Assembly (NCBI GenBank): GCA_028713005.1
Contig: JAQTPC010000004.1
Coordinates: 2,745 to 66,744 of the forward strand
Direction of reading: 5' to 3'
DNA: 64,000 nucleotides
Origin: Minisyncoccota bacterium
GTDB taxonomy: Bacteria; Patescibacteriota; Minisyncoccia; Phycocordibacterales; PALSA-1337
Part shown: piece after piece, positions 1 through 64,000 of the stretch
Layout of the letters: each line of letters begins with the position of its first letter
How positions within the stretch are numbered: position 1 is the first letter of the stretch
Program-made: the position numbers and the translations under genes
Notes under the pieces: model-generated
What the model was told of the DNA's origin: nothing
What the model saw: the letters and a program-made list of their open reading frames with translations, nothing else
The model's database searches: none

Positions 1-420
1 TTCTTTTGGTATGACTGACCAATCGAGCAGAACTTCATTGAGTGGAACAGGGATATATTTACGCGCTTCGATGGCAACAACTTCACCAAGTTGTTTTTCT
101 GGTACCGGAGGAACAGTGATAAACGTGATGAGACTCGATGAGAGCGGCAAAGCTGTTCCACACGAAAGCGTAGTCGTTTTTGCTTCACGCAAAATATCCT
201 TGACTGCCTCTATAGTCTTTTCTGTCTGAAGCGAAACTGCACGTCCAACTTCTATATTTGCATAAGGACCAAGAGCAAGCTCACCGTATGTCTCGAGGAC
301 TGCGCGACCGCGCTTTTTCTTGATCTGCACGATCTTTATCGCCGATGAACCAATATCAATACCCAAGACACTTGTCTCTTTTTTAAAAAATGAACCGAAA
401 AGCGAACTGAGAGATGCCAT
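1..420 (-). CDS. pilM: Type IV pilus assembly ATPase-like protein PilM (actin-like/FtsA fold), C-terminally truncated at window edge
   Basis: Manual reverse translation from ATG at 420-418 gives MASLSSLFGSFFKKETSVLGIDIGSSAIKIVQIKKKRGRAVLETYGELALGPYA..., the typical PilM N-terminus (GIDIGS motif). The ORF stays open to nt 1. Confidence 0.6.
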   Translation of the reverse strand, partial: MASLSSLFGSFFKKETSVLGIDIGSSAIKIVQIKKKRGRAVLETYGELALGPYANIEVGRAVSLQTEKTIEAVKDILREAKTTTLSCGTALPLSSSLITFITVPPVPEKQLGEVVAIEARKYIPVPLNEVLLDWSVIPKE

Positions 421-515
421 ATCACTAGTGTACATTGAAAAGACAAAAGTGAAAAGTTGTTCTGATTGGATAAATCATTACAATAGTATGGCGTGCAGGC
501 GCATTTTTTATTTAC

Positions 516-1358
516 ATGAAAATATTCAACCTACTCTTTGAAACTATAATTGAGGCACTATTCCCTTTATCCGCAACTGAAAAGGAGCTTTTCTCATATC
601 CAATCACGGAAATTTCACAGATTCTACCTCCTGCACCGGATCACTCTGGCCTTGCAGTACCCTTACCTGAATGTACTTCTCTATTTGCATATAAGGACAA
701 GCGGGTTGAACAATTGATTTGGAATATTAAATATAAGAAGTCGAGGCGCGCTGTTGAGATTGGTGGGTATGCATTACATAGGAAATTAAATAGTATTGCA
801 GAGTCGTCTGGCCGTGAGTTTTCTCGGAACACGCCGTCAGAGCTTGCTAGCTCTGCGGCTAGTTCTCAGACGTCTACACGTCCTCCGAAATGTTCCTCGA
901 ATTCCTCACAGTCAGACGACCACCTAAACACCATATTTATTCTGCCAATACCAATCACAAAGCAGCGTCGACGAGAGCGTGGGTACAATCAGTGTGAGTT
1001 GTTAACGAATGAAATGAAACGATTGTACGAAAATGATTCAATAATCAATAATACAATGACCAATGTCCGTTTACTTTTTGAAAATGATTTACTTATTCGT
1101 ACTCATCATGATTCTAGACATACATTGAAAGGACGTACTGACAGAGTTGAGAGTGCAAAAGGAATTTTTGGAATAAATGAAAAAAAGTTAAGAGAGTTAG
1201 ATTTGAGATTTGAGAATGACAAAAAACAAACTATTGAAGATGTGTACGTGATTATCATCGATGATGTGATCACCACTGGTAGCACTATGAGAGAAGCAAT
1301 CGATACTATGAAAAAATCTGGGTTTATGAATGTGTCAGGGCTTTCGTTGGCGCACTAA
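516..1358 (+). CDS. comF: ComF-family phosphoribosyltransferase-domain competence protein, with Ser-rich low-complexity insert
   Basis: C-terminal PRTase signature VYVIIIDDVITTGSTMREA. The LPIPITKQRRRERGYNQCELL segment matches ComFC. Divergent from pilM. Confidence 0.7.
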   Translation: MKIFNLLFETIIEALFPLSATEKELFSYPITEISQILPPAPDHSGLAVPLPECTSLFAYKDKRVEQLIWNIKYKKSRRAVEIGGYALHRKLNSIAESSGREFSRNTPSELASSAASSQTSTRPPKCSSNSSQSDDHLNTIFILPIPITKQRRRERGYNQCELLTNEMKRLYENDSIINNTMTNVRLLFENDLLIRTHHDSRHTLKGRTDRVESAKGIFGINEKKLRELDLRFENDKKQTIEDVYVIIIDDVITTGSTMREAIDTMKKSGFMNVSGLSLAH

Positions 1359-2548
1359 ATGATCTTCACAAATCTCCTCTTGCCAATCTTCAAAATAGTT
1401 CCGCTCGCTGGCACATACGTTGGATCAGTTATCTTTTCATCTCTATCAGTTCTCACTGCAGTGTCAGTAACGAGACGTCGCCACTCTGTCTTTGATTCTA
1501 TGACACCAGCTTTGATGAGGACCTCGGCAAGCGTTGCACCGTCAAGCTTTATCTCGAGGATATCATCAGGCACACCCCCCTTTGCAAAGGTTGCTATGAA
1601 AGCCTCTTCTGCTGTAACAGACGCAGCCTCACCATGAATCCTTTTGACAATATCTTTTGCAATTAGTGCTTTTGCCATGCGTGGACCTTGAGCCATGATC
1701 ATATCTTTTTCACCCATAGGTATACGGGTGCAGTTCAGGAATAGTGGCTCGATCATCGGGTCAGGAAGAGACATAAGTGCTCCAAAAAGATCATTCGCGG
1801 ACTGATCGATGAAGACGCCAGTGCCATTTGACTTTGACATGAGCTGACCTGTCGCAGGGTTGGCGATAAGATTGAGGGCAATAACAAACTTTTCTTTATC
1901 TTTGAGCTTCTTCATGAGTGTGCGACCAGAAAGAGCGTTGAAGATCTGGTCGGTACCACAAAGCTCTGCATCGACATCCATAGCGACGCTGTCATACCCT
2001 TGCATGAGCGGATACATGAACTCATGAAGATGGATCGGTGAACCCTCTTTGAGACGTTTTTGGAACATGTCACGTTCTATCATCTGTTGGACCGTGAAGT
2101 TTGAAGAGAGACTGAGAACGTCTGCAAAAGAAAGTTTGGCGAGCCACTCTGAATTGTGACGGATGGTTGCAGGATTGGTCTTGTCATTGAAATCAATAAG
2201 CGGACTGATCTGTCTGACCCAATCAGCCATATTGCGAGTAACATCTTCTTCACTCAAAGCTTTTCTTGTTGATGCTTTATCAGGATCACCTATTCGTGCA
2301 GTAAAATCTCCGAACAAAATAATCACCTCATTACCCAACTGGCGAAGCTCTTCCATGAACATGATATTCTTTGCATGACCGAGATGTATAGCAGTATGAG
2401 TCGGATCAAGACCGAGATATATTTTTATCTTTTCACCAGCGAGTAATTTCTTCGTCAAGGCCTCCTTTGAAGGAAAAATATCCGTGACGGTGCCACGCGC
2501 AAAAAGTTCATCAATTCTTTTTTGGTCTACCTTATTCATAAAAGCCAT
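1355..2548 (-). CDS. tyrS: Tyrosyl-tRNA synthetase
   Basis: Class I aaRS HIGH motif (HLGH) and KMSKS-like LMSKS. The C-terminal S4-like domain and length fit TyrRS rather than TrpRS. Confidence 0.85.
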   Translation of the reverse strand: MAFMNKVDQKRIDELFARGTVTDIFPSKEALTKKLLAGEKIKIYLGLDPTHTAIHLGHAKNIMFMEELRQLGNEVIILFGDFTARIGDPDKASTRKALSEEDVTRNMADWVRQISPLIDFNDKTNPATIRHNSEWLAKLSFADVLSLSSNFTVQQMIERDMFQKRLKEGSPIHLHEFMYPLMQGYDSVAMDVDAELCGTDQIFNALSGRTLMKKLKDKEKFVIALNLIANPATGQLMSKSNGTGVFIDQSANDLFGALMSLPDPMIEPLFLNCTRIPMGEKDMIMAQGPRMAKALIAKDIVKRIHGEAASVTAEEAFIATFAKGGVPDDILEIKLDGATLAEVLIKAGVIESKTEWRRLVTDTAVRTDRDEKITDPTYVPASGTILKIGKRRFVKII

Positions 2549-2636
2549 ATTAGCATTATTTTCCTAAACAAAAAATACCTCCCGCCAATAGTTCGAGAGG
2601 TATTTTTATACCTTTTACAGCGTTGTAATTGTAGTG

Positions 2637-3269
2637 TTACACCGTAATAAAGAGGTCTTTCTTTGCACGACGAACCTTTTTGTACGATGCAGAGGCATCA
2701 TTTGTTGTATCACGATATCCAAGTGCCAATAAAACAACACTCTTTAATCCTTTTTCTTTGAGACCGAGAACCTCATCAAGTTTTGCAGGTTCAAATCCTT
2801 CCATAGGTGTTGAATCGACCTCTTCAGCTGCAGCGGCTACGAGACCTGTACCGAGAGCAATGTACGCTTGTTTTGATGCCCAGTTTATCTTCCCCGCAGC
2901 ATCCAAACTATTTACAGTACCCATAATGTATTGTTTGAATCCATCAAGTGCTTTGACATCCATGCCACGAGTATCAGCGACAAGCTTCATATAGTCATCG
3001 ACATTCTTTTCGGTGATATTGTCCCATGCTGCAAAGACGAGAAGATGTGAACTCTCTACTATCTGTGGCTGCATCCACGCAGTTGCCTGGATCTTTTTAC
3101 GAACTTCTGGATCAGTAATGACAAATACGTTATACGGAGTAAGACCATACGACGATGGAGCGAGACGGATTGCTTCCAAGATAGCATCGATCTTTTCTTG
3201 AGGAATACTTTGTCCATTCATTCTCTTTGTTGCATAACGCCATTCGAGCAGTTCTGTAAGTGTACTCAT
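2637..3269 (-). CDS. Nitroreductase-family NAD(P)H oxidoreductase
   Basis: N-terminal W-RYATKR motif, P-SSYGLTP and the overall length are typical of nitroreductase-fold proteins. Confidence 0.75.
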   Translation of the reverse strand: MSTLTELLEWRYATKRMNGQSIPQEKIDAILEAIRLAPSSYGLTPYNVFVITDPEVRKKIQATAWMQPQIVESSHLLVFAAWDNITEKNVDDYMKLVADTRGMDVKALDGFKQYIMGTVNSLDAAGKINWASKQAYIALGTGLVAAAAEEVDSTPMEGFEPAKLDEVLGLKEKGLKSVVLLALGYRDTTNDASASYKKVRRAKKDLFITV

Positions 3270-3403
3270 GTGTTTAAGTAAGTTTAATTATTTTGTTAAT
3301 TTGCTTAATATTTCTTAACGCTTTTTTAAGCTAGTCCACATATCTTACGCGCATTGCTTTACTTTGTAAAGTACTTTACATAGTACAGCACGCATGATAG
3401 CCT

Positions 3404-3742
3404 ATGTCTATGGCAACTACGTTATCTGCACGTAAAACTACTGCTTCATATATCCACTCAAAAAACACCTGCCCTGTCGCAGAAGTGGCTGAGCTTTTGT
3501 CAGATACGTGGACAATGCTCATCATCAGAGATTTACTCAATGCTCCAATGCGTTTTTGCGAACTTGAACGATCGCTCGAAGGCGTCAGCACGCGCACACT
3601 CACCCTCAAGCTCAAAAAACTGGTAACAGAAAAAATCATTTCAAAAGACGAAGAGTCTCACTTCTATTCCATAACTAAACAAGGTACACATCTTGGTGCA
3701 ATTGTTGATGCGATGAGAAATTACGGAAAAGAGTACCTGTAA
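3404..3742 (+). CDS. HxlR-family winged-helix transcriptional regulator
   Basis: CPVAEVAELLSDTWTMLIIRDLL...RFCELERSL matches the HxlR consensus. Divergently paired with a nitroreductase, a classic arrangement. Confidence 0.75.
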   Translation: MSMATTLSARKTTASYIHSKNTCPVAEVAELLSDTWTMLIIRDLLNAPMRFCELERSLEGVSTRTLTLKLKKLVTEKIISKDEESHFYSITKQGTHLGAIVDAMRNYGKEYL

Positions 3743-3744
3743 AC

Positions 3745-3778
3745 AAAAACCGCAAGGTTGAACCTTGCGGTTTTTTGA
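3745..3778. terminator. Bidirectional rho-independent terminator hairpin
   Basis: AAAACCGCAAGG-TTGAA-CCTTGCGGTTTT flanked by A/T runs, between convergent genes. Confidence 0.5.
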
Positions 3779-3787
3779 TTTTCTTTT

Positions 3788-4096
3788 TTACTGGGCAGGT
3801 GTGTGTGGATGATCGCCGTGATGAGTATGGCTCGTGCGCTTTTTGTGCCACTCTTTCACAAAGAAAACGATATATACTGCTTCGAGTAGACCCATCGTAT
3901 TCAAAAGAAGTATAGCGATGAACCACCACTTTTGATCGCGCTTTGCTGCTGTCCACAATGCATAACCCTTGAGAGCAATCAAAGCCATAAAAGCTACAGC
4001 GAGCAGTAAACTAAAAAATAGTGCTGGACCTTGTCCAAAGCCGTAAAACCACGGTGCACCCCACATATGACCATACGAAATTGATGAATTCATCAT
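3788..4096 (-). CDS. Small membrane protein (2-3 TM), His-rich C-terminus
   Basis: ORF with hydrophobic segments (FFSLLLAVAFMALIAL, WWFIAILLLNTMGLL). No recognisable family. Confidence 0.4.
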   Translation of the reverse strand: MMNSSISYGHMWGAPWFYGFGQGPALFFSLLLAVAFMALIALKGYALWTAAKRDQKWWFIAILLLNTMGLLEAVYIVFFVKEWHKKRTSHTHHGDHPHTPAQ

Positions 4097-4197
4097 AAAT
4101 ATAGAGATTAGCTAATATGCCTCTATTCTAGCATAGTTAAATGAGCAATAATCTGTTGTATAATAGTACGTATTAGCACCTAATTACATTCAAAATT

Positions 4198-4617
4198 ATG
4201 TTACCTATTAACTATGTAGCAGTCCTCGTCGCAGCAATTGTGGCCTTTATCATTGGTTTTCTCATGCATGGACCGGTTGCTGGCAAACTCTGGATGAAGC
4301 TTGCAAACATTCATCCTACGGGAAATGAAAAGTTCAAAGACATGATCCCTCAGATGCTCTGGAACTTGCTTGCAAACATTGTCACCGCATACGTTTTGGC
4401 AGTCGTCTATTTATTTGCATCTACCTCCCCTGTCATGGGTGGAGCGGGCGCTTGGAACGGTGTTGTCTGTGCATTCTGGGTATGGATCGGTTTTCTCGTT
4501 ACCAGTAGTTCTATCGAGGTCATCTGGATGGGACGTAGTGTCAAACTCTGGCTCTTTGAATGTGTCAGCTCACTCCTTGTCATGAGTGCTATGGGAGCAA
4601 TCATTGCAGCCTGGTAA
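4198..4617 (+). CDS. DUF1761-like integral membrane protein
   Basis: MLPINYVAVLVAAIVAFIIGFLMHGPVAGKLWM N-terminus resembles the DUF1761 family. Four predicted TM segments. Confidence 0.5.
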   Translation: MLPINYVAVLVAAIVAFIIGFLMHGPVAGKLWMKLANIHPTGNEKFKDMIPQMLWNLLANIVTAYVLAVVYLFASTSPVMGGAGAWNGVVCAFWVWIGFLVTSSSIEVIWMGRSVKLWLFECVSSLLVMSAMGAIIAAW

Positions 4618-4627
4618 TAGGTCGAAA

Positions 4628-5239
4628 TTATAGAGATTTAATACCAACACCTTTGTACATAAATCCCAAGGGCTTTGGACCTTGAGAGAATTTTTCTAGA
4701 TTCTGTATTTTAAAACCAGCATCACGGATAAGATGCTCAATATCTCTATTCAGATGACATCCGCCTGCGATACATTTTGAAATTGGAGTAAGTAAGTTTT
4801 GTATTCTCCAAATGAAAGTCTTTGGTGATTTTCCATGCTCAATGAAACAGAATTTTCCCCCAGGCTTCAGAACCCGGAACACTTCCTTAAGTGCGAGATC
4901 TGGGTGAGGAATAGTACACAATGTCCATGTTGAGACAACAAAATCAAGACTATTCTCAGGTAACGGAATATGTTCTGCTGAACCCAGAATCTGTTCTATA
5001 GGAAATGTAACAGCCTGAAGATTTTTATGTGCCATTTCATATAACTCTTTTGATGGATCAAGACCGTATAGTCTGGTGATACTTTTATAGTAAGGTAGAT
5101 TGAGCCCCGATCCAAAACCTATTTCAAGCCCAATACCAGACAACCCAGAAACAACATCGATTCTGTGTCGTTTAAAATCCTTACTCTGCATGACACAGTT
5201 AAGGTATATGGGTAAGATATATTTCTGATAAAGACTCAT
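4628..5239 (-). CDS. Class I SAM-dependent methyltransferase
   Basis: SAM-binding motif I GLEIGFGSG, motif post-I GLDPS, and LKPGGKFCFIEHG (Methyltransf_11-like). Confidence 0.75.
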   Translation of the reverse strand: MSLYQKYILPIYLNCVMQSKDFKRHRIDVVSGLSGIGLEIGFGSGLNLPYYKSITRLYGLDPSKELYEMAHKNLQAVTFPIEQILGSAEHIPLPENSLDFVVSTWTLCTIPHPDLALKEVFRVLKPGGKFCFIEHGKSPKTFIWRIQNLLTPISKCIAGGCHLNRDIEHLIRDAGFKIQNLEKFSQGPKPLGFMYKGVGIKSL

Positions 5240-5278
5240 GTTTAAATATATAAATCGTCTCCTGGATGCAGTACCTAG

Positions 5279-5365
5279 CGGAGAGAGTGGGATTCGAACC
5301 CACGGTTCCCGTAAGGGAACGGCGGTTTAGTAAACCGCTGCCTTAAACCACTCAGCCATCTCTCC
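5279..5365 (-). tRNA. Type-II (long variable arm) Ser-like tRNA; anticodon loop UUACUAA gives apparent anticodon ACU
   Basis: Reverse complement folds as acceptor GGAGAGA/TCTCTCC, D-arm, anticodon stem GCGGT/ACCGC, 18-nt variable arm, T-arm GTGGG-TTCGAAT-CCCAC and discriminator G. It aligns with E. coli tRNA-Ser. A34 is unusual. Confidence 0.6.
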
Positions 5366-5464
5366 AATCCTTTTATGGATGAAAATAGGTTAACACGAAT
5401 ATATTCTTTTGCAAAAAAAGTTTATTTTGATAAAAGCGTATTTTTATGCCAGAATGGCACGATT

Positions 5465-5551
5465 GGAACCGTGGTGGAGTGGTCTAACATACCTCTTTGC
5501 TAAAGAGGCAGGCCTTAACGGGCCTCGAGGGTTCGAATCCCTCCGGTTCCG
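5465..5551 (+). tRNA. tRNA-Ser (anticodon GCU)
   Basis: Acceptor GGAACCG/CGGTTCC, anticodon stem CCTCT/AGAGG with loop TTGCTAA, long variable arm, T-arm GAGGG-TTCGAAT-CCCTC, discriminator G. Confidence 0.8.
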
Positions 5552-5603
5552 CACACAATTTCTCGCTGAACCAAAAATCCTGTACATATCGTATAATACT
5601 CAT

Positions 5604-6026
5604 ATGACTAAAAATAAAAAGGCTGGCCTTACATTAGGCATCATAGTATTACTTATCTCATCTAGTGTGGCGTACTCACAATATCAGGAAAATCAGCCCC
5701 GCACATATCCAACATCAGCATCACGCGAGTCAATCAACCCGGGCACACAAACCAATTCATCAGCCAATAGTACAGATACATCAATCCTGAAAAAATACAC
5801 ACTCGCACACGTAGCAGCACATAACACCGAAACAAGTTGCTGGACCACTATCAATGGAGACGTCTATGATATTACTTCGTGGATTAGCCAACATCCAGGT
5901 GGCAAACAAGCCATCATCGGCCTCTGTGGTATCGATGGTTCAGATGCTTTCAATGGCCAACACGGTGGACAGCGACGTCCTGCGAGCGAGCTTGCTGGAT
6001 TCAAGATTGGTACACTTATAAAATAA
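5604..6026 (+). CDS. Secreted/membrane-anchored cytochrome b5-like heme/steroid-binding domain protein
   Basis: The start is trimmed to ATG 5604 (MTKNKK...) because the longer ORF overlaps the tRNA. The protein has an N-terminal hydrophobic anchor and an HPGG heme-binding motif (WISQHPGGKQAI). Confidence 0.55.
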   Translation: MTKNKKAGLTLGIIVLLISSSVAYSQYQENQPRTYPTSASRESINPGTQTNSSANSTDTSILKKYTLAHVAAHNTETSCWTTINGDVYDITSWISQHPGGKQAIIGLCGIDGSDAFNGQHGGQRRPASELAGFKIGTLIK

Positions 6027-6042
6027 TCTGTTACATACTGAC

Positions 6043-6459
6043 ATGAATACACTCAAATCATACATACCTCAACTCCCTTCTTTTGCACCAGTCGTACTTC
6101 GTCTTGGCATCGCAGGCGTTGTCATCTGGTTCGGAACCTCACAACTCTTGAGCCAAGCAATGTGGACTTCTTTTATACCAGATTGGGTCATATCACTCAC
6201 ACACCTATCAGCCACTACCCTCGTCTTCATAAATGGACTATTTGAAGTCGTTGCAGGTGGACTCGTAGCCCTCGGCTTTTGTGTACGACCACTTGCAACT
6301 CTTCTCTTCTTGCACATGATCGGCATCATCGCATCTGTCGGACTCAGCCCTATCGGCATCCGTGATATCGGTATTGCAACTGGACTCCTCTCTGTGGCAC
6401 TCTATGGGAACGACATACTCTCATGGAAATCACCCGCATCAACAAGTTCATCAGTATAG
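6043..6459 (+). CDS. DoxX-family membrane protein
   Basis: Four TM helices, with LRLGIAGVVIWFGTSQL typical of DoxX. Confidence 0.6.
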   Translation: MNTLKSYIPQLPSFAPVVLRLGIAGVVIWFGTSQLLSQAMWTSFIPDWVISLTHLSATTLVFINGLFEVVAGGLVALGFCVRPLATLLFLHMIGIIASVGLSPIGIRDIGIATGLLSVALYGNDILSWKSPASTSSSV

Positions 6460-7304
6460 TAGAAAAGTTCTATAGGGAAAATAAGCGCGGAATGCCGTGG
6501 CGTAGCGATACCAACGCATATTACGTTGTGGTCTCTGAGATCATGCTCCAACAAACACAGGTTCATCGTGTCACGAGTAAATTCGATTCATGGATCAAGA
6601 GATTCCCCAACTGGCACGCACTTGCTACGGCTTCAACAAAAGACGTGCTCGAAGAATGGTCAGGGTTGGGATATAACAGACGAGCGCTTTTCTTAAAAAG
6701 AATTGCCGAAGCTATTACAGATAATGGAAAGACAAAAGGCGTTCTCCCGAATACCATTGATGAACTGACTAAACTTCCCGGCATCGGACCAAATACCGCT
6801 GGCTCAATCCTCGCATTTGCATTCAATGTTCCCCGCCCTTTCATTGAAACCAATATCCGTTCAGTGTATATCCATCATTTCTTTGCTGAGATTGAAAAAG
6901 TAGAGGGTAAAAAAGCTTGTAAGAAGATCGACGATAAAGAAATATTTCCTCTCGTTGAGAAAAGTCTCACTCTTGTTACCAAAAAAGGTTTCTTCAAAGA
7001 CAACACTCGCGAATGGTACTGGGCATTGATGGACTATGGATCATTTTTAAAAAAGAATTTGCCAAACCCATCGCGACAAAGTGCACATCATGTAAAGCAA
7101 AAAGCTTTTAAAGGTTCGAATCGTGAGCTTCGTAGTAAGATTCTTAAACTTATTATGAAACAGGCTTCGACTCGTGAAATGGTTGAGAAACAATTAAAGA
7201 AGGAATCATATAAATGCACAAGGGGACGGATAGGAACAAATTTAGATGCTCTAGTAAGGGAGGGATTCATCATGAGCAATATAAATGTATATAGAATTAT
7301 ATAA
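6423..7304 (+). CDS. HhH-GPD base-excision DNA glycosylase (MutY/EndoIII-like, no Fe-S cluster or NUDIX domain)
   Basis: MPWR...YYVVVSEIMLQQTQV and LPGIGPNTAGSIL (HhH-GPD) are present. The C-terminus lacks the 4-Cys cluster. Confidence 0.7.
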   Translation: MEITRINKFISIVEKFYRENKRGMPWRSDTNAYYVVVSEIMLQQTQVHRVTSKFDSWIKRFPNWHALATASTKDVLEEWSGLGYNRRALFLKRIAEAITDNGKTKGVLPNTIDELTKLPGIGPNTAGSILAFAFNVPRPFIETNIRSVYIHHFFAEIEKVEGKKACKKIDDKEIFPLVEKSLTLVTKKGFFKDNTREWYWALMDYGSFLKKNLPNPSRQSAHHVKQKAFKGSNRELRSKILKLIMKQASTREMVEKQLKKESYKCTRGRIGTNLDALVREGFIMSNINVYRII

Positions 7305-7391
7305 CTAACGTATAAATTGGTTATTGATCATTGTTCATTGGTTATTTACGTCAACTATTCATTTTACATTTTTCACTGTAAACTTTACCTT

Positions 7392-9665
7392 ATGCCCGTC
7401 ATCACTCCCGAAATCACCGTATCTGAATATTTCCGCCTAACGCCCATACAAAAAGACGCCTTGAAAAAAATAGGTGTCATCACCCTTCGCGACCTCTTGT
7501 ATCATTTTCCCACTCGTTATGGTGATACCGCTGAAGCAAAAAATATTGAGACACTCAACAAAGGCGACACTGCTGTTATATTTGGAAGAATTACCAATCT
7601 CAAAGCAAGCAAAGGTTTCAAAACCAAGATGACTATGGCGACAGCAACAGTCGAAGACGAAACCGGCAAGATCCAGTGTGTCTGGTTCAACCAGCCGTAC
7701 CTCGCCAAGATGACACCTGAGGGAGCAATGGTTCGTATCGAAGGAAAAATTTCTCAGCGAAGAAATAAAAAAGAAACTTTAGACGTAACTTCAGGCAAGC
7801 TCGTCAAAGAAGAAACTGGTGTGCTCTACTTCTCCAACCCAAAAATCGAAGTCGTCGACAAGCTTCCTATCGGCGTTGGTGACTCCCTCTTTGGCGATGA
7901 TGGCGAAGCTCATACCCTCTACCCCGTATATCCCGAATCTCGCGGCATTACTTCAAGCTGGATGTACCATGCTATCCAAAAGCTCTTCAAGAGCGGCCTT
8001 ATCGACAATATGATCGACGTGCTCCCCGAACATCTCCTCGTCAAATATCATTTGCCGAGCCTCAAGACCGCACTCATCTGGATGCATACTCCACTCAAAC
8101 GCGAAGATGCGCTCTCGGCTCGCAAACGTTTTTCTTTTGAAGAAATATTCATTATCCAACTCGGCAAGCAACAAGCACGACGTGAATATGAAAAGCATCC
8201 TGCATTCGTCATAGAACCCGACGATGCCCATGTCCGCGAATTCATCAAACGTTTTCCTTTCACTGCCACTGAAGCACAAACCAGAGCGATTGAAATGATC
8301 CTGAGTGATATGCGTCGAGAATATGCCATGTCGCGCCTCCTCGAGGGTGACGTGGGTTCAGGTAAAACAGCTGTAGCCGCTTCTGCTGCATATGCCATCA
8401 TCACTTCACGTCCACCCAAAGTTCCACGTCTCGCTGGTTCAAATCCCAATCCTCTTGCAAAAGGTTTTGTTACAGCTGGGCAAGGAAATCTCCAAGTGGC
8501 ATATATGTGCCCAACTGAAATCCTCGCCACACAGCATTTCGAATCATTCATCCAATATTTTTCATACATGCCGATACAAATCGGCCTCATCACTGGTTCT
8601 GGTTGCCGTAAATTCCCTTCAAAGATAAATCCAAAAGGCTGGACTGACATATCTCGCGCTCAACTCCTCAAATGGGTCGAGAGTGGGGACATCCATGTTC
8701 TCATTGGTACCCATGCACTCATCCAAAAGTCAGTGAAGTTCAAGAACCTCGGCCTAGCCATCATCGATGAACAGCACCGTTTCGGTACTGCACAACGCGC
8801 CAAGCTCATTCGCAAAGACACTATCGCTCCACATCTCCTTTCAATGACCGCTACGCCAATACCACGCACGCTCGCTCTCACCATGTATGGTGACCTCGAC
8901 CTTACTCTCCTCGACCAATCCCCTGTCGGTCGCAAACAGATCATTACTGAACTCGTATTACCTAACGGTCGCGATGCAGTCTATGAAAAGATGCGCACTG
9001 AACTCCAATCCGGCAGGCAAGGTTATGTCATTTGTCCTCGCATCGACGAACCAGATCCTGACAAAGAACAAGCTCTCAATGCAAAGTCTGTTAAAGAAGA
9101 AGCCAAGCGTCTCCAGGCAAAAATATTCCCTGAATATGAGGTGGGTATCATGCACAGCAAAATGTCACCTCAAGAAAAAGATCGCGTCATGGGTCAGTTC
9201 AAGCGTGGTGAGGTCACCATACTCTGTGCTACCTCAGTAGTCGAAGTTGGCGTGAACGTACCCAATGCTACCGTCATCCTCATCGAAGGTGCTGAACGCT
9301 TTGGCCTCTCTCAACTCCATCAGTTGCGTGGTCGCGTCATGCGCAGTAGCCATCAGGCACACTGTTATGTCTTTACTGAAACCACATCAGAAAAATCAAT
9401 CGCTCGCCTCAAAGCTCTGCAAAATACCAAAAATGGTTTTGAACTTGCCGAACTCGACCTCATGGCTCGTGGTGCCGGCGAACTCTCTGGCATGCGTCAG
9501 TGGGGTGTTTCTGACATAGCAATGGAAGCTCTTAAAAATCTCAAGATGGTTGAAGCTGCTCGCGAAGAAGCAGGACGACTCATCATCGAAGATATCACTC
9601 TATCGAAATATCCTGAGCTCAAAAAAGAAGTGGCTTCGAAAAAGATTGAGACGCATTTTGAGTAA
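7392..9665 (+). CDS. recG: ATP-dependent DNA helicase RecG
   Basis: N-terminal wedge domain (LTPIQKDALKKIGVITLRDLLYHFPTRY), Walker A GDVGSGKT, DEQHRFG, and the full helicase C-terminus. A ~25-aa insert follows Walker A. The start is taken at an internal Met of the long ORF. Confidence 0.85.
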   Translation: MPVITPEITVSEYFRLTPIQKDALKKIGVITLRDLLYHFPTRYGDTAEAKNIETLNKGDTAVIFGRITNLKASKGFKTKMTMATATVEDETGKIQCVWFNQPYLAKMTPEGAMVRIEGKISQRRNKKETLDVTSGKLVKEETGVLYFSNPKIEVVDKLPIGVGDSLFGDDGEAHTLYPVYPESRGITSSWMYHAIQKLFKSGLIDNMIDVLPEHLLVKYHLPSLKTALIWMHTPLKREDALSARKRFSFEEIFIIQLGKQQARREYEKHPAFVIEPDDAHVREFIKRFPFTATEAQTRAIEMILSDMRREYAMSRLLEGDVGSGKTAVAASAAYAIITSRPPKVPRLAGSNPNPLAKGFVTAGQGNLQVAYMCPTEILATQHFESFIQYFSYMPIQIGLITGSGCRKFPSKINPKGWTDISRAQLLKWVESGDIHVLIGTHALIQKSVKFKNLGLAIIDEQHRFGTAQRAKLIRKDTIAPHLLSMTATPIPRTLALTMYGDLDLTLLDQSPVGRKQIITELVLPNGRDAVYEKMRTELQSGRQGYVICPRIDEPDPDKEQALNAKSVKEEAKRLQAKIFPEYEVGIMHSKMSPQEKDRVMGQFKRGEVTILCATSVVEVGVNVPNATVILIEGAERFGLSQLHQLRGRVMRSSHQAHCYVFTETTSEKSIARLKALQNTKNGFELAELDLMARGAGELSGMRQWGVSDIAMEALKNLKMVEAAREEAGRLIIEDITLSKYPELKKEVASKKIETHFE

Positions 9666-9750
9666 TGATTGACAGCATTTTCTGATTTATGTATTGTAAA
9701 TTCAGAGATACAGTAAACGAAACAAACCAATACAGAAAGGAATATCCTTT

Positions 9751-10167
9751 ATGAACACGCTTCCGTCCTTTGATAAAGCTCGGGGATCAATCAAGATCCA
9801 GCTCTTGGTCTTCATGCCCATCCTGATCCTCATCGCTGTCATGCAGACGATATGGTCACCTGCGGAAACAGATGACCCCATCGCACCAACGATACCCGGC
9901 GCGGCCCCCGCAAACCAGCTCGGAGCTTCTTTTCCAAATCAACTGATCGTGCTCGAATCTACAAATAAGAGCCAGCCCCGGACTGCTTATCTGTGGAATA
10001 GCGACCTCCAGATTTTGACCCTCGTCAGCCCGCAGAACAAAATTCCTGACGGTGAGGCACTGCATGCGGTTCAAACCTACAGGTATACCCGCACGAACTA
10101 TCCTCGGGCTGAATACACACTCATCCCGCGTATCAAACCGACGAACGCAGCACCAATCACACCCTAA
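9751..10167 (+). CDS. Hypothetical protein with N-terminal TM/signal; GC-rich relative to surroundings
   Basis: ORF only. Its composition differs from the flanking genes. Confidence 0.3.
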   Translation: MNTLPSFDKARGSIKIQLLVFMPILILIAVMQTIWSPAETDDPIAPTIPGAAPANQLGASFPNQLIVLESTNKSQPRTAYLWNSDLQILTLVSPQNKIPDGEALHAVQTYRYTRTNYPRAEYTLIPRIKPTNAAPITP

Positions 10168-10338
10168 GTTCAGCATCAAAAACTCCACTGAAACAATCGT
10201 TTCTTTGGGGTTTTATTTTTAAATAATAAAGTTTCGAAGGTCTTGACATATATCAAAAAGAGAGTAGCTTTTATATCTGGAGGTTCATCGGCGCACGGTG
10301 CGCAGAGAAACCAAAAAACATTGAAATAGGAGTAGCAC

Positions 10339-11010
10339 ATGAAAAACAGAAAATCCCGACCCGCCGGCACAAATCCCAACTATCGTTTGGGAAGAACCAA
10401 CGGGCACCACATGCAAATCCCCCGTTTGGATTTCCCGCGGATCAAGCTCGGCTCGAACAAATACTGGCCAGCAATCAGTCGCCGGATTCGTTCGCGAATC
10501 AAATCAATCAAGAATAGCACGCAGCGCTCATTGGCTGAGCAAGGTCGCAAAAATGCTGACCTCGTCGTGTCGAAATTGAACCGGGCAAACGTAAACCTGC
10601 TCCATCTCATCGGCCACACAAATGGCTTCATGATGAATATTGAGCGTTACACCGAACACCATTTCGAAAAACTGTGCAGCAAGAAGGAGTTGCAGCACAT
10701 TTCAGTTCGAAATGCTGACGTGCATACCGTGTTTGTCATCGAACGTTTTGGCGACATTCAAACATCAGGCACCATTTGCATCTCACTCATGGACATGCAA
10801 ATCGTGCTCACTCGACAAGAATGGTCTGACCGATTCCAAACGATGTATCACCGATTGCTCACAGCCGGTGAGCTGCGTTTCATTGATCAACCTTCCATTC
10901 TGGAAAAGCTCGACAAACTCAGGACCCCAAATATGATCTTTATGGAACTGCAGATACGAATCACGATTCAAGAAATCGAACGTCGCGAACGTGAAATCTG
11001 CTCAACTTAA
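10339..11010 (+). CDS. Hypothetical protein (orphan), GC-rich segment
   Basis: ORF only. A TTGACA-containing promoter-like sequence and a GCGCAC-G-GTGCGC palindrome lie upstream. Confidence 0.3.
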   Translation: MKNRKSRPAGTNPNYRLGRTNGHHMQIPRLDFPRIKLGSNKYWPAISRRIRSRIKSIKNSTQRSLAEQGRKNADLVVSKLNRANVNLLHLIGHTNGFMMNIERYTEHHFEKLCSKKELQHISVRNADVHTVFVIERFGDIQTSGTICISLMDMQIVLTRQEWSDRFQTMYHRLLTAGELRFIDQPSILEKLDKLRTPNMIFMELQIRITIQEIERREREICST

Positions 11011-11164
11011 TTATCTGTCTATCAACCCAACGCACGTGCGTTGGGTTTTTATTTTTACACGCAAGCCAATAATACATCTATTTGTCCGCCCTCCTGGATT
11101 CGTGTCTCCATCGACACGCTCCACTGAGCGCCAATGACCCCAGAGGGCTTTTAGTGATTGATTG

Positions 11165-11238
11165 TCCGCCCTCTTGGATTCGAACCAAGGACCCCAGAGG
11201 TATAAGCTCTGTGCTCTAACCAACTGAGCTAAGGGCGG
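11165..11238 (-). tRNA. tRNA-Ile-like with anticodon UAU (loop CUUAUAC)
   Basis: Reverse complement CCGCCCT-TA-GCTC-AGTTGGTTA-GAGC-A-CAGAG-CTTATAC-CTCTG-GGGTC-CTTGG-TTCGAAT-CCAAG-AGGGCGG-A forms a canonical cloverleaf. Confidence 0.7.
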
Positions 11239-11378
11239 ATTTGCCTCAGCTGTTTAACTAACCAAAACAGCTAAGGGCGGTGTTGGTTCAATCATCATAA
11301 TGTAAACCGACCAGAGAAACAACTGTAAAATATAGAAAGAAAAGAGCCCTAGAAAATCCAGAGCTCTTCGTGGAATAA

Positions 11379-11762
11379 CTATACTGAAATGAGCGGCGCA
11401 CGCAAAGAATTTTCTGGTGGCTCGAAAAGCTTCTGCGGACGAAGACACTCGACTAATTCTTGTCTAACTGCCAAAATCTTTCCTGAAAGACCGCTCGATT
11501 GCAGTGATGCTACAAAAACGAGGAGGGTAAACTCGTTCGGCAACTCCAAGACTTTTCCGGCTTTAATAAAATCTTTTTCAGACTGCGACCGAAAGCCAGT
11601 AACATCTTTAGCTACTGAACATAACGGATGGAATACCGAAACATCTTCACATACCAGCTCAATCTTGGAGCACAGATGCAACTCTCCTGAGGGCATCAAT
11701 CTACATTCCCAGCGATACTTAACCATGTCTCGGCAACAAGTAAAGAAATATGGAATTCTCAT
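11379..11762 (-). CDS. Hypothetical protein (weak call)
   Basis: ORFs overlap on both strands here. The minus-strand ORF has the more protein-like composition. No homology recognised. Confidence 0.2.
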   Translation of the reverse strand: MRIPYFFTCCRDMVKYRWECRLMPSGELHLCSKIELVCEDVSVFHPLCSVAKDVTGFRSQSEKDFIKAGKVLELPNEFTLLVFVASLQSSGLSGKILAVRQELVECLRPQKLFEPPENSLRAPLISV

Positions 11763-11821
11763 AAAGATCCTTTTGTTGATTGTTTAATGAAATCCTACTC
11801 CACTTACATAAACAGTCAAGG

Positions 11822-11852
11822 CAACAAAAAGCCACCCTACGGTGGTCTTTTT
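11822..11852. terminator. Bidirectional terminator downstream of ftsH
   Basis: AAAAAGCCACCCTACGGTGGTCTTTTT hairpin with flanking A/T runs. Confidence 0.5.
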
Positions 11853-11863
11853 AAATTTCCTAT

Positions 11864-13786
11864 TTAGACAACCTTTGCTTCCCTTTTGAGCGGGATACCC
11901 TGCGCAACGATGATTTTTTCATATTCTTCACGCTCGATTGTCTCTGTCTCAATGAGGCGCTTTGAAACTGCTTCAAAAGCCTTTTTGTGCTCTGCGAGCG
12001 TCGCAATCGCACGTTCACGAGCTTCAGTCATAATCTTTGAAACTTCACTATCGATCTCACTAGCAACTTTCTCTGAATATTCACGCTCAGCAACACCCAT
12101 TCCAAACATGACACGGCCTTGGGCACTCTCGAGAGCGATTGGGCCGATCTTATCTGACATGCCATACCGAGTGACCATATCGCGCGCGAGAGCAGTTGAG
12201 ACTTGGAGATCGTTCGATGCACCAGTAGTGATATCACCGAAGACCATTTTCTCTGCAACATATCCACCGAGTGACATAGCAATATCATCAAGGAACTCAT
12301 TGCGAGACTGGAGCTTACGTTCTTCAAAAGGCAATTTCAATGTATACCCTGCAGCACGACCACGAGAGATAATAGATATCTTGTGCACAGGATCAGCATG
12401 CGGAAGTACCGATGCGACGATAGCGTGACCAGCTTCGTGATATGCAGTAATCTCTTTTTCCTTTGGTGAGAGAACGTGACTCTTGCGCTCAGGACCGAGC
12501 ATAACTTTTTCGATAGAGCGGATGAGATCGAACTGACCGATCGTCTTTCTCTCTTCACGAGCAGCGAGGATAGCTGCTTCATTCATGAGACTAGCGAGAT
12601 CAGCACCAGAGAATCCTGGTGTACGTTCAGCGACTACTTTGAGATTGAAGTCCTCTGCAAACTGCTTTTTCTTTGAGTGCACGGTGAGGATAGCCTCGCG
12701 ATCAGCACGATCAGGAAGATCAATGGTTACGCGGCGATCAAAACGGCCTGGACGGAGGAGCGCAGGGTCAAGCACATCAGGACGATTTGTTGCAGCCATA
12801 ACTATGACTTTTTGATTCTGTTCAAAGCCGTCCATCTCGACGAGGATCTGGTTCAATGTCTGTTCACGCTCATCGTTGCCACCACCCGTACCTGAGCCAC
12901 GTGCACGACCGACAGCGTCGATCTCATCGACAAATACAATAGCTGGAGCCGCTTGCTTTGCCATATGGAAGAGGTCGCGGACGCGAGAAGCACCAACACC
13001 GACGAACATCTCGACGAACTCTGAGCCAGAGATAGAGAAGAATGCCACTCCCGCCTCACCTGCCACTGCACGAGCAAGAAGTGTCTTACCTGTACCCGGT
13101 GCGCCCATGAGGAGCACGCCCTTTGGAATCTCTGCACCGATATCGATGAACTTTTTTGGATTTTTGAGGAAGTCGACGATCTCTGAGAGCTCTTGTTTTG
13201 CTTCTTTTGCACCAGCAACATCCTTGAATGTTACCTTCTGCTTTGTATCATCTGGGAGCGTGATACGCGCCTTTGACTGACCAAACGACATCGCTTGCAT
13301 ACCTGCGCCACGCATCTGACGAGAGAGCATCCAGATAAAGAGTGCGAGGAAAAGGAGAGGAATTATAAATGGTGCGAGCTGTCCTACCCAATACCAGAAG
13401 CCAGATGGCGAGATAACACTGATAGTTGTAGAACCGAGGTCGGCAGAAGTTACACCAAAACGACTCAAACTGTCAGTGAGAGAGGCGTCGGTCTCACGCT
13501 GGGTTGTTTTGACTGTCTTGTCTTTGTACTGTGCGACAACTTCAGTGTCCTGGATGGTGAGTGAAGTAACCAAACCTTTCTTTATATCCTGCGCGAGTGA
13601 AGAAAGTGGTACTGATGTGCCTGTTGTTGATTTGCCGGAAAACTCCGCATAAAGCGTCGTAATGATCAAAAATATGATAATGACTGTAGCGATTGAATTT
13701 AAGAAATTCATCTTTGGGAAACCCTTTCCCTTCTTGCCTTGAGGCGCATTTTGGCTGTTTTTCGGTGTATTATTTTGGGGATTCAT
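11864..13786 (-). CDS. ftsH: ATP-dependent zinc metalloprotease FtsH
   Basis: Walker [19 protein letters not shown] zinc motif, and N-terminal TM segments. Confidence 0.9.
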
Positions 13787-13984
13787 AGAGGTTGATTATA
13801 GCCTCAAATGAGGACATGTGACAACTCGTTGGCACGATGTCCGAGTGCAGAGGCTATATGAGCAAAGCGAATATAGCCTCAAGTGAGGATTTGTGGAAGC
13901 TCGCTTACATGTTGTAATAAGGTAAAGGAAATAAAAAGAGCGCACACTATCAAATGTAGTATGCGCCTTGAAAAGACAACCTCA

Positions 13985-14512
13985 TTAACGAGAACGAAAG
14001 ATGACTCGGAGAATTGGAAGCTGCTCCTCAAGCCGGATAAAGAAAATCCGGAAAAGACTAAACTTCCGAACGTAGTCGAGTTCATTAACCCGAACAACAC
14101 CACATCGCGGACAAGTTGCGATACACCAGCACTCATGCCAGCCATGGCTGTGTAGATCATTTTGAGAACGATCAGTCGAATACTCCGGTGTCCCGAAGAG
14201 TATCCGCATGAACGGCGCCCGAGCGATGAACCAGCCAGCAGAACGAGCGTGTTTGATCCGCAACAACGGATCAGTTTCCCGAAGAGTGACCGATCGTCCA
14301 ACGCGCCATTCGCGTTCACGCTTCGATCCGCATGTAGGGCATTTCTTGGATGTTTTTCCTTCGATCTTGGTCGGTTCGGGTGGCAACTGTGTCGCCCGTT
14401 GACGATGATGCATTCGACTAGCTGCTGCCAGCGATTTCTTCAATGTATTATCGGAGACCATAAATAAGCCTCCCCTCTTTCTGGTGTGAACCAGATGAAC
14501 CAACGCCTCCAC
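13985..14512 (-). CDS. Hypothetical Cys-containing protein (two CPxCG motifs) in GC-rich patch; may be non-coding
   Basis: KCPTCGS...CPRCG lie 75 aa apart. ORFs overlap on both strands, and the DNA contains internal repeats (tcccgaagagt x2, atccgcatg x2). Confidence 0.2.
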   Translation of the reverse strand: MEALVHLVHTRKRGGLFMVSDNTLKKSLAAASRMHHRQRATQLPPEPTKIEGKTSKKCPTCGSKREREWRVGRSVTLRETDPLLRIKHARSAGWFIARAPFMRILFGTPEYSTDRSQNDLHSHGWHECWCIATCPRCGVVRVNELDYVRKFSLFRIFFIRLEEQLPILRVIFRSR

Positions 14513-14635
14513 GTGTGGTTATAATGTTCATAGTTTTTTGATGTAAATGTATCTAACTCCAAAATATAAATTACCACATGGAATGGTTATAGTCAATAAA
14601 AGAAAACACCGACTAAAGCCGGCTTTTTTAATGTG

Positions 14636-14999
14636 TGGAGATGGGCGGAATTGAACCGCCGTGCAATCGAAGTTCGTCGAGCGACTCTACGGTGATAGAA
14701 TCCTTTGAAGTTTAATGACTATGCTAACAAAGAAAACAAAGCACATAGTCACGATCTCATTGTTTCAGGAGATAGAGTGAGAAGCTCTATCTACCCTACA
14801 TCCAAGTTATTACGCCTTGCTTACTGTTAGGATCCCAGTGAGTAGACGGCCTCGTTAGACGAGAGCGAATTGAAAGTCTTTGACTCCAAAAAATGGAGAA
14901 ACAATAGATTTTGCAATTGGGTTTTCCAGCGGATTTACGAGTCACTGGTGCTCGCACCGCACGAACGAAAACTGTCGATTGTCGATGCCTTGCATCCCC
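14636..14999 (-). ncRNA. ssrA: tmRNA (SsrA)
   Basis: 5' GGGGATGCAAGGCATCGACAATCGACAG and 3' ...GGCGG-TTCAATT-CCGCC-CATCTCC-A. The acceptor stem GGGGAUG/CAUCUCC carries the G3:U70 alanine identity pair. It lies adjacent to smpB. The candidate tag frame GCA AAA ... GCU CUC GUC UAA runs from RNA nt 86. Confidence 0.8.
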
Positions 15000-15098
15000 G
15001 AATTTTGCACCTCAAAATTCGTGCCAAAAGACTTTTTATTGCGCGAGCAATTAAAAGTTTTTGGCCAGAATCACAGAGGTTAGTGGTATACTTAGTTT

Positions 15099-15539
15099 TC
15101 AACGATCCTTCATAGCCCTACCCATTTCCCTATCATCCTCACGTTTCTTTGTCGTCTCTCTCTTATCATACTTCTTTTTTCCTTTGACGACAGCGACCGT
15201 GACCTTGATAAGGTTGTTTTTAAGATACATTGAAATCGGCACTACTGTCAATCCCTTACTGACATCTGCAATTTGAGCGATCTCTTTCTTTCTCATGATC
15301 AAGCGGCGGTGACGACGAGGCTCATAGTCTTTAGGTGTATTTTTCTCCTGATATGGAGAAATGAGCATGCCCTGAATGAATGCTTCACCACCCTTTACCA
15401 ACACATATGCTCCATCGAGCGAACCACGCTTTGCTCTAAGCGACTTTACTTCAAAACCGAGTAGCTCGATACCTGCCTCGTATTTCTCGAGGATCTCGTA
15501 TTCAAAATGGGCTTTGCGATAATCAATCAAAACTGCCAT
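15099..15539 (-). CDS. smpB: SsrA-binding protein SmpB
   Basis: YEAGIELLGFEVKSLRAKRGSLDGAYV...ISPY...RRHRRLIMRKKEI matches the SmpB consensus. Confidence 0.85.
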   Translation of the reverse strand: MAVLIDYRKAHFEYEILEKYEAGIELLGFEVKSLRAKRGSLDGAYVLVKGGEAFIQGMLISPYQEKNTPKDYEPRRHRRLIMRKKEIAQIADVSKGLTVVPISMYLKNNLIKVTVAVVKGKKKYDKRETTKKREDDREMGRAMKDR

Positions 15540-15565
15540 AGTGGAAGTATAGTATACTTTTACCT

Positions 15566-16645
15566 ATGAATCACGAAACAACCTGGAACCTCTATTCATC
15601 AAACGAAGAAGCATGGGCAGCTATGCTCGCCGACTGCGCACAAGCAAAAGAAAGCATCGTCCTCGAACAATACATCTTTGTGGCGGACGACTTCGGCAAA
15701 AAGCTCATAGACATCTGCACCGAACGTGCGGCCCAGGGTGTCAAAGTCCGTTTCCTCTGGGATGCAGCTGGCAGTTTCACTCTCTGGGGTTCAAATATTG
15801 CCGAAGATCTCAAAAAGAAAGGTATTGAACTTATCTTCTGGAAGACACTTATCCCTGACTATTCAAAGATAGAAAATTTTCGTGCATGGTTCTTCCGCAA
15901 TCACCGCCGTACCCTCGTCATCGATGAACGCATCGGCTATACAGGCAGTATGTGCGTCTACGAACCAATGAAAAGTTGGCGTGATACGAACCTCCGTCTC
16001 GAAGGGTCAGTTGTGGAAGAGATGAGGAATGCATTTGATCGCATGTGGGCTCGGGCCACTCGTGCACAAGCCATGCCTGAACGTATCCATGTTCGTAACC
16101 ATGAATTCCGCTACATCACCAACTATCCTGCCCCCCGCAGACGTCATATATACACAGAACTCATCGAAGCTGTCCGTTCAGCGCGCAAATATATCTATAT
16201 TACCAATCCTTATTTTGTACCGACACGCCGGCTCGTGCGCATCTTTCGTTTGGCAGCACAACGTGGTGTCGATGTACGCATCATCATCCCAGAAAATTCA
16301 AACTATTACGCTGTGGACCTCGGGGCGCGATCATATTTCAATACCTTGCTCTCTTCAGGAGTACGTATATTTCTATATTCTGGGAATATGATCCATGCAA
16401 AGACTGCAGTCATTGATGGTGAATGGGCAACAGTCGGCAGCATGAACCTCGATCGTGTGAGCCTGCTCTACAACTTTGAAGCGAACATCGTCAGTCGCAA
16501 TGGGCGATTTGCAGAGGAGCTCGCCGCGCTCTTTGTGCGTGATATGCACGATTCCAAAGAAGTCTTGTACGAGGAATGGAAGAAAAGATTCTTCATCGAA
16601 AAGATACCTGAAAAGCTGATCACTCTCGTCCGAAAGTTTTTATAA
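15566..16645 (+). CDS. Phospholipase D / cardiolipin synthase-family protein (one degenerate and one canonical HKD motif)
   Basis: Second motif HAKTAVIDGEWATVGSMNLD. First motif is H-R-R-TLVIDERIGYTGSM. Confidence 0.7.
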   Translation: MNHETTWNLYSSNEEAWAAMLADCAQAKESIVLEQYIFVADDFGKKLIDICTERAAQGVKVRFLWDAAGSFTLWGSNIAEDLKKKGIELIFWKTLIPDYSKIENFRAWFFRNHRRTLVIDERIGYTGSMCVYEPMKSWRDTNLRLEGSVVEEMRNAFDRMWARATRAQAMPERIHVRNHEFRYITNYPAPRRRHIYTELIEAVRSARKYIYITNPYFVPTRRLVRIFRLAAQRGVDVRIIIPENSNYYAVDLGARSYFNTLLSSGVRIFLYSGNMIHAKTAVIDGEWATVGSMNLDRVSLLYNFEANIVSRNGRFAEELAALFVRDMHDSKEVLYEEWKKRFFIEKIPEKLITLVRKFL

Positions 16646-16682
16646 AATAAAAAACCACCTTACATAAGGTGGTTTTTTATTT
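16646..16682. terminator. Bidirectional terminator
   Basis: AAAAACCACCTTACATAAGGTGGTTTTTT. Confidence 0.5.
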
Positions 16683-16691
16683 TTACAAATT

Positions 16692-17471
16692 TTATTGTAC
16701 CGCTACTCCTTTTACGATCTGACCGGTCTCATCGATGATTCCTTTCTGGCGAGATGCGCTACACGTATAGAATTCGCTGGTCGACTTGTTATATGCCATC
16801 ACCTGACCCTTGCCGCCAACGCCGAGGTTGAAGTTTGACTGAACGCATGGTGAGCTGCCTGCACAAAGCGACGCTGGCGCATATGCCCAAGCACTATAGC
16901 CTGCTGTACCGGTCTTCAAGTGCGTATTATCGCCACAGGTGTGACTATCGTCACTGGTGATACCTGTTGTTCTCCATGTACAAGCCTCTTTACCGAGACA
17001 GATGCGTATAACGTGGCTACGACAGTAATATTCGATGGTATCACCGCCACCACTTGAGCCCCAGTCATTGATGTTACCGTCTGAAACTGTTCCCATTCTG
17101 CCATCACTACCACACTCTTGAGCAGCTGCACTTGGAGCTGACCATTTTACTTTTCCAGTACTGTCAGCAGCAGTGAGAAAATATCCTGCTGAAACTACTG
17201 AATTTGAAGTACTTGTTGAAACGATGAGGTTTGGTGCAATCAAGTTACCGACAACACCGAGACCACCGTCAATCTGAAGTGAATCTAATTTTTCTTGGAT
17301 GGTGGTATTACCATTGAATCCAACATTGATAGGTGCGAGAACGTTATTTGAAGGTGGGTTAGCTGGAGCATTGGTCCAGTTTGCAGCTGCAGCAACAAGA
17401 GCTGAAGCGCCGAGGAATCCACCAATAATGAGACTTGAAGCTGCGAGCACTGATTGACGAGTAAGTTTCAT
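16692..17471 (-). CDS. Secreted Cys-rich hypothetical protein (signal peptide)
   Basis: N-terminal signal/TM (LAASSLIIGGFLGASALVAAAA). Multiple Cys residues and a Gly/Ser-rich composition. No family recognised. Confidence 0.45.
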   Translation of the reverse strand: MKLTRQSVLAASSLIIGGFLGASALVAAAANWTNAPANPPSNNVLAPINVGFNGNTTIQEKLDSLQIDGGLGVVGNLIAPNLIVSTSTSNSVVSAGYFLTAADSTGKVKWSAPSAAAQECGSDGRMGTVSDGNINDWGSSGGGDTIEYYCRSHVIRICLGKEACTWRTTGITSDDSHTCGDNTHLKTGTAGYSAWAYAPASLCAGSSPCVQSNFNLGVGGKGQVMAYNKSTSEFYTCSASRQKGIIDETGQIVKGVAVQ

Positions 17472-17643
17472 AAATAAATAATTTAATATGCGATTAATAG
17501 CAACAATGAATATGCATATATTATACCCTATAAAAATGACTTGGAATAGAAACCTGTTGATAAATAGTGAATAGCCGAGGCCTACCCTCGGTGATACTTG
17601 CAGAAACGTCTACTTATATGCTATAACTATAGCCTGTAATCTA

Positions 17644-18150
17644 TTGATGAAAGCACGTATAAATCACCAAATAAAAGCGCCAGAACTGCGCGTTATCACA
17701 GCCGAAGGTGAAAACCTGGGTGTAATATCGACAGACAAGGCATTGGCAGAGGCCAAGGCTCGCGGATTTGATCTCATCGAGATCTCTCCGAACGCTGTAC
17801 CTCCTGTTGCCAAGATTATGGATTATGGCAAGTATCAGTACGATGAAAAAAAGAAAGAGAAGGTCGCCAAGGCTCGTACCCAGATTAGTGAACTCAAAAG
17901 TGTTCAGGTCAAGATAGGTACTGGCGAACATGACCTCGAACTCAAGGCAAAGAAGGCTTCTGAGTGGCTCGCCGAAGGAAACCGTGTCAAAGTTGACCTC
18001 TACCTCGTCGGACGATCAAAGTTCATGGATCTCAACTTCCTCAAGGAACGCCTCGAACGCATCTTGAAACTCATCACTGTCGAATACAAGATTGCCCAGG
18101 AGCCAGTCAAAGGACCAAAAGGTCTCACTGTCTATCTTGAAAAGAAATAA
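17644..18150 (+). CDS. infC: Translation initiation factor IF-3
   Basis: INHQIKAPELRVITAEGENLGVIS...ARGFDLIEISPNA...YGKYQYDEKKK matches the IF-3 consensus. It heads the infC-rpmI-rplT operon. Confidence 0.85.
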   Translation: MMKARINHQIKAPELRVITAEGENLGVISTDKALAEAKARGFDLIEISPNAVPPVAKIMDYGKYQYDEKKKEKVAKARTQISELKSVQVKIGTGEHDLELKAKKASEWLAEGNRVKVDLYLVGRSKFMDLNFLKERLERILKLITVEYKIAQEPVKGPKGLTVYLEKK

Positions 18151-18177
18151 TCACTTTTAATTTTAACTTTTAATACC

Positions 18178-18375
18178 ATGTCTACAACAAAAACAAATAA
18201 ATCATACTTGAAGCGCATCAAGGTTACCAAGAACGGTAAACTTATCGCTCGCAAGCCTGGACAAAACCACTACAATGCAAAGGAGCGCAGTGGAACGAGC
18301 ACAAGCAAGCGCCGCACACAGGTCATCATGATGGATAACAAAGCTCGCAGTCGTTTCCTTTCAACCAGTTTCTAA
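18178..18375 (+). CDS. rpmI: 50S ribosomal protein L35
   Basis: 65 aa, basic, KTNKSYLKRIKVTKNGK...NHYN pattern, positioned between infC and rplT. Confidence 0.75.
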   Translation: MSTTKTNKSYLKRIKVTKNGKLIARKPGQNHYNAKERSGTSTSKRRTQVIMMDNKARSRFLSTSF

Positions 18376-18419
18376 GCTTCCCTATTTATTCCCTTTATTT
18401 AATTACTTAATCTACTACT

Positions 18420-18770
18420 ATGGTACGTGTCAAAAAAGGTGTCAATGCATTAAAGAATCGCCGCAATATCCTCAAGCAGACAAAGGGTTTCCGTTTCCGC
18501 CGTTCAACAAATGAAAAGGCAGCTATCGAAGCTCTCCAGCACGCTGGTGCCTATGCCTTCGCTCACCGTCGTGACAAGAAGGGCGACATGCGCCGTCTCT
18601 GGAACGTCAAGATCAACGCTGGCCTCCGTGCTATCGATGCAAAGCTCTCATACAGCAAGTGGATGGGTGCAGCAAAGAAGGCTGGTATTCTCCTCGACCG
18701 CAAGGCTCTCGCTCACCTCGCTGAGTTCAAGCCAGAAACATTTAAGAGGGTTGTAACAAGTATAAAATAA
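18420..18770 (+). CDS. rplT: 50S ribosomal protein L20
   Basis: MVRVKKGVNALKNRRNILKQTKGF...LWNVKINAG matches L20. Confidence 0.9.
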   Translation: MVRVKKGVNALKNRRNILKQTKGFRFRRSTNEKAAIEALQHAGAYAFAHRRDKKGDMRRLWNVKINAGLRAIDAKLSYSKWMGAAKKAGILLDRKALAHLAEFKPETFKRVVTSIK

Positions 18771-18839
18771 TACTCAAATTATCCAATTACCAATGATGCA
18801 ATGATCAATAAAGGTCATTGCATCAATGATAATTGATCA

Positions 18840-20213
18840 TTAAACTGTATATTCTTTCATCCTCTCCGGCACTATTGCCTTCACATTGAGCTCGTCATTC
18901 AGACGCTGTGCGAGATGCATAGACGCTCCAGGTTCACCCATGACGACAAAAACTTCCTTGAGCTTATTTGTTCCCGTAGAAACAAACTCCACCAGATGAT
19001 CACCATCCTTATGAGCCGAGTAACCATACAGAGTTTCGATATGAGCCTTAACCTCGATCTTCTGACCGTGAATAGTGACCTTCTTTCCCCCATCAGCGAG
19101 CTCACGGCCGAGTGAACCTGACGCTTGATAGCCGACGAGAAGGATCGTACTCTTTGGATCAGTGAGAAAATGCTGTTCATGCCCGATGACACGTCCGCCA
19201 ACTGACATACCTGAACCTGCGAGGATGATTTTTGCACCATTCAAATGATCGATACCCTGAGACTCACGCTGTGACTCGACAAAAGTGAGATGCGGAAATG
19301 AAAAGACATCATCACCACCATTGATCTGCTTTTGAGCAGCTTCATTGAAAAACTCCGTACTTGCACGATATATAGCAGTAGCCTTCTCCCCCATCGGTGA
19401 GTCGAGAAATACGGGTACAGATGGAATCTTCTTATCTTTAACCAGATTATTTAATTCATACAAAAGTACCTGCGTACGATCTATAGAGAATGCGGGGATG
19501 ACGAGTGTACCACCACGTGCAAGAGTCTCAGTGATGACATGAGTGAATTCTTCCAAACGATTTTCACGAGTGTTGTGATTGCGATCGCCATAGACACTTT
19601 CCATGATGAGATAATCAACATCACCAACTGGCTCTGTATCACGGAGGAGCGGTGCTGGTGAATTGCCCAAATCACCAGTAAAAAGTATTTTCTTACCCTG
19701 ACCATTAGAATCTTTCACACTGAACTCAAACATGCTTGACCCAAGAATATGTCCTGCATCTTTGAGGAACACTGAAACACCTGGCGTCAGTTCAAACTTT
19801 TCATGATAGGCGATATTTTTCCAAAGTGGAAAGACCTGAGCAACATCATCGACGGTATAGAGTGGCTCAAGACCATTCTGTTCCGCTTCCATTGTGAGAA
19901 TATTGACCGCATCATTTAAAACAAGCAGAGCAAGCTCTTGCGTTTCAGGTGTTGAATAAATCACGCCCTTAAAGCCTTCTTTAACGAGCTTTGGGATACG
20001 TCCGACGTGATCGAGATGGGCATGCGTGATCATGAGAATATCGATCGATGAAGCCTCATAGCCAAATGGCTCGTAGTTCTGTTGTTGAGCCACTCTCTCT
20101 CCTTGGACCATACCACAATCAACGAGGATTCTTTTACCTCCAGCTTCAAAAAGAAAGTTTGCACCCGTTACTGTTCCTACGCCTGTGCAGAATGTGATTT
20201 TGTTTGGATTCAT
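18840..20213 (-). CDS. MBL-fold beta-CASP family ribonuclease/hydrolase
   Basis: HAHLDH metallo-beta-lactamase motif and the ILVDCG N-terminus. Its 457-aa length and C-terminal region are consistent with beta-CASP RNA-metabolising enzymes. Confidence 0.7.
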   Translation of the reverse strand: MNPNKITFCTGVGTVTGANFLFEAGGKRILVDCGMVQGERVAQQQNYEPFGYEASSIDILMITHAHLDHVGRIPKLVKEGFKGVIYSTPETQELALLVLNDAVNILTMEAEQNGLEPLYTVDDVAQVFPLWKNIAYHEKFELTPGVSVFLKDAGHILGSSMFEFSVKDSNGQGKKILFTGDLGNSPAPLLRDTEPVGDVDYLIMESVYGDRNHNTRENRLEEFTHVITETLARGGTLVIPAFSIDRTQVLLYELNNLVKDKKIPSVPVFLDSPMGEKATAIYRASTEFFNEAAQKQINGGDDVFSFPHLTFVESQRESQGIDHLNGAKIILAGSGMSVGGRVIGHEQHFLTDPKSTILLVGYQASGSLGRELADGGKKVTIHGQKIEVKAHIETLYGYSAHKDGDHLVEFVSTGTNKLKEVFVVMGEPGASMHLAQRLNDELNVKAIVPERMKEYTV

Positions 20214-20324
20214 ATAAACATTGTAAACGGTAAACAGTAATCGGTCTACCTGCGCAGACAGGTAAACAGAGCCATAAAGTAAAATACCTTCCCATCAGCA
20301 GATGAAAAGATATTTTACTAAGGA

Positions 20325-20450
20325 TTGCGAGAGTCAGACCTAGATATTCTAGGTGGGAGGTCTATCGCTGACATGCCTAAGCATAAGCGAATGCTAGCTT
20401 CAAGAGCCAATCGACTACCCGTTGAAAAGTTTAGGGTTTAACTCTCGCAA
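20325..20450. ncRNA. Candidate structured RNA element closed by perfect 10-bp helix (TTGCGAGAGT / ACTCTCGCAA)
   Basis: Seen in sequence. It lies within a 360-bp intergenic region. Internal hairpins include GACCTAGATATTCTAGGT and AGCAT-AAGCGA-ATGCT. The strand is undetermined. Confidence 0.25.
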
Positions 20451-20572
20451 CCTGAATTCATTGTATTCTTCTCACAGAGTAATGCAAGTGTGAATATTAT
20501 GTTACACCATTTACTTTGACAAAAAACAAAATAGATACTGCACTCGAGCTTTATTTACCTCGCTAAAATAAT

Positions 20573-21220
20573 TTACTCAAAAATACCGTCCATATGTGCA
20601 CTATACAAAACCTTTTCTTGTATAAGAATATAATCAATCAATTCGTCTTTTGAGAACCAGAGATCAATCTCTGAACGAGCTTCATCAACTGAACCAGATG
20701 AGTGGACGAGGTTACGGATCGAACGGTCCTCTGCATCAGAAAATTCATATGAATCAAGGACGAAATCGCCACGAATCGTACCGACATCTGAACTGAGTGG
20801 TTCAGTGCTACCTGTAATCTTGCGGACGATAGCAACTGCATGCAAACCCTGCCAAACCATAGCAATAACTGGCCCGGAAGTCATATATTTTGAGAGACGG
20901 TGAAGGATATGCTCACCCATTTTCACCGGATCATGAAATTTGATATTGAGCTTATGCGCTGTAGCATGAGCAATAAATTTTGCACCGGTTTTACTGACCC
21001 ACTCTGGATCGTTCATATAGTGCTTTTCTACAAGTTCTTTTGTCGGACGTACAAACTTGAGACCGACAAGCTTGAGACCGAGTCGCTCATAACGCTGGAC
21101 AACCTCTCCAATGAGCGTTCGCTGGATAGCATCTGGTTTTATAAGAACAAGAGTACGCTCGCGCTTGGGATGCATGTGATCGATTTTTGTATGTGTAGTC
21201 ATGAAGACATTGTAACGCAC
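20573..21220 (-). CDS. ndk: Nucleoside diphosphate kinase (with internal insertion and N-terminal extension)
   Basis: ERTLVLIKPDAIQRTLIGEV...NLVHSSGSVDEARSEIDLWF. The true start may be the internal Met (MHPKRE, about 21175). Confidence 0.8.
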   Translation of the reverse strand: MRYNVFMTTHTKIDHMHPKRERTLVLIKPDAIQRTLIGEVVQRYERLGLKLVGLKFVRPTKELVEKHYMNDPEWVSKTGAKFIAHATAHKLNIKFHDPVKMGEHILHRLSKYMTSGPVIAMVWQGLHAVAIVRKITGSTEPLSSDVGTIRGDFVLDSYEFSDAEDRSIRNLVHSSGSVDEARSEIDLWFSKDELIDYILIQEKVLYSAHMDGIFE

Positions 21221-21224
21221 TCCC

Positions 21225-21992
21225 TTAGGCCGTCAAAATCTCAGCATCTCCTTTTGTGATAAGCACGGTATGTTCAAAATGTGCGCTCGGACTGCCGTCA
21301 ACAGTTTTGTATGTATATCCGTCGAGATCAAGCTCAACATGTCTGTCACCGAGGTTGAAGATAGGTTCGATAGCGATGACCATGCCCGGTTTCAAAAGCG
21401 GACCTTTACCCTCTTCACCATAGTTGGGTATGAAAGGATCTTCGTGCACATGATACCCGACGCCATGACCAGCGAGCTCTTCGACGATGCCGAACTTCGC
21501 AGAAATACCAATGCGCTCGATAGCACTACTGATATCACCCACTTTCTTTCCCCCTTTGGCAGCCTTTATACCGGCCAAGAGCGCTTCTTTTGTCTTTGAG
21601 AGGAGTAATGTTCGTTCAGGAGTGACATTACCCACGGCAACCGTCACCGCAGCATCAGTGATGAGTCCTTTGTGAACCAGTCCGAGGTCGAGGGTGACGA
21701 TATCACCTTCCATGAGCACCTTATCATCTTCATTTGGAATACCGTGAACCACTTCATCATTTATCGAGAGACAGAGCGCCGCAGGAAATGGCCGATCAGC
21801 ACCAACGGGAGTGTAATTCAAAAAAGCCGCAGTATCACCACCCTCAGCGATCAATTCTCTCGTATAGTTTTCAAGATCGCGCGCATGCACGCCAGGTTTA
21901 ACCATGCTGGCCAGTTGACGCAAAATAGCCCCATGGCGGCGTCCACCTTCACGGAGAATAGCTATATCTTCCTTGGTCTTTATCTTGATCAT
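21225..21992 (-). CDS. map: Methionine aminopeptidase type I
   Basis: Metal ligands lie in a conserved context (DIVTLDLG, HGVGYHVHE, IEP). Confidence 0.85.
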   Translation of the reverse strand: MIKIKTKEDIAILREGGRRHGAILRQLASMVKPGVHARDLENYTRELIAEGGDTAAFLNYTPVGADRPFPAALCLSINDEVVHGIPNEDDKVLMEGDIVTLDLGLVHKGLITDAAVTVAVGNVTPERTLLLSKTKEALLAGIKAAKGGKKVGDISSAIERIGISAKFGIVEELAGHGVGYHVHEDPFIPNYGEEGKGPLLKPGMVIAIEPIFNLGDRHVELDLDGYTYKTVDGSPSAHFEHTVLITKGDAEILTA

Positions 21993-22031
21993 AGGAGCAG
22001 TCTACAAGGAAAAGCAGGCTACGGCAAATGA

Positions 22032-22625
22032 TTATTTGAGACCAAGTCTGTTCACGATGTCAGCGTGGATATCCTCGATTTTACCGATACCATTTATATC
22101 GAGGAAATCATATCTCTTGTTATTTCTAAAGAAATCGATCGACGGCTTCATGTCCTGCTCAAAACCGCTGAGGCGATTTTTGATGCCCTCATGTGTATCA
22201 TCTGCACGACCACGAGCAAGGAGACGATTGGTTGCTTCTTCATCATGGATATCGAGATATACGACCCAACACTTAGTGATGCCGTAAAAATCAAAAACAG
22301 AGTCGAGAGCGATAGCTTCAGGGAGTCTACGTGATGTGCCATCGAGGACCATAGACATACCTTTTTCATATGTATCAATGAAAACTTTTGACCAATTATA
22401 TATAGCGAGGAACGAGGGCTGGAATCCACCAGATGCCTGGATCTTATGAGCAAGCTGTTGAGTAAATGACGGTCCCTCAATGAATTTACGGAGCTCCTTG
22501 CCAGTTTCAACAGTAAAGATTTTGTGCGTTGGATCTTTTTGCTTGAGCACTTCTAACAGAAGAGATACTTGTGTACCCTTTCCGCTCCCTGATCTGCCAA
22601 CGAAGATAAATGCTTGTGGTTCCAT
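22032..22625 (-). CDS. adk: Adenylate kinase-family P-loop nucleotide kinase
   Basis: Walker A GRSGSGKGTQ, in the adk position next to map at the spc-operon end. Confidence 0.7.
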   Translation of the reverse strand: MEPQAFIFVGRSGSGKGTQVSLLLEVLKQKDPTHKIFTVETGKELRKFIEGPSFTQQLAHKIQASGGFQPSFLAIYNWSKVFIDTYEKGMSMVLDGTSRRLPEAIALDSVFDFYGITKCWVVYLDIHDEEATNRLLARGRADDTHEGIKNRLSGFEQDMKPSIDFFRNNKRYDFLDINGIGKIEDIHADIVNRLGLK

Positions 22626-22861
22626 ATGTATTAAATTAATTAGCCACAGTATAGCAGATGAGCTTCATTTACCTAAATCATACTCATTGACTGAAAAACT
22701 ACCCGTAGTGTATGCTTACGGTACAACAAAATAGTTATTCAGAGTGTGGCGAGAGAACTAGCTCAATGACCCACCAGCAACTCTTCGAAAGAAGTAAGTG
22801 CTCAATCTAGCCCGAAAGGGAAAGATGCTATATCTCGTATTAAAACGATATAAGAATAGTA

Positions 22862-22892
22862 TACGCTTTCCATTCGGAAGGCGTTTTGTTTT
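22862..22892 (+). terminator. Leader-embedded terminator/attenuator hairpin just upstream of the PLP-enzyme gene
   Basis: CGCTTTCC-ATTC-GGAAGGCG followed by TTTTGTTTT. Upstream hairpins with GAAA tetraloops are present. Confidence 0.4.
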
Positions 22893-24134
22893 ATGGTTCG
22901 AAGCCATATTTATTATGTAACATATATAACTATGTCTACAAAAACAAAAGACTCTTTTGAAAACAAGAGTCGGTTCGGGTTCGGAACATTAGCAATCCAT
23001 GCTGGCGAAACACCAGATGCAGAAACAGGTGCAGTTGCTCCAGTTATCGTCAGATCGAAAACCTTTGCCCAAAAACGTTTTGGCAAGGAGAGCGAATATC
23101 AGTATTCACGTGGTAAAAATCCCACGCGCGACAAGCTCATAGAGAAATTAGAAGCGCTCGAAGGTGGTGGTACCGCAACTGTATTCGGTTCAGGATTGGC
23201 AGCTGAGGCGGCATTCTTTCTCACTCTCTCCCCTGGTGATCATGTCCTTCTTTGTCAGGAGGTATATGGAGGAACATTTAGATTACTCGATGGCTTTCTT
23301 TCCCGTTTTGGTATTACTTACGATTTCGCTGATTTTTCTGCAGAAGAATCTATTTGGAAGGGCATAAAGCCAAATACCAAGTACCTCTTCGTAGAAACGC
23401 CGACCAATCCCTCTCTCCATATCATCGACCTTGCGCTTGTTGCGAAAGTATCAAAGAAAGCCTGTATACCGTTCGTTGTTGATGCCACATTCTCTCCTCC
23501 GTGCACCACCAAAGCATTTGAGTACGGCGCTGAGACCGTCATCCATAGTCTGAGCAAATATATCGCTGGACATAATGACATACTCGGCGGTGCTGTTATA
23601 ACGAAAAATACGAAATTAGCTGAGCGCATAAATTTTCTTCATCGAACGCTCGGAGCAGTTCTCTCTCCTGATGAGTGCTATCGGGTACTCCAAGGAGTGA
23701 AGACACTTGAGCTTCGTTGGAAGAGAGTAAGTGAAACGGCATTGACTGTCGCCCAATTCCTCAAAAAACAGAAAGTGATCACAAAGGTTTTTTATCCCGG
23801 CCTACTTTCACATGCTCAACATTCAATAGCTAAAAAACAACATCAAAATGGCTTCGGTGGCGTAGTTTCTTTTGAGCTACGCGAGCATAGTTTCAAAAAA
23901 CTAAAGAAATTTGTCGACACAGTTCGCGCCCATAGCCCTATCATCTATGGCGAAAGCCTCGCTAGTCCAGAAACAATCCTCGCATATCCTCCACTCATGA
24001 GCCATAAGAGTCTACCGAAAAATGTACGCGAATCACTTGGCATCACTGATGGATTCTTTCGGCTATCGGTTGGCTTTGAGGATGTAAAAGATATCTTGGA
24101 GGGATTGAGGAAAGGGCTTGCTGTACTTAATTAA
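22893..24134 (+). CDS. Cys/Met-metabolism PLP-dependent enzyme (cystathionine gamma-synthase / beta-lyase / methionine gamma-lyase family)
   Basis: HAGE..., YSRGKNPTRDKLIE, and the PLP-lysine motif HSLSKYIAGHNDILGG. The start may instead be ATG 22932. Confidence 0.8.
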   Translation: MVRSHIYYVTYITMSTKTKDSFENKSRFGFGTLAIHAGETPDAETGAVAPVIVRSKTFAQKRFGKESEYQYSRGKNPTRDKLIEKLEALEGGGTATVFGSGLAAEAAFFLTLSPGDHVLLCQEVYGGTFRLLDGFLSRFGITYDFADFSAEESIWKGIKPNTKYLFVETPTNPSLHIIDLALVAKVSKKACIPFVVDATFSPPCTTKAFEYGAETVIHSLSKYIAGHNDILGGAVITKNTKLAERINFLHRTLGAVLSPDECYRVLQGVKTLELRWKRVSETALTVAQFLKKQKVITKVFYPGLLSHAQHSIAKKQHQNGFGGVVSFELREHSFKKLKKFVDTVRAHSPIIYGESLASPETILAYPPLMSHKSLPKNVRESLGITDGFFRLSVGFEDVKDILEGLRKGLAVLN

Positions 24135-24165
24135 TATATTAAATAACACAACTAATATTAAACGT

Positions 24166-24200
24166 GACGCAAAAATCTCAAGGCTAAACCTTGAGATTTT
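24166..24200. terminator. Bidirectional terminator between convergent genes
   Basis: AAAATCTCAAGG-CTAAA-CCTTGAGATTTT. Confidence 0.5.
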
Positions 24201-24232
24201 CTGTTTACTATTTTCTGATTACTGTTTACTTC

Positions 24233-25504
24233 CTAGTACTCCCTCATACTTACCTGAGCATCGATCTTCTTGAGCAAATCAAGAACCACAGACACAACGA
24301 TCAAGAGAGATGTACCACCGATAGCGAGTGTCTGAACACCCGTGAGATGCTGCATCGTGAGTGGCAAGATAGCAACAACACCAAGGAAGACTGCACCGAC
24401 GAGAGTGATGCGAGTAACAATAGCTGCGAGATAGTCACGTGTATGGTCGCCAGGACGAACACCTGGGATGAATGCTCCACCCTGTTGGAGGTTCTGCGAG
24501 ATCATCGTTGGATCAAACGTAACTGCAGTATAGAAGTAGGTGAAGAGAACAACGAGGATAAAGTAGAAACTACCATAGACCCATGCATTGTTGAAGAATG
24601 TTGCAAATGATGAGGCATATGCTGCTACAACCGCATTTGAAGCGTGTGAGAGGAAGTTAGCGATAATCTGAGGAAACAAAAGGATAGAAAGGGCGAAGAT
24701 GATTGGGATAACACCTGCTTGGTTCAAGCGGAGTGGAAGATATGTTGAAACACCACCGTATACCTTATTGCCACGAACTTGCTTTGCATACGTAACTGGA
24801 ACTGAGCGTTCAGCCTCTGTAACAAAAACAACACCAGCGATAACGATAATAGCCACCGCAAGAACTGCAAGGTATACCGTGATCTGACTTGCATCGAATG
24901 TTGAAAGGAACTGGATTGTGCTCTTTGGCAAACTTGCAACGATACCTGCAAAAATAACAAGTGAAACGCCATTACCGATGCCGAACTCTGAGACGAGCTC
25001 ACCGATCCACATAAGGAGAATTGAACCAGCTGCAACCACAAGAACATTGATAGTAAGTTCAATACCTGTCACATGTGCGATGACATTTTGGTTTTCAAGA
25101 AGGATAATAAAACCGATAGCTTGGACGATAGCAAGTGGCACCGAAAGGAGACGTGAGTAGTTCGAGAGCTTCATGCGGCCAGCTTGTCCCTCTTCATGCA
25201 TGAGAGCCTTCCACTTTGGGAACATCATTGTGAGGAGTTGGATGATGATAGATGCAGTGATGAATGGTCCTACACCGAGCATAACAATAGAAAGGTTTGA
25301 AAGACCCCCACCTGAAAAGATGTTAAGAAAGCCAAAGAATTGACTTGATGAAAGAAGATTTGAAAGGTTAGCTACATCAACACCAGGAATTGGAATTGCA
25401 GCCAATAGACGAAATACGATAAGCGCACCAATAGTGAAGCCGATTCTCTTACGGAGAATTGGATCCTTGAGAGCTGTTGTGAATTTTTGCCAGAAGTTTT
25501 GCAT
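24233..25504 (-). CDS. secY: Preprotein translocase subunit SecY
   Basis: 10 TM helices, LRKRIGFTIGALIVFRL N-terminus, in the conserved position after rplO. Confidence 0.9.
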   Translation of the reverse strand: MQNFWQKFTTALKDPILRKRIGFTIGALIVFRLLAAIPIPGVDVANLSNLLSSSQFFGFLNIFSGGGLSNLSIVMLGVGPFITASIIIQLLTMMFPKWKALMHEEGQAGRMKLSNYSRLLSVPLAIVQAIGFIILLENQNVIAHVTGIELTINVLVVAAGSILLMWIGELVSEFGIGNGVSLVIFAGIVASLPKSTIQFLSTFDASQITVYLAVLAVAIIVIAGVVFVTEAERSVPVTYAKQVRGNKVYGGVSTYLPLRLNQAGVIPIIFALSILLFPQIIANFLSHASNAVVAAYASSFATFFNNAWVYGSFYFILVVLFTYFYTAVTFDPTMISQNLQQGGAFIPGVRPGDHTRDYLAAIVTRITLVGAVFLGVVAILPLTMQHLTGVQTLAIGGTSLLIVVSVVLDLLKKIDAQVSMREY

Positions 25505-25554
25505 GATATTTCGATTACTTACTTCTTAATGGTAACTCAACTAGTATATCCTAC

Positions 25555-26175
25555 TTATTCAGCCTTTGCTTTCTTTACTGGAGCTTTCTTTTCTTTTGCT
25601 GGAGATTTTTCTGTTTTTCCTTCTTCCTTCTTTGCTTTCTCCTTTTTGACAGCCTTCTTTGGCTCTACGACAACCTTTGGTGTACCTACAATACCAGCTG
25701 CACCGGTATTTTTTACAACAACCTTTGGTGTGATAGCAGTGACAGTGCCACCTGCCTTTTCTATCTTTTCTTTTGCACTTGCTGAAAATGCACAACCTGA
25801 AACTTTTACTGCTTTTGTGATCTCACCGTCACCGAGGATCTTGATAGGAGGGATATTTCCTGAGAATGTAGCAACTGCACCTTTTTCGACGAGAGTTGTA
25901 GGAGTGACCATGTCACCTGCATTGAAAATAGTCTCAATCAAGCTGACATTGATAGCCTTGAATGCTTCTTCGACAGCTTTGTGTGAATTGACACCACGAC
26001 CACGCAACTTTGGGAGACGCTTGATAATGTCACGCCATTCTGGACGGCGCTTGTTACCTGCACGAGCAGACTGACCCTTGCCACCACGGCCAGATGTCTT
26101 TCCACGCTTGCCACCACGGGCAACCGTCATGCGCTTCTTGTTCTTGTGGACTCGTTTAAGTTGATGGAATTGCAT
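25555..26175 (-). CDS. rplO: 50S ribosomal protein L15 with Lys/Ala-rich C-terminal extension
   Basis: L15 core (GRGGKGQSARAG...), followed by a ~60-aa KAEK-rich tail. Confidence 0.85.
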   Translation of the reverse strand: MQFHQLKRVHKNKKRMTVARGGKRGKTSGRGGKGQSARAGNKRRPEWRDIIKRLPKLRGRGVNSHKAVEEAFKAINVSLIETIFNAGDMVTPTTLVEKGAVATFSGNIPPIKILGDGEITKAVKVSGCAFSASAKEKIEKAGGTVTAITPKVVVKNTGAAGIVGTPKVVVEPKKAVKKEKAKKEEGKTEKSPAKEKKAPVKKAKAE

Positions 26176-26186
26176 AGTATTAAAAA

Positions 26187-26876
26187 TTATTTAGCAGCTA
26201 CCTTTGGTGCCTTGTTCTGGAGTGTACGGCGGTTGATCCTACTCAAGTTATCGAGAGCAAGGATGATAGCGCGAGCAATGTTCACCTTGTTCTTTGAACC
26301 AGACATGATCTTTGCACAGACATCTTTGATACCTGCGAGCTCGATAACAGTACGTGCTGAACTACCTGCAACGATACCACTACCACGAGCTGGGAATACC
26401 ATGATGCGAGCACTGCCAAACTTTGCTGAAGTAGCATGAGGGATAGTCATCTGCGCTGAAAGTGGAACTTTGACGAGATGCTTCTTTGCTTCGCGTGTGG
26501 CCTTTTCGATAGCGAGTGACGTGTCACCTGCTTTGCCGAGACCAACACCGACGCGGCCCTTGCGATCACCCGCAACGACAGCCACACTGAAACTATAACG
26601 ACGTCCACCTGATGAGACACGAGTAACACGGCGAATATCAATCATCTTTGCATCAAACTCTGGCTTAACACGCTCACGAGGCTCACTACCACGTCCTCCG
26701 GTACGTCCACCACGACCGCGAGTATCACTACTACTGCGAGCACCTGGTGTGCTTGCACGAGCAGAATCACGCATCTTGCGCCCTGGGGTGACTTTATTTG
26801 CAGCAGCAGGAACAGCTGTTGCTGAAACAACTGGTACTGGAGCTTGTGTATTAACCTGTGTGTCTTTGTCTTGCAT
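26187..26876 (-). CDS. rpsE: 30S ribosomal protein S5 with ~70-aa Arg/Gly-rich N-terminal extension
   Basis: S5 core RVTRVSSGGRRYSFSVAVVAGDRKGRVGVGLGKA. Directly adjacent to rplO, with no L30 between. Confidence 0.85.
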   Translation of the reverse strand: MQDKDTQVNTQAPVPVVSATAVPAAANKVTPGRKMRDSARASTPGARSSSDTRGRGGRTGGRGSEPRERVKPEFDAKMIDIRRVTRVSSGGRRYSFSVAVVAGDRKGRVGVGLGKAGDTSLAIEKATREAKKHLVKVPLSAQMTIPHATSAKFGSARIMVFPARGSGIVAGSSARTVIELAGIKDVCAKIMSGSKNKVNIARAIILALDNLSRINRRTLQNKAPKVAAK

Positions 26877-26890
26877 AGTAGTTATTAAAA

Positions 26891-27244
26891 TTAGAATTGA
26901 AGTCCTCCTTCACGAGCACCCTCAGCCACGATCTTGATCTTTCCGGCATAGAGGTAGCCTCCGCGATCAAAGACGACCTGAGTGATCTTTGCTGCAAGAG
27001 CTTTCTTTGCGATACCTGTACCGACTTCCTTTGCGCGATCTGCTGGACTCTTTGCCTTTACGTCCTTTGATGAAAAAGCGGCGAGAGTGTTGCCTTTTGT
27101 ATCATCGATGATCTGAGCGTAGATATAACGATGAGATTTGAAAACAGAGAGACGTGGGCGCTCTGATGTACCACTGATCTTGGCACGAGTACGCGCATGA
27201 CGGCGAGCAAATTTCTTGTTTTGAGTTTTGATAATTGATTTCAT
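26891..27244 (-). CDS. rplR: 50S ribosomal protein L18
   Basis: [18 protein letters not shown] pattern. Confidence 0.85.
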
Positions 27245-27259
27245 ATAAGTAAATTATGT

Positions 27260-27793
27260 TTATGCCGCCTTCTTACCCTGCTTTCTGCGGATAACTTCAT
27301 CAGAGTAACGGATACCCTTTCCGAGATATGGTTCAGGCTTCTTTGTAGCACGAGTAACTGCTGCGAACTGGCCCACAACTTCACAGTCAATACCTGAGAC
27401 GATGATGTTGGCCTTTTCTGTAGTTACCTTGAGGCCAGCAGGGATAGGAAGAGTGACCTGATGTGAGAAACCGACGTTGAGAACAAGGTTTGTACCTTTT
27501 ACATCAGCCTTGAAACCGATACCTTCAATAACAAGTCTCTTTTCATATGCTTTGTGAACACCAGCAATCATGTTACGGATGTGTGAAGCATACGTACCGA
27601 GCATAGCTGCAGCCTGGAGCGTGTTACGGTTCTTTGCGAGAACGATCTCACTGTTTGCAATAGTGACTGAAACATCATCACGGAGGTTTTTCTTGAGCTC
27701 GCCGAGAGGACCTTTGACAGACAAAACACCGTTAACAAAAGTAACTTCTGTCTTGGCTGGGATCACTATAGGTTTTTTGGCAATTCTTGACAT
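27260..27793 (-). CDS. rplF: 50S ribosomal protein L6
   Basis: MSRIAKKPIVIPAKTEVTF... Confidence 0.9.
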   Translation of the reverse strand: MSRIAKKPIVIPAKTEVTFVNGVLSVKGPLGELKKNLRDDVSVTIANSEIVLAKNRNTLQAAAMLGTYASHIRNMIAGVHKAYEKRLVIEGIGFKADVKGTNLVLNVGFSHQVTLPIPAGLKVTTEKANIIVSGIDCEVVGQFAAVTRATKKPEPYLGKGIRYSDEVIRRKQGKKAA

Positions 27794-27811
27794 AGTAGTA
27801 TTGAAATATTA

Positions 27812-28198
27812 TTACCAAATCTTAAAGAGGATTTCTCCGCCAAGTTTGAGCTTTTTTGCATCGACGTCAGTCATGATACCCTTTGAAGTAGTGAAGATGG
27901 TGTTACCAAAACCACTACGGAATGAGCGAATGTCTGCTGCTTTCTGATAAAGACGGCGTGATGGCTTTGAGATACGTTCTACACCGTTGATACGTGGTAC
28001 GCCATCAAAATAGACGAGACCAAGCTCAATCTCACGCTTTGTCTTACTCTTTTCTACAGAAGAGATATAGCCGGCCTTCTTGAGAACATGAGCAACATTC
28101 TCAGAGAGCTTCGATGCGATAACAGTGACTGATGCTTTCTTTGCATCACTGCTATTCTTGATACGTGTTATGAGGTCTGAAATAGGGTCTGTTACCAT
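27812..28198 (-). CDS. rpsH: 30S ribosomal protein S8
   Basis: [13 protein letters not shown] motif. Confidence 0.9.
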
Positions 28199-28377
28199 GA
28201 TGATTTCTTTATGCCTGGGATAATACCTTCATTGGCGAATTCACGGAAACAAATACGGCAGAGGTCAAAATCACGCATATAACCGTGCTTACGACCACAA
28301 CGGAAACAACGACGAACAACACGCGAAGCAAACTTCGGTGTTCTCTTTGAGCGTGCAATGACTGCTTTGGTTGCCAT
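28192..28377 (-). CDS. rpsN: 30S ribosomal protein S14 (zinc-binding type Z)
   Basis: 61 aa, [23 protein letters not shown] (C4 zinc ribbon). Confidence 0.85.
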
Positions 28378-28504
28378 AATTTGTATTAGGTAAAATGAGT
28401 GAAATTTTGAAAATAAAATTTCGATTGGTTAGCTTAGCCATTAATTTAGGCGTTTGCTTCCAATCACTGCCTCAGAACGAGCTTTTATTGAGGTAGGTAT
28501 GATA

Positions 28505-28547
28505 CTAGCAGATGATAGGAAATGAGTCAAATAAAAACCACCCTGCT
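28505..28547 (-). terminator. Rho-independent terminator after the NlpC/P60 gene
   Basis: Minus strand reads CCACCCCACTCATAGAGCAGGGTGG followed by TTTTTATTT. Confidence 0.5.
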
Positions 28548-28943
28548 CTATGAGTGGGGTGGCTGAGATGCTAATGCGTATATTTCGAGGAAATCAATTT
28601 TAGAAGTAACTGTCACTTTACATCCAAAAAACCGTGAACAATGTATCAACTCATTTGGCGAAGCAATTATAGCCATATGTGTCCAAATGAGATTTGAGGT
28701 ATTTGCTCTCCTTTTGAAAAACACACTATGACCAACTGGCATGAGATTAAACTCTTCCGGCGAGAGATGAAAATCTGTAGGCGGATACCCGGCATCAGTA
28801 AAAGCGGGCATTTCGATACCAGCTTCACGATACACTTCAATAACGAAATGAACGCAATGGAATGTATGCCAATCAAAAGGTTTTCCAAGATAGTTATGTG
28901 CAATTGTAACGATAGAGTTCGACAATGATGGTGAAAGAATCAT
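28548..28943 (-). CDS. NlpC/P60-family (papain-like) peptidase/amidase, small standalone
   Basis: The catalytic Cys context FHCVHFVIEVY and His context THMAII...ELIHCS are consistent with the C40 Cys-His-His architecture. Confidence 0.5.
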   Translation of the reverse strand: MILSPSLSNSIVTIAHNYLGKPFDWHTFHCVHFVIEVYREAGIEMPAFTDAGYPPTDFHLSPEEFNLMPVGHSVFFKRRANTSNLIWTHMAIIASPNELIHCSRFFGCKVTVTSKIDFLEIYALASQPPHS

Positions 28944-29137
28944 ACTTTCCTTTCTCTTTGATTATTTAATGAACAAAAAACCTGCCGATTAAGGCAGGTT
29001 TAGTACTTACACGCGTAAATACCTACCTGCCCTTAATGAGAGAAGCATAAACAAAACCTGACCACGTCTGAATGTGTTTATTTATAAGCATAGGTAGAAA
29101 TTATCACACAAATTACATATTTGCCAGGATTATTACT

Positions 29138-30220
29138 TTAGATATTAGTACTATTTAACGATGACGACATTATCTTACATGAAGCTGTAGATCCATCGTC
29201 AAACGCAACACCATCTCCGCTCACGGCAGCACTGTCATAACAATAACTTGAGCCAGAAGAATTTAAAACTGCAGAGATAGCATACGTCTCTCCTTCCGCA
29301 TAACAGGTAACAACATTTTTATCTTTTAACTGAACAAATACTGAAGCAAATGATGCGTCCGCAAACATTCCTTGTGAACAGCTTCGAGTCTTTGAATATG
29401 TATTATTATCTCCATAATAAACTTCTGCTTGAGTTCTTAACTGACTAAGCACTGTTCTGACTTGAGCATCTTGTCCTTTTTGGCGAGCAGAACTCAGTGC
29501 AACAAGTACAACCGATGACATGATACCGAATATTGCAATCATTGGGAGAATGCAAGCGATGATAATACCTACGACTAGACCAGCAGTATGAGGTTTAGCT
29601 GGATCTTTATATATCACAACACTATGTGCGAACATATCATGCAATCCTTGTTTCTTTGCCGTAAATCCAGCAATAATAAAACCGATACAAAGAATAATTT
29701 GAGAAACAAACTTGCCAAGAGTTTCGCGTAACAAAACTTTACCGAATGAAAGTTTTTCAAAGCTATCTGACTTAACAGTAATACCAACCAGCATTTTTCC
29801 AAGGGTCGCGCCGGAATAATATGTCATCAAAGTGAAATATGTCCATGTCAGAAGCAATGAGACAACATAAGATAATGCCCCGGCAGTCTGTGTAGCAGAT
29901 CCTGGGTTTTTTATTAAAATCAATCCTAAAAGAAACTGCGTCATGGCAATCGGTATAGCAATAATCAAGCTATCAACCATGATCGCGACAAATCTAACCC
30001 AAAAACCAGCATATTTTACATTTACAGGAGGAGTTGGAACAGTACCTGTAGGTGCAACTGGATTGTGAGCTGGCTGATTGAGTTCGAGAGTTGCAAAAGC
30101 ATCATTTACATCGACAAGATTCCATCCACCAGCACTTACGAGATTTTGTTGTATAGACTCTTTTGTTAAACCTTGTGCTATCTGTTGTTTGACGTACTCA
30201 AGCAATTGCGTATTTGCCAT
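29138..30220 (-). CDS. Membrane protein: conserved N-terminal helical domain + RDD-family domain + C-terminal type IV pilin-like region
   Basis: The N-terminus is paralogous to the next gene. RDD core runs RFVAIMVDS...YYSGATLGKMLVGITV. The C-terminal hydrophobic helix is followed by SSARQKGQDAQVRTVLSQLRTQAEVYYGDNNTY (pilin-like) and a Cys pair. Confidence 0.5.
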   Translation of the reverse strand: MANTQLLEYVKQQIAQGLTKESIQQNLVSAGGWNLVDVNDAFATLELNQPAHNPVAPTGTVPTPPVNVKYAGFWVRFVAIMVDSLIIAIPIAMTQFLLGLILIKNPGSATQTAGALSYVVSLLLTWTYFTLMTYYSGATLGKMLVGITVKSDSFEKLSFGKVLLRETLGKFVSQIILCIGFIIAGFTAKKQGLHDMFAHSVVIYKDPAKPHTAGLVVGIIIACILPMIAIFGIMSSVVLVALSSARQKGQDAQVRTVLSQLRTQAEVYYGDNNTYSKTRSCSQGMFADASFASVFVQLKDKNVVTCYAEGETYAISAVLNSSGSSYCYDSAAVSGDGVAFDDGSTASCKIMSSSLNSTNI

Positions 30221-30264
30221 AAAAATATATTAAGACTTGTAATTAGTGCCCTGATAATAGCACA

Positions 30265-31467
30265 TTATTTAAATGTAAAACTTGAGACAATACTCTCAGC
30301 ATCCTTTATCAAACTTAAGCCTCTATCTAGACTTGATTTGAATACAACACTGTATAGTGTGCCTCCATGCACTGCACTATATTGTAATATAGCCTCTCTT
30401 GCCGACTGATCTGAACCTGTACTGCTAACTGTAAAGGCTATCACAACCGCCTTTTCACCACTCAATGTACTTGAACTTACTTTACCCAATACTGCACCTG
30501 CAAATTCTGATTTTATAATCGTATCTACATTTTCAGAAGTGATGATTTGGTCAACCGAATCGATCAGTCCGGATGTATCAGGTATAGGTGTTATAGCAAC
30601 ACACATGATATAGCCTGAAGCAGAACTCGAGGCTTGCACACCCTGTCCCCCATTTGAGGTTACACTTGGTTTCCAACCTCTAGGTAGAGTAAACGAGTAC
30701 AATGCATTATCAACAATGCTCGATTTAGATTTTAAAGGAGATACCTGGGTATTCACTACTGGCACTTGACTGGTCTTTTTTGTAAACCTATCAGTAACTG
30801 ATTGAACTAGGTTTGGTTGGAAAAAATAAACATATGCACCAGCGCCGACAAAAGCACATATAATAAACACGAAAATCAAAATAAGAATACCTGAACGACG
30901 TGGTGAAGATGATTGCTGCGGAACAACAAACGCTTTTGATGCCACAGTTTGTGGCATCGAAGAAAAGCTTGGTGGTGGAGTAAATGTTCGTGGTGGTGTT
31001 GGAATTGGACTTGTCTGATATTGTTGAGCAAATGTTGCAGGTGGTGGCTTGGGAAAGCTAGCAATCGGTTGACTTGTCTGAACAGGATTTGATGGATACT
31101 GTGATACGGATGATACTGGTGGTTTTGGTGTTGAGATAGGTGTAGGAGTAATCTTGATTTCAATAGGTGGTTTAGGTGCGATCGGAGGTGCAGTGAATTG
31201 TGGTTTTGGAGCTATAACTGGCGTTGATACGGGCACAGAAACTACTGGTATTACTGGGGCTGGAGTTGTGGGCACAAAAACTTTTGGACTTATTGTCGCT
31301 GTTGGCGTTTGACTAGTAACTACACTATGACCGAGTGCTATAAACGCCTCTTTGATATCAACTGCACTCCAACCACCTTCCGCAATAAGTTTTTGTTGTA
31401 CAGCTTCTGCACTCGAACCATGTGCCAGTTTATATGAAATGTAATCAAGTAATTGTTTATTTGTCAT
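30265..31467 (-). CDS. Single-pass membrane protein with same N-terminal domain, Pro-rich linker and extracellular C-terminal domain
   Basis: MTNKQLLDYISYKLAHGSSAEAVQQKLIAEGGWSAVDIKEAF is about 50% identical to the N-terminus of 29138..30220. It has a PT-rich spacer and a TM segment ILILIFVFIICAFVGAGAYVYFF. Confidence 0.45.
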   Translation of the reverse strand: MTNKQLLDYISYKLAHGSSAEAVQQKLIAEGGWSAVDIKEAFIALGHSVVTSQTPTATISPKVFVPTTPAPVIPVVSVPVSTPVIAPKPQFTAPPIAPKPPIEIKITPTPISTPKPPVSSVSQYPSNPVQTSQPIASFPKPPPATFAQQYQTSPIPTPPRTFTPPPSFSSMPQTVASKAFVVPQQSSSPRRSGILILIFVFIICAFVGAGAYVYFFQPNLVQSVTDRFTKKTSQVPVVNTQVSPLKSKSSIVDNALYSFTLPRGWKPSVTSNGGQGVQASSSASGYIMCVAITPIPDTSGLIDSVDQIITSENVDTIIKSEFAGAVLGKVSSSTLSGEKAVVIAFTVSSTGSDQSAREAILQYSAVHGGTLYSVVFKSSLDRGLSLIKDAESIVSSFTFK

Positions 31468-31533
31468 AGGAATATACTAAATATACACAAAGTATATCCT
31501 AGTACTGACACAATAACAGCTCCCACCTGTTGA

Positions 31534-33378
31534 TTACAGAAATAACCTCACCAACCTGATCTCCTCAAAGGTGAAACTACTGCCGAGGATATTTTTGACC
31601 GGCGAAAGTGCTCTACCACCCCCCTCTTGCATGCCCACTGCATGAAACGCCATAGAAATCTTTTTGAAACGTGTAACGGGGAGTGCATCACGAAGATGTG
31701 AAATATTCCATGTAGGATCTTCTCTTTTCTCATGTTCTATATGATTGAGGATAGTATCAAAAGATAGACCGCGCTCCGTTGCTACTTCACGGACAGATTT
31801 TCCCATGTCGATGAGGCTGCGAGTCACCTCTGCAGTAGGTATCTTTGGTTTTTTACCTTTTCTGGTTCGTTTAACCGCCTTTGCTCGATCTGCAAAATCT
31901 TCATCAGACTCACCGTCTTCTTTTGTCACCGGATCAGGGCCAAGGAATTTCTTTTGTCGAACATTGAGATCATCAGCTGATAACCCCATAAAATGGGCTT
32001 GGGCTTTTTTTGATTGTTCACGAAAGTGCTTATCGAATTCATATGCTTCCGGATGGATATGCAGGGCCATATCATTGAGTCCTGCCAAGGTAAGGCCGAG
32101 GAGCGACCGTACACGCGAGAGCGCTACATAACCCATACCCTTCTCAAAAGAACGTGACAGGTCGATATGTGCAGCGTCGAGAGACATGCCCTGACTCTTA
32201 TGGATGGTTATAGCCCATGCGAGGCGTAGAGGATACTGTTCAATCTCAGCCAACGTCCTATCTCCCTCATCGACACGCCAGCTTTCGAGTGGTACATCTA
32301 TCTCTCTACCATCAAGCGTTTTGACGACGATACTGTCATAGGTACATTCAGCGACAATGCCACGTGTGCCGTTGGCATATCCAACTTCCCAATTATTTTT
32401 TACAAACATGACTTGTGCGCCAACTTTAAGCCTGAGAACCTCAGGCGCCAAGCAAGATTTCTTTAAACCTTCAATGAGCTTTTTGTTCCCGTGTGAAATC
32501 ATCTTATACTCCAAGAATCCCCCAGGAACTGCATTGAGCTCGCGATCATTTTCGGCATCAACATCGCTATTGTGAGAATAGAGTCGTGTTGCTTTTATGT
32601 TTTCAGTTAAAATCGTAGGAATTTCAATAGGAATATCTGTTTCGCTTTTCTTTTTAACTTCATCTTCATCACCGATAAAGACCACGTCTTCTTCAGAACC
32701 CATGTGCTCATCAGTTAAAAACTCTATGCCATCATCCTCTTTTTTATTACGAGAAATAATACGGCCATTTAATAAGTCCATCATATCTGTTGAGAGCGAC
32801 TGGGCACGAATACCATTTAAAATTCCAACATACTCCTTGTCCAACTGACGATGTTGCTCTTCGAGATAACAGACAACAAAGTTAGCCTCCTTCCAAGCCT
32901 TTGAATGATACGCGAAATACGCATCAGGCTCGCCCCCACGAGATATTGGAGGCAATTGGAAAAAATCTCCACACACCACAACCTGTAAGCCTCCGAATGG
33001 CGCGTCTGACTTACGAATCTTCTTCACGATTTCATTTATGAGATCCAAACGAAAATGATGGAGCATGGATATCTCATCGATGATAAGAACTTTGGCCGCT
33101 TCTATCTTTGTCTTTACATAACTCTTTTCTGATATTTCCTCGAGATCTTGTTCTGAGAGAGTGTCGCGTACGCCGACACCAGACCATGAGTGGATCGTGA
33201 CGCCGCCCATATGGGTCGCTGCGATACCAGTAGAAGCTGTGATACCAACGGGTATTTCTCGTTCACGTAAGCACTGTAGATATTCTCGAAGAACATAGGT
33301 TTTGCCGCTGCCCGCTGGTCCGGTCAGAAAAACGTTCGCTCCTGTTTTGAGGATATTTAATGCTTCAGCTTGGGTCAT
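31534..33378 (-). CDS. Pif1/RecD-family 5'-3' DNA helicase with C-terminal HTH-like extension
   Basis: Walker A GPAGSGKTY, Walker B LIIDEISM, the GDFFQLPPI motif, and C-terminal ITIHKSQGMSLD...YVALSRV. Confidence 0.75.
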   Translation of the reverse strand: MTQAEALNILKTGANVFLTGPAGSGKTYVLREYLQCLREREIPVGITASTGIAATHMGGVTIHSWSGVGVRDTLSEQDLEEISEKSYVKTKIEAAKVLIIDEISMLHHFRLDLINEIVKKIRKSDAPFGGLQVVVCGDFFQLPPISRGGEPDAYFAYHSKAWKEANFVVCYLEEQHRQLDKEYVGILNGIRAQSLSTDMMDLLNGRIISRNKKEDDGIEFLTDEHMGSEEDVVFIGDEDEVKKKSETDIPIEIPTILTENIKATRLYSHNSDVDAENDRELNAVPGGFLEYKMISHGNKKLIEGLKKSCLAPEVLRLKVGAQVMFVKNNWEVGYANGTRGIVAECTYDSIVVKTLDGREIDVPLESWRVDEGDRTLAEIEQYPLRLAWAITIHKSQGMSLDAAHIDLSRSFEKGMGYVALSRVRSLLGLTLAGLNDMALHIHPEAYEFDKHFREQSKKAQAHFMGLSADDLNVRQKKFLGPDPVTKEDGESDEDFADRAKAVKRTRKGKKPKIPTAEVTRSLIDMGKSVREVATERGLSFDTILNHIEHEKREDPTWNISHLRDALPVTRFKKISMAFHAVGMQEGGGRALSPVKNILGSSFTFEEIRLVRLFL

Positions 33379-33437
33379 GGGTGCTAGTATATCACCTCAA
33401 ATAAAAAATCCCGACACAACCTGTGTCGGGAGCGATA

Positions 33438-34607
33438 CTAGCAATTCTTCCAAAGCGAGCTCAGGCTCGGATTGCGTGCCAACGAATAATTTGAATAATC
33501 GAGATCATCCGTCACATCTCGCGATTTTCCGAGAAAATCCGGAAGCGAGACTTGGTCGTTCGCATCCGTCAGCTCGATCTCGAGCATAACCAACCCTTGA
33601 TGTAGGCCTAAGAATACATCCAGCTCAAAATACTGATCTTTGTAAACAAAGGTTTTACGAGTCTTTGTGACAGGACAGCAGTCGGGCTTGGCGAATCTCA
33701 GCAACCGAGTGAACTCTGAAGCAGTAATGATGCTTTCAGTTTCATAACGCCCGAAACTACCAGAAAATCCTGGCAGCGTCTTTTTGATCGTCCGATAGCA
33801 CGTCGTTATCCCGCGCCAGGTGCGCATGCGGATTCGTTCATCCCCTTCTGGAGTCTTGATGTAATACTGAACGATTGAGACGTTCTCGTGAGGAACCGAA
33901 ATCAGAGGCTCATTTTTAAGATGGAACTTCCGTTCAATCTCAATCGGCACTGGGATACCGAGAATATGAGTGATCGCTGCAACAGACTTCCGCACCTTAG
34001 TCTGCAGGTCGATGAAACCACCGTTACCATCTGTATTACTGATAACGACGAGATGAGGATGATGGATCCACGAACGTAACGTCCTTTCATCAAGCTCTTT
34101 CGCTTCCTCGACTGTTTCTCGGCGAGCAATGTTATTGGCGCATGTGTAAAGATGTGGCGCATCATATGCCAAACTGCGCAGATAGATGACGCCCTTATAC
34201 GGAACTTCCCCAAGCAAAGCGGCATCATAGCCCAACTTTTCGGCCATTTTAAAGAATACATCGGGTGAGATATAAGCCGAACCATCGAGACGACCTCGAT
34301 CGGTCAATATAACCTTGTGTTTTGCCTTGATACACTTCATCGCTTGGTGGTAGCGATATTCGCGTTCGACGGAAGCGAGAAGTATCTGCGTTTGGAAATC
34401 TTCTGGTGAACCGAAATCACCGAAAGAAAGCCCGTGAGTCGCAAATTCAGTTGCGATCTCAGGAACAACACAGGCATGAACCCCTTTGTCTTGAAGATGA
34501 CGGGTAGACTGCGCTAAGACGGTTGATTTTCCAGCACAAGCGCCACCTGTTTCAGCAATTGTCGTAATGTCACTTAATGCTAATGGATGAACGATTTGGT
34601 TGAGCAT
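33438..34607 (-). CDS. Fusion protein: AAA_28/NadR-like P-loop nucleotide kinase domain + CYTH (triphosphate tunnel metalloenzyme) domain
   Basis: N-terminal P-loop ETGGACAGKST, with a C-terminal domain opening on the CYTH hallmark EIERKF (ExExK). Confidence 0.55.
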   Translation of the reverse strand: MLNQIVHPLALSDITTIAETGGACAGKSTVLAQSTRHLQDKGVHACVVPEIATEFATHGLSFGDFGSPEDFQTQILLASVEREYRYHQAMKCIKAKHKVILTDRGRLDGSAYISPDVFFKMAEKLGYDAALLGEVPYKGVIYLRSLAYDAPHLYTCANNIARRETVEEAKELDERTLRSWIHHPHLVVISNTDGNGGFIDLQTKVRKSVAAITHILGIPVPIEIERKFHLKNEPLISVPHENVSIVQYYIKTPEGDERIRMRTWRGITTCYRTIKKTLPGFSGSFGRYETESIITASEFTRLLRFAKPDCCPVTKTRKTFVYKDQYFELDVFLGLHQGLVMLEIELTDANDQVSLPDFLGKSRDVTDDLDYSNYSLARNPSLSSLWKNC

Positions 34608-34705
34608 ACTACGATCCTTTCGTTGTGAGGGTTTATTTCAAAAAACTAAGACTGATCTGAGACTACTACAGCAGTACGTACCTGTAAACCCTGAACTTGA
34701 GAAAC

Positions 34706-34735
34706 AAAAAAACCACTCAAGGTGGTTTTTTCTTA
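34706..34735. terminator. Terminator after rplE
   Basis: AAAAAACCAC-TCAAG-GTGGTTTTTT. Confidence 0.5.
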
Positions 34736-34750
34736 CTTAAAAAAGTGAAA

Positions 34751-35323
34751 CTATTTCTTTCCTTTCTTGTCATCCTCCTTCTTGAGTGGGAGACCGAGGT
34801 ATTCGAGGAAACCGAGAGTCTGTGCTCTGTCACTTGAAGTTGTGACGAGAGTGATAGCAAGACCGAAAACATCCTTGAGGTCTTCATCTGATGTTTCTGG
34901 GAAGATAGTGTGCTCCTTGATACCGATCGTATAGTTGCCCATAGCGTCAACAGAGTTGCGTGAGAGACCGCGGAAGTCCTTTGTACGAGGGAGAGCGATG
35001 TTGATCAAACGATCCATGAAATCAAACATGCGTGGACCACGGAGAGTAATCTGATAACCGAGCGGATCGCCAACACGAGTCTTGAAAGTAGCGATGGCTT
35101 TCTTTGCGGCACGGGGAGCTGGCTTTTGACCAGTAATGCGTGCGAGACGCTCTGCAATGATCTCGATCTTTTTCTTATCCTTCACAGAACCGAAACTACT
35201 ACTGACAACCACCTTCTTGAGCTGTGGAGCCTGCATAGCGTTTTTGATATTCAACGTATCTTTGAGAGCTTTGAATGATTCTTTGTTGAGTTCGAGAACT
35301 GTTTTTTTGTGAGTAGTAGTCAT
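34751..35323 (-). CDS. rplE: 50S ribosomal protein L5
   Basis: L5 consensus throughout (PRMFDFMDRLINIALPR...). Confidence 0.9.
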   Translation of the reverse strand: MTTTHKKTVLELNKESFKALKDTLNIKNAMQAPQLKKVVVSSSFGSVKDKKKIEIIAERLARITGQKPAPRAAKKAIATFKTRVGDPLGYQITLRGPRMFDFMDRLINIALPRTKDFRGLSRNSVDAMGNYTIGIKEHTIFPETSDEDLKDVFGLAITLVTTSSDRAQTLGFLEYLGLPLKKEDDKKGKK

Positions 35324-35345
35324 GGCAATATATTAAAATGAAATG

Positions 35346-35564
35346 TTATTCAGTCTTTGCAACCTTTGAAGCATGCATAGGCATAGCACGGTCAACGATC
35401 TGACCCTTTGTTCCCTGCTTGCGAGACTTCTCGTGACGCTTCATCATGTTCATACCTTCGATGAGAACCTTTCCTGTAGCAGGAAAAGCCTTCATGACCT
35501 TACCTGTCTTGCCCTTGTCATCTCCTGAGAGTATTTTAACTGTGTCGCCTTTTTTGATATGCAT
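35346..35564 (-). CDS. rplX: 50S ribosomal protein L24
   Basis: MHIKKGDTVKILSGDDKGKTGKV (KOW motif). Confidence 0.85.
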   Translation of the reverse strand: MHIKKGDTVKILSGDDKGKTGKVMKAFPATGKVLIEGMNMMKRHEKSRKQGTKGQIVDRAMPMHASKVAKTE

Positions 35565-35575
35565 GGTAGTAGAAG

Positions 35576-35947
35576 TTATACGATTTCTGAAGCTTTTGAA
35601 GCGATAGTTTTGAAGCCAGCTTCTGCAATCTCACGTGGGATTGGGCCGAAGATACGTCCAGCGATAGGTTCTTTCTTGTCCTTTTCAATGATAACAACTG
35701 CGTTCTCATCAAAACGAATGTATGAACCGTCCTTTCTACGAGTAGCTTTGCGCTGACGAACAACAACAGCATGGAGAACATCCTTTTTCTTTACTGCCTT
35801 ACGAGGTTCTGCCTTTTGAACTGAGAGCACAACGACTTCACCAATCTCAGCATAACGTTTGTGAGATGCGCCGAGAACTTTGAAAATACGTCCGATCTTT
35901 GCACCAGAGTTATCAGCGATATTGACGATTGAGCGTGGTTGAATCAT
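35576..35947 (-). CDS. rplN: 50S ribosomal protein L14
   Basis: MIQPRSIVNIADNSGAK... Confidence 0.9.
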   Translation of the reverse strand: MIQPRSIVNIADNSGAKIGRIFKVLGASHKRYAEIGEVVVLSVQKAEPRKAVKKKDVLHAVVVRQRKATRRKDGSYIRFDENAVVIIEKDKKEPIAGRIFGPIPREIAEAGFKTIASKASEIV

Positions 35948-35964
35948 AGTAGTATATTAAAAAT

Positions 35965-36225
35965 TTAGGCAATAACCTTGAAAGATTTGTTCTTTGAGAT
36001 TGGACGGCACGCCTCGACTGTAGCTTTGTCACCTATCTTCTTTGTGTTACCGATATCTGAAGCCATAATCTTTGTTCTCTTGTTGATGAACTTCTGATAC
36101 TTTGGGTGTTTGACGAAGCGACTAACAACCACAACGACCGTGTCCTTCATTTTGTCAGAACTAACAACACCAGTGAATGTCTGGGGTGTGAGCTTCTTTT
36201 CTGCTGTTGTTGTAGTTGCTTTCAT
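35965..36225 (-). CDS. rpsQ: 30S ribosomal protein S17
   Basis: TFTGVVSSDKMKDTVVVVVSRFVKHPKYQK. Confidence 0.85.
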   Translation of the reverse strand: MKATTTTAEKKLTPQTFTGVVSSDKMKDTVVVVVSRFVKHPKYQKFINKRTKIMASDIGNTKKIGDKATVEACRPISKNKSFKVIA

Positions 36226-36266
36226 AAGAGTTGTGATATTACTTGAAATTAGGTGATTTGTCTAGT

Positions 36267-36467
36267 TTATGCTGTTTTCTGCGCATTCATTGCAGTCAAA
36301 ATGCGTGCGATATCCTTTCTGATTGACTTACCCTCTTTGACATTCTTTGCCTTTGCACCAGCTGTGCCAAAACGAAAGAGACGGAGAGCTTCACGCTTGT
36401 CCGCAACCATCTTTGCGAGGTCAGCATGTGTCTTGTGTGCGATGTCTTTATTGAGAGTAGATTTCAT
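36267..36467 (-). CDS. rpmC: 50S ribosomal protein L29
   Basis: Start trimmed to an internal Met (MKSTLNKD...). About 66 aa, positioned between rplP and rpsQ. Confidence 0.7.
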   Translation of the reverse strand: MKSTLNKDIAHKTHADLAKMVADKREALRLFRFGTAGAKAKNVKEGKSIRKDIARILTAMNAQKTA

Positions 36468-36486
36468 AATAGTATATATAAAGTAT

Positions 36487-36912
36487 TTAGATACGTGTGA
36501 CAACCTTTGTCTTCATAGGAAGCTTTGTGCCTGCCTTACGGAGAGCTTCGCGGGCAACCTCTGCATCAACACCGTCAATCTCGAACATGACACGTCCTGG
36601 CTTAACCTCACATACGAAGCCGACTGGTTCACCCTTTCCCTTTCCCATTTTTACTTCGGCAGGCTTTTGGGTATATGGACGATCTGGAAAAACGCGGACC
36701 CAGACCTTGCCAGACTTGGTAGCATAACGAGCCATAACTTTACGAGCTGATTCAATCTGGTTTGAAGTGATGCGGGCATACTTCATAGCCTTGAGACCGT
36801 ATGAGCCAAAAGAGACCTCGACGCCACGAGTTTCATTTTTTGCAGCTTCCTTAACGCTGTTCTTGCGTTTGGTGAACCACTTGCGGTGTTTTACTTTCTT
36901 AGGGAATAGCAT
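36487..36912 (-). CDS. rplP: 50S ribosomal protein L16
   Basis: MLFPKKVKHRKWF...GKGEPVGFVCEVKPGRVMFE. Confidence 0.9.
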   Translation of the reverse strand: MLFPKKVKHRKWFTKRKNSVKEAAKNETRGVEVSFGSYGLKAMKYARITSNQIESARKVMARYATKSGKVWVRVFPDRPYTQKPAEVKMGKGKGEPVGFVCEVKPGRVMFEIDGVDAEVAREALRKAGTKLPMKTKVVTRI

Positions 36913-36930
36913 GGTAGTAAATTAAATGAT

Positions 36931-37608
36931 TTATTTCTTTGCAGCGACGTCTTTTGCGAAGATTTCGCCCTTGTATATCCAAACTTTGATACCGATATCA
37001 CCATAGGTCATGTGAGCCTTTTCACGAGCAAAATCGATGTCAGCACGAAGTGTCTGGAGAGGAACCTGTCCCTTCTTGAGCTCTTCACTGCGAGCGATCT
37101 CAGCACCACCGAGGCGACCACCGAGGCGGATACGAATACCCTTTACCTCCTTGTTGGCCATCACCTTTTCAATTGTCTGCTTGAGCACACGACGGAATGG
37201 AAGGCGCTTTTCGAGAGCTTCAGCAATCATCATGCCAGTGATAGCGGCATTTGACTCTGGAGTACGGACTTCTTCAATATCAAGTTTGAGTTCCTGTGTT
37301 TTGAGGTCGATCTTTGCCTTGCGGATGAGAGTCATAACCTTTGCACGGAGCTTGACGATACCGTCACCAGACTTGCCGATGAGCATACCTGGACGTGATG
37401 TCTTAATGACAACACGGAGTACTTTTTGTGAACGTTCGATCTCAACACCACCTACATAAAATGTACGAAGTTCCTTCTGGAGGAATTCGCGGATGATAAC
37501 GTCAGTCTTGAGAGCTGTGCGGTATCCTTGATCTGTTCCAAACCAACGACCTTTCCAATCGCGGATGATACCAAGTCTATGAGAATAAGGGTGTACGGTG
37601 TGTGACAT
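36931..37608 (-). CDS. rpsC: 30S ribosomal protein S3
   Basis: HPYSHRLGIIRDWKGRWFG, KH domain. Confidence 0.9.
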   Translation of the reverse strand: MSHTVHPYSHRLGIIRDWKGRWFGTDQGYRTALKTDVIIREFLQKELRTFYVGGVEIERSQKVLRVVIKTSRPGMLIGKSGDGIVKLRAKVMTLIRKAKIDLKTQELKLDIEEVRTPESNAAITGMMIAEALEKRLPFRRVLKQTIEKVMANKEVKGIRIRLGGRLGGAEIARSEELKKGQVPLQTLRADIDFAREKAHMTYGDIGIKVWIYKGEIFAKDVAAKK

Positions 37609-37612
37609 ATGA

Positions 37613-37990
37613 TTATTTTTTAGCTGTAGCCTTCTTTACGGTCTTTTTCGACTTCTTTGCAACTCCTGGAGCAAGAACAACGAGGATATGACTTGTACGA
37701 AGTGCAATAGGGTGAGCTGAACCACGTGATACAGGCATTGAACGCTTCATGACAAAGCCCTGATCAACACGAATCTCTTTGACGATGAGTCCTTCTGGAC
37801 CGATCTTGAAATTGTGAGATGCGTTTGCAACAGCTGAGTCGATGAGGACTGAGATAGGGTGACGAGCCTTCTTTGCAGCAAAACCGAGGATAGTCTGTGC
37901 GTCTACAACACTCTTGCCGCGGATCATGTCAGCGACGACACGAACTTTACGAGGAGCGATGCGAGTATTTTTGAGTGAGGCAGTAATCAT
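37613..37990 (-). CDS. rplV: 50S ribosomal protein L22
   Basis: RIAPRKVRVVADMIRGKSVVDAQTILGF. Confidence 0.9.
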   Translation of the reverse strand: MITASLKNTRIAPRKVRVVADMIRGKSVVDAQTILGFAAKKARHPISVLIDSAVANASHNFKIGPEGLIVKEIRVDQGFVMKRSMPVSRGSAHPIALRTSHILVVLAPGVAKKSKKTVKKATAKK

Positions 37991-37999
37991 ATAAATGTA

Positions 38000-38347
38000 T
38001 TATTTCTTTGTAGCAGTAGTAGCGGCTTCCTTTGCTGATTTTGCAGCTGAAACTTCTGCTTCCTTTGCCTTGAGCTCAATCTCCTTTTGCATCTTACCAC
38101 CGTGACGTACGAACTTGCGTGTAGGTGAGAATTCACCGAGGCGGTGTCCAACCATATCCTCGGTGACTAGAACTTCAATATGAGCACGACCGTTGTGTAC
38201 GCCAAAAGTAAAACCGAGCATCTCAGGAGAGATCTGACTGCGACGTGACCATGTCTTGATAACGCCAGTAGTAGCAGGCTTTTTGCCAGCTATTTTCTTG
38301 AGGAGTCTTTCCTCGACATATGGACCTTTCTTGAGTGATCGTGCCAT
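38000..38347 (-). CDS. rpsS: 30S ribosomal protein S19 with Ala/Lys-rich C-terminal extension
   Basis: [19 protein letters not shown]...[27 protein letters not shown]. The start is taken at the internal Met of the longer ORF. Confidence 0.85.
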
Positions 38348-38548
38348 GGAATAAGTAAATGTAGAATTAAAAAAGCTCAAATGAGCGTGAGAGGTATAGT
38401 AGCAGAGCCAGATTTCGAAGTCAAGCATTTAGGGCTTATTTTCATAAATATTAGAAAATGTGGCGGACTTTCGTAGAGCTTTAATAGAAGTAAGATAATA
38501 AAAAACCGGACTTCCCTGTGAAGGAGGTCCGGGTGTGCGAAATGAAGA

Positions 38549-38908
38549 TTAATCATTGTAACTGAATTTTCCAAAGCACAAACATTCAGATGTAAAACCA
38601 ATATTAATTTGATCAAATGATACTCCAGCAAACTGCTTTCGCACACCTTGCAAAAAGTGTTCGAAAACACAGCCTGGTTGTAGTGGGTCCACTGGATGAT
38701 TGTTCAGTGGCGGTATTTGCTCGTCTGTGAGTGGTGCATGATAATCGCAGGGCTCAAAATATAGATAGTAGTTTTCAATGCGCATAGTTAAGGCACAAAA
38801 GTGATTACCCTTGTAACTCCTTTGAGCGAACTCGACGATTTCAAAAACTGTAGGCCCTGAATCAAGACCTACATATATTAACATCGGAAATTCTTCATCT
38901 GCATTCAT
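38549..38908 (-). CDS. Hypothetical protein (119 aa) inserted between rplB and rpsS
   Basis: ORF with natural-looking composition and no family recognised. The L2 terminator precedes it. Confidence 0.4.
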   Translation of the reverse strand: MNADEEFPMLIYVGLDSGPTVFEIVEFAQRSYKGNHFCALTMRIENYYLYFEPCDYHAPLTDEQIPPLNNHPVDPLQPGCVFEHFLQGVRKQFAGVSFDQINIGFTSECLCFGKFSYND

Positions 38909-39002
38909 ATCGAAATCCTTTCTGTTAAGGTTCCTTGGTTTAAGTCACTGTAATCTGGTACCAATATTAAGTCAAACACTCAGTAAGTGATTTTTCGAAA
39001 GC

Positions 39003-39040
39003 AAAAAACACCCTTTCGGGTGCCTTTTGCTTTTACCTTA
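39003..39040 (-). terminator. Rho-independent terminator immediately downstream of rplB
   Basis: Minus strand reads GCAAAAGGCACCC-GAAA-GGGTG-TTTTTTGCTTT. Confidence 0.55.
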
Positions 39041-39160
39041 AATTGACTGGGTTTTAACCAAGAAATTCTTTGGTGATAACTATCATCGTAACCTTTTCCA
39101 TAACTGCCTTCGTTACTTTGACAAAAATCTTGTGTAATCCATGAGCTACGTTTCTCATAA

Positions 39161-40012
39161 TTAGAGCTTTGTACTCTTCTTACCAACCTGACGGCGAGAA
39201 ACAATAAAGACGTTTGAGTATTTCTTTGGTGTACGTGTCTTCTGACCCTTACCTGCTGGCTTACCCCAACGTGTCTTGAGACGGCGGAGACCACGACCCT
39301 GACGCTGTTCACCACCACCGTATGGATGATCCACTGGGTTCTGAGCAGTACCACGAACTGTTGGGCGGATACCCATCCAGCGTGAGCGACCTGCTTTACC
39401 AATGTTAACAAGGCGATTTTCTTCATTTGAAACAGCACCGATACTTGCCCATGCATCTTCGTGAATCTTGCGAACTTCTGTTGAAGGCATCTTGATGTGA
39501 GTATAACCTGCATCATTAGCGATAACCTGAGCAAATGAGCCTGCTGAACGAACGAGCTTTGATCCTGAGCCTGGCTTTACTTCGATATTGAAAACGAAAG
39601 CGCCGACAGGGATCTTTTTGAGCGGGAGACGGTTACCTGTTGTAACAGGAGCGTTTTGACTTACGATAAAAGAATTACCTACTTTCATTGTCTTTGGGAG
39701 GAGAACGTAACGTTTCTCACCATCCTTGTATGCAACAAGACCAATATAACCCGTACGGAATGGATCGTATTCAATGGTCTTCACAGTTGCATTGATGTCC
39801 TTTTTGTCATACATGAAATCAATCTCGCGATAGAGTTTCTTGTGACCGCCACCCTGGTGACGAACTGTAATGCGACCATGCGCATTGCGTCCTACGTCAC
39901 GCTTGAAACCGTGAGTAAGAGGCTTATATGGTTCACTGACTGTGAGGTACTCCTTGAATGGGAGAACAGTCATGTGTCGACGTGATTTTGAGGTTGGGCG
40001 GAATGATTTCAT
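39161..40012 (-). CDS. rplB: 50S ribosomal protein L2
   Basis: L2 consensus (GGGHKKLYR, VRGTAQNPVDHPYGGGE). Confidence 0.9.
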   Translation of the reverse strand: MKSFRPTSKSRRHMTVLPFKEYLTVSEPYKPLTHGFKRDVGRNAHGRITVRHQGGGHKKLYREIDFMYDKKDINATVKTIEYDPFRTGYIGLVAYKDGEKRYVLLPKTMKVGNSFIVSQNAPVTTGNRLPLKKIPVGAFVFNIEVKPGSGSKLVRSAGSFAQVIANDAGYTHIKMPSTEVRKIHEDAWASIGAVSNEENRLVNIGKAGRSRWMGIRPTVRGTAQNPVDHPYGGGEQRQGRGLRRLKTRWGKPAGKGQKTRTPKKYSNVFIVSRRQVGKKSTKL

Positions 40013-40040
40013 GTTAATAAATTAAATAATTGAAAAATGA

Positions 40041-40442
40041 TTATACAAAGTCGATCTTATCCCCTTTCTTCAAGGTAACGACTGCTTTGCGCATACCAGA
40101 TACAACACCCTTCTTGCCACGAACAAAGACATTTTTTGAAGGAAGATTGACAACAGTCACTTTGACTGGAGTTACCTTATAAAGTACTTTGACTGCTTGA
40201 GCGATCGAAGGCTTGTTTGCACCTTTTGTAACAACGAACGTGTACACACCACCTTGACTGAGGATACCTGCCTTCTCTGTGATATGTGGACGAAGGATGA
40301 TAGACGCCGCTGACATTGGCGCAACATGTACCACAGCTGGAGCAACTGCAGTCGATTTCTTTTCAACAGCTTTCTTTGCAGCTGGTTTTACAGTCTTCTC
40401 TACTACTTCTGTCTTTGTCTTTTTTGAACCGAATATAGCCAT
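40041..40442 (-). CDS. rplW: 50S ribosomal protein L23 with N-terminal extension
   Basis: IILRPHITEKA...YTFVV...KVTVVN. Confidence 0.85.
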   Translation of the reverse strand: MAIFGSKKTKTEVVEKTVKPAAKKAVEKKSTAVAPAVVHVAPMSAASIILRPHITEKAGILSQGGVYTFVVTKGANKPSIAQAVKVLYKVTPVKVTVVNLPSKNVFVRGKKGVVSGMRKAVVTLKKGDKIDFV

Positions 40443-40451
40443 AATAGTAAA

Positions 40452-41120
40452 TTAAGCTTTTGTAACCTTAGCTGATAATGCCTTGAGTGAATTCTCAGGA
40501 TTGACGACGATAAGATATGAGTGATTCATCAAAGAAACTGGGTTAATGTTACGGAATTCTTCGATAGAAACATTGCCAAAGTTCTTGAAACTCTTGTCGA
40601 CAGCCTCTGTTCTCTTATCGAAAGCGATGAGTGCTGCGTTCTTTTTCTTTGTAGCAACTTTCTCAAAGCCCTTGATACCACCAAAAGCGGTAAGAATAGC
40701 ACGCGCATCCTTTGCCTTTGGCTTTGCAAGAGAAATAGCATCGACAAAGAGGATTTCACCATCTTTCCACTTGCGTGAGAGAACTGTGAGAAGAGCCTTA
40801 TCCTTGACCTTCTTGTTGATCTTGCGATCGAAATTCTGATCATTGCGTGGACCATGAGTAACACCACCACCAACCCAGATAGGTGAGCGTGATGAACCGT
40901 GACGAGCACGACCTGTACCTTTTTGCTTCCATGGCTTCTTGCCACCACCACGAACTTCACCACGTGTTTTTGTATGAGCGACGTTTGTGCGTGAATTTGA
41001 ATTCATAAGACGAACAACTTCGTGGACGAGGTCAGCATTCCATGGCATGTCAAAGATACCGACAGGAAGTTTGAACTTTCCTGCTTCTTTGCCTGTTTGA
41101 TTGTAGATTTTTGTTTCCAT
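40452..41120 (-). CDS. rplD: 50S ribosomal protein L4
   Basis: KPWKQKGTGRARHGSSRSPIWVGGGVTHGPR. Confidence 0.9.
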   Translation of the reverse strand: METKIYNQTGKEAGKFKLPVGIFDMPWNADLVHEVVRLMNSNSRTNVAHTKTRGEVRGGGKKPWKQKGTGRARHGSSRSPIWVGGGVTHGPRNDQNFDRKINKKVKDKALLTVLSRKWKDGEILFVDAISLAKPKAKDARAILTAFGGIKGFEKVATKKKNAALIAFDKRTEAVDKSFKNFGNVSIEEFRNINPVSLMNHSYLIVVNPENSLKALSAKVTKA

Positions 41121-41134
41121 GATGGTATAAATGA

Positions 41135-41740
41135 TTAACCTACGATCTCCACTAATGTACCTCTCTTTCCTGGGATTGCTCCAGCAACATACATGACATT
41201 TTCGTCTGCGTCAATGTGAGCGACCTTGAGGTTCTTGACTGTAATACGATCACTTCCCATACGGCCTGCCATGCGCATACCGACTGGAACACGAGTACGG
41301 AGACCGCCACCGATAGAACCTGGTTCACGTTCTGAGTGCTTTTGACCGTGTGAACGTGGTCCACCACCGAAACCATGGCGCTTAACAACACCTTGGAAGC
41401 CTTTACCTTTTGAAATAGCTGATACCGTGATGACATCCCCTACTGCAAATTGTGAAAGCTCTACTTTGTCGCCAGTCTTAACTACTGGAGCATCAACACG
41501 AAACTCTGCAACTGCTGCAAAATTACCCATATCCTTGAACTGGCCTTTTTGAGCCTTATTGATGCGTCCTGGATTGCGTGTACCTTCACCAATCTGGACA
41601 GCCTCATAGCCATCTACGTCCTTTGTTCGGACTTGAGTGACGACATTACCGCGTACCGTGACGAGAGTCACTGGTATAACAGCGCCAGAAGCGTCATATA
41701 TCTGGGCCATATTCAGTTTTCTTCCTAGAATGAATTTCAT
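41135..41740 (-). CDS. rplC: 50S ribosomal protein L3
   Basis: Start trimmed to MKFILGRKLNM. Contains KGKGFQGVVKRHGFGGGPRSHG. Confidence 0.85.
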   Translation of the reverse strand: MKFILGRKLNMAQIYDASGAVIPVTLVTVRGNVVTQVRTKDVDGYEAVQIGEGTRNPGRINKAQKGQFKDMGNFAAVAEFRVDAPVVKTGDKVELSQFAVGDVITVSAISKGKGFQGVVKRHGFGGGPRSHGQKHSEREPGSIGGGLRTRVPVGMRMAGRMGSDRITVKNLKVAHIDADENVMYVAGAIPGKRGTLVEIVG

Positions 41741-41747
41741 GTCAGTA

Positions 41748-41830
41748 TAATTAGTAATCGGTAAACAGTAATTAGTAATCAGAAAGAAGTCCAGCTTCTG
41801 TTTACTGATTACTATTCTCTGTTTACTTTT
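41748..41830. repeat. Cluster of GTAAACAG / TAATCAG direct and inverted repeats between rpsJ and rplC
   Basis: taatcggtaaacagtaattagtaatcag...ctgtttactgattact...ctgtttact; copies of the same motif occur at 20222-20270 and 24201-24230. Confidence 0.5.
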
Positions 41831-41834
41831 CAAG

Positions 41835-42224
41835 CTACATCATCTTTACGTCTATATTGACTCCAGATGGTAGACTCAAGTTCGTTAGGGCTTCGATAAC
41901 TTTTGGATTTGGGTTGATAATATCTATGAGACGCTTGTGAACACGCATTTCGAACTGTTCACGACTGTTCTTGTCGATGAATGATGAACGGTTAACGGTG
42001 TACTTTTTGATCTCTGTTGGGAGAGGTACTGGACCGTTGACTGTTACGTCATATCTCGAAGCGATATCCATGATCTGACGAAGTGAAGCGTCGAGGATCT
42101 TGTGCTCATAGGCACGAACACGGATGCGAAGATGAGAGACTTCCCCTTCTGCCTTAACCTTCTTTGCGCGAGGCGCAGCCTTGGTTGCAGGAGATTTCTT
42201 TGTTGTTTCTTTAGCGGTAGTCAT
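41835..42224 (-). CDS. rpsJ: 30S ribosomal protein S10 with Lys/Ala-rich N-terminal extension
   Basis: LRIRVRAYEHKILDAS...HKRLIDI. Confidence 0.85.
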   Translation of the reverse strand: MTTAKETTKKSPATKAAPRAKKVKAEGEVSHLRIRVRAYEHKILDASLRQIMDIASRYDVTVNGPVPLPTEIKKYTVNRSSFIDKNSREQFEMRVHKRLIDIINPNPKVIEALTNLSLPSGVNIDVKMM

Positions 42225-42249
42225 GATAATCAGTCTCTATAAAGAGGAT

Positions 42250-43440
<1,191 letters not shown>

Positions 43441-43600
43441 AGTATTATTTGTTTAGTGCTTTACCTTTTTACGTTTAGGCGTGATGCCAAACATCAAAAG
43501 ATAAAGATAAAGTTATTAATAGTTTATAAAACCGCCGGGTAGGCGAATAGGAAAGAGCATATCATATGTCTATAATATGTGCAAATATTCTACGCTTTAC

Positions 43601-45373
43601 CTAATACGATGGCGTAGGAGCACACGAGTAACCAGTTGGGCACGGAGGTAAACCTATTGTGAAGTAGGCATCACTATAATCGTACGCTTGCATGGTTACT
43701 CCTTTGTTGAGGGTCACGTAAAGCCGGTACAAGCCCGGTGCTGTAAAATATGGCAACGAAACATTGACTAACAAACTGAAATTTTTAATTCCAGGCGATG
43801 CTACATGCTGCGTTGACATAAGTGTCTGCTTATTCAACGAATCTACAGCGTAAACATATACAGTATCACCAATCAGAGCAGAATCCCCTGTTACATTTAG
43901 TGTAACTGTCTTGTATGTTGATGTTTGCCACTGCTCCCCACCGTTTGGCGAGATAATATTGATATCCGGTACATTTGATGTTTGAGTTGAACTAATCGTA
44001 AACACATTGTCGCTTGAGTCACAGTTAGTTGTGCCCGTCTCGCAAATTTGAACAGTATATTGTCCATCGGGCATTGTTTGTACTATTCCTGAATAATTGA
44101 GAGCGGTGCCTACATTCCAACTATATGAATTTTGGTTAATCGGGATATTCGTAGCTATAGTATATGGCGCATAGGCAATAGCTGGACAAAATTGAGTAGT
44201 ACACACAAATTTCTGCATAATCTTGAGATCGGCATATGTGGCACGGAAATAGTAAGGAGATGACCATGTTATGTTTTGCGTCGTTCCTCGCACCCATGCT
44301 TCCCCGCCATTTGGAGAGATAATTTTGAGTGATCCGGCCGTTGTTCCACTAGTTACAACTATAGTTGAAGTAGTTTGAACCTGCTGACCAGAACTATTCA
44401 TAACTATAACCGTAACTGTGTATGTCCCCGGATTTATATATGAATGTGTAAATGTAGTCATTTGAGAAAACGTTGCCAGAGGATCAGCTACGCCTGCAGG
44501 CACATAATATGATGGCTCATCGCCCCAGCGAATACGATAACTCAACGTACCATTCAAGGGATCTGTAGCGCGCACAGTCCATGTCCCTGTTTGTCCAACT
44601 GCGAGAGTAGTTGGCGCATCGACACCGTTTATTACTGGAGCGTTACCTGTAGTAACCGGGTTGGATGTAATCGTAAAGTTTGAATCACTTTCAGCACACG
44701 TTGATCCATCTGCTGGGCAAATTTGTACTTTATATTGACCTTCTGTGATAGCACTTGAATCAAGTGGACACGATGAATCATCAATTGATGTGAGACACCA
44801 ATTTGCTCGTGCTGTACCCACGTTCCACGAGTATGATTTTGCACTCAAATTAACTCCTTTTGCAATAGTAAGAGGCGCACGAACCATAACCATACATTTA
44901 ATAGGTTGCCCTGGTTGTGCGCAGGCTGGAGTTGGGAATACAAGTTTAATATCTCCTTTTTGAGCCAGAACATTCGCTGAACCACTCCAGGTAATGTTTT
45001 GTATAGTACCCTTTACCCATGTTTCGCCACCATTTGGAGAAGTTACCTTAAATGAAGCGTTGTTCGGATTGCTATGACCATTGATATAGCCACGCGTCAT
45101 CGGTCCAAAATATCCAAATGCAGGAAAGCCTAATGACAGTTGATAGCGTATTAACGCCAACTTTGTTTGTGAACCAAAATATCCTTTGACTGCAACACCT
45201 GAACTGACAGATGGAATATCAAAACCATTTGATATCAGCCATGTCTGAAGATTTGTAACATCTGACCCAGAACTACCAACTGATAGATCATTTGAAAAGA
45301 CGAAGTTCTGCGCATGAGCATTCGCAAAGACAACTGTACACGCAATGATAGTTAAGATAATGTATTTTTTCAT
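43601..45373 (-). CDS. Secreted surface protein: N-terminal peptidoglycan-binding-like domain + three SPNGGE-W beta-sandwich repeats
   Basis: Signal peptide, PG_binding_1-like GSSGSDVTNLQTWLISNGF...GYFGSQTKLAL, and three repeats containing SPNGGE(T/A/Q)W..G....ITW. Confidence 0.55.
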   Translation of the reverse strand: MKKYIILTIIACTVVFANAHAQNFVFSNDLSVGSSGSDVTNLQTWLISNGFDIPSVSSGVAVKGYFGSQTKLALIRYQLSLGFPAFGYFGPMTRGYINGHSNPNNASFKVTSPNGGETWVKGTIQNITWSGSANVLAQKGDIKLVFPTPACAQPGQPIKCMVMVRAPLTIAKGVNLSAKSYSWNVGTARANWCLTSIDDSSCPLDSSAITEGQYKVQICPADGSTCAESDSNFTITSNPVTTGNAPVINGVDAPTTLAVGQTGTWTVRATDPLNGTLSYRIRWGDEPSYYVPAGVADPLATFSQMTTFTHSYINPGTYTVTVIVMNSSGQQVQTTSTIVVTSGTTAGSLKIISPNGGEAWVRGTTQNITWSSPYYFRATYADLKIMQKFVCTTQFCPAIAYAPYTIATNIPINQNSYSWNVGTALNYSGIVQTMPDGQYTVQICETGTTNCDSSDNVFTISSTQTSNVPDINIISPNGGEQWQTSTYKTVTLNVTGDSALIGDTVYVYAVDSLNKQTLMSTQHVASPGIKNFSLLVNVSLPYFTAPGLYRLYVTLNKGVTMQAYDYSDAYFTIGLPPCPTGYSCAPTPSY

Positions 45374-45451
45374 ATATTAATGATGACGGATGAGATCTTT
45401 AATCCTTTCATGGTATAACAAAACCGACCAAACGTACATTTATATACGTAA

Positions 45452-45485
45452 AAGCCCGAAACATAGTGTTTCGGGCTTTTTTTGA
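45452..45485. terminator. Bidirectional terminator
   Basis: AAAAGCCCGAAACA-TAGTG-TTTCGGGCTTTTTTT. Confidence 0.5.
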
Positions 45486-45509
45486 TGTATATAAGTAATA
45501 TATATTGAA

Positions 45510-46061
45510 TTACATAATAGTTGTCGACGTAGATACTGGTGGAAGTGGCGGGTTCTCAACTTGAGGAGGCAATTTACGAGTACTTGTGGCTGTTTTATTC
45601 TTAATTTCTTCACGAATAATCTTGCCTACAGTTGATGTCCCCATCTGTGCGCCATTGATAAGCTTTCGTGCTATATCAAGCTTTTCTTGTGGAATAATCC
45701 CTGCTTTGAAAAGAATAGTGACGACTTGTTCAGGTGTGAGACGATGTTCCTGTTCCTTTTTTTCATCATCAAGCTTATCTTTCATCGGGCGTGTTGATGA
45801 CGCAAATGGCATCATCGGACGAGTACTACTACCTACATCTCTTCTCACTGATGTACTCGCAACTCTATCCTTCACTTCAACCTTAAATATATTGCCGAAG
45901 CCAAATCCTGGACGTCCCTGCTTAAAAACATCCCCTGCTGCAGCTTGCTGTTGTGTATATGCCATACCACTTGATACAGCCTCAAGTACAGCTGGATTTG
46001 TGAAGGTGAGAATCGAGAGACCGCCAAGAACAAGAACGTATTTGAAGTTTTTTCCAAACAT
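45510..46061 (-). CDS. Secreted hypothetical protein
   Basis: N-terminal signal peptide. No family recognised. Confidence 0.4.
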   Translation of the reverse strand: MFGKNFKYVLVLGGLSILTFTNPAVLEAVSSGMAYTQQQAAAGDVFKQGRPGFGFGNIFKVEVKDRVASTSVRRDVGSSTRPMMPFASSTRPMKDKLDDEKKEQEHRLTPEQVVTILFKAGIIPQEKLDIARKLINGAQMGTSTVGKIIREEIKNKTATSTRKLPPQVENPPLPPVSTSTTIM

Positions 46062-46074
46062 AGATAATAATTAA

Positions 46075-49000
46075 TTATTGATTAAATGAAGCCCCGAGCC
46101 AGTTGATATTTCCGACCGCATCCCACACTGCAGCAGATGGCATATTCTTTGTGACAGTAAAGTTGATTGTATTACTACTCTGCTTTTCTCCGTACACTTG
46201 GAGTGAATATACTCCTGGTGTTGCAAATGATGGCACTACCCCGACCACCTGAGTTCCACTAATTGATTTTGGCGTTATCTTTGTAGTGAAACCACCGACA
46301 GTCGCCTTGATCACTGAACCTGTAACAAAGCCATACCCAGTTATTGTGACCGTAGTTCCTGCAGGACCACTCGTTGGACTGATTGAGTTGATCGTAGGAA
46401 GGATGACTGGAGCAGGAGTTGAAACAGTTGGAGTCGTAGGATTACTAACTATAGTAGTAATTGTAGTCGCTGTTGGGATTGTCGCGGTCGGAGATGATCC
46501 TCCGCCTGAACTACCACCAGTTGACGTCACAGGTTGCGGTGAGTTTGTAAATCCAAGTGACACAACCTCTTTGTCAGACCCAAAACTACTTCCATTTGCG
46601 TCATACCCAGTAAGTACAAATGTTACATTTGGATTTGTCGACTGAATTGTTCCGTTATTATTTGCATCAACAGTCAACAAGAGAATATCTTGCGTTACAT
46701 CATAGTAGTAGCTTGAGTAATACGTCTGTACTGTATTACAAAGTTCTTTTTGATCCGGCGTTCGCATAGTTATCCCTGATGAACAAGTGATATCAAGAGC
46801 CCACTTTGATATATTTTTGTTATTTGCATCACCTTTTATCGCAGCCCAGATACCAACAGTTTGATTTCCATTACTATAAGTTGGGCTGACGAGTAGGTTA
46901 ACGAAAGGTGTGACTGGAGGTACAACTACTCCGCCCACAGTAACTTGTGCAGGTTCACTGACGCGACCGGCATTTACCACATATAGATTTACCTTTGTAC
47001 CTACCGGTAGATCTGATGGTGCAATTGCTCCAATAAGAGTGTCTCCGATTTGTGTTACCTGAGCGACATCTTTTCCGTTATAGGCAAAATATACAGTTGT
47101 ATCACCTTTATTTGCCATGGCAAAATTCTTACCTTCAATGAAGAAACTTTCTCCAGGATAAACAGTGAAGTCTTCTGCCGCTTTAGCTGAGACGCGTGTG
47201 ATGACTGGCTGAGCACTTGCTGGTGAATTCACAATCTGAAAATAACCACTTGTGCCCTGGACACTACCCCCTTTTGACCATGCATCGTAGACTTGGATCG
47301 CATATGTGCCGTTTGGAATAGATGCATCATACTTCCAATCAAATGTTCCTGTATTTGGTGCAGTTGCAACAATTGTTTTTGCAATTGAAGTGTTGTTTGC
47401 ACTAGGGTTTACAAGAACAATTCCCACCATGTGATCACCGAGACCTTTTGAATTCCATTTGATACGTGCGATAAGACCAGAATCTTTTGCTCCACTATTA
47501 TCAAGTACGTTTCCAGCTTGAGGATAAGTTACATTGATAGAACCTGTACTAATTCCTACATCTGGTGCAATTATCGTAAATGGCTTAGCACTTGCATCAG
47601 CTATTGCATTACCCTTATTTGTTGCCCATGAATGAAGAATTATTTTATATACTGGTTTATCGGTAACTGTAAGATCCATTGTTCCCTGCATTCTTGGGAT
47701 AGCCCAATCGTAAGAACCAGTATTTGGAATTGAATAAGCAATTATTTGTTCAGGTCTTTCCCCAGCTTCCGTACTGTATCTAATGTCAATTAACCCTATT
47801 TGCACATTTGCAGTTTCTGCAGCACCTGTACTCTTCCACTTGATAGTCACCTTACCATCACCTTTATTTGCATTAAGTACTTCACCACCGTTTAAATTCA
47901 ACAACTTAATTGATGAATTTTCATTTTTTGTCGATGAAGCAGTTGAGAAAAATTCTGAATACCCTATACCACTCACAGCAACTTGACCCTTTGCTCCATT
48001 ATTTACCTGACTGATAGCAAGCTGATACTTACTTGAAACAATTTTTGGTGTCCAACTATATACACATGAACCCTTACCAAGACCATAGCACTTCACTTGG
48101 TCTCTAGTGAGATTCTCAGCAATATTACCTTTTCCATAATCATTGAACTCTGTGATAGTAAAAGTAGAATCGTTTGCTACTTTATCTGAGAACCAGATCA
48201 CGTTGTACTTCTGACCAACCTTGAGTACATCACCTTTCTTTGGAGAGTAGAAACTGATTTTGATTGGATTAGTAGTTGTTGTCGTACCACCAGCAGCACA
48301 TGAAGCATTTAGTTTTTGAATTGTCAGTGGACCTACAAAACCATATGATGGCAATCCGACACTTGTTTGATACAACTTAACTGCCTCTAGTGTTTGAGGA
48401 CCAAAGTATCCGGTTATAAATTCTTTTGAAAGAAAACCGTTAGTAGCGAGAAACTGCTGGAGAGCGGTAACATCTGCACCAGTTGAACCAGTAGTCATAT
48501 TCAAACTGAATACGTAACAAGGTGTTCCTGTACTTCCACCTCCGCCGCCACCTCCAGTTGAAATTGGCGCTACAGTGATCGCGTCCTTATCAGAGCCAAC
48601 AGTAACGGAGTCCATCTGTGCTGTTACTGAAAGACCAATAAGATGTGATACTGAATCTTTGACCTTATAGCCAATATTCAATACATAACTATTGGCAGCT
48701 TGTAAAAGACCATTCGTTAAGACCTCACCGCAACTGCCACCTCCTTTTGTACTGACATCTATTTCTGAAGAATTACATGAGATTGTAAAAGTTACAGAAT
48801 TAAACTGCTGAGATGAAGAAATTGTGTAATCAAAAAACTGATATCCGTCCGTTGTGCCTTTTGATACGGAATTCAATGTGATACCAGATGTTGGTGGATA
48901 CGAGATGTTTGGATAATTTATATAAATCTGACCACCAGCACCAATCGTTTCAACATATATTTTGTTCTGAGAATTGGAGAACTTAAAATCTGCTGGCACC

Positions 49001-49380
49001 GCCCAACTTACGCCGTTTTGTCCTTTAAAAATAGGACTTACAGACGCGATGTCAGTCACTTTGACCCATTGTGACCCGACAAGATTATACAATGAGACAT
49101 TTACTGGATTTACTGTTCCAGACTCATACCAACTAATATTATACGTATTACCAGGCTGTACATTTGTAACTGACTGATTGCCTGAATACACTAAAACATT
49201 ATCAATCGAAACAACCGGCGTTGTCACCTGTGCCTGTGTCGACACTGTCGATATAAAGGCGATACTAAAAAGAATAACAAGAGAAAGTAAACTGAGTGTG
49301 ATTTCTTTTTCCAGGTGCTTGTACATAGATGTGATGGATGATTTTAATAATATTTTTAATACGAACATGTAACGAGACAA
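46075..49380 (-). CDS. Giant (1101 aa) secreted/cell-surface protein with PG-binding-like domain, poly-Gly linker and C-terminal IPT/TIG-like domain
   Basis: N-terminal TM/signal, GSTGADVTALQQFLATNGF...GYFGPQTLEAVKLYQ (PG_binding_1-like), GGGGGGGSTG, and C-terminal PTINSISPTSGPAGTTVTITGYGF (IPT/TIG-like). Confidence 0.55.
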   Translation of the reverse strand: MSRYMFVLKILLKSSITSMYKHLEKEITLSLLSLVILFSIAFISTVSTQAQVTTPVVSIDNVLVYSGNQSVTNVQPGNTYNISWYESGTVNPVNVSLYNLVGSQWVKVTDIASVSPIFKGQNGVSWAVPADFKFSNSQNKIYVETIGAGGQIYINYPNISYPPTSGITLNSVSKGTTDGYQFFDYTISSSQQFNSVTFTISCNSSEIDVSTKGGGSCGEVLTNGLLQAANSYVLNIGYKVKDSVSHLIGLSVTAQMDSVTVGSDKDAITVAPISTGGGGGGGSTGTPCYVFSLNMTTGSTGADVTALQQFLATNGFLSKEFITGYFGPQTLEAVKLYQTSVGLPSYGFVGPLTIQKLNASCAAGGTTTTTNPIKISFYSPKKGDVLKVGQKYNVIWFSDKVANDSTFTITEFNDYGKGNIAENLTRDQVKCYGLGKGSCVYSWTPKIVSSKYQLAISQVNNGAKGQVAVSGIGYSEFFSTASSTKNENSSIKLLNLNGGEVLNANKGDGKVTIKWKSTGAAETANVQIGLIDIRYSTEAGERPEQIIAYSIPNTGSYDWAIPRMQGTMDLTVTDKPVYKIILHSWATNKGNAIADASAKPFTIIAPDVGISTGSINVTYPQAGNVLDNSGAKDSGLIARIKWNSKGLGDHMVGIVLVNPSANNTSIAKTIVATAPNTGTFDWKYDASIPNGTYAIQVYDAWSKGGSVQGTSGYFQIVNSPASAQPVITRVSAKAAEDFTVYPGESFFIEGKNFAMANKGDTTVYFAYNGKDVAQVTQIGDTLIGAIAPSDLPVGTKVNLYVVNAGRVSEPAQVTVGGVVVPPVTPFVNLLVSPTYSNGNQTVGIWAAIKGDANNKNISKWALDITCSSGITMRTPDQKELCNTVQTYYSSYYYDVTQDILLLTVDANNNGTIQSTNPNVTFVLTGYDANGSSFGSDKEVVSLGFTNSPQPVTSTGGSSGGGSSPTATIPTATTITTIVSNPTTPTVSTPAPVILPTINSISPTSGPAGTTVTITGYGFVTGSVIKATVGGFTTKITPKSISGTQVVGVVPSFATPGVYSLQVYGEKQSSNTINFTVTKNMPSAAVWDAVGNINWLGASFNQ

Positions 49381-49470
49381 GCACGTGCCTGAATGGCACG
49401 TGCTTGGGTAGATAGGAACAGTATAGCGTGATTAAAGATTCACGCAAACTAAGTTATCCCCAATCGAGAT

Positions 49471-49905
49471 CTAATTTGCTGTTACTACAACTAGGTTTGA
49501 ACTTGGGTATAGACTCATCTGATTCCCCTTTGATATATAAGGGCGAACACTATATGAATATGTCATACCAGGAACTATCTTGGTATCTACGAATTTTGTA
49601 ACATTTGCTCCAACCTTCGCATACTGCGGTTGCAAAAGATAATTATCACCTGAGCCACGGAAGATCATGTAGCCGCTCTCCTTACTATTTGGGTCGGTCC
49701 ACACAAGCTCAAAAGTTGATGTGGATGTCTGCATTACAGAGATGATTTCAGGTGGAACAATACTACTGCCGGAAAAACCTTTTGCAGCAGCTAGATTTGA
49801 TTCATTGTTCTCTGTGGTCAGCGCAGGCGAACCAGACGTAAAATAGAACAAGGCGACGATAACAGCTATGACGATCACGATGAGCAAGATGTATATTTTT
49901 TTCAT
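49471..49905 (-). CDS. Small secreted fibronectin-III-like domain protein
   Basis: Start trimmed to MKKIYILLIVIV (signal anchor). Contains FELVWTDPN...GYMIFRGSG...YSYSVRPY. Confidence 0.4.
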   Translation of the reverse strand: MKKIYILLIVIVIAVIVALFYFTSGSPALTTENNESNLAAAKGFSGSSIVPPEIISVMQTSTSTFELVWTDPNSKESGYMIFRGSGDNYLLQPQYAKVGANVTKFVDTKIVPGMTYSYSVRPYISKGNQMSLYPSSNLVVVTAN

Positions 49906-49945
49906 ATAAATATGAAGACAATGATAATAGTCATAATGTAACACA

Positions 49946-49972
49946 AAAGCCGCCTGGTATCAGACGGCTTTT
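49946..49972. terminator. Terminator downstream of fusA
   Basis: AAAAGCCGCCTGGTATCAGACGGCTTTT. Confidence 0.5.
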
Positions 49973-49991
49973 GCACAGCCCATTTAGGCTA

Positions 49992-52157
49992 CTACTTCTT
50001 CTTCTCAATAATCTCAGTCTCAACGTTCTTTGGAACCACATCGTAGTGATCGAACTCCATCTGAGCACTTCCCTGACCTGAAGTCATAGAACGGAGATCA
50101 GTGGTATAACCGAACATTTCTGACAATGGAACCTTTGCGTGAATAGCGAGATTCATACCCTTTGGTTCTGAACCTTCGATGAGACCACGCTTTGATGAGA
50201 TAGAACCGATGACGTCACCCATGTATTTTTCTGGACAGACAACTTCGAGCTTCATGATAGGTTCGAGGATGACTGGCTTTGCGCGCTTACATGCAGCTTG
50301 GAAAGCGATAGATGCAGCGATCTTGTAGGCGATTTCTGATGAGTCGACATCGTGGTATGAACCATACGTCAATTCACATTCAATATTAACAAGTCTGAAT
50401 CCTGCGAGGATACCGCGATCCATAGCTTCATGAACACCCTTTTCAACAGCAGGAATGAACTCGCCAGGGATAGCGCCACCAGTGATAGAGTTGATGAAAC
50501 GGAAGTCATCGTAGTTACTAACGTTCTTTGGAACCTTCTCACCTTCTGGCCATGGCAACATCGGCTTGATGTTGAGTTTGACGTGACCATACTGACCTTT
50601 ACCACCAGTCTGTTTGACGTACTTCTCTTCAGCTTCAGCTTCACCGAGAATCGTTTCGCGATATGCCACTTGAGGCTTGCCAACATTTGCTTCGACGGTG
50701 AATTCACGCTTCATACGATCAACCATGATTTCAAGGTGGAGTTCTCCCATACCTGAGATGATTGTCTCACCTGTCTCTTGATTACTTGAGACACGGAATG
50801 TTGGATCTTCATTACCGAGCTTACGGAGAGCAAGACCCATTTTCTCTTGATCAGCCTTTGTCTTTGGTTCGATACGGAGAGAAATAACTGGTTCCATGAA
50901 TTTGATCTTTTCGAGGATGATAGGCTTTTCTTCATCACAGAACGTATGTGAAGTAAGTGCATCTTTGAGACCAACGGCTGCAGCGATCTCGCCTGCAAAA
51001 ACTTTCTTTACCTCTTCACGCTTGTCAGCTTGGAGGCGGACGATACGACCGAGGCGTTCTTTCTTGCCTGTTGTTGAGTTATAGATATATGTACCTGCTT
51101 CGATGGTACCTGAGTACACACGGAAGAATGTGAGCTGTCCGACGAATGGATCGTTCTGGAGTTTGAAAGCGAGAGCTGAGAAAGGTTCACTGTCATCAGC
51201 GTGACGTGCAATCTCTGCACCTGTGTTTGGGTCAATACCTTTGATCGCTGGCATATCGAGTGGTGATGGGAGATAGTCGACAACGGCGTCGAGTACGAGC
51301 TGAACACCAACGTTCTTGAGAGCTGAACCAGTAAACACTGGGAAGATCTTGTTTGCGATAACAGCCTTGCGACAAACTTTCTTGAAATCATCTATAGAGA
51401 TTTCTTTTCCGTCAAGGAAGTTCTGCATAGCAGCATCATCTGTTTCGACAACCTTTTCGATCATCTCTGCGCGATATTTCTTTGCATCTTCGAGCATATC
51501 AGCAGGAATTTCACTTTCGATGATATCGATACCCTTTTCACCTGAGAAGGTATACGCCTTCATACGGAGAAGGTCGACAACACCATGGTGATCTGCCTCT
51601 GTTCCAATAGGAAGCTGGAAACGGACGGCATTCTTATTCAAACGTTCAAGGATAGATTTGTATGACTTTTCGAATGATGCACCCATGCGATCCATCTTGT
51701 TGATGAAACAGAGACGTGGAACATTGGCTTCATCGGCGTAACGCCAATTTGTCTCTGACTGTGGCTCAACACCTGCCACACCGTCGAAGACCACAACCGC
51801 ACCGTCGAGCACGCGGAGAGAACGCTTCACTTCTACGGTGAAATCGATGTGTCCTGGTGTATCGATGATATTGAAACGAACTTTCTGTGAGACATCATCT
51901 TTTCCTGCAGCATCTTTGAGGCCACGTTGATATGTTGGGTTCCAGAAACACGTGATTGCAGCAGCAGTGATAGTGATACCACGTTCACGTTCCTGTTCCA
52001 TCCAGTCAGTAGTTGTTTCACCTGTGTGCACTTCACCGATCTTGTGGATCATACCGGTATAGTAAAGGATACGCTCTGATGTCGTAGTCTTACCAGCATC
52101 GATGTGGGCAATGATGCCGAAGTTTCGCATTCTCTCAAGTGGGTAATCGCGTTGCAT
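49992..52157 (-). CDS. fusA: Elongation factor G
   Basis: AHIDAGKTTTSERIL, DTPGHIDF, 721 aa. Confidence 0.95.
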   Translation of the reverse strand: MQRDYPLERMRNFGIIAHIDAGKTTTSERILYYTGMIHKIGEVHTGETTTDWMEQERERGITITAAAITCFWNPTYQRGLKDAAGKDDVSQKVRFNIIDTPGHIDFTVEVKRSLRVLDGAVVVFDGVAGVEPQSETNWRYADEANVPRLCFINKMDRMGASFEKSYKSILERLNKNAVRFQLPIGTEADHHGVVDLLRMKAYTFSGEKGIDIIESEIPADMLEDAKKYRAEMIEKVVETDDAAMQNFLDGKEISIDDFKKVCRKAVIANKIFPVFTGSALKNVGVQLVLDAVVDYLPSPLDMPAIKGIDPNTGAEIARHADDSEPFSALAFKLQNDPFVGQLTFFRVYSGTIEAGTYIYNSTTGKKERLGRIVRLQADKREEVKKVFAGEIAAAVGLKDALTSHTFCDEEKPIILEKIKFMEPVISLRIEPKTKADQEKMGLALRKLGNEDPTFRVSSNQETGETIISGMGELHLEIMVDRMKREFTVEANVGKPQVAYRETILGEAEAEEKYVKQTGGKGQYGHVKLNIKPMLPWPEGEKVPKNVSNYDDFRFINSITGGAIPGEFIPAVEKGVHEAMDRGILAGFRLVNIECELTYGSYHDVDSSEIAYKIAASIAFQAACKRAKPVILEPIMKLEVVCPEKYMGDVIGSISSKRGLIEGSEPKGMNLAIHAKVPLSEMFGYTTDLRSMTSGQGSAQMEFDHYDVVPKNVETEIIEKKK

Positions 52158-52357
52158 GTGTTTGTTTGATAATTGTCGGGCCGTTTATGATAAATGTGGC
52201 CTAAGAATTGATGATAAATTAAAAAAGCGAGTCGCCTTTAGTAAGGGATAATGTACAGGAAAAGGCTGAAATAATCAAATAGATGAGTGCCTGCAAATAA
52301 ACACCGTAATAGACCACCTCCTTCCCCGTCATTCTATATATGTAGTAAGATAATCAC

Positions 52358-52615
52358 ATGCAAACACTTATTCATGCAGACATATTCTTCTTTATTAGCA
52401 CAATCGCACTCGTTATTATCAGTATCGGCATAGTCATTGCACTCATCTTTATCATCTTGATCCTCAAAAATCTGCACCGACTCTCGGAAACAGTTCGTAC
52501 AGAAGCTGGACATATAGCAGAAGATATCGATGCTATGCGCGCAAAAGCTAAAGGTTTTAGTTGGGGCATAGCGTTCAAGATATTTAAAAGTCTTTTTACT
52601 AATAGAAATAAATAA
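52358..52615 (+). CDS. DUF948-like small membrane protein
   Basis: One N-terminal TM helix followed by a coiled-coil region. Paired with a YtxH-like gene. Confidence 0.45.
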   Translation: MQTLIHADIFFFISTIALVIISIGIVIALIFIILILKNLHRLSETVRTEAGHIAEDIDAMRAKAKGFSWGIAFKIFKSLFTNRNK

Positions 52616-52627
52616 TACTCATACATT

Positions 52628-53002
52628 ATGAATAAAATCCCTGAACACAAACACTCGCACGCTCTCGGTATCGGAGTTGGTATTGCTGCTTTGGCTGCTG
52701 CAGCCGCTGGAGCCTACTATCTCTATGGTTCTGATAAGTCAGCGAAAAATCGTAAACATGTCAAAAGCTGGATGCTCAAAATGAAAGCAGAGGTTATGGA
52801 TCATGTCGAAAACATGAAAGATCTTAGTCAAAATGCCTACAATAAAATTATAGACGAAGTCAGTGATAAGTACTCAAAGATAAAAGATATTGATACAGAC
52901 GAACTCAAGTCCCTCGCCGAACGAATGAAATCGCACTGGAAAGAAATTCAGGCTGACATCAGCGAAACAGTTGGCCCGGAAATTGAAAAGGTAATAAAAT
53001 AA
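52628..53002 (+). CDS. YtxH-like general-stress-type membrane protein
   Basis: N-terminal GIGVGIAALAAAAAGAYYL (GxxxG TM), followed by charged helical regions. Confidence 0.45.
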   Translation: MNKIPEHKHSHALGIGVGIAALAAAAAGAYYLYGSDKSAKNRKHVKSWMLKMKAEVMDHVENMKDLSQNAYNKIIDEVSDKYSKIKDIDTDELKSLAERMKSHWKEIQADISETVGPEIEKVIK

Positions 53003-53012
53003 ATATCTTAAG

Positions 53013-53042
53013 CAAACAAAAATCACCCCGCCGGGGTGATTT
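53013..53042. terminator. Bidirectional terminator
   Basis: AAAAATCACCCCGCCGGGGTGATTTTTG. Confidence 0.55.
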
Positions 53043-53078
53043 TTGTTTATCCTAATTAAATGAAAATACGAGATTCCA

Positions 53079-53549
53079 TTACCAAGCAAAGTGAGCAAAA
53101 GCCTTGTTGGCTTCAGCCATCTTATGAACGTTTTCACGTTTCTTGACTGCTTCACCTTCATTCTTTGAAGCGGCAATGATCTCATCAGCGAGCTTGAGGT
53201 GCATAGGCTTTCCCTTCTTGCCACGAGCAGCTTCAACGATCCATTTCATTGAGAGAGCATTTTTGCGCTCTGGACGAACTTCACGAGGAACCTGGTAGTT
53301 TGCACCACCGACACGACGTGAGCGAACTTCCATAGCTGGAGTAGTGTTCTTGAGAGCCAATTCGAAGACTTCGATTGGGTTCTCAACCTTTGCCATATCT
53401 TTGATCGCAGTCATACAATCATAGACGATTGTGCGTGCAACGTTCTTCTTACCCTCTTGCATGACGTAGTTGATGAACTTTGAGACTTTGAGAGAATCAA
53501 ACTGTGCATCTGGTCTAAGGTCGCGCTTTATATTTCTTTTTCTTCGCAT
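53079..53549 (-). CDS. rpsG: 30S ribosomal protein S7
   Basis: MRRKRNIKRDLRPDAQFDS... Confidence 0.9.
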   Translation of the reverse strand: MRRKRNIKRDLRPDAQFDSLKVSKFINYVMQEGKKNVARTIVYDCMTAIKDMAKVENPIEVFELALKNTTPAMEVRSRRVGGANYQVPREVRPERKNALSMKWIVEAARGKKGKPMHLKLADEIIAASKNEGEAVKKRENVHKMAEANKAFAHFAW

Positions 53550-53580
53550 AGTAGTATGTTAGTTAAATATTAGAGTGGTA

Positions 53581-54000
53581 TTAAGCCTTCGCTGCCTTTG
53601 GCTTCTTGTTACCATATTGACTGCGACCTTTGCGACGCTTTTCTACACCTGCTGCATCGAGCACGCCACGAACAACTGAATAACGGAGACCGACGTCTTT
53701 GACGCGACCACCACGGAGGAGAACAACTGAGTGTTCCTGGAGGTTGTGACCTTCACCTGGGACGTATGCGGTAACTTCGATACCATTTGAAAGGCGAACA
53801 CGAGCGATCTTGCGGATAGCTGAGTTAGGCTTCTTTGGTGTCTTTGTTGTTACTTTGACACATACACCACGCTTGAATGGCGCTGGATAAAATGATGGGC
53901 GGTTTTCAATACTGTTGAACGTACGAGTGAGTGCAATAGACTTACTCTTACGCTTGAAACTGACACGACCACGCTTTGTGAGCTGGTTAATTGTAGGCAT
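53581..54000 (-). CDS. rpsL: 30S ribosomal protein S12
   Basis: MPTINQL...[21 protein letters not shown]...[10 protein letters not shown]. Confidence 0.9.
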
Positions 54001-54056
54001 TAATATGCTTAGTTAAATTGTGGCAAACTGAATTCTTCACCGCTCAGAGCTTGAGT

Positions 54057-54074
54057 GTCCTTATATATAAGGAC
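54057..54074. promoter_or_regulatory. Perfect 18-bp palindrome GTCCTTATATATAAGGAC upstream of rpsL
   Basis: Seen in sequence. It lies about 57 bp upstream of the rpsL start, and a GCCCGGGGC palindrome follows. Confidence 0.35.
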
Positions 54075-54165
54075 TGCCCGGGGCGATTACTCACTTTGCC
54101 TTGATAATGTACCAATCTTTCAAGTTTTAGGACCCAAAAGACAGTGGAGGGACTATAACATAGAG

Positions 54166-54777
54166 CTAAAGGCCTGTAAACAACCTAAACACATACGGCA
54201 CGATCGGTGAGATAAACTGCCAAACAAATAACACAACAATAAGCACCCAGATAGGCGCATAAGCTTCGAGAAGATGACGAATGCGACCATATTGATCAGG
54301 TAATACAGTAAAAAGGAGCTTAGAACCATCAAGTGGTGGCAATGGGATGAGATTGAAAACGGCCAAAACAATATTGATGACTACTATATATGATGCTACA
54401 TCGACAAATGATGCTACCCCTGAGGTAACCGTCATGCTTGTTGCAATATAACGAATAATCAAACTGAAAATAAGTGCAATTGAAATATTGGAAGCTGGTC
54501 CCGCAAGAGCAATGAGGAACTCCCCTATCCTCCTGTTCTTGAGATTGTATGGGTTATAAGGAACAGGCTTCGCCCAACCAAAGGTAAAACCTGACAAAGA
54601 GGTAATGAGTGGAACAACAATAGAACCTATCGGATCAATATGTTTTATCGGGTTGAGGGTCAGTCTCCCCTGTAGACGTGCTGTTGGGTCACCGAGATAG
54701 TTGGCCATATAACCGTGAGCGACCTCATGGATAATAACTGAGAATATAAGGATGACAATTGAAATAAGTGTAATCAT
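54166..54777 (-). CDS. Site-2-protease (M50) family membrane zinc metalloprotease
   Basis: HEVAHG (HExxH) in the first TM region, polytopic, with an NLIPLPPLDG motif. Confidence 0.7.
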   Translation of the reverse strand: MITLISIVILIFSVIIHEVAHGYMANYLGDPTARLQGRLTLNPIKHIDPIGSIVVPLITSLSGFTFGWAKPVPYNPYNLKNRRIGEFLIALAGPASNISIALIFSLIIRYIATSMTVTSGVASFVDVASYIVVINIVLAVFNLIPLPPLDGSKLLFTVLPDQYGRIRHLLEAYAPIWVLIVVLFVWQFISPIVPYVFRLFTGL

Positions 54778-54857
54778 ATTGAGACTCTATTGTACCAGCA
54801 CTTGCAGAATATAGAAATAATGCTATGATGTCCGGACACAACTTTTAAACAAACTAT

Positions 54858-55103
54858 ATGGCCAGAATCTGTCAAATAACTAAAGTAGGATCAGTCGTCG
54901 GAGGACGATACTCAAACCGCACTCGTGCGACTCAGTTCAACCCATGCGGCAATATCCGCCGTTACCCAAATCTTCAGAAAAAGAAGATCTATGTTCCTGA
55001 ACTAAAGAAGTCATTCCCCCTCGTTGTTTCAGCTCGTGGACTCCGCACTATCCAGAAGAAAGGACCATTCAAAGCTCTCCGCGACGCAGGTATCATCAAA
55101 TAA
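54858..55103 (+). CDS. rpmB: 50S ribosomal protein L28
   Basis: MARICQITKV...YSNRTRATQF.P..., 81 aa and basic. Confidence 0.7.
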   Translation: MARICQITKVGSVVGGRYSNRTRATQFNPCGNIRRYPNLQKKKIYVPELKKSFPLVVSARGLRTIQKKGPFKALRDAGIIK

Positions 55104-55106
55104 CCA

Positions 55107-56021
55107 CTACCTAACCTCCACGGACTCTCCGTCAGAAAGCACCCTTATGGTGTTTTTTTGTTTTAAATTCAAGCGATGATCATCGAGAATCATATAAAGT
55201 GGGTCAACATTTTTAATCTTTGAAACACGGCTTGATATTTTACTTGAAGATTGGGCGCTTGTGATAGCCTGGGTATAGACAATAAACTCTGGCTGAACTG
55301 CATTCACTAAATCCAATGAGAGAGCGCTGGCTGATGCGCTATGTGGAATAATTAAAACATTTGCCATGGGCGAAGCTTTTGCAATAAACTTTTGTATCTT
55401 TGTACTTACATCCCCTATCAACAGGAAAGCTGTACGGCCATAAGTTATTTTTAAAACTAACTCAGGCACCGAAGCTTTTGAATAGCTAAATTGTTTTGAG
55501 GTTGTCGAATGCATCGACGCAACATCCTCGCTATCAAGAGCAGGAAAAAGAACATCTACCTTGAAATGAGAGTGCTCGATAGTATCCCCCATTTTTACTT
55601 CTTTAATAGGAATATGTGATGCACTGACTGTGTTCATAAATGTCTCGTAAATCTCATCTGTTGAGCTAGCTAAACCAAGACTTCTGGTTGTGATAGCAGG
55701 AATAATAATTGACCCCACCTTATATCTATTTATGACATCTATGAGTCCAGTAACATTATTTGCATCATCATTTGTAAGCACAACCATATCAATCCGTCTT
55801 GAATAGAAAGGGATGACTTTTGTTATATAGCGAATAGCATCACTATTTGCTCCGCCATTTATCAACACCCTTTCATCTTGGGGAGTACGAATAAAAATTG
55901 CTGGTTTACCTTTCGTATTAAAAACGTACAATTCAAAACGTAGAGGCACGACACTGATATGCCATATGTACGCACTGATACTGGCAACTATTACTATTGA
56001 TATAAGAAGATATTTGATCAT
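55107..56021 (-). CDS. ComEC/Rec2-related MBL-fold domain protein (stand-alone, N-terminal TM, degenerate metal motif)
   Basis: The KPAIFIRTPQDERVLINGGANSD...RIDMVVLTNDDANNVTGL pattern parallels the ComEC C-terminal lactamase_B domain. The HxHxDH motif is replaced by TNDDAN. Confidence 0.55.
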   Translation of the reverse strand: MIKYLLISIVIVASISAYIWHISVVPLRFELYVFNTKGKPAIFIRTPQDERVLINGGANSDAIRYITKVIPFYSRRIDMVVLTNDDANNVTGLIDVINRYKVGSIIIPAITTRSLGLASSTDEIYETFMNTVSASHIPIKEVKMGDTIEHSHFKVDVLFPALDSEDVASMHSTTSKQFSYSKASVPELVLKITYGRTAFLLIGDVSTKIQKFIAKASPMANVLIIPHSASASALSLDLVNAVQPEFIVYTQAITSAQSSSKISSRVSKIKNVDPLYMILDDHRLNLKQKNTIRVLSDGESVEVR

Positions 56022-56024
56022 CTG

Positions 56025-56039
56025 CTAGGTCCGACCTAG
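56025..56039. repeat. 15-bp perfect palindrome CTAGGTCCGACCTAG (copy 1)
   Basis: Seen in sequence. It lies 4 bp upstream of the start codon of 55107..56021. Confidence 0.8.
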
Positions 56040-56112
56040 ATGCAACAAGTAGATTAACAAGTCAAAATAAAATATATATAAAAAACATCTCAAGAATAGA
56101 TAAAGGTTTTTA

Positions 56113-56127
56113 CTAGGTCCGACCTAG
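56113..56127. repeat. 15-bp perfect palindrome CTAGGTCCGACCTAG (copy 2)
   Basis: Seen in sequence. It lies 44 bp upstream of the sod start. Confidence 0.8.
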
Positions 56128-56170
56128 CAAAAAATGGTAAAATAAACTTAATAATTAACTTAAAAAATAT

Positions 56171-56770
56171 ATGAAACTATACACAGCAAAAAAATTTGAA
56201 ATACCTACTCTCAAGGGCATATCTGCAAAGTCTATCGGTGAGCACATAAACCTTTATCTTGGCTATGTAAAAAACCTAAACCTTATTGATGAAAAGCGTC
56301 TTGAGTATAAAAAAGATCGTGAAGCAAATGCATATGTTTTAGGCGAACTCAGACGTAGACTTAGTTTTGAATACAATGGTATGCGTAACCATGAAGTATA
56401 TTTTTCTTCCCTTGAAGGTGGTCCAAAAGACATAGATCCAAGTGGAGATCTCAAAAAAGCTATTGAAACTGATTGTGGACCGTTCGATGAATTTCTTAGT
56501 GGATTCAAGTCTGTCGCATCAACTGTTCGTGGTATCGGTTGGATGGTGCTCTGGTATGACAAAAAAGATGATCGTTTGCTCACCTCATGGATAGATGAGC
56601 AACATTTGGGTCAACTCAATGGTTGCGACATGATACTTGCGATCGATATGTGGGAACACTCATACGTCGCTGATTATCAGCCATCAGGAAAGAAACAGTA
56701 CGTGGAAGACTATTTCGCCAACCTTAATTGGTCAGTGATTGAGGAGAATTTCAAGAGAGCAAAGAAGTAA
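56171..56770 (+). CDS. sod: Fe/Mn superoxide dismutase-family protein
   Basis: C-terminal DMWEHSYVADY (D-x-W-E-H-A-Y) and the overall SOD architecture. The N-terminal His pattern is partly divergent. Confidence 0.7.
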   Translation: MKLYTAKKFEIPTLKGISAKSIGEHINLYLGYVKNLNLIDEKRLEYKKDREANAYVLGELRRRLSFEYNGMRNHEVYFSSLEGGPKDIDPSGDLKKAIETDCGPFDEFLSGFKSVASTVRGIGWMVLWYDKKDDRLLTSWIDEQHLGQLNGCDMILAIDMWEHSYVADYQPSGKKQYVEDYFANLNWSVIEENFKRAKK

Positions 56771-56791
56771 GCCGGTCAATAATATCTATAT

Positions 56792-56832
56792 AATAAAAAA
56801 CCGTGTGCTGATAATTGGCACACGGTTTTGTT
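56792..56832. terminator. Bidirectional terminator
   Basis: AAAACCGTGTGC-TGATAATTG-GCACACGGTTTT. Confidence 0.5.
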
Positions 56833-56847
56833 TTTACTCAACAACTT

Positions 56848-57258
56848 TCAAATGAGGGGCATCCGACAGACCGGACAAACACGAAGCCCGCTACCGTCAG
56901 GTGAATCGAGCCCCGACGTTCCCCAGTTACACACCATGCACGTTTTGGGAATAATGGGCCCCGAACTTTTTTCCCCTTGCAATAACCGAGAAGCCCCGAT
57001 AATCATCCTGAAGGGATAGAGGATAATAGTAGGTGGAACATTATTCTTTTTAGCGACAGTAACGAACGCTGCCATTTGGTTTGCTTCGCGATTCGAGTCG
57101 TGAACCTGCAAGTTGTGACGTGCCTTAACCTCGCCAACAAGCTTCACGTGTCCGTAGCGCTTGCAGAGCAATTCGGCAATTTGAACATCAATCTCATCGA
57201 TATTGTGACGTTGCACTGCAATGAGAGTATGCGGATCTTCGGCAATAGTCTGACTCAT
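56848..57258 (-). CDS. Chorismate mutase (AroQ)-like domain protein with C-terminal CxxC...CxxC zinc-ribbon tail
   Basis: IDEIDVQIAELLCKRYGHVKLVGEVK resembles the AroQ helix 1. C-terminal CMVCNW...CPVCRMP. Confidence 0.4.
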   Translation of the reverse strand: MSQTIAEDPHTLIAVQRHNIDEIDVQIAELLCKRYGHVKLVGEVKARHNLQVHDSNREANQMAAFVTVAKKNNVPPTIILYPFRMIIGASRLLQGEKSSGPIIPKTCMVCNWGTSGLDSPDGSGLRVCPVCRMPLI

Positions 57259-57272
57259 AATTAGATATAGTT

Positions 57273-58703
57273 TTAAATGGTTCCAGTTGTTTCTGATGAA
57301 AAACTACTACTTAAGGTGAACTTAGTCAACAGTTTATACAATTTAAACTTAATCACGAAAAACACCACATAAAACCCAACTACCCACCAGCCTGAAAACT
57401 GCGGAAATGTCAGTGACGCATATGGCACTCGAGCAAAACTCTCAACAATGAACAGTTCATACGTGAGGAGAAGGTGTGCGCCCCACGCACATATTTGTGA
57501 AACAACTGAAGATATGAGACCGAGCGCACCGGTAAGGAAGACGGCAAGCATTGTAAGCGGTATAAATGGCAATACAAGAATATTTGCGACCACTCCTATG
57601 ATCGAGATCTGTCCCATCATATATAGTATAAAGGGTGAAACGAATATTTGAGTGGCGAACGTAGCAGCAAATATTCCACGCATACCGAACTTTTCTGGCA
57701 CAAAATAAAATACTTTTTCGAGCGGTGTTGCAAGAAGTATGAGTCCGAGCGTTGCCAGAAATGAAAGTTGAAATGAGGGATCATGCAGGAGAATTAGTGG
57801 ATTTTGTATGAGCATGAGGCAACCAGCAAATAGTAATGCTCGAGCTACATGATAATCTCTACGAATGATATTTGCCCCAAGTGCTATGCTCGCCATGAAA
57901 CAAGAACGCACCACAGTTGCGCCACCACCTACAAGTACGCCGAACAAAATCATACCGATACCTCCAATCACGATACCCCATAATCTAGGTAAGCGTGCGA
58001 GAAGTCGACGCAAAGCATCTGCAACTATGGTGATATTGAATCCTGAAAGTACTACGATATGAATGAGCCCAACAGTCCGAAAATCATTGAGTAAATCTTT
58101 TCCGAGGGCACTTTTTTCTCCGACCACTAGACCTGCGGCCAAAGCTGAATGTGGTTCACCAAGAGTTTGGTTTAGGTTATTTACAAAACTTCTTTTTATT
58201 TTATACAGTACTGAAGTTATCCATTGTGATACTCCTGCAACATTCGCATTCTCATTTGCATCGCTTATGACCTGTGCACTCTTTATCTCGTAAAAAATAT
58301 CTTCTTTTGCAAGATACCCTTTGTAGTCAAAAGCTCGACCTGTATTACTTTTAAAATTAAATGGCGCGGACAGATTACCTGAAAAATAAATCTGATCCGC
58401 ATAATGAAACCGGGGATATAATTTTGTTTTCATTCGAATCAAAATATTTCCGGAACATGTTTCAACCTTTGCAGTATCATCTATAGATGAACTTAATTGA
58501 TCCAAAGAAATATTCTGCGCTTTCACTACAAGCACCTGGCCACTCTCAGAAAATGAAGGATCTTTCACTATAGTTCCATATCCATAAACAGTATGTTTTA
58601 AACAGGAACCAATATCAGAAATATATTGGTGTAGTGATAACGATACTCGAAGTCCTGCAAGACCAATAATGATTGTCCAAAATATAATAACTCGTTTATT
58701 CAC
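57273..58703 (-). CDS. comEC: ComEC/Rec2 competence channel protein (DUF4131 + competence domain), lacking the C-terminal MBL domain
   Basis: Polytopic. GLIHIVVLSGFNITIV...FQLSFLATLGLILL matches the ComEC competence domain. Confidence 0.75.
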   Translation of the reverse strand: MNKRVIIFWTIIIGLAGLRVSLSLHQYISDIGSCLKHTVYGYGTIVKDPSFSESGQVLVVKAQNISLDQLSSSIDDTAKVETCSGNILIRMKTKLYPRFHYADQIYFSGNLSAPFNFKSNTGRAFDYKGYLAKEDIFYEIKSAQVISDANENANVAGVSQWITSVLYKIKRSFVNNLNQTLGEPHSALAAGLVVGEKSALGKDLLNDFRTVGLIHIVVLSGFNITIVADALRRLLARLPRLWGIVIGGIGMILFGVLVGGGATVVRSCFMASIALGANIIRRDYHVARALLFAGCLMLIQNPLILLHDPSFQLSFLATLGLILLATPLEKVFYFVPEKFGMRGIFAATFATQIFVSPFILYMMGQISIIGVVANILVLPFIPLTMLAVFLTGALGLISSVVSQICAWGAHLLLTYELFIVESFARVPYASLTFPQFSGWWVVGFYVVFFVIKFKLYKLLTKFTLSSSFSSETTGTI

Positions 58704-58773
58704 AACGAGTCATAGTACAACTGCAAAATAAATTTTTGATGAAATAATAATCAAGAACCGATGAAGGAATTTC

Positions 58774-58788
58774 CTAGGTCCGACCTAG
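58774..58788. repeat. 15-bp perfect palindrome CTAGGTCCGACCTAG (copy 3)
   Basis: Seen in sequence. It overlaps the rnhA stop codon and lies 71 bp upstream of the comEC start. Confidence 0.8.
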
Positions 58789-59504
58789 AAGGCGCTGAAC
58801 TCGCGAATAATACTCGCCTCATCTTCTCTGCTCAATGATTTTCTGTAACGTGTACCTTTTACGCCCTTTACCCTCTTTTCACACTCTGCCCATGTCTTAT
58901 GTGTCTCGATAACTCCGCCAACCATACTGATATATGAATAGGCTTTTGCGCTCGACTTTAATGAACTCGATTTTTTCTTTTTTAAATCCGCTTCATTATG
59001 TGAAACATTAAGAATATCAGGTAGATCATATTGAGAGAGTGCTCCTTTGTAGAGTTTAGTATCCTGTCCATCAGCAAAGCTTGTTGCTATATGATCACAA
59101 CGTTCATTGCCGAGGATGCCGATATGACCGCCGACATATTTCCATTCAACTTTTCTACCTGCAACACATGCATCCAGTCTCATCCAAAGATCTTTGTTGA
59201 GTACATCTTCTTTTGCTTTGGTGATCCACTTATTTTTCTTCCAGCCATGGATCCATTTGGTGATGCCATTGATCACATATGACGAGTCAGTGTGAACTAA
59301 AATATGAGAATCTTTTGCTGTAGATGAGATACCCTCAACACATGCCGTGAGTTCCATTCTGTTATTTGTCGTATGTTTTTCATCTCCACCTAGTTCGTTA
59401 ACCTGATCACCCGCAACTACAACAGATCCCCATCCCCCAGGACCAGGATTGCCTCTCGATGAGCCATCGGTAAAGATCGTTATTTTTGTTTCAGTGTTAT
59501 TCAT
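58785..59504 (-). CDS. rnhA: Ribonuclease HI with C-terminal hybrid-binding (Cauli_VI-like) domain
   Basis: DGSSRGNPGPGGWG, the TNNRMEL and HTDSSYVING motifs, and a C-terminal YSYISMVGGVIETHKTWAECEKRVKGVKGTRYRKSLSREDEA resembling the RNase H1 dsRHbd. Confidence 0.8.
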   Translation of the reverse strand: MNNTETKITIFTDGSSRGNPGPGGWGSVVVAGDQVNELGGDEKHTTNNRMELTACVEGISSTAKDSHILVHTDSSYVINGITKWIHGWKKNKWITKAKEDVLNKDLWMRLDACVAGRKVEWKYVGGHIGILGNERCDHIATSFADGQDTKLYKGALSQYDLPDILNVSHNEADLKKKKSSSLKSSAKAYSYISMVGGVIETHKTWAECEKRVKGVKGTRYRKSLSREDEASIIREFSAF

Positions 59505-59596
59505 GGGTATTGCTTATGGGTACTATTTTAGCATATCAGTATTAGGTAAATAAAAAGCGCACCAACCGGAGCTGGTGCGTTGTGATTAAGAAACTA

Positions 59597-60220
59597 TCAG
59601 TGATTTTTAGTGTCACTAGACGGAGATCCTGTGCGCCTAGAGATAAGTAGCAACTGTTCAATCGCATCTGAGCGCAGTCTGGCTACGCTCGCGATCATTG
59701 ATTCACGACTCGAAATAGAACCTTTCGTCCATTCATCAATAGCTGACCAAAAGACAATGCTAAAATCTTCCGCCGGCTTGACGACGGCATAGAATTCGTC
59801 ATCCTTGCCACTCAAGGAATTAATCTCAGACTTCCAACAATCAAAATAGGATTCTTCGTGAGGTGACACTGGACGAAACCAGGACCGTTGAAAATACCAA
59901 AGACCATATGTCCCACCCATCTCCGAAAGCTTGAGAAGAAATTGTTCAATGTAGATATGGTCAACCTTTCCATCTAAGCTTCTTCCTGAATTGACCAGGA
60001 TTGGAAAAGCAAAAACTCGATCCTTCACCGAAAAACTTAATGGTGCACGAATCGCACCATCGTAAAATCTCAAGTGACGGTTGACCCCTTCAATCTCCAC
60101 CGTAGGATTATTTAATATGCTGATATATTCCCGAAACGGTTTAAACGGAAGCACCTTGAGGTGAGGACGAATCATTTCACCGGCTTTTTCTAATGAGAAC
60201 TTGGACGTATCCTTACTCAT
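59597..60220 (-). CDS. Hypothetical protein
   Basis: ORF with natural-looking composition. No family recognised. Confidence 0.4.
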   Translation of the reverse strand: MSKDTSKFSLEKAGEMIRPHLKVLPFKPFREYISILNNPTVEIEGVNRHLRFYDGAIRAPLSFSVKDRVFAFPILVNSGRSLDGKVDHIYIEQFLLKLSEMGGTYGLWYFQRSWFRPVSPHEESYFDCWKSEINSLSGKDDEFYAVVKPAEDFSIVFWSAIDEWTKGSISSRESMIASVARLRSDAIEQLLLISRRTGSPSSDTKNH

Positions 60221-60335
60221 AACTTTATTCTTTCTCTTTTATTTGTTTGTGATGTTCATCATGGTTATCGAGGCGTACCCCTCAAACCAGAACCTGTTCA
60301 CAGACTACTCTTTTGAAAAGATAAGTCAAACCACC

Positions 60336-62156
60336 TTAAACAATATCAACAATCCTCAATCGCAACTCGGTCCTTCCTGCAAAGAGTGACTTCTCGATTG
60401 AAGCAATGAGATCGATGGGTTTACCAGGCACAAAATCTTTTACCCATTGTTCATTCGCCCCAAAGAAAGAAATAGCAGGAATCTTTTGACCATTTGATTT
60501 GGCAAAGCTTACTTCGACATGCTCTTTTGTTTTACCAAATATCTTGAGCGCAACGGGGGCAACTTTCTTGAAGAGAAAAACGGGCTTTGGATTATCCATG
60601 CCAAAAGGAGCGAGCTTGGCAATGTCGTTATACAAAGTCCAATTCAACTCATCCATCGAAAGTTCCATGTCGATCATTTCATCATCTGATAAAGTATTCA
60701 TTCCTCGTGACTCCTGATTTGTTTCTTGTATCTTGGTTTTTGTATCTTGGATTTTCTTCTGTGCTTCATTCAAATGCGTATCAAGGAAATGCACCTGCTC
60801 TTTGGTTACTTCAAATCCGCCCGAATGCTTGTGTCCTCCGTATTTAATGAAGACTCCTTCTGGCACACCGCGCATAATCTCGACAACGCTCGATACTCCC
60901 TCTGAACGACATGATCCTTTGAGCATACCGTCGCCATCACGGCCCCAGAGAAAAACAGGACGTCTCAATTGTTCTGCACACGTATTTGCGACAAGCCCGA
61001 GGAGTGATGGTCGCCATTCTGGATTACCGAGAACAATCGCAGCTGGAAGCAGTGACTCATCAGCACCATATCGATCATGCAAAATCTTTTTTATCTCTTT
61101 CGAGAGTGCTGCAACTACGCCTTTGCGTTCATTATTAATAGTATCCAAATGATCAGCGTATGTTCGTGCATCTTCGTCAGTTTGTGCTGACAATAGACTA
61201 AACGCATCCATTGGCAAACCCATGCGAGAAGCCGCATTGATACGTGGTGTGATCATGAAACCAATATCATCTTCAGTGAGATGCTTCTGGGGAATTTTTA
61301 GTTTTTCCAAAAGTCGTATGAGGCCTTTGCGGGGACTTTGACGCAAGACATTCAGTCCATAGTATGCAAAAACTCTATTCTCCCCTTTGAGAGAAACCAT
61401 ATCAGAAAGCGTAGCAATGCCGACCATATCAAGTAACCATTTTTCATGTCCTTCTTTCCAACCATTTTTTAAAATTGTTTGCGTTTCATTCGCGTCATTC
61501 GCATGCATTTGTAATTTGCATCGCTCTTTCTCTTTCTTTATAACCGCTTGAATAAGCTTGTACGCCACCCCAGACCCACAAAGATTCTTGTCCGGATACA
61601 GACAATCATTTTGTTTATGATCAATGATAGCGAAAGCGGGTGGCAAGAACGCCGGCGGTTCATGATGATCGGTAATGATAACTTCTATCCCCTTCTCAAC
61701 AGCACGCTCAACAGGTTTCACATCAGTGATGCCACAATCGAGAGTAATGAGTAGTTTCACTCCTTCACCGGCAAGTTGTTCAATCGCTTCAAGATTGAGT
61801 CCGAACCCTTCATTATGGCGATGCGGAATATATATAGAAAAATTCTTGTACCCAATACGTGTAAAAAAATCATTCCAAATGACAGCACCAGGGATGCCAT
61901 CAGCATCATAGTCTGAGTACACTGCTATACGTTCATCCTTTTGTATCGCGGTGATAATTCGTAAAGCGGATTTTTCCGCATCTTTCAAAAGAAAAGGATC
62001 ATGAGTGTGTAAATCATAGTCAGGTAAAATGAAAGCTTGAGCATCGGCAGCATCAGTAAAACCACGATGAAAGAGTATGTGCGAGAGTACCGGAGAAAAA
62101 GCGGCAAGCTTTGTCTGCTCGTCGTTGGTGATACTGCGTCGGATAGCGTACGGCAT
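60336..62156 (-). CDS. recJ: Single-stranded-DNA-specific exonuclease RecJ
   Basis: DHH motifs (YSDYDADGIPG, ITDHHEPP) and a DHHA1-like region. Confidence 0.85.
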   Translation of the reverse strand: MPYAIRRSITNDEQTKLAAFSPVLSHILFHRGFTDAADAQAFILPDYDLHTHDPFLLKDAEKSALRIITAIQKDERIAVYSDYDADGIPGAVIWNDFFTRIGYKNFSIYIPHRHNEGFGLNLEAIEQLAGEGVKLLITLDCGITDVKPVERAVEKGIEVIITDHHEPPAFLPPAFAIIDHKQNDCLYPDKNLCGSGVAYKLIQAVIKKEKERCKLQMHANDANETQTILKNGWKEGHEKWLLDMVGIATLSDMVSLKGENRVFAYYGLNVLRQSPRKGLIRLLEKLKIPQKHLTEDDIGFMITPRINAASRMGLPMDAFSLLSAQTDEDARTYADHLDTINNERKGVVAALSKEIKKILHDRYGADESLLPAAIVLGNPEWRPSLLGLVANTCAEQLRRPVFLWGRDGDGMLKGSCRSEGVSSVVEIMRGVPEGVFIKYGGHKHSGGFEVTKEQVHFLDTHLNEAQKKIQDTKTKIQETNQESRGMNTLSDDEMIDMELSMDELNWTLYNDIAKLAPFGMDNPKPVFLFKKVAPVALKIFGKTKEHVEVSFAKSNGQKIPAISFFGANEQWVKDFVPGKPIDLIASIEKSLFAGRTELRLRIVDIV

Positions 62157-62241
62157 AGAAAAAAGTATAGCATGTAGGTTTTTTTCACCGCATTGACGAA
62201 GCGTGATTTAATGCGTCATTTATTTGACAAATGGATAAAAA

Positions 62242-62784
62242 GTGTTATGTTTTCTGCTGGATTACTTATTTATGAACATTCCCATAACATATCGCGGAGG
62301 GTCAAAGGAGGCCCAACCGCATATCACTCAAGCCATTGAAGCACTGCCATCACATTGGAGTGAGGCAGTTCCCCCTCGGACAAGCATCGAGATCGTATCG
62401 CGCGAGCGACTACCCCATGTCGAAAATACGTGGGGCAAAACAAGCACTGTGCCGCGCTTTTGGTTTGTTAAGATGGTGAGCACTGAGCAGTTCCAGCCCA
62501 TCCGTATTTGCATCTGTCTACAGAAGATGCCGGATAAAGAGTATGCGCGTCTTTTCAAACGCGACATCCTCACAGGTATTCTGCTCAGCACCTTTACTCA
62601 AAAGCACATATACAATACCGTCAAAGAAACGCTCGACGAGTGGGTGCCTATGCGATATCAGATGGGTGCAGTAGTTGCAGAAGATCTCGCCTCATTGATC
62701 CTTGATCCCGAAGCTAACCCTCGCCTCGAACGCTTCGATAAAGAGCTGACAAAAAAGCTCAGAGAGCTTATTGCGGCAACGTAA
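62242..62784 (+). CDS. Hypothetical protein
   Basis: ORF only. Confidence 0.35.
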   Translation: MLCFLLDYLFMNIPITYRGGSKEAQPHITQAIEALPSHWSEAVPPRTSIEIVSRERLPHVENTWGKTSTVPRFWFVKMVSTEQFQPIRICICLQKMPDKEYARLFKRDILTGILLSTFTQKHIYNTVKETLDEWVPMRYQMGAVVAEDLASLILDPEANPRLERFDKELTKKLRELIAAT

Positions 62785-62856
62785 TTACAGACAGTCTTCA
62801 TCATTTGGTGAAGACTGTTTTTTATTTTGTTAATTTTCTTATGTTAAAATAACCCT

Positions 62857-63231
62857 ATGAATATAACTGATGACAACTGCATCTTCTGTAAAATAGTCAA
62901 AAAAGAAATTCCAGCGCATATAGTCTATGAGGACGATTCTTTTCTTGCTTTTCTTGATATCCGCCCTATATCTCCGGGACATACGCTCATTATTCCGAAA
63001 GATCATTACCGTTGGGTATGGGATGTACCTGAGCTTGGCTCGTATTTTGAAGTTGCGGGAAAGATTGCAAAGGCACAACAAAAATCATTTGGACAACAGA
63101 TGGTGCAGAGCAAAATCATTGGCGAAGAAGTACCTCATGCTCATATCTGGATATACCCTGCCGAAGGGACACCTGGTGACAAAAAAGATTTTGAGGCGAA
63201 TGCGGAAAAAATTCGAGATTATTTGAAATAA
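62857..63231 (+). CDS. HIT-family (histidine triad) nucleotide hydrolase
   Basis: CIFCKIV...AFLDIRPISPGHTLIIPKDH and the histidine triad HAHIWI. Confidence 0.8.
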   Translation: MNITDDNCIFCKIVKKEIPAHIVYEDDSFLAFLDIRPISPGHTLIIPKDHYRWVWDVPELGSYFEVAGKIAKAQQKSFGQQMVQSKIIGEEVPHAHIWIYPAEGTPGDKKDFEANAEKIRDYLK

Positions 63232-63235
63232 AAAG

Positions 63236-63262
63236 CACCCATACACGGGTGCTTTTTATTTA
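63236..63262. terminator. Bidirectional terminator
   Basis: AAAAGCACCCATACACGGGTGCTTTTTATTT. Confidence 0.5.
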
Positions 63263-64000
63263 AGCCTTACTATCATTTAGGGCTTCAATACCAGGCAGAG
63301 TTCCTTGGGCTAGAAAATCAAGCATTGCTCCACCGCCCGTTGAAACAAAAGTAAACTTATCTTCTATGCCAAGTTTCGATATCGCTGACAATGTATCCCC
63401 TCCTCCAATCATTGATGTAGCACCGGCAGTCGTTCGTTCAGCCACCATCTCAGCGAGTTTAATTGTCGCCTCAGTAAATCCTTTTTAAAAAAGACCAAGG
63501 GGTCCGTTCCAGAGTATGAACTGGGCACTATCGATCCTTTTCTTTAGCTCAACCATGGTCTTTGGTCCTGCATCATATATTGCATCAAAATTTCCGACTT
63601 CGCTTGCACCTTTGACTGAATGATCCTGAATAATTACATCAGCAGGAATACTTACTTGAGCCTGACTGACTACGCTCGATATATTCATGTCACCTTTTGA
63701 AACCTTCGACATGCCAACATTGAATCCTTTTGCTTTGAGGGCGTCATTGGCCAGCGCGCCACCAATGAAGATCGTATCCGCGGTCTGCAAAAACTTATGT
63801 ATCAGAGGAAGTTTGGTATCAAATTTTGCACCACCAAGGATAAAGAGGAATGGGTGAGCGGGATTGAACGCTGCGCTCAGGTTCTCTACTTCTTTCTGAA
63901 GCTGAAGACCTGCATAACTCGGCAAAAACTGCGTGATAGCACATACAGATGCATGTTCGCGATGTGAGACCGAAAAAGCATCATTTACATATATATCTGC
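63260..64000 (-). pseudogene. pgk: Phosphoglycerate kinase interrupted by a single in-frame TAA (63485-63487); 5' end beyond window
   Basis: The two ORFs (63485..63925 and 63260..63448) are in the same frame. The translation across reads ...WNGPLGLF*KGFTEATIKLAEMVAERTTAGATSMIGGGDT, and upstream YVNDAFSVSHREHAS matches PGK. The stop sits at the conserved Glu codon position. Confidence 0.55.

Follow-up and report, generated by a model that had tools for sequence, protein, structure and literature searches.

The locus between recG and ftsH

The stretch of DNA analysed here, 64 kb in length and referred to as the window, belongs to an uncultured member of the Paceibacteria (Patescibacteria/CPR). 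It contains an intact tRNA-Ile gene flanked by recG and ftsH, with recG facing it tail to tail (Table 1). A tRNA-Ile(UAU)-like gene had been predicted at this place, and two tools agree on it: ARAGORN calls a tRNA-Ile with anticodon TAT at 11164-11238(-), and the Rfam model RF00005 scores it with 69.4 bits at a threshold of 29. The cloverleaf is canonical with the anticodon UAU. Over 74-79 aligned nucleotides the gene is 100% identical in the relatives L002, L003, L008, L011 and L015 (related loci are given by L numbers throughout). Of the 37 relatives scanned in which a tRNA-Ile occurs close to recG, 36 have the same anticodon, and the idea that UAU is uncommon had to be given up, as it is the standard at this locus across the clade. 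The gene is a resident of this Paceibacteria genome and presumably decodes AUA codons.

On the right side of the tRNA, ORF127 shares 93% amino acid identity with its ortholog in L055 (dN/dS 0.035), and ftsH is recognized by the Pfam families Peptidase_M41 and AAA. The promoter predicted for the tRNA (TTGTTT-17-TATGAT) was found by eye and is absent from the promoter scan output; it is kept in L031 and L055. Between recG and the tRNA lie two open reading frames in a 1.4-kb segment, and the tRNA itself is flanked by partial copies of its own two halves.

Table 1. Features at the recG-tRNA-ftsH locus, in window coordinates
Feature	Position	Strand	Basis
recG, conserved left border of the variable slot	7317..9665	+	Pfam RecG_wedge, DEAD, Helicase_C
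ORF1 unit: promoter-like TTGACA-17-TATTGT (9669-9697), ORF1 (9751-10167), hairpin and T-run (~10185-10220)	9669..10222	+	
ORF2 unit: predicted promoter TTGACA-16-TAGCTT (10243-10270), leader, ORF2 (10339-11010), predicted terminator (11024-11047) and T-run	10243..11057	+	
3' pseudo-half, part B: T-loop 3' side, T-stem 3' strand, acceptor 3' strand, 2-3 nt trailer	11082..11102	-	
28-nt filler interrupting the pseudo T-loop; two small hairpins	11103..11130	-	read from sequence
3' pseudo-half, part A: anticodon-stem 3' strand, variable loop, T-stem 5' strand (~positions 38-53)	11131..11146	-	
tRNA-Ile, anticodon UAU, intact, CCA not encoded	11164..11238	-	ARAGORN and Rfam RF00005
42-bp block with the 5' pseudo-half, 19 nt weakly like positions 24-36, and 12-bp hairpin	11239..11280	-	
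5' pseudo-half, tRNA positions 1-23, CAG to GTT in the D-loop	11258-11280	-	
Predicted tRNA promoter: TTGTTT (11322-11317), 17 nt, TATGAT (11299-11294)	11294..11322	-	read by eye
ORF127 (11379-11762, no family match) and ftsH (11864-13786), conserved right side	11379..13786	-	

Two partial copies of the tRNA gene

Downstream of the tRNA, the sequence at 11082-11102 is identical to 11162-11182 in 20 of 21 positions at a spacing of 80 bp, which is the copy of the acceptor and T-arm that the original prediction had described. It had overlooked a second colinear piece, at 11131-11146, which matches 11185-11200 in 15 of 16 positions. Together the two pieces make up a pseudo 3' half covering about tRNA positions 38-76, in which 28 nt replace 2 nt of the T-loop, and just 16 nt separate this copy from the tRNA. 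Folding of the filler region (11100-11135) yields -12.5 kcal/mol (z = -2.1), and folding of the whole 67-nt element -29.9 kcal/mol (z = -3.0). Part A is present at the same place in L055 and L054 in decayed form (14/16 and 12/16), and part B lies within a 60-nt indel (~11060-11119, ACACGC-flanked) whose sequence is missing from both. The inner portion of the filler, beside part A, is common to L054, and its remainder is missing in L054 and L055. Since part A is more decayed and the deletions have other edges in these two relatives, the relic is older than these species splits and drifts like a pseudogene.

The copy of the 5' end beyond the tRNA, likewise foreseen, turned out to be longer than stated. 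A 12-mer (11269-11280) is exact and the extended match reaches 20/23 over 11258-11280, with a start-to-start spacing of 42 bp to the tRNA. The hairpin in this block has its arms at 11244-11255 and 11265-11276 and a predicted fold of -17 kcal/mol (z = -4.6), and two of its pairs are compensatory across the window, L055 and L007. Exactly the 42-bp block is missing in L031, whose RecG is 95% identical at the amino acid level; L002 has no assembled sequence there. In L031 the tRNA starts 15 nt past TATGAT, and in the window the 5' pseudo-half starts 13 nt past it. Because the copy is placed where the tRNA should start from its promoter, it is probably a transcribed leader, with promoter, transcript ends and processing predicted from sequence.

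The 5' pseudo-half recurs in 10 lineages, each time with the change of CAG to GTT and always abutting the promoter-proximal leader. In nine of them 19-23 of the 23 positions are conserved, the copy of L007 being more diverged, and the 12-bp hairpin is found in three (window, L055 and L007). The copy has a distribution of its own: L017 carries it with a recG-tRNA gap of 14 bp, and L045 and L039 with unrelated slot genes. That it is kept better than a neutral relic of its age, while the spacers have diverged, hints at a function or at horizontal spread. In L056, L057 and L058, the 4-7 nt in front of the fragment resemble those in front of the tRNA; in the window this resemblance is weak.

The copies are far beyond chance. 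On both strands of the 64 kb, tRNA matches of at least 14 nt with at most one mismatch consist of these copies only, a 23-nt match with at most three mismatches is found only for the 5' copy, and all partial copies follow the orientation and order of the tRNA. We also considered a nested or split tRNA, in which the outer halves would form a second tRNA, and rejected it: in the outer halves both the D-arm and the anticodon stem have changed, the 28-nt filler sits in the T-loop, the halves differ in distribution among relatives, and the pseudo-halves are called as tRNA neither by ARAGORN nor by Rfam at E <= 10.

The genes in the slot

ORF1 and ORF2 each have a predicted promoter and terminator of their own, the promoter of ORF1 coming from the promoter scan and the terminator of ORF2 from the terminator scan. 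ORF1 encodes 138 amino acids with a hydrophobic N-terminal segment, ORF2 encodes 223. Neither has a match in Pfam, PHROGs, NCBIfam or PADLOC, and to this extent their description as genes without recognizable homologs holds; however, sister genomes do have orthologs at this locus. The ortholog of ORF1 in L055 shows 70-71% amino acid identity with a dN/dS of 0.25, and those of ORF2 show 94% in L055 and 64-66% in L054; the dN/dS of ORF2 is 0.09. The promoter and leader of ORF2 are conserved in L054, L055 and L047; in the last of these, with a RecG that is 75% identical, a distant ORF2 homolog follows directly after recG behind the same promoter and leader. A profile search with ORF2 in 1.8 billion representative proteins returned only six weak relatives, and the remote relative P0006 is an insert inside a ribosomal-protein operon. 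The AlphaFold model of ORF2 reaches a pLDDT of 80 and has no PDB fold match at E <= 0.001. ORF1 and ORF2 are maintained resident genes under purifying selection and not residual cargo.

Both ORFs had been described as clearly GC-richer than the genome. This applies to ORF1, whose GC content of 0.530 lies in the top 0.5% of same-size windows compared with 0.433 for the whole window, and to GC3, which is raised in ORF1 (0.60) and ORF2 (0.57) relative to 0.40 +/- 0.07. It applies less to ORF2 overall (0.476, top 8.5%) or to the segment as a whole (0.468, top 9.5%), and the neighbours recG (0.474) and ftsH (0.482) are equally GC-rich. Between the window and L055, dS is 0.69 for ORF1 and 0.48 for ORF2, compared with about 1.0 for the flanking genes. 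Lower dS and raised GC3 could mean that the segment was exchanged between lineages after their split. With respect to gain or loss of the segment, most dS values are saturated at about 1 or more.

The recG-tRNA slot across relatives

The comparison covers 52 related loci retrieved via recG, or about 50 related genomes. In 36 relatives the gap between recG and the tRNA measures anywhere between 4 bp and 5.7 kb. L031 and L002, the relatives nearest to the window, show the recG stop, 6-7 nt and the tRNA 3' end, with no open reading frames between them; L031 is without the 42-bp 5' block and without a 1,489-bp 3' block, and its flanks are otherwise alignable. L055, with the order recG-ORF1-ORF2-tRNA-ORF127-ftsH, is colinear with the window at about 84.5% nucleotide identity throughout, and L054 carries the same genes colinearly as well. 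In L043 and L047 the slot is occupied by small genes that are unrelated but follow similar promoters, and in L018 by a VirD4/TraG-like ATPase. The latter is the sole mobile-element-like gene among the larger recG-tRNA slot genes of the relatives, in which Pfam found no recombinase. A 7-bp repeat, tgattga, which directly follows the recG stop (9666-9672) and directly precedes the tRNA 3' end (11155-11161), was examined as a target-site duplication of the 1,489-bp insert and discarded, as the junctions are common to L054 and L055 without the repeat and its first copy belongs to the TTGACA box of the ORF1 promoter.

Partial copies of tRNA-Ile recur around this gene in many lineages. In L019 and L009, the tRNA has another acceptor stem (GGGCGTG) and stands beside a CCGCCC-type 3' half, which in L019 is identical to the tRNA of the window in 40 of 40 positions. 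L025 and L019 contain tandem arrays of 3' halves derived from different functional alleles, each beginning at the anticodon and accompanied by a repeated 40-nt trailer that is absent in the window, and a decayed pseudo-tRNA in tandem is seen in L012. The start of the 3' halves falls within the anticodon loop, at C38 in the window and at T34-T36 in L019 and L025. The halves from foreign alleles in L019 and L009, together with the arrays in L025 and L019, indicate that serial allele replacement occurs at this tRNA gene. When tRNA-Ser genes were taken as a control, they had a few same-strand partial copies too, a result confounded by an adjacent paralogous tRNA-Ser; flanking partial copies may not be specific to tRNA-Ile.

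Origin of the copies

The explanation we favour, with moderate confidence, is that the copies remain from a partial duplication of the tRNA gene or from the replacement of one allele by another, beside a variable slot with two resident genes. An earlier partial duplication, or a recombinational replacement of the tRNA gene, would have left two non-functional look-alikes. This could have come about through unequal or slipped pairing, or through capture of DNA arriving from relatives by homology on one side. Once transcribed, the upstream relic would form a leader of about 45-50 nt that folds into the 12-bp hairpin and is cut off by RNase P. Downstream, the relic would correspond to the 3' half from the anticodon loop, already broken by the 28-nt filler. 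The 1.4 kb would represent a variable small-gene slot and not the body of an island, with two independently transcribed, protein-coding and fast-evolving genes that sister species have in common and other close relatives do not carry.

A more far-reaching version, which we put forward tentatively and consider rather doubtful, holds that the tRNA-Ile(UAU) of Paceibacteria has been repeatedly overwritten by incoming alleles without an integrase, and that the widely shared 5' pseudo-half has taken on a role as structured leader of the precursor. On the 3' side the joins would lie at the anticodon loop, and on the 5' side near positions 23-36. The 5' and 3' halves stacked in this way would record a readable history, as arrays in L025 and L019 and as a single layer in the window.

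The original prediction took the locus for the scar of a mobile element: the 1.4-kb segment would be cargo left behind by a site-specific integrative element after its entry into the tRNA 3' half, and the copies att scars remaining from its integration and later imprecise excision or decay. As an account of the whole locus we regard this as unlikely, although some of its elements stand. The 3' side of the tRNA is an indel and recombination hot spot, the site is empty in L031 and L002, the slot is hypervariable across the clade and partial copies recur. ORF1 and ORF2 are orphans, ORF1 is GC-rich and both have high GC3; the ATPase in the same slot of L018 and the insertion of P0006 in a ribosomal-protein operon would also fit. 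Moreover, the anticodon loop, where the 3' half has its beginning, is a classic crossover site of tRNA-targeting tyrosine integrases, so that an ancient integrase event may conceivably underlie these halves.

Against an element scar, the tRNA repeat sits between the ORFs and the tRNA, just 16 nt from the latter, and does not bracket the ORFs. Integrase scars would call for tRNA-like sequence at the recG end, where none is found; matches to the tRNA in 9600-11075 are at chance level only and inside ORF2 (best 12/14 at 10916-10929). An integrase remnant, which the original prediction had suggested looking for, did not turn up: with Pfam at E <= 0.1, no integrase, transposase or other mobile-element domain was detected in ORF1, ORF2 or ORF127, nor in the nine ORFs of alternative frames that span 9702-11223. 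Searches of the segment with PHROGs, NCBIfam and PADLOC revealed nothing of phage, plasmid or defence type, a tblastn search with ORF2 against 50,697 phage and 72,556 plasmid records came back empty, and the tRNA 3' 30-mer, searched as a possible attP, has no exact match in IMG/VR. The arrays of L025 and L019 lack an inverted-repeat core left of their junctions. Comparison with relatives cuts both ways, as L031 and L002 are without the segment and L055 and L054 carry its genes colinearly; in L055 the segment is also under purifying selection, and the distant L047 has an ORF2-type gene with the same leader after recG. The mobile-element reading of the segment is only partly supported, and no feature marks the segment as what is left of such an element.

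It is still less likely that the flanks are functional elements, with the 5' half and its hairpin leader controlling the tRNA-Ile(UAU) precursor through transcription, RNase P processing or stability, and the 3' half serving as a structured trailer. Such roles would agree with the maintenance of the 23-nt 5' element in 10 lineages with diverged neighbouring spacers, with hairpin z values of -4.5 to -7.1 in the window, L055 and L007 including two compensatory double changes, and with the fold of the 67-nt 3' element. Over 114 nt the window and L007 are 94% identical, and their RecG proteins only 67%. However, the distribution is patchy and differs between sisters (L031 and the window, L040 and L039, L047 and L017), and the strong hairpin is limited to 3 of 10 lineages. 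For the covariation, which comes from three sequences, 54 of 500 shuffles reach as high a score. L055 and L007 show decay of the acceptor-like part, the 3' element is mostly deleted in L054 and L055, and no Rfam family matches. An assembly artefact, with copies produced from collapsed strain variants or chimeric joins, can practically be dismissed: the source is a MAG and tRNA genes are frequent break points in assemblies, but the Logan contig L001, an independent assembly, is 100% identical over 9600-11191, which makes misassembly unlikely, L055 and L054 from other samples share the architecture at species-level divergence, and similar structures occur in about 15 other genomes.

Comparison with known systems

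Integration hot spots at tRNA genes are exemplified by the Asn tDNA hot spots of Klebsiella (PMC4891358). Like islands and prophages inserted by tyrosine integrases at tRNA genes, the present locus combines variable DNA on the tRNA 3' side with relatives that have an empty site, a displaced 3' half starting in the anticodon loop, and orphan slot genes of somewhat deviant composition. Unlike them it has no integrase, its repeat does not bracket the variable DNA and leaves only 16 nt between tRNA and copy, and its segment is colinear and selected in sister species; the extra 5' copy is not a product of integration.

Further parallels are found in the pseudo-tRNA fragments left by partial tandem duplication and by the birth and death of tRNA genes. 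The same orientation, the colinear order, the position adjoining the parent and the progressive decay in relatives are shared features, and several relatives appear to duplicate a few leader nucleotides along with the 5' part. Unlike in such duplication, the fragments in L019, L009 and L025 derive from a functional allele other than that of the adjacent intact gene, so replacement by foreign DNA is needed beyond local duplication. Homology-facilitated illegitimate recombination occurs during natural transformation. Compared with this process, the locus offers a conserved tRNA anchor that is 100% identical where RecG is only 66-85% identical. By analogy, the anchor plus a short-microhomology junction would give a new allele, followed by the displaced piece of the old one.

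The feature is of an ordinary kind. Partial tRNA repeats beside orphan genes resemble the scar of an island and call for caution, given that the comparison of about 50 genomes reveals resident, selected genes in a variable slot without any recombinase. It also uncovers recurrent, layered partial copies of one tRNA gene in CPR genomes, some of them from foreign alleles. These layers could serve to study DNA exchange around conserved anchors in small, possibly DNA-scavenging bacteria.

Concerning the anticodon, Mycoplasma mobile, one of the tilS-lacking bacteria, provides a known case of a tRNA-Ile2 with an unmodified UAU anticodon (PMC3575796). Both are bacterial tRNA-Ile with UAU that presumably decode AUA, in a comparison made by anticodon and within one 64-kb window; here, in contrast, UAU is a clade-wide trait. 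The locus documents UAU as the standard AUA-decoding anticodon in this clade.

Probable pseudo-tRNA relics around the tRNA-Ile(UAU) gene

The window comes from the genome of an uncultured member of the Paceibacteria (Patescibacteria/CPR), and NCBI lists the exact sequence of ORF1 under a 'Candidatus Pacebacteria' MAG, annotated as a hypothetical protein. The feature adds one more case to a known type, pseudo-tRNA relics next to a variable slot near the tRNA. ARAGORN recognises the tRNA-Ile, as does Rfam (69.4 bits, threshold 29). The two partial copies that the original prediction placed beside it are present and longer than described: the repeat finder aligned the 3' copy at 20/21 positions (part B) with a second colinear piece at 15/16 (part A), and extended the 5' copy to 23 nt (20/23). 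The 64-kb window, scanned exhaustively on both strands, gave no further tRNA match of at least 14 nt with at most one mismatch, or of 23 nt with at most three, so the copies are not due to chance.

Read in tRNA sense, the order is pseudo 5' part, intact tRNA, 16-nt spacer and pseudo 3' half. The pseudo 5' part comprises tRNA positions 1-23 followed by 19 nt with weak likeness to positions 24-36, while the 3' half begins at about position 38 and reaches the 3' end, 28 nt standing in for two T-loop nucleotides. Rfam called neither relic as a tRNA at E <= 10. A Logan assembly from another read set is identical to the window over 9600-11191. A sub-threshold Rfam hit to 'Plastid-ycf2 5'UTR' (38 bits; 11164-11238, plus strand), antisense to the tRNA, is probably an artefact of model overlap with plastid trnI.

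Features of the locus and of related loci (L and P numbers; window coordinates unless a locus is named; GC rank among same-size windows)
Feature	Position	Strand	GC	GC3	GC rank	Basis or remark
tRNA-Ser pair, divergent	5278-5365; 5465-5552	-; +
recG	7317-9665	+	0.474	0.458
Segment	9666-11163		0.468		top 9.5%
ORF1 promoter	9669-9697					predicted, promoter scan
ORF1	9751-10167	+	0.530	0.60	top 0.5%
ORF2 promoter	10243-10270					predicted, by eye
ORF2	10339-11010	+	0.476	0.57	top 8.5%
3' relic, part B	11082-11102	-				matches 11162-11182
3' relic, part A	11131-11146	-				matches 11185-11200
tRNA-Ile(UAU)	11164-11238	-				ARAGORN, Rfam
5' relic	11258-11280	-
ORF127	11379-11762	-
ftsH	11864-13786	-	0.482	0.448
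tmRNA	14635-14999	-				Rfam, 105 bits
smpB-like ORF adjoining tmRNA	15099-15539	-				candidate, by-eye resemblance
SAM-I riboswitch aptamer	22732-22830	+				RF00162, 50.6 bits (threshold 44.4)
Predicted slot-gene promoter, L043	12224-12252
Predicted slot-gene promoter, L047	~12307-12335
Tandem 3'-half array, L025	13380-13657					repeat unit ~82 nt
Tandem 3'-half array, L019	4980-5330
VirD4/TraG-like ATPase, L018	2711-5488
Pseudo-tRNA-Ile, L012	~12755-12830					tRNA at 12681-12753
P0006 locus, L062	2904-3491					also L063, L064

The recG-tRNA slot in relatives

RecG retrieved 52 related loci, its relatives being Paceibacterota/Taylorbacteria-type MAGs. ARAGORN placed a tRNA-Ile(UAU) near recG in 36 of them, mostly tail to tail; the UAU anticodon, previously taken as uncommon, is therefore the norm in this clade and no local peculiarity. 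As little as 4 bp and as much as 5.7 kb separate the recG stop from the tRNA, and the genes in between are unrelated, including type IV pilin-like paralogs (L011, L015, L019, L044), a Cyt-b5/fn3 protein, an HD hydrolase, a 6-phosphogluconolactonase-like protein and an NYN-domain protein. No recombinase was found among the slot genes of the relatives; their sole mobile-element-like gene encodes a 925-aa VirD4/TraG-like type IV coupling ATPase in L018.

Among the closest relatives the slot comes in two forms. In L031 (RecG 95% identical in amino acids) and L002 (91-96%) it is empty, the recG stop being followed after 6-7 nt by the tRNA; L031 is also devoid of the 42-bp block that holds the 5' relic, and its promoter-side flank aligns straight onto that of the window. 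L055 (91-96%) has the full architecture and is colinear from recG to ftsH at ~84.5% nucleotide identity, and L054 has ORF2 without ORF1. In a RecG neighbour-joining tree, L054 falls outside a group that unites (L055, L002) with the window and L031. Therefore either the ancestor of the group already had the segment and there were at least two later losses, or close lineages exchanged it by homologous recombination via the conserved flanks, recG and the tRNA. Most synonymous divergence values are saturated and favour neither course. The window and L055 differ by a dS of 0.69 in ORF1 and 0.48 in ORF2 vs ~1.0 for recG and ORF127, and the lower values leave room for a later exchange of the ORF1/ORF2 segment.

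ORF1 and ORF2

ORF1 and ORF2 are real genes, with dN/dS values of 0.25 and 0.09 between the window and L055. Each follows a predicted sigma-70-like promoter, that of ORF2 being kept in L054, L055 and L047; a terminator was predicted by scan for ORF2, and a terminator-like hairpin with T-run was read by eye 3' of ORF1. In L047 (RecG 75%), recG is immediately followed by a remote homolog of ORF2 (28% identity over 117 aa, pairwise E = 8e-6), with promoter and leader as in the window; in L043 a similar predicted promoter stands before a different small gene. A near-consensus promoter (TTGACA, 16-17 nt, TAnnnT) precedes each slot small gene, although these genes are unrelated across lineages, and ORF2-type genes have a common conserved leader (AAAAGAGAGTAG ... 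TGGAGGT plus hairpin).

The claim that the ORFs have no recognisable homologs holds for Pfam, PHROGs, NCBIfam and PADLOC and, in the case of ORF2, for phage and plasmid records, where searches gave no match; it fails among relatives, L055 having both ORFs and L054 ORF2. The ORF2 family is tiny, with six weak relatives among 1.8 billion representative proteins. One of these, P0006, is inserted between rplB and rpsS in the ribosomal-protein operon of another CPR genome, along with a histidine kinase encoded on the other strand. The AlphaFold model of ORF2 is confident (pLDDT 80) and matched no solved fold. The supposed GC richness holds only in part: it is marked in ORF1 and less extreme in ORF2, against 0.433 for the whole window and a gene-mean GC3 of 0.40 (sd 0.07).

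Origin of the relics

For the relics, recombination without a dedicated integrase is favoured, because relatives show replaced alleles and 3'-half arrays, and no inverted-repeat core of the tyrosine-recombinase type was found left of the L025 and L019 array junctions. In L019 and L009 the tRNA has a different acceptor stem (GGGCGTG) and adjoins a CCGCCC-type 3' half, which in L019 is identical to the window's tRNA at 40/40 positions. L025 and L019 carry tandem 3'-half arrays downstream of an intact tRNA-Ile(UAU), in which every half begins at the anticodon (T34 to T36); a conserved ~40-nt trailer follows every half in L025 and the first displaced half in L019, and the halves are of different functional alleles with compensated T-stems. 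These mixed alleles and arrays indicate that the tRNA was sometimes replaced, not just duplicated. The relics probably arose by partial tandem duplication of the tRNA gene, or by capture of related DNA through one-sided homology, with the extremely conserved tRNA as anchor. Ancient integrase events behind them are possible.

The original prediction is supported in part, in that this tRNA gene is a hot spot for recombination and indels; its specific claim, the scar of a mobile element with residual cargo, is not supported. When an element integrates at a tRNA gene, the displaced 3' segment of the tRNA ends up at the distal end of the insert, whereas here the 3' relic lies between the ORFs and the tRNA, a mere 16 nt from the latter. 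At the recG end no tRNA-like sequence was found, matches in 9600-11075 being at chance level and inside ORF2 (best 12/14), and the recombinase remnant searched for in alternative-frame ORFs of the segment was not seen. Nor is a 5' copy a product of integration at tRNA genes, and its distribution across relatives is independent of the ORF segment. Part A is present in a more decayed state in L054 (12/16) and L055 (14/16), and the deletion edges around part B differ between the two; the 3' relic is therefore old and drifting.

The trailers of L025 and L019 are promoter-like (TTGCAC ... TATATG), and type IV pilin-like genes follow immediately downstream of both arrays. A tandem pseudo-tRNA-Ile just upstream of the tRNA in L012 consists of the acceptor 5' strand, D-arm and anticodon loop (CTTATAA) followed directly by the acceptor 3' strand, and is an internal-deletion derivative without T-arm.

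The 5' relic as a probable leader

The 5' relic starts 13 nt past a predicted -10 box (TATGAT) and the tRNA of L031 15 nt past the same box, which places the relic at the ancestral tRNA start; the tRNA precursor is expected to carry it as its 5' leader. Ten lineages (the window, L055, L007, L017, L045, L039 and four distinct metagenome loci, L056-L059, L060 duplicating L058) have this 23-mer, with the same CAG-to-GTT change in the D-loop, at 12-31 nt upstream of tRNA-Ile(UAU). The surrounding spacers differ, and the pattern points to an element that arose once and was then patchily retained or spread. The copies in the window, L055 and L007 have turned into a 12-bp hairpin (-14 to -23 kcal/mol, z = -4.5 to -7.1) with two compensatory double substitutions, weak support from three sequences only.

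This pseudo-half, CCGCCCTTAGCTGTTTTGGYTAR, is found in distant Paceibacteria (L017, L045, L039, L007, L055, L056-L060) and is absent from the sister genomes L031, L040 and L047. Such conservation is too high for a neutral relic that old, and the element is either functional or spreading horizontally. Together with the layered half-tRNA arrays, this common pseudo-half in Paceibacteria is most worth following up.

Other RNA genes of the window

Beyond ftsH follow the tmRNA and a putative smpB. The tag peptide is AKSIVSPFFGVKDFQFALV, ending in ALV vs the common ALAA, and relatives have similar tags. In the tRNA-Ser pair (mutual identity 57/88) one anticodon is the expected GCU and the other ACU; apart from tRNA-Arg, bacterial tRNAs very rarely have A34. 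A tRNA-Ser(ACU) also occurs in 16 related loci, and L002 and L003 carry the entire pair in inverted orientation with respect to its flanks.

Follow-up and report, generated by a model that had tools for sequence, protein, structure and literature searches.

Heptanucleotide arrays in a ribosomal-protein and secY cluster

The window, by which we mean the whole 64-kb stretch of DNA that was analysed, is part of a Patescibacteria (Paceibacteria) MAG and carries tmRNA, tRNA-Ile(UAU) and a SAM riboswitch. Its minus strand holds a ribosomal-protein/secY cluster in the order EF-Tu, S10, L3, L4 and onwards to SecY, and 3' of SecY follow a convergent SAM-riboswitch/Cys-Met PLP enzyme gene and then adk, map, ndk and a beta-CASP metallo-hydrolase gene. 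An earlier, sequence-only reading had noticed a recurrent motif at three intergenic loci beside the beta-CASP, secY and rpsJ/rplC genes; all three loci were confirmed where it had placed them, as was their gene context, and only the start of rplC had to be corrected. The L3 protein of 201 aa begins MKFILGRK, as in a 100%-identical database protein (P0001), and with the start corrected to the ATG at 41740 the rpsJ-rplC spacer is 94 nt long. The flanking genes are as follows:

18840-20213, minus strand: beta-CASP gene, with its ATG at 20211-20213
24233-25504, minus strand: SecY gene, with its stop codon at 24233-24235
41738-41740, minus strand: ATG of rplC (L3)
41835-42224, minus strand: S10 (rpsJ) gene, with its stop codon at 41835-41837

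The 8-mer GTAAACAG has seven matches on both strands of the 64-kb window, all of them within the three intergenic loci, against a shuffle expectation of 1.75 (sd 1.18, maximum 5), and none of 100 shuffles reached seven. The two-unit pattern GTAAWCRGTAAWCR has five matches in the window, compared with 0.02 expected. The previous count of at least seven copies therefore holds for the 8-mer and its partial copies but not for the 13-mer GTAAACAGTAATC, which occurs exactly only twice (20230, plus strand, and 24217, minus strand), plus once with one mismatch (41761, plus strand). Copies standing in a 7-bp register form four arrays of three to four units each, with the consensus GTAA[A/T]C[A/G], so that the two strands of the unit read CAGTAAW and WTTACTG; this register is a feature that the sequence-only reading did not contain. 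The four arrays are:

20223-20243, plus strand: array A, GTAAACG GTAAACA GTAATCG, with a lone extra unit at 20262
24229 down to 24201, minus strand: array B, GTAAACA GTAATCA GAAAATA GTAAACA
41754-41781, plus strand: array C-left, GTAATCG GTAAACA GTAATTA GTAATCA
41826 down to 41799, minus strand: array C-right, GTAAACA GAGAATA GTAATCA GTAAACA

When the whole window was scored, three-heptad scores of at least 17/21 were confined to the three array loci, and Tandem Repeats Finder reported a period of 7 at 20223-20245 and 41748-41782 and a period of 14 at 24196-24227. All array copies are intergenic, and the three loci lie 4 kb and 17.5 kb apart. Within the window the motif is not a ubiquitous k-mer free of positional bias, a possibility that the sequence-only reading had raised against itself, and the arrays are real and beyond chance. 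Rfam 15 gave no match at gathering score at the three loci, and none at E <= 1 in 41650-41900 and 20150-20650.

In the spacer between rpsJ and rplC (locus C), the two arrays form the arms of an intercistronic hairpin:

41799-41826, minus strand: after-stop (distal) array, 5' arm, mRNA sense GTAAACA GAGAATA GTAATCA GTAAACA
41754-41781, minus strand: before-start (proximal) array, 3' arm, mRNA sense TGATTAC TAATTAC TGTTTAC CGATTAC
41754-41826, minus strand: hairpin of both arrays, with a central stem-loop GAAGCTGGACTTC at about 41786-41798

The inverted repeats proposed earlier for this spacer do pair, and a stable hairpin is predicted (-26.8 kcal/mol, z = -4.55), extending from 8 nt past the rpsJ stop to 13 nt before the rplC ATG; none of 200 shuffles folded equally well. 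A comparison of sense and antisense folding energies, and of G-U counts, gave no consistent bias that would favour RNA-level over DNA-level structure. Scans of the spacer for sigma-70 and terminator consensus sequences predicted no site and, given that neither a promoter-like or terminator-like site nor an Rfam family lies there, the spacer is probably transcribed through. A Rho-independent terminator was rejected: the terminator scan did not pick out this stem, which is AT-rich and lacks a U-tract. We also rejected an autoregulatory site of the L4 or L3 type: the ribosomal proteins are 90-98% identical among relatives, whereas the hairpin sequences are unrelated. The position inside the operon had been called atypical, but long structured spacers occur there in many Patescibacteria, and Ca. 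Maribeggiatoa has TAACTGA repeats ahead of L3 (PMC4679880).

The array after secY (locus B) adjoins a canonical terminator and is nevertheless separate from it, lying between the stop codon and the terminator:

24201-24229, minus strand: after-stop array B, secY mRNA sense GTAAACA GTAATCA GAAAATA GTAAACA G
24172-24200, bidirectional: canonical intrinsic terminator hairpin, AAAATCTCAAGG-CTAAA-CCTTGAGATTTT

The terminator is common to secY and the convergent SAM-riboswitch/Cys-Met PLP enzyme gene. No complementary array partner lies near locus B, which counts against the RNA-level module proposed below.

At the beta-CASP gene (locus A), the array stands before the start codon and coincides with a predicted promoter:

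20223-20243, minus strand: before-start array A, gene sense CGATTAC TGTTTAC CGTTTAC, three perfect heptads
20244-20269, minus strand: degenerate unit GTCTACC and lone unit GTAAACAG, from the fold of 20205-20330 and the comparison with relative L305
20220-20248, minus strand: predicted sigma-70-type promoter, TAGACC-17-TACAAT, overlapping the heptad array

The segment 20244-20269 folds as a small local hairpin (gene sense GTTTACCTG tctgcg CAGGTAGAC) and, by comparison with L305, which is without it, looks like an 18-nt insertion (CTGTCTGCGCAGGTAGAC) within the array. The -10 box ends exactly 6 nt 5' of the beta-CASP ATG, a leaderless-type geometry that is kept in relatives (TATAAT-ATCCCC-ATG in L003, TATAAT-ATGCAC-ATG in L306/L307 and TTTACC-17-TACAAT-6-ATG in L305), and this conserved -10-N6-ATG arrangement suggests that the beta-CASP mRNA is leaderless. 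If the promoter is used, the array would lie outside the mRNA, and this would speak for a role at the DNA level or in the promoter; we consider that the array at locus A is probably in the promoter rather than in the mRNA. L305 shares with the window its CAGTAAW-family array before beta-CASP, which there forms TTTACC-17-TACAAT-6-ATG, and L003 and L306 have no array at this site. The other three arrays of the window do not overlap a predicted promoter.

Array orientation and the start-region signature

In mRNA sense, (CAGUAAW)n begins 3 nt past the secY stop and 8 nt past the rpsJ stop, and its complement (WUUACUG)n ends 9 nt 5' of the beta-CASP ATG and 13 nt 5' of the rplC ATG. All four arrays in the window therefore keep one orientation rule, with CAGUAAW after a stop and WUUACUG before a start.

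A scan of viral contigs with three heptad units gave 98 stretches. One group of phage contigs, of ~60% GC and with head-tail connector, head completion and tail genes, carries arrays of 3-11 units (CAGTAAT/CAGTAAA/CAGTGAT and others) in nearly every intergenic region, and the array-dense contigs have just nine arrays inside coding sequence. In these contigs, which are partly redundant with one another, after-stop arrays are in the CAGTAAT sense in 99 cases against 19 and before-start arrays in the ATTACTG sense in 64 against 16. As regards their host, megablast gave no match and a capsid-like protein gave distant matches only; the GC content of ~60% together with the lack of HIP1 palindromes indicates that they are probably not from Nostocales.

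Scanning genome contigs with the three-heptad pattern yielded at least 120 loci. The matches listed include Cyanobacteria (Microcystis, Spirulina, Microcoleus, Planktothrix and Nostocaceae), Chloroflexota, Bacteroidota, Acidobacteriota, Gemmatimonadota and Verrucomicrobiota, as well as some Gammaproteobacteria and one Saccharibacteria. Among the listed loci (at least 120), those no more than 60 nt from a gene end kept the rule 59:8 after stops and 26:10 before starts. The before-start arrays among them end mostly 2-13 nt from the start codon; of the after-stop arrays, many overlap with their stop codon, at distances of -11 or -4. Start codons in both the phage and the genome survey were called mechanically. 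In either orientation the repeat has stop codons in every frame, so that ORF calling could not produce the orientation bias, although the same stop codons partly force the array-to-start distances to be short.

GGAGG-like sites are rare upstream of genes in this clade, whose typical start region reads ...TAATTTACTACT ATG, and neither the beta-CASP nor the rplC start has a GGAGG-like site beside its before-start array. Leaving the heptad loci aside, we took 225 starts from the window and eight relatives and counted short words in the 20 nt before each of them. TACT outnumbers its complement AGTA by 88 to 19, ACTG outnumbers CAGT by 20 to 6, and the count for TACC is 30 against 4. By these counts, the before-start heptads (TTACTGT, TTACCGA, TTACTAA) are tandem copies of the native start-region motif, and the after-stop heptads the complement of that motif, which is otherwise avoided.

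Turnover among relatives and known heptanucleotide repeats

Relatives were retrieved via the L3 and SecY proteins; in a metagenome search with L3, the matches listed were mostly distant (45-80% identity). The window and its relative L001 are 90-92% identical across 3.5 kb and ~97-98% identical over the ~100 nt on each side of the rpsJ-rplC spacer core; the ~75-nt core itself is unalignable. The replacing sequences are also made of short, mostly 7-nt units and their complements, and the units found in rpsJ-rplC spacers are:

L001/L002 and L308: replacement unit, purine-rich, GGAARAR type
L303 and L304: replacement unit CAAGTNN/NNACTTG
L224 and L225: unit GTAAW.../TTACTGA
L227, L264 and L255: units TAGCTNN, TAGCTTG and TACGAAT, respectively

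The spacers of L001, L303, L304, L308, L225 and L227 have a hairpin at the same place, of unrelated sequence, and all long rpsJ-rplC alleles fold into a hairpin that runs from a few nucleotides past the stop to 13-25 nt before the ATG. The spacers of L309 and L223 are only 19-23 nt long and are without array or hairpin. A different period-7 array (GGAGAAA GGAGAAG GAAGAAC GGAGAAA GGAAATC) stands at the secY 3' end in L003/L004, and the GGAGAAR type found at this site in L003 also occurs in the rpsJ-rplC spacers of L308 and L001. No convincing further copy of the L001 spacer motif was found in 20 kb of that relative. The arrays are absent from some relatives (from the spacers of L309 and L223, and before beta-CASP in L003 and L306), which implies that the element is dispensable; judged from these alleles, the hairpin structure and the 7-nt construction recur while the sequence turns over fast.

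In the broad sense, the arrays belong to the tandem-heptanucleotide class, as they consist of in-register 7-nt units in non-coding DNA and occur in dispersed sets that share a unit. Heptanucleotides are the most abundant class of long simple-sequence repeats in prokaryotes according to Mrazek (2007), as cited in PMC4679880. In the literature searched we found no paper on heptamer repeats in Patescibacteria. The closest known system is that of the TAACTGA repeats, and the cyanobacterial STRR are the next closest.

TAACTGA heptamers form direct repeats in marine Beggiatoaceae and occur in Cyanobacteria and Bacteroidetes as well. In Ca. Maribeggiatoa there are 169 sets of 2-6 copies, mostly forward and a few nucleotides upstream of Shine-Dalgarno-less starts, including those of L3, S1, S4 and fusA, and the repeats were proposed to take part in translation via S1, Csp or CsrA (MacGregor, 2015, PMC4679880). 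The window arrays resemble them in their contiguous intergenic 7-nt units, their dispersed sets, their scattered phylogeny and their presence in ribosomal-protein operons, including the position before L3. Two of the four window arrays share the forward orientation a few nucleotides before a Shine-Dalgarno-less start. The TAACTGA unit is one base apart from the window's TTACTGA/TTACTGT, and the window's gene-sense units TTACTGT, TTACCGA, TTACTAA and TTACCGT are one or two bases off it; the exact TAACTGA unit was confined to the phage arrays, where it is a minor variant (CAGTTAT). Since the unit sequence differs, the arrays are not members of the TAACTGA family in the strict sense. In contrast to that family, the window has a patescibacterial (Paceibacteria) host, shows three loci in 64 kb, has half of its arrays reversed and directly after stops, and combines both orientations in a hairpin, BOGUAY having been reported with only one indirect repeat among 170 sets (PMC4679880). 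The after-stop arrays and the combined hairpin lie outside the published description of the TAACTGA repeats.

The likeness to STRR lies in tandem heptanucleotides in non-coding DNA and in the several lineage-specific unit families per genome. STRR are reportedly heptanucleotides of the types CCCCAGT, TTGGTCA and CAACAGT in heterocystous cyanobacteria, a description said to go back to Mazel and colleagues in 1990. STRR1 and STRR3 share a ...CAGT core with the window units, whereas taxon, units and array lengths differ, and the window arrays do not consist of STRR units. We know of no description of strand polarity relative to stop or start codons, or of an intercistronic hairpin, for STRR. They have been used for fingerprinting (PMC5088731), and heptamer repeats near start codons and promoters in Nostoc (bioRxiv 10.1101/2022.06.06.494920) are of the same general kind.

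Phase-variable heptanucleotide repeats, such as those upstream of Haemophilus influenzae hmw1A/hmw2A, involve RNA structure and RNase III in the hmw case (PMC8262952, PMC12721329). Arrays of that type are long and without imperfections, and their copy number is hypermutable within a population, whereas the window arrays have 3-4 imperfect units, should slip rarely and flank housekeeping genes. REP, BIME and MITE elements are likewise short, dispersed, intergenic, often located within operons or after stops and capable of forming mRNA hairpins, but the window arrays have no fixed unit with a GTAG-type head and are internally built of tandem 7-mers. REP/RAYT and MITE elements were rejected on further grounds: no duplication or terminal repeats were seen by eye at the boundaries of the replacement between the window and L001, the number and order of units vary by locus, and there is no RAYT or transposase among the annotated neighbours. 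A DNA uptake sequence, at ~1 per kb and also in genes, does not fit three loci in 64 kb with none of them coding, and the defining features of an integron attC site are lacking.

For a reading of the arrays as operators, we take the pSM19035 omega repressor, a ribbon-helix-helix dimer that binds WATCACW heptads, as the model. Here the likeness consists of contiguous 7-bp units, direct as well as inverted, with one array overlapping a promoter, and is a formal resemblance only; against it, the after-stop positions do not fit, and the window sequence is not conserved among relatives. The ten flanking proteins that were scanned, in a window that is part of a genome, yielded no omega-type regulator.

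Possible roles of the arrays

We are highly confident that the arrays are tandem heptanucleotides of the STRR/TAACTGA kind, gene-polar and fast-evolving; they are not an intrinsic terminator, and a conserved operator is unlikely. That they act at the RNA level is a reading of the sequences in which we have moderate confidence. Their most likely role would be that of a post-transcriptional intercistronic module for Shine-Dalgarno-poor genes, derived from the start-region motif of the clade and its complement. To the best explanation overall, in which gene-polar heptad arrays would work as an RNA-level module of start region and complement, we assign a probability of roughly 50%.

In such a module, the before-start heptads would reiterate the native pyrimidine-rich UACU/UUAC start signature and provide a ribosome loading or standby site independent of Shine-Dalgarno pairing, and the after-stop heptads, as its complement, would be an 'anti-start-region' sequence. 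Between rpsJ and rplC, the complement arm would sequester the loading site before rplC; ribosomes terminating on rpsJ could melt the base of the stem and thereby open the loading site, so that translation of L3 and of the genes after it would keep pace with that of S10 (translational coupling). The hairpin may also buffer processing, decay or stability of the mRNA. The arrays may have arisen by slippage and homogenisation between loci, or by insertion, and their quick turnover argues that the element is modulatory and dispensable rather than a conserved protein-binding site.

Each of the options offered by the sequence-only reading is at best partly right. A miniature repeat element comes closest, in that the arrays are a family of tandem heptanucleotides, but they are no MITE or REP unit and their unit numbers vary. 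An RNA structure is supported at rpsJ-rplC only, where the hairpin is kept in six relatives despite replaced sequence. The operator reading finds little support: half of the arrays stand 3-8 nt past stop codons with no promoter near them, array orientation tracks transcription, and relatives with ~97-98% identical flanks either lack the sequence or have unrelated heptads in its place.

Several features of the arrays would be at home in a neutral or selfish repeat, a functionless by-product either of slippage or of a very small sequence that is mobile or spreads by gene conversion, tolerated just outside coding sequence, where it does no harm and supplies stop codons in every frame. Presence, absence and wholesale replacement among relatives speak for such a repeat, as do the recurrence of several heptad families across loci and genomes (GGAGAAR in L003, L308 and L001; CAAGT in L303 and L304), the scattered phylogeny that includes phages, the many after-stop arrays that overlap the stop codon and the abundance of long heptanucleotide repeats that PMC4679880 cites from Mrazek (2007). 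We nevertheless regard it as rather unlikely, because it does not predict that the orientation flips between after-stop and before-start positions when both orientations carry stops in all frames, and because it leaves unexplained both the hairpin retained in every long rpsJ-rplC allele and the match of the before-start units to the start signature of the clade; nor were a transposase, target duplications or terminal repeats seen.

Protein-based and transcriptional explanations are less likely still. A dimeric, omega-like protein that reads heptads in DNA and co-regulates the beta-CASP RNase, the rplC operon and the secY region would suit the contiguous direct and inverted heptads, whose 21-bp spacing puts units on one face of the helix, and the overlap of the locus A array with the -35, spacer and -10 of the predicted conserved leaderless promoter; heptamer repeats moreover affect the action of LexA/NtcA at a Nostoc promoter (bioRxiv 10.1101/2022.06.06.494920). 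We consider this unlikely. The after-stop arrays at 3-8 nt from their stop codons have no predicted promoter, a scan of ten flanking proteins gave no candidate regulator, and strand polarity at stops and starts across phyla is not expected of an operator; with sites replaced or absent in relatives at 90-92% regional and ~97-98% flank identity, protein and sites would have to change together. Finally, the hairpin directly past rpsJ is stable, and it could end or attenuate the tuf-rpsJ transcript as a terminator, attenuator or RNase III site, with rplC on a leaderless transcript of its own. Direct reading of the window, L001 and L304 shows TAnnnT-like hexamers 6 nt 5' of the rplC ATG, in agreement with this, and leaderless-type promoters are common in the genome (e.g., ndk, beta-CASP and smpB). 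Against it, the AT-rich stem without a U-tract fails the terminator scan, the spacer has no sigma-70-like promoter, canonical GC-stem/U-tract terminators are used elsewhere in the genome, and loci A and B have no heptad hairpin, so that we find this explanation very unlikely.

Returning to the RNA-level module of start region and complement, the analysis shows that heptamer repeats occur in Patescibacteria, within the core cluster of ribosomal-protein and secY genes, with before-start units that copy the Shine-Dalgarno-independent start-region motif of the clade. The orientation rule is simple and testable and is also kept in phages and several phyla; if functional, it would point to RNA-level coordination of the translation of neighbouring genes in organisms that do without Shine-Dalgarno pairing. 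It is tempting to speculate further on a strand-polar 'heptad code' across phyla, in which CAGUAAW would mark the ends of cistrons and WUUACUG the starts that are independent of Shine-Dalgarno pairing, serving as a modular device for coupling or gating translation that spreads horizontally, on phages too, and may be read by a conserved factor such as S1 or a cold-shock-domain protein. We hold this extension to be improbable; if true, it would supply a function for the STRR and TAACTGA heptamer repeats. Should the rule not be functional, the arrays would still be a clear case of very fast turnover of intergenic hairpins between highly conserved genes. Such turnover is useful for strain typing and calls for caution in the discovery of regulatory motifs.

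Start regions and putative leaderless promoters

Three genes in the window have a hexamer resembling a -10 element (TACAAT, TATACT) whose end is exactly 6 nt upstream of the ATG:

20220-20225, before the gene for the beta-CASP RNase-type metallo-hydrolase
21209-21214, before ndk
approximately 15545-15550, before smpB

The spacing at the beta-CASP gene is kept in four lineages, reading TATAAT-N6-ATG in L003, L306 and L307 (loci of related Paceibacteria, as are L001 and L305 below), and leaderless mRNAs seem to be common in the clade of the window. Across 225 starts from the window and its relatives, the typical start region is TAATTTACTACT-ATG, Shine-Dalgarno-like sites are few, and the signature is strongly strand-asymmetric, with 88 occurrences of TACT versus 19 of AGTA in the 20 nt upstream. 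The asymmetry, together with the small number of Shine-Dalgarno-like sites, suggests that these Paceibacteria have an initiation signal other than the Shine-Dalgarno sequence.

Structured RNAs

Three RNA features were located in the window:

20272-20492, minus strand, conserved structured small RNA of approximately 200 nt, between ndk and the beta-CASP gene
11164-11238, tRNA-Ile with a UAU anticodon, which is unusual for bacteria
14635-14999, tmRNA with an atypical tag peptide, AKSIVSPFFGVKDFQFALV

The small RNA has a predicted promoter (TTGTCA-17-TAATAT at 20522->20494), a long closing stem in which TTGCGAGAGT is paired with ACTCTCGCAA, and a terminator hairpin at 20278-20319. When aligned with L003 and L305, 10 of its 70 predicted pairs show compensatory changes; an Rfam match was absent, even at E <= 1.

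Other repeats and phage contigs with heptad arrays

Further palindromic and repeated elements lie at the following positions:

56025-56039, 56113-56127 and 58774-58788, intergenic copies of the perfect 15-bp palindrome CTAGGTCCGACCTAG
L003 11367-11381, its one-base variant CTAGGTCGGACCTAG, beside the Cys/Met PLP enzyme gene
18784-18835, AT-rich hairpin (CAATTACCAATGATGCAATGA / TCATTGCATCAATGATAATTG), just downstream of the beta-CASP stop

The palindrome resembles the operator of a classical dimeric transcription factor and has no relation to the heptads, the tandem 7-base intergenic repeats of the window. The hairpin is composed of CAATGAT-like units of 7-8 nt each and is possibly another short-repeat family; the heptamer CCAATGA, read cyclically, is the complement of STRR2, a family of cyanobacterial tandem heptanucleotides.

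Arrays of (CAGTAAT)n, with 3-11 units, occupy nearly all intergenic regions of a group of phage contigs of approximately 60% GC (viral loci L007, L009, L013, L015, L023, L029, L034, L041, L069, L074, L075, L082, L090, L093 and L102), at a density of approximately 5-9 heptads per kb. These contigs carry genes for head-tail connector, head completion and tail proteins and are devoid of HIP1 palindromes; the GenBank phage collection contained no match to them.

Gene content of the ribosomal-protein/secY cluster

Non-ribosomal genes whose identities vary among close relatives break up the ribosomal-protein/secY cluster, for example those for a PIF1-type helicase, an aminotransferase with an Orn/DAP decarboxylase, a Mur ligase and a PemK toxin. 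The segments compared were:

window, 29138-34607 and 22732-24134
L001, 12873-16174
L003, 1905-6956
L305 and L306

In the window and L003, secY and adk are separated by the SAM-riboswitch/Cys-Met PLP enzyme gene, which is missing from this position in L305 and L306. Approximately 8 kb downstream of secY in L306, whose SecY is 89% identical, a bAvd-like gene adjoins a reverse-transcriptase fragment (19052-19828); such a pairing with an adjacent reverse transcriptase is the hallmark of diversity-generating retroelements.

Follow-up and report, generated by a model that had tools for sequence, protein, structure and literature searches.

The block of about 6.4 kb between rplE and rpsN is probably the present filling of a clade-wide variable gene slot, a hotspot of gene turnover at an internal transcription boundary in the ribosomal-protein cluster of the Paceibacteria (Parcubacteria). 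What is unusual is the rplE-rpsN junction itself, not this cargo; the genes are ordinary and their location is not. The junction was analyzed in the window (the whole stretch of DNA studied, 64,000 nucleotides) and in a comparison set of 80 related species genomes (MAGs, one per species), for which a guide tree was built on four short proteins.

In the explanation we propose, the spc operon of the Paceibacteria would be cut after rplE, where a terminator closes the upstream unit, and the unit running from rpsN and rpsH to secY would start anew at a strong promoter and structured leader of its own. Rearrangements between terminator and promoter, whether by insertion, deletion or translocation, would do no polar damage to ribosomal-protein expression, so that the gap could gather and exchange unrelated genes, most of them with a terminator of their own. 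The slot would here hold three independent units: the kinase::CYTH gene; Pif1 with two envelope proteins; and a structured RNA with NlpC. Turnover may proceed by ordinary rearrangement and by homologous recombination using the highly conserved ribosomal flanks.

Gene content and predicted transcription units

The gap between rplE and rpsN is filled by five co-oriented minus-strand genes, as the preliminary description had stated and as the ORF listing and Pfam searches bear out (Table 1). The flanks follow the usual S10-spc gene order with L30 missing, as expected for CPR bacteria; rplE is 97% identical to that of locus L001, and rpsN, which opens the downstream ribosomal unit, overlaps rpsH. 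Of the domains originally assigned to the five proteins, Pif1, RDD, CYTH and the P-loop survive profile searches, while NlpC/P60 stays below the Pfam threshold.

Table 1. Features of the two slots and their flanks, in positions of the window.
Feature	Positions	Strand	Details
rplB-rpsS slot, second slot of same design	38396-39034	-	
rplB terminator	39034-38996	-	
orf119	38908-38549	-	Own promoter-like site
orf119 terminator	38533-38495	-	
rpsS promoter	38424-38396	-	
rplE (L5), left slot flank	34751-35323	-	Pfam Ribosomal_L5 and L5_C; last gene of upstream ribosomal unit
Intrinsic terminator after rplE	34706-34732	-	Hairpin and U-tract, -11 kcal/mol, z -2.9
kinase::CYTH, 389 aa	33438-34607	-	ORF listing, Pfam (AAA_28, CYTH)
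Intrinsic terminator after kinase::CYTH	33409-33431	-	10-bp stem and U-tract, -16.8 kcal/mol, z -5.0
Pif1 helicase, 614 aa	31534-33378	-	ORF listing, Pfam (PIF1, Pif1_2B, HTH_40)
Mem2 membrane protein, 400 aa	30265-31467	-	ORF listing, Pfam
RDD protein, 360 aa	29138-30220	-	ORF listing, Pfam
Candidate structured RNA	28972-29096	-	MFE -35.4 kcal/mol, z -3.4; 3' end is the terminator 29001-28978
Intrinsic terminator after RDD gene	28978-29001	-	-14.2 kcal/mol
NlpC/P60-like protein, 131 aa	28548-28943	-	ORF listing; Pfam match sub-threshold
Intrinsic terminator after NlpC, right end of cargo	28538-28562	-	-12.9 kcal/mol, z -4.3
Strong promoter of rpsN unit	28502-28530	-	TTGACT-N17-TAGTAT, TG before -10 hexamer
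Conserved structured rpsN 5' leader	28378-28495	-	Alignment and RNAalifold
rpsN, short Zn-type S14, right slot flank	28192-28377	-	Pfam Ribosomal_S14 2e-21

The terminators said to bracket the block, after rplE and after NlpC, are both present, the second as a hairpin at 28562-28538; the range first given for it (28505-28547) is mainly the rpsN promoter. Rightward of the cargo, DNA homology to L001, L003 and L004 restarts at 28516. Two of the four predicted terminators are internal, and the block is not the single autonomous transcription unit that had been proposed: the four separate kinase::CYTH, Pif1-Mem2-RDD, a small structured RNA element and NlpC from one another, which gives at least three predicted transcription units. 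The rplE terminator is conserved in L001, L003, L004, L005 and L081, and 42 of 78 related loci have a terminator-like site behind rplE, compared with 0-9% after other genes of the cluster.

The second slot, at rplB-rpsS, is also variable in relatives (median 1431 bp; more than 500 bp in 34 of 45 loci), with 88 ORFs that fall into 45 clusters. Strong promoters of the form TTGAC-N-TGnTAnnAT occur only twice in the 64-kb window, before rpsN and before rpsS.

The junction in related genomes

In the 54 loci that span it on one contig, the rplE-rpsN junction has a median length of 2000 bp (range 161-9478 bp) and exceeds 500 bp in 47; in another eight loci no rpsN is found within 10 kb. Between rpsQ and secY the remaining nine junctions are short, with medians of 18-98 bp and a single case above 500 bp (rplO-secY, 1371 bp). 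When the 279 slot ORFs of related loci were clustered with the five window proteins, 199 clusters were obtained, of which 166 had a single member; the ORFs of related loci are found on either strand (170 plus, 109 minus). Among the cargo that recurs are an ECF sigma factor with DUF5667 and an FN3 protein, Pif1, PemK/MazF, YgjP, a PolB-like exonuclease and a cupin.

The block had been called accessory, and this holds: across the 80 related species genomes, the same five-gene set never lies between rplE and rpsN. The closest relatives have only Pif1 as common cargo, plus one or another neighbor. The slot of L001 contains Pif1, a Mem2 homologue, MazF and a Mur ligase, that of L004 Pif1 and a Mem2 homologue, and that of L003 Pif1, an NlpC homologue and an MFS-like fragment. 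Relative to L001, kinase::CYTH is a clean 1357-bp indel that fits precisely into the gap from the rplE terminator to the start of Pif1. In L081 kinase::CYTH also follows rplE, with the same hairpin as its terminator, but the next gene differs (a sequence judged by eye to be ORF6N-like).

The rpsN promoter and leader are kept across the clade whatever lies upstream. Because seven genomes in which rplE and rpsN are adjacent already carry both, we infer that the boundary predates the cargo and permits its turnover.

Cargo genes and their origin

Pif1, an SF1B helicase with a C-terminal HTH_40 domain (Pfam: PIF1 1e-38, Pif1_2B 1e-10, HTH_40 3e-13), is the sole cargo gene common to the entire closest subclade. 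Homologues occur in 11 of 80 loci, mostly directly first after rplE, with 96% identity in L001 and L004; on an unrelated contig (L082), homologues of Pif1 and kinase::CYTH lie 2.4 kb apart. Since it comes first after rplE across the subclade and near kinase::CYTH in L082, Pif1 may be functionally linked to the post-rplE position or to its neighbors. Its PIF1, Pif1_2B and HTH_40 domains and Walker A motif are those of bacterial Pif1-family SF1B helicases, among which the slot protein is ordinary except for its recurrent post-rplE position in one subclade.

The kinase::CYTH protein (AAA_28 5e-13, CYTH 1e-5) has its own predicted transcription unit. Walker A and ExExK are invariant among 39 homologues, a pairing also conserved in other proteins with a kinase and a triphosphate tunnel metalloenzyme in tandem. 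In an AlphaFold model (pLDDT 89.6) the N-terminal half matches dCK/dNK/TMPK and the C-terminal half NeuTTM (PDB 2FBL/3TYP), a stand-alone triphosphatase whose fold the CYTH half shares at 28-30% identity. The protein is probably an enzyme of nucleotide or polyphosphate metabolism, a dNK/TMPK-like kinase joined to a NeuTTM-like triphosphatase. Arabidopsis TTM1/TTM2 (PDB 7Z67) have the same kinase-then-CYTH order, but their kinase is uridine-kinase-like, whereas the kinase half here resembles dCK/dNK/thymidylate kinases; it has 9% identity to 7Z67, the domains pack differently (rmsd 20 A) and a C-terminal membrane anchor is absent. The family is common in Patescibacteria with varied neighbors, and other Parcubacteria carry it at other sites, adjoining infC-rpmI-rplT, adk-map or elsewhere.

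The two membrane proteins, previously taken for paralogues, share a 45-residue N-terminal domain at 44% identity and nothing else. In Mem2 this domain is followed by a Pro-rich linker, one TM helix and a PsbP-like outer domain (Pfam PsbP 25 bits with the C-terminal half queried alone); Mem2 is only 45-47% identical in L001/L004, where the flanks are 84-93% identical at the DNA level. The RDD protein has a clear domain of that family of membrane proteins (Pfam RDD 4e-24) and, fused behind it, the pilin-like module noticed earlier. This module holds up: it aligns with the alpha-1 helix of PilA 6XXD (E 0.001), geopilin and GspG, and shares with type IV pilins and pseudopilins that helix and the head region after it, without a prepilin cleavage motif. 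The match begins at pilin residue 6; the class III signal peptide, cleavage site and Glu5 of true pilins are therefore missing and, to judge from its sequence, the protein cannot be processed or assembled as one.

The NlpC/P60-like protein appears to be a small papain-fold hydrolase, with its own predicted transcription unit and no signal peptide. The family assignment stands in part: the Pfam NLPC_P60 score is 17.4 against a 23-bit threshold, while a weak match to PDB 7CFL (E 0.018) aligns the catalytic Cys and His. Its homologue in the L003 slot is 48% identical. The candidate structured RNA upstream is 91% identical in L001 and 81% in L003 despite differing neighbors, its core is found again ahead of an NlpC homologue in L169, and it has no Rfam match; it is a candidate small RNA or attenuator-type leader of NlpC.

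Base composition could mark the block, or its rpsN-proximal half (Mem2, RDD and NlpC), as a mobile or foreign island acquired recently, for example a phage or integrative-element remnant. The three genes of that half have a GC3 of 0.24-0.32 (Mem2, 0.24) vs. 0.40-0.49, and tetranucleotide usage deviates modestly (z ~2.3) over 28.5-31.5 kb; composition deviates more elsewhere in the window, however (z ~3 at 46-49 kb), and is host-like in Pif1 and kinase::CYTH. Pif1 has also diverged in step with its flanks, with 84.5% DNA identity to L001 vs. 86-93% for the flanking ribosomal genes. Foreign origin would suit the canonical AAGGA Shine-Dalgarno sequences of NlpC, kinase::CYTH and orf119, unlike those of ribosomal genes, as well as the MazF-type toxins and ORF6N-like gene in the slot of relatives and the tiny, patchy NlpC family (9 proteins). 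Yet the block lacks integrase, transposase and relaxase genes, is not flanked by direct or inverted repeats, and has no tRNA nearby and no close relatives on viral contigs; we regard recent acquisition as unlikely.

It is far less probable that the five genes form one functional cassette, in which an envelope/pilin module, a helicase and a triphosphate-tunnel enzyme would serve defense, competence or host interaction, as the preliminary description suggested for what it saw as an undescribed system. The genes are co-oriented and closely spaced, but two internal terminators divide them, and the pair on L082 is offset by kinase::CYTH homologues that usually lack Pif1, RDD or NlpC neighbors. SF1 helicases are known in several defense systems; a PADLOC search of the block proteins returned generic RecD-like helicase matches only, and no defense system. 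The set is found in no relative, the closest ones retaining Pif1 only; NlpC homologues stand in unrelated gene contexts, and a single short domain links Mem2 to the RDD protein. Because the families do not co-occur, the cassette reading is already largely refuted. As for an assembly or binning artefact, a chimeric join of two cluster halves through unrelated DNA, the source is a metagenome-assembled contig (P0001 lies on a 74-kb NCBI MAG contig) and many related contigs stop within the junction, but the order rplE-terminator-Pif1...promoter-rpsN recurs in independent assemblies from other samples (L001, L003, L004, L005, L081), with homology collinear across both borders, and the junction lies within a single contig in 54 species genomes, leaving this reading next to no probability.

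The rpsN leader and the slot compared with known systems

The leader that would form the right border of a variable slot opens with a 5' hairpin, ACCUC..GAGG. The stem that comes next, GAUUGG-A-AGC / GCU-AA-CCAAUC, is invariant and carries a variable hairpin at its tip (28467-28410); a U-rich tract follows. Its covariance model gave 89 matches in 1.25 Mb, one per locus and all upstream of rpsN, and of 73 metagenome contigs carrying the motif, 64 have rpsN 10-109 nt downstream of it. The apical helix shows compensatory change in 4 of 4 pairs, with a score reached by 0 of 500 shuffles; the leader has no match in Rfam.

In the E. coli spc operon, S8 autoregulates through an rRNA-mimic site at the start of rplE. 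The likeness here is that rpsH (S8) is the second gene of the unit behind the leader; the leader differs in standing before rpsN and not rplE, and in sequence and lineage. Both strands of its internal-loop helix are invariant in sequence, as a protein-binding site would be, for a putative partner. By eye, its 5'-AAG / CU-3' bears a partial resemblance to the core of E. coli 16S helix 21. As a conserved structured 5' element it is like other bacterial ribosomal-protein leaders (Fu et al. 2013, PMC3616713; Eckert & Weinberg 2020, PMC7247131). The 20 leaders of PMC7247131 do not include it, none of them lies upstream of rpsN, and Parcubacteria go unmentioned in that paper.

The rplE-rpsN slot, with its constant core flanks, differing and often singleton cargo and contig breaks inside, has the features of a flexible genomic islet. 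Gene-flux (integration) hotspots between conserved core genes are known in bacterial chromosomes, and the toxins, regulators and envelope proteins in the slot are hotspot-like cargo. Unlike usual hotspots, the slot lies inside the S10-spc cluster, where bacterial genomes are normally at their most syntenic; it has no integrase, tRNA or attachment site, its borders are a terminator and a conserved promoter and leader, and it varies between species of a class, beyond strain level.

In passages of a published ribosomal-cluster study, a few genes are inserted at operon borders, after which synteny relaxes and the two sides may fully disconnect, an outcome matched by the eight loci here without rpsN within 10 kb. 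The same study reports that rpsN isoforms swap in situ, so the neighborhood of rpsN is known to be labile. The insertions described in those passages are mostly between operons (rpoBC-str, str-S10), few and phylogenetically stable; here, by contrast, the break falls within what is the spc operon of other bacteria, and the cargo differs in nearly every species.

Gene content of the rplE-rpsN interval

The str-S10-spc ribosomal-protein cluster lies on the minus strand, with rpsL (about 54.0 kb) and secY (24.2 kb) at its two ends. There is no L30 gene between rpsE and rplO, which is usual for CPR bacteria (PMC9297842). The ORF listing gave five co-oriented ORFs between rplE (34751-35323) and rpsN (28192-28377) and no other sizeable ORF (see table); this layout, together with the profile identities of the five genes, bears out the observation made in the preliminary description. 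The five genes are ordinary and unrelated, and form no new system.

Features of the ribosomal-protein cluster, its interruptions and other sites in the window
Feature	Position	Strand	Description
kinase::CYTH	33438-34607	minus	389 aa; AAA_28 + CYTH
Pif1	31534-33378	minus	614 aa; PIF1 + Pif1_2B + HTH_40
Mem2	30265-31467	minus	400 aa; weak PsbP-like C-terminal domain
RDD	29138-30220	minus	360 aa; RDD domain
NlpC	28548-28943	minus	131 aa; NlpC/P60 (PF00877) 17.4 bits, below the curated threshold of 23 bits
Terminator after rplE	34732-34706	minus	-11 kcal/mol
Terminator after kinase::CYTH	33431-33409	minus	-16.8 kcal/mol
Terminator after RDD	29001-28978	minus	-14.2 kcal/mol
Terminator after NlpC	28562-28538	minus	-12.9 kcal/mol
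Element upstream of NlpC	28972-29096	minus	MFE -35.4 kcal/mol, z -3.4; own terminator
rpsN promoter	28530-28502	minus	TTGACT-N17-TAGTAT, TG before the -10 hexamer; strong
rpsN leader and promoter	28378-28530	minus	also in the related loci or contigs L001-L065 and L088-L160
rplB-rpsS slot	38396-39034		terminator, orf119 with its own terminator, strong promoter
orf119	38549-38908
tuf-fusA interval	43601-49944	minus	four genes (590, 183, 1101 and 157 aa)
secY-adk interval	22732-24134	plus	SAM riboswitch, then a 413-aa ORF
SAM riboswitch	22732-22830		Rfam, 50.6 bits
smpB...infC-rplT neighbourhood	14633-18770		no kinase::CYTH gene
tRNA-Ile	11164-11238		TAT anticodon (ARAGORN)

The first gene after rplE encodes a P-loop kinase::CYTH fusion, as had been proposed; profile searches recover both domains. 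Its N-terminal half matches PF13521 (AAA_28) at 49.9 bits, has a conserved Walker A motif (GGPCAGKT), and has a modeled fold similar to those of dCK, Dm-dNK and thymidylate kinases (TM up to 0.69 of the target). The CYTH half scores 25.9 bits against a Pfam threshold of 23.2 bits; the ExExK signature (E223-x-E225-x-K227) and the tunnel residues (R258/R260/R262, K275, E289/E291, K315/R317, E328/D330 and E343/E345) are invariant or nearly so in 39 homologues. The AlphaFold model (pLDDT 89.6) has a beta-barrel tunnel fold in the C-terminal half, which matches NeuTTM, SaTTM and AtTTM3 with probability 1.0. Sequence identity of this half to NeuTTM, an inorganic triphosphatase, is 28-30%, and the protein as a whole is analogous to the kinase+TTM module of Arabidopsis TTM1. 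It is identical to an NCBI entry from a 'Candidatus Pacebacteria' MAG, on a 74-kb contig, and belongs to a family common in Patescibacteria; it is most likely an enzyme of nucleotide or polyphosphate metabolism, as predicted from these features.

The assignment of the second gene to the Pif1 family also stands, with a PIF1 core (PF05970, 133 bits) that includes a Walker A motif (GPAGSGKT), and a 2B domain (PF21530, 41.5 bits). Family membership predicts that it is probably an ordinary SF1B helicase. The next two genes had been called paralogous membrane proteins; Mem2 and the RDD protein do have a 45-residue N-terminal domain in common (44% identity), but nothing else. Both are probably envelope proteins, and this common domain is predicted, from their families, to be cytoplasmic. 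The RDD domain itself is secure (PF06271, 85.9 bits against a threshold of 24.1), and phmmer matches the tail of the protein to PilA 6XXD (E 0.0011), geopilins and GspG over their alpha-1 helix. The matching stretch follows the RDD domain, some 220 residues from the start of the protein, and begins at pilin residue 6, so that the protein has no prepilin cleavage site. The 'RDD plus pilin-like' label thus holds for the RDD domain and for the tail, which has the hydrophobic alpha-1 helix and head of a type IV pilin, but not for the cleavage site. A true type IV pilin was rejected, as the protein lacks an N-terminal class III signal peptide, a cleavage site between G and F/M, and Glu5.

The NlpC/P60 peptidase call fell short of the profile threshold, but the catalytic positions can be aligned: in a weak match to the hydrolase 7CFL, 'FHC' falls on the catalytic 'FDC', and 'THMAI' and 'LIHCS' fall on the His positions. 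One homologue (P0123) has a precomputed NLPC_P60 match, and the protein is probably a small papain-fold amidase, going by its family.

The preliminary description had also proposed a compositional comparison across the block boundaries; composition divides the block itself. Pif1 and the kinase::CYTH gene are host-like, while GC3 is 0.24-0.32 in Mem2, RDD and NlpC versus 0.40-0.49 in the rest, and the region of these three genes has a modest tetranucleotide deviation (z about 2.3; other parts of the window are no less extreme). The Mem2-RDD-NlpC half may therefore be of recent, foreign origin.

Variation of the junction among related genomes

One genome per species (GTDB representatives) was scanned with the L5 protein of the window. 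This returned 80 loci, all from Paceibacteria/Parcubacteria MAGs (59-97% L5 identity), onto which the window proteins were mapped. The gap between rplE and rpsN had a median of 2000 bp (range 161 to 9478 bp) in the 54 loci that span the junction, and was larger than 500 bp in 47 of them; rpsN was more than 10 kb away or absent in 8 more loci, and the contig ended inside the gap in 18. The rpsQ-secY stretch has nine further junctions, whose medians were 18-98 bp, with a single case above 500 bp. The 279 gap ORFs of the related loci, which occur on both strands, and the five window proteins form 199 clusters, 166 of which are singletons. In 10-14 loci the cargo includes an ECF sigma factor with DUF5667 and FN3 proteins; also recurrent are Pif1 (11 loci and the window), PemK/MazF toxins, a YgjP-like peptidase, a PolB-like exonuclease and a cupin. 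Both the 'adjacent' rplE-rpsN state and the various cargoes are scattered over a rough tree of four ribosomal proteins. The rplE-rpsN junction is a gene-flux hotspot between core genes, with the same flanks and mostly unrelated cargo.

The five genes occur together in none of the 80 related loci. This agrees with the view that the block is accessory and not lineage-wide, and contradicts its reading as a conserved cassette or functional system. DNA alignment to the closest genomes shows collinear homology through rplE and then again from 28516 onward. Between these points, the close relative L001 carries Pif1, a 47%-identical Mem2, a MazF-like gene and a Mur-ligase gene; L004 carries Pif1 and Mem2 only; and L003 carries Pif1, a 48%-identical NlpC and an MFS-like fragment. 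A clean indel of 1357 bp accounts for the kinase::CYTH gene (window 34751-33395 vs. 39 bp in L001); it is placed exactly between the rplE terminator and the start of Pif1. An 88%-identical kinase::CYTH gene also directly follows rplE in the related locus L081, where the next sequence is ORF6N-like (by eye) and not Pif1. More distant homologues (more than 120, full length and of Patescibacteria type) include genes upstream of infC-rpmI-rplT (L084, L085), near adk-map (L087), and near YgjP and Pif1 (L082, L086). The NlpC family has only nine members, which elsewhere have unrelated contexts. With the exception of Pif1 in one case, the other components are absent from the contexts of kinase::CYTH and NlpC homologues elsewhere. 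Because close relatives differ by whole modules and homologues sit elsewhere, the five genes are no cassette.

In the Parcubacteria loci L084 and L085, the kinase::CYTH gene lies between smpB/M13-peptidase and infC-rpmI-rplT, and the same neighbourhood in the window is without it, which points to movement of the gene between two neighbourhoods of translation genes.

There is weak negative evidence against a phage origin: no relatives of Pif1, RDD or NlpC turned up on viral contigs, in a search that detects close relatives only. Pfam and NCBIfam scans of the five proteins found no integrase, transposase or relaxase, no meaningful direct repeats or attachment sites were found flanking the block, and no tRNA attachment site lies near it (the nearest tRNA is 17 kb off). 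A 27-nt 'repeat' (D1) proved to be the start-codon context shared by RDD, Mem2 and rplE. The suggestion of a system of undescribed type is not supported; the genes are ordinary and unrelated, do not occur as a set in the related loci and match no PADLOC system. An anti-phage defence system was rejected, since the PADLOC-DB run gave generic RecD/UvrD-like partial matches to the helicase only and none to the other four proteins.

Transcription boundaries and RNA elements

Terminators were found at both ends of the block, as had been described, and two strong terminators lie inside it, after kinase::CYTH and after RDD. All four have a hairpin and a U-tract and fold far better than shuffled controls. 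The terminators divide the genes into three units (kinase::CYTH; Pif1-Mem2-RDD; NlpC), and the single, autonomous transcription unit of the preliminary description is not supported.

Leaderless mRNAs for Pif1, Mem2 and RDD, with -10 boxes 6-7 nt before the ATG, were dropped as unproven because TAATWT-N6-ATG also precedes rplN, rplP, rplW and rplB, which are internal genes of tight ribosomal operons; rather than a -10 box, the motif more probably marks a general context for initiation without Shine-Dalgarno pairing. Ribosomal-protein genes (window 24000-54000) are without a Shine-Dalgarno sequence and have a common start context of the TAATWT-ACTAC-ATG type, and a canonical AAAGGA Shine-Dalgarno sequence is present 7-8 nt 5' of the start in the cargo genes NlpC, kinase::CYTH and orf119. 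These two contexts suggest that the genome uses translation-initiation signals of two classes.

In 42 of 78 loci, a terminator-like site follows the rplE stop within 110 nt, compared with 0-9% after other genes of the cluster. At the opposite border, a stretch of roughly 130 nt in front of rpsN is conserved regardless of what sits upstream, including in genomes with adjacent rplE and rpsN, and the strong promoter pattern is found at only two sites in the 64-kb window, before rpsN and before rpsS. The rpsN leader comprises a 5' hairpin (ACCU(C/U)...(G/A)AGG), an invariant stem (GAUUGG-A-AGC ... GCU-AA-CCAAUC) with an apical hairpin that varies in both length and sequence, and a U-rich tract. 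We built a covariance model on ten sequences, which had 89 matches in 1.25 Mb, one per locus and all just upstream of rpsN; the sole further match was marginal (E = 0.009). An independent scan located the exact motif in 73 metagenome contigs, with rpsN 10-109 nt downstream in 64 and several of the remaining nine cut by the contig end. Both strands of the main stem are invariant, which makes it uninformative for covariation and would be expected for a protein-binding site. The apical helix has compensatory changes at 4/4 pairs (score 0.108 vs. 0.052 for shuffles, with 0/500 reaching it, in an alignment fitted to the model), and a crude count found C-G / U-A exchange in the 5' hairpin.

The rpsN leader is thus a real, specific element. 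It has no match in Rfam and is not among the published leader candidates compared; the literature searched described neither an rplE-rpsN break nor an rpsN leader in CPR bacteria, although absence there is no proof of novelty. Scanning the whole window at Rfam gathering thresholds returned tmRNA, tRNAs and the SAM riboswitch only, and a permissive scan of the block gave nothing credible (RsaE, E 0.43, wrong strand). A leader peptide was rejected because its putative start codon is not conserved. We regard the element as a candidate for a new ribosomal-protein leader or attenuator. To name S8 or S14 as its ligand is a guess; the resemblance to 16S helix 21, the S8 site, is by eye only, and the organism's own 16S rRNA is outside the window.

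The 195-nt spacer before NlpC holds another element of roughly 125 nt, with three hairpins and a promoter-like site of its own. Copies are present in L001 (14242-14371), L003 (12422-12578) and a further related contig, L169 (about 540-565, core only), and are 81-91% conserved despite differing neighbours. The element is directly upstream of NlpC/P60-like genes in the window, L003 and L169, and of the Mur-ligase gene in L001. It is without an Rfam match and absent from 3/4 further NlpC homologues, and a 16-mer scan of viral contigs gave chance matches only. It may act as a small RNA, or else as a leader of attenuator type for cell-wall genes. Both RNA elements, this one and the rpsN leader, look undescribed.

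Other breaks in the cluster and comparison with known hotspots

The rplB-rpsS junction is a second variable slot with the same design as rplE-rpsN. Its gap has a median of 1431 bp and is larger than 500 bp in 34 of 45 related loci; the cargo amounts to 88 ORFs in 45 clusters. A histidine kinase recurs at this junction in 18 loci. In the window it holds orf119, which has no family match and one weak homologue only (L003). A third, minor break point at rplP-rpmC (0.95-2.2 kb in 6 of 73 related loci among L001-L080) is not present in the window.

Two further interruptions were observed in this genome. The fusA and tuf genes, normally adjacent in the str operon, are separated by four genes that probably encode secreted or membrane proteins, and this interval has the strongest tetranucleotide deviation of the window (z about 3). 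The usual adjacency of secY and adk is interrupted on the opposite strand by the SAM riboswitch and an ORF that appears, by eye, to encode a PLP-dependent enzyme of Cys/Met metabolism. The tRNA-Ile of the window has an anticodon that is uncommon in bacteria, most of which decode AUA via a modified CAT anticodon.

The result on the five genes is deflationary. They occupy a slot that varies across the clade and lies where the ribosomal-protein cluster is broken internally, bordered by a terminator on one side and by a conserved promoter and a previously uncatalogued structured leader on the other. No part of a bacterial genome is held to be more stable than the S10-spc cluster, and its co-located genes are standard markers for CPR/Patescibacteria trees and MAG curation. 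In one large Patescibacterial clade, it is broken at fixed points (rplE-rpsN and rplB-rpsS, and in this genome also fusA-tuf and secY-adk), which hold fast-changing cargo and at which contigs often end. Contiguity of the marker block should therefore not be assumed; the breaks offer a natural system for how an ancient operon gets subdivided, and point to regulatory RNAs taking over once translational coupling across a break is lost.

The ribosomal cluster of this lineage has probably been split into separate transcription units, and the gaps from a terminator to the next promoter would tolerate insertion and loss. A more speculative proposal, which we consider rather unlikely, is that rplE-rpsN and rplB-rpsS are long-lived 'landing pads' for module swaps, and that the rpsN leader is a new autoregulatory, insulating leader. 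The flanking ribosomal genes, being nearly invariant, would act as homology arms, and self-contained modules, most with their own terminator, would be swapped by homologous recombination between quite divergent species that take up DNA. The leader, putatively bound by S8 or S14, would be autoregulatory and would insulate ribosomal expression from upstream insertions. If true, landing pads would be a route of gene exchange for a lineage poor in classical mobile elements, and would put cargo beside the most highly expressed genes.

Hotspots between core genes are a known phenomenon; what is new here is where the slot lies and how regular its design is. Insertions at operon borders, followed by relaxed synteny, have been described in Gammaproteobacteria and Bacilli (Brandis, PMC8046335); they are similar to the rplE-rpsN slot, but rarer and more stable.
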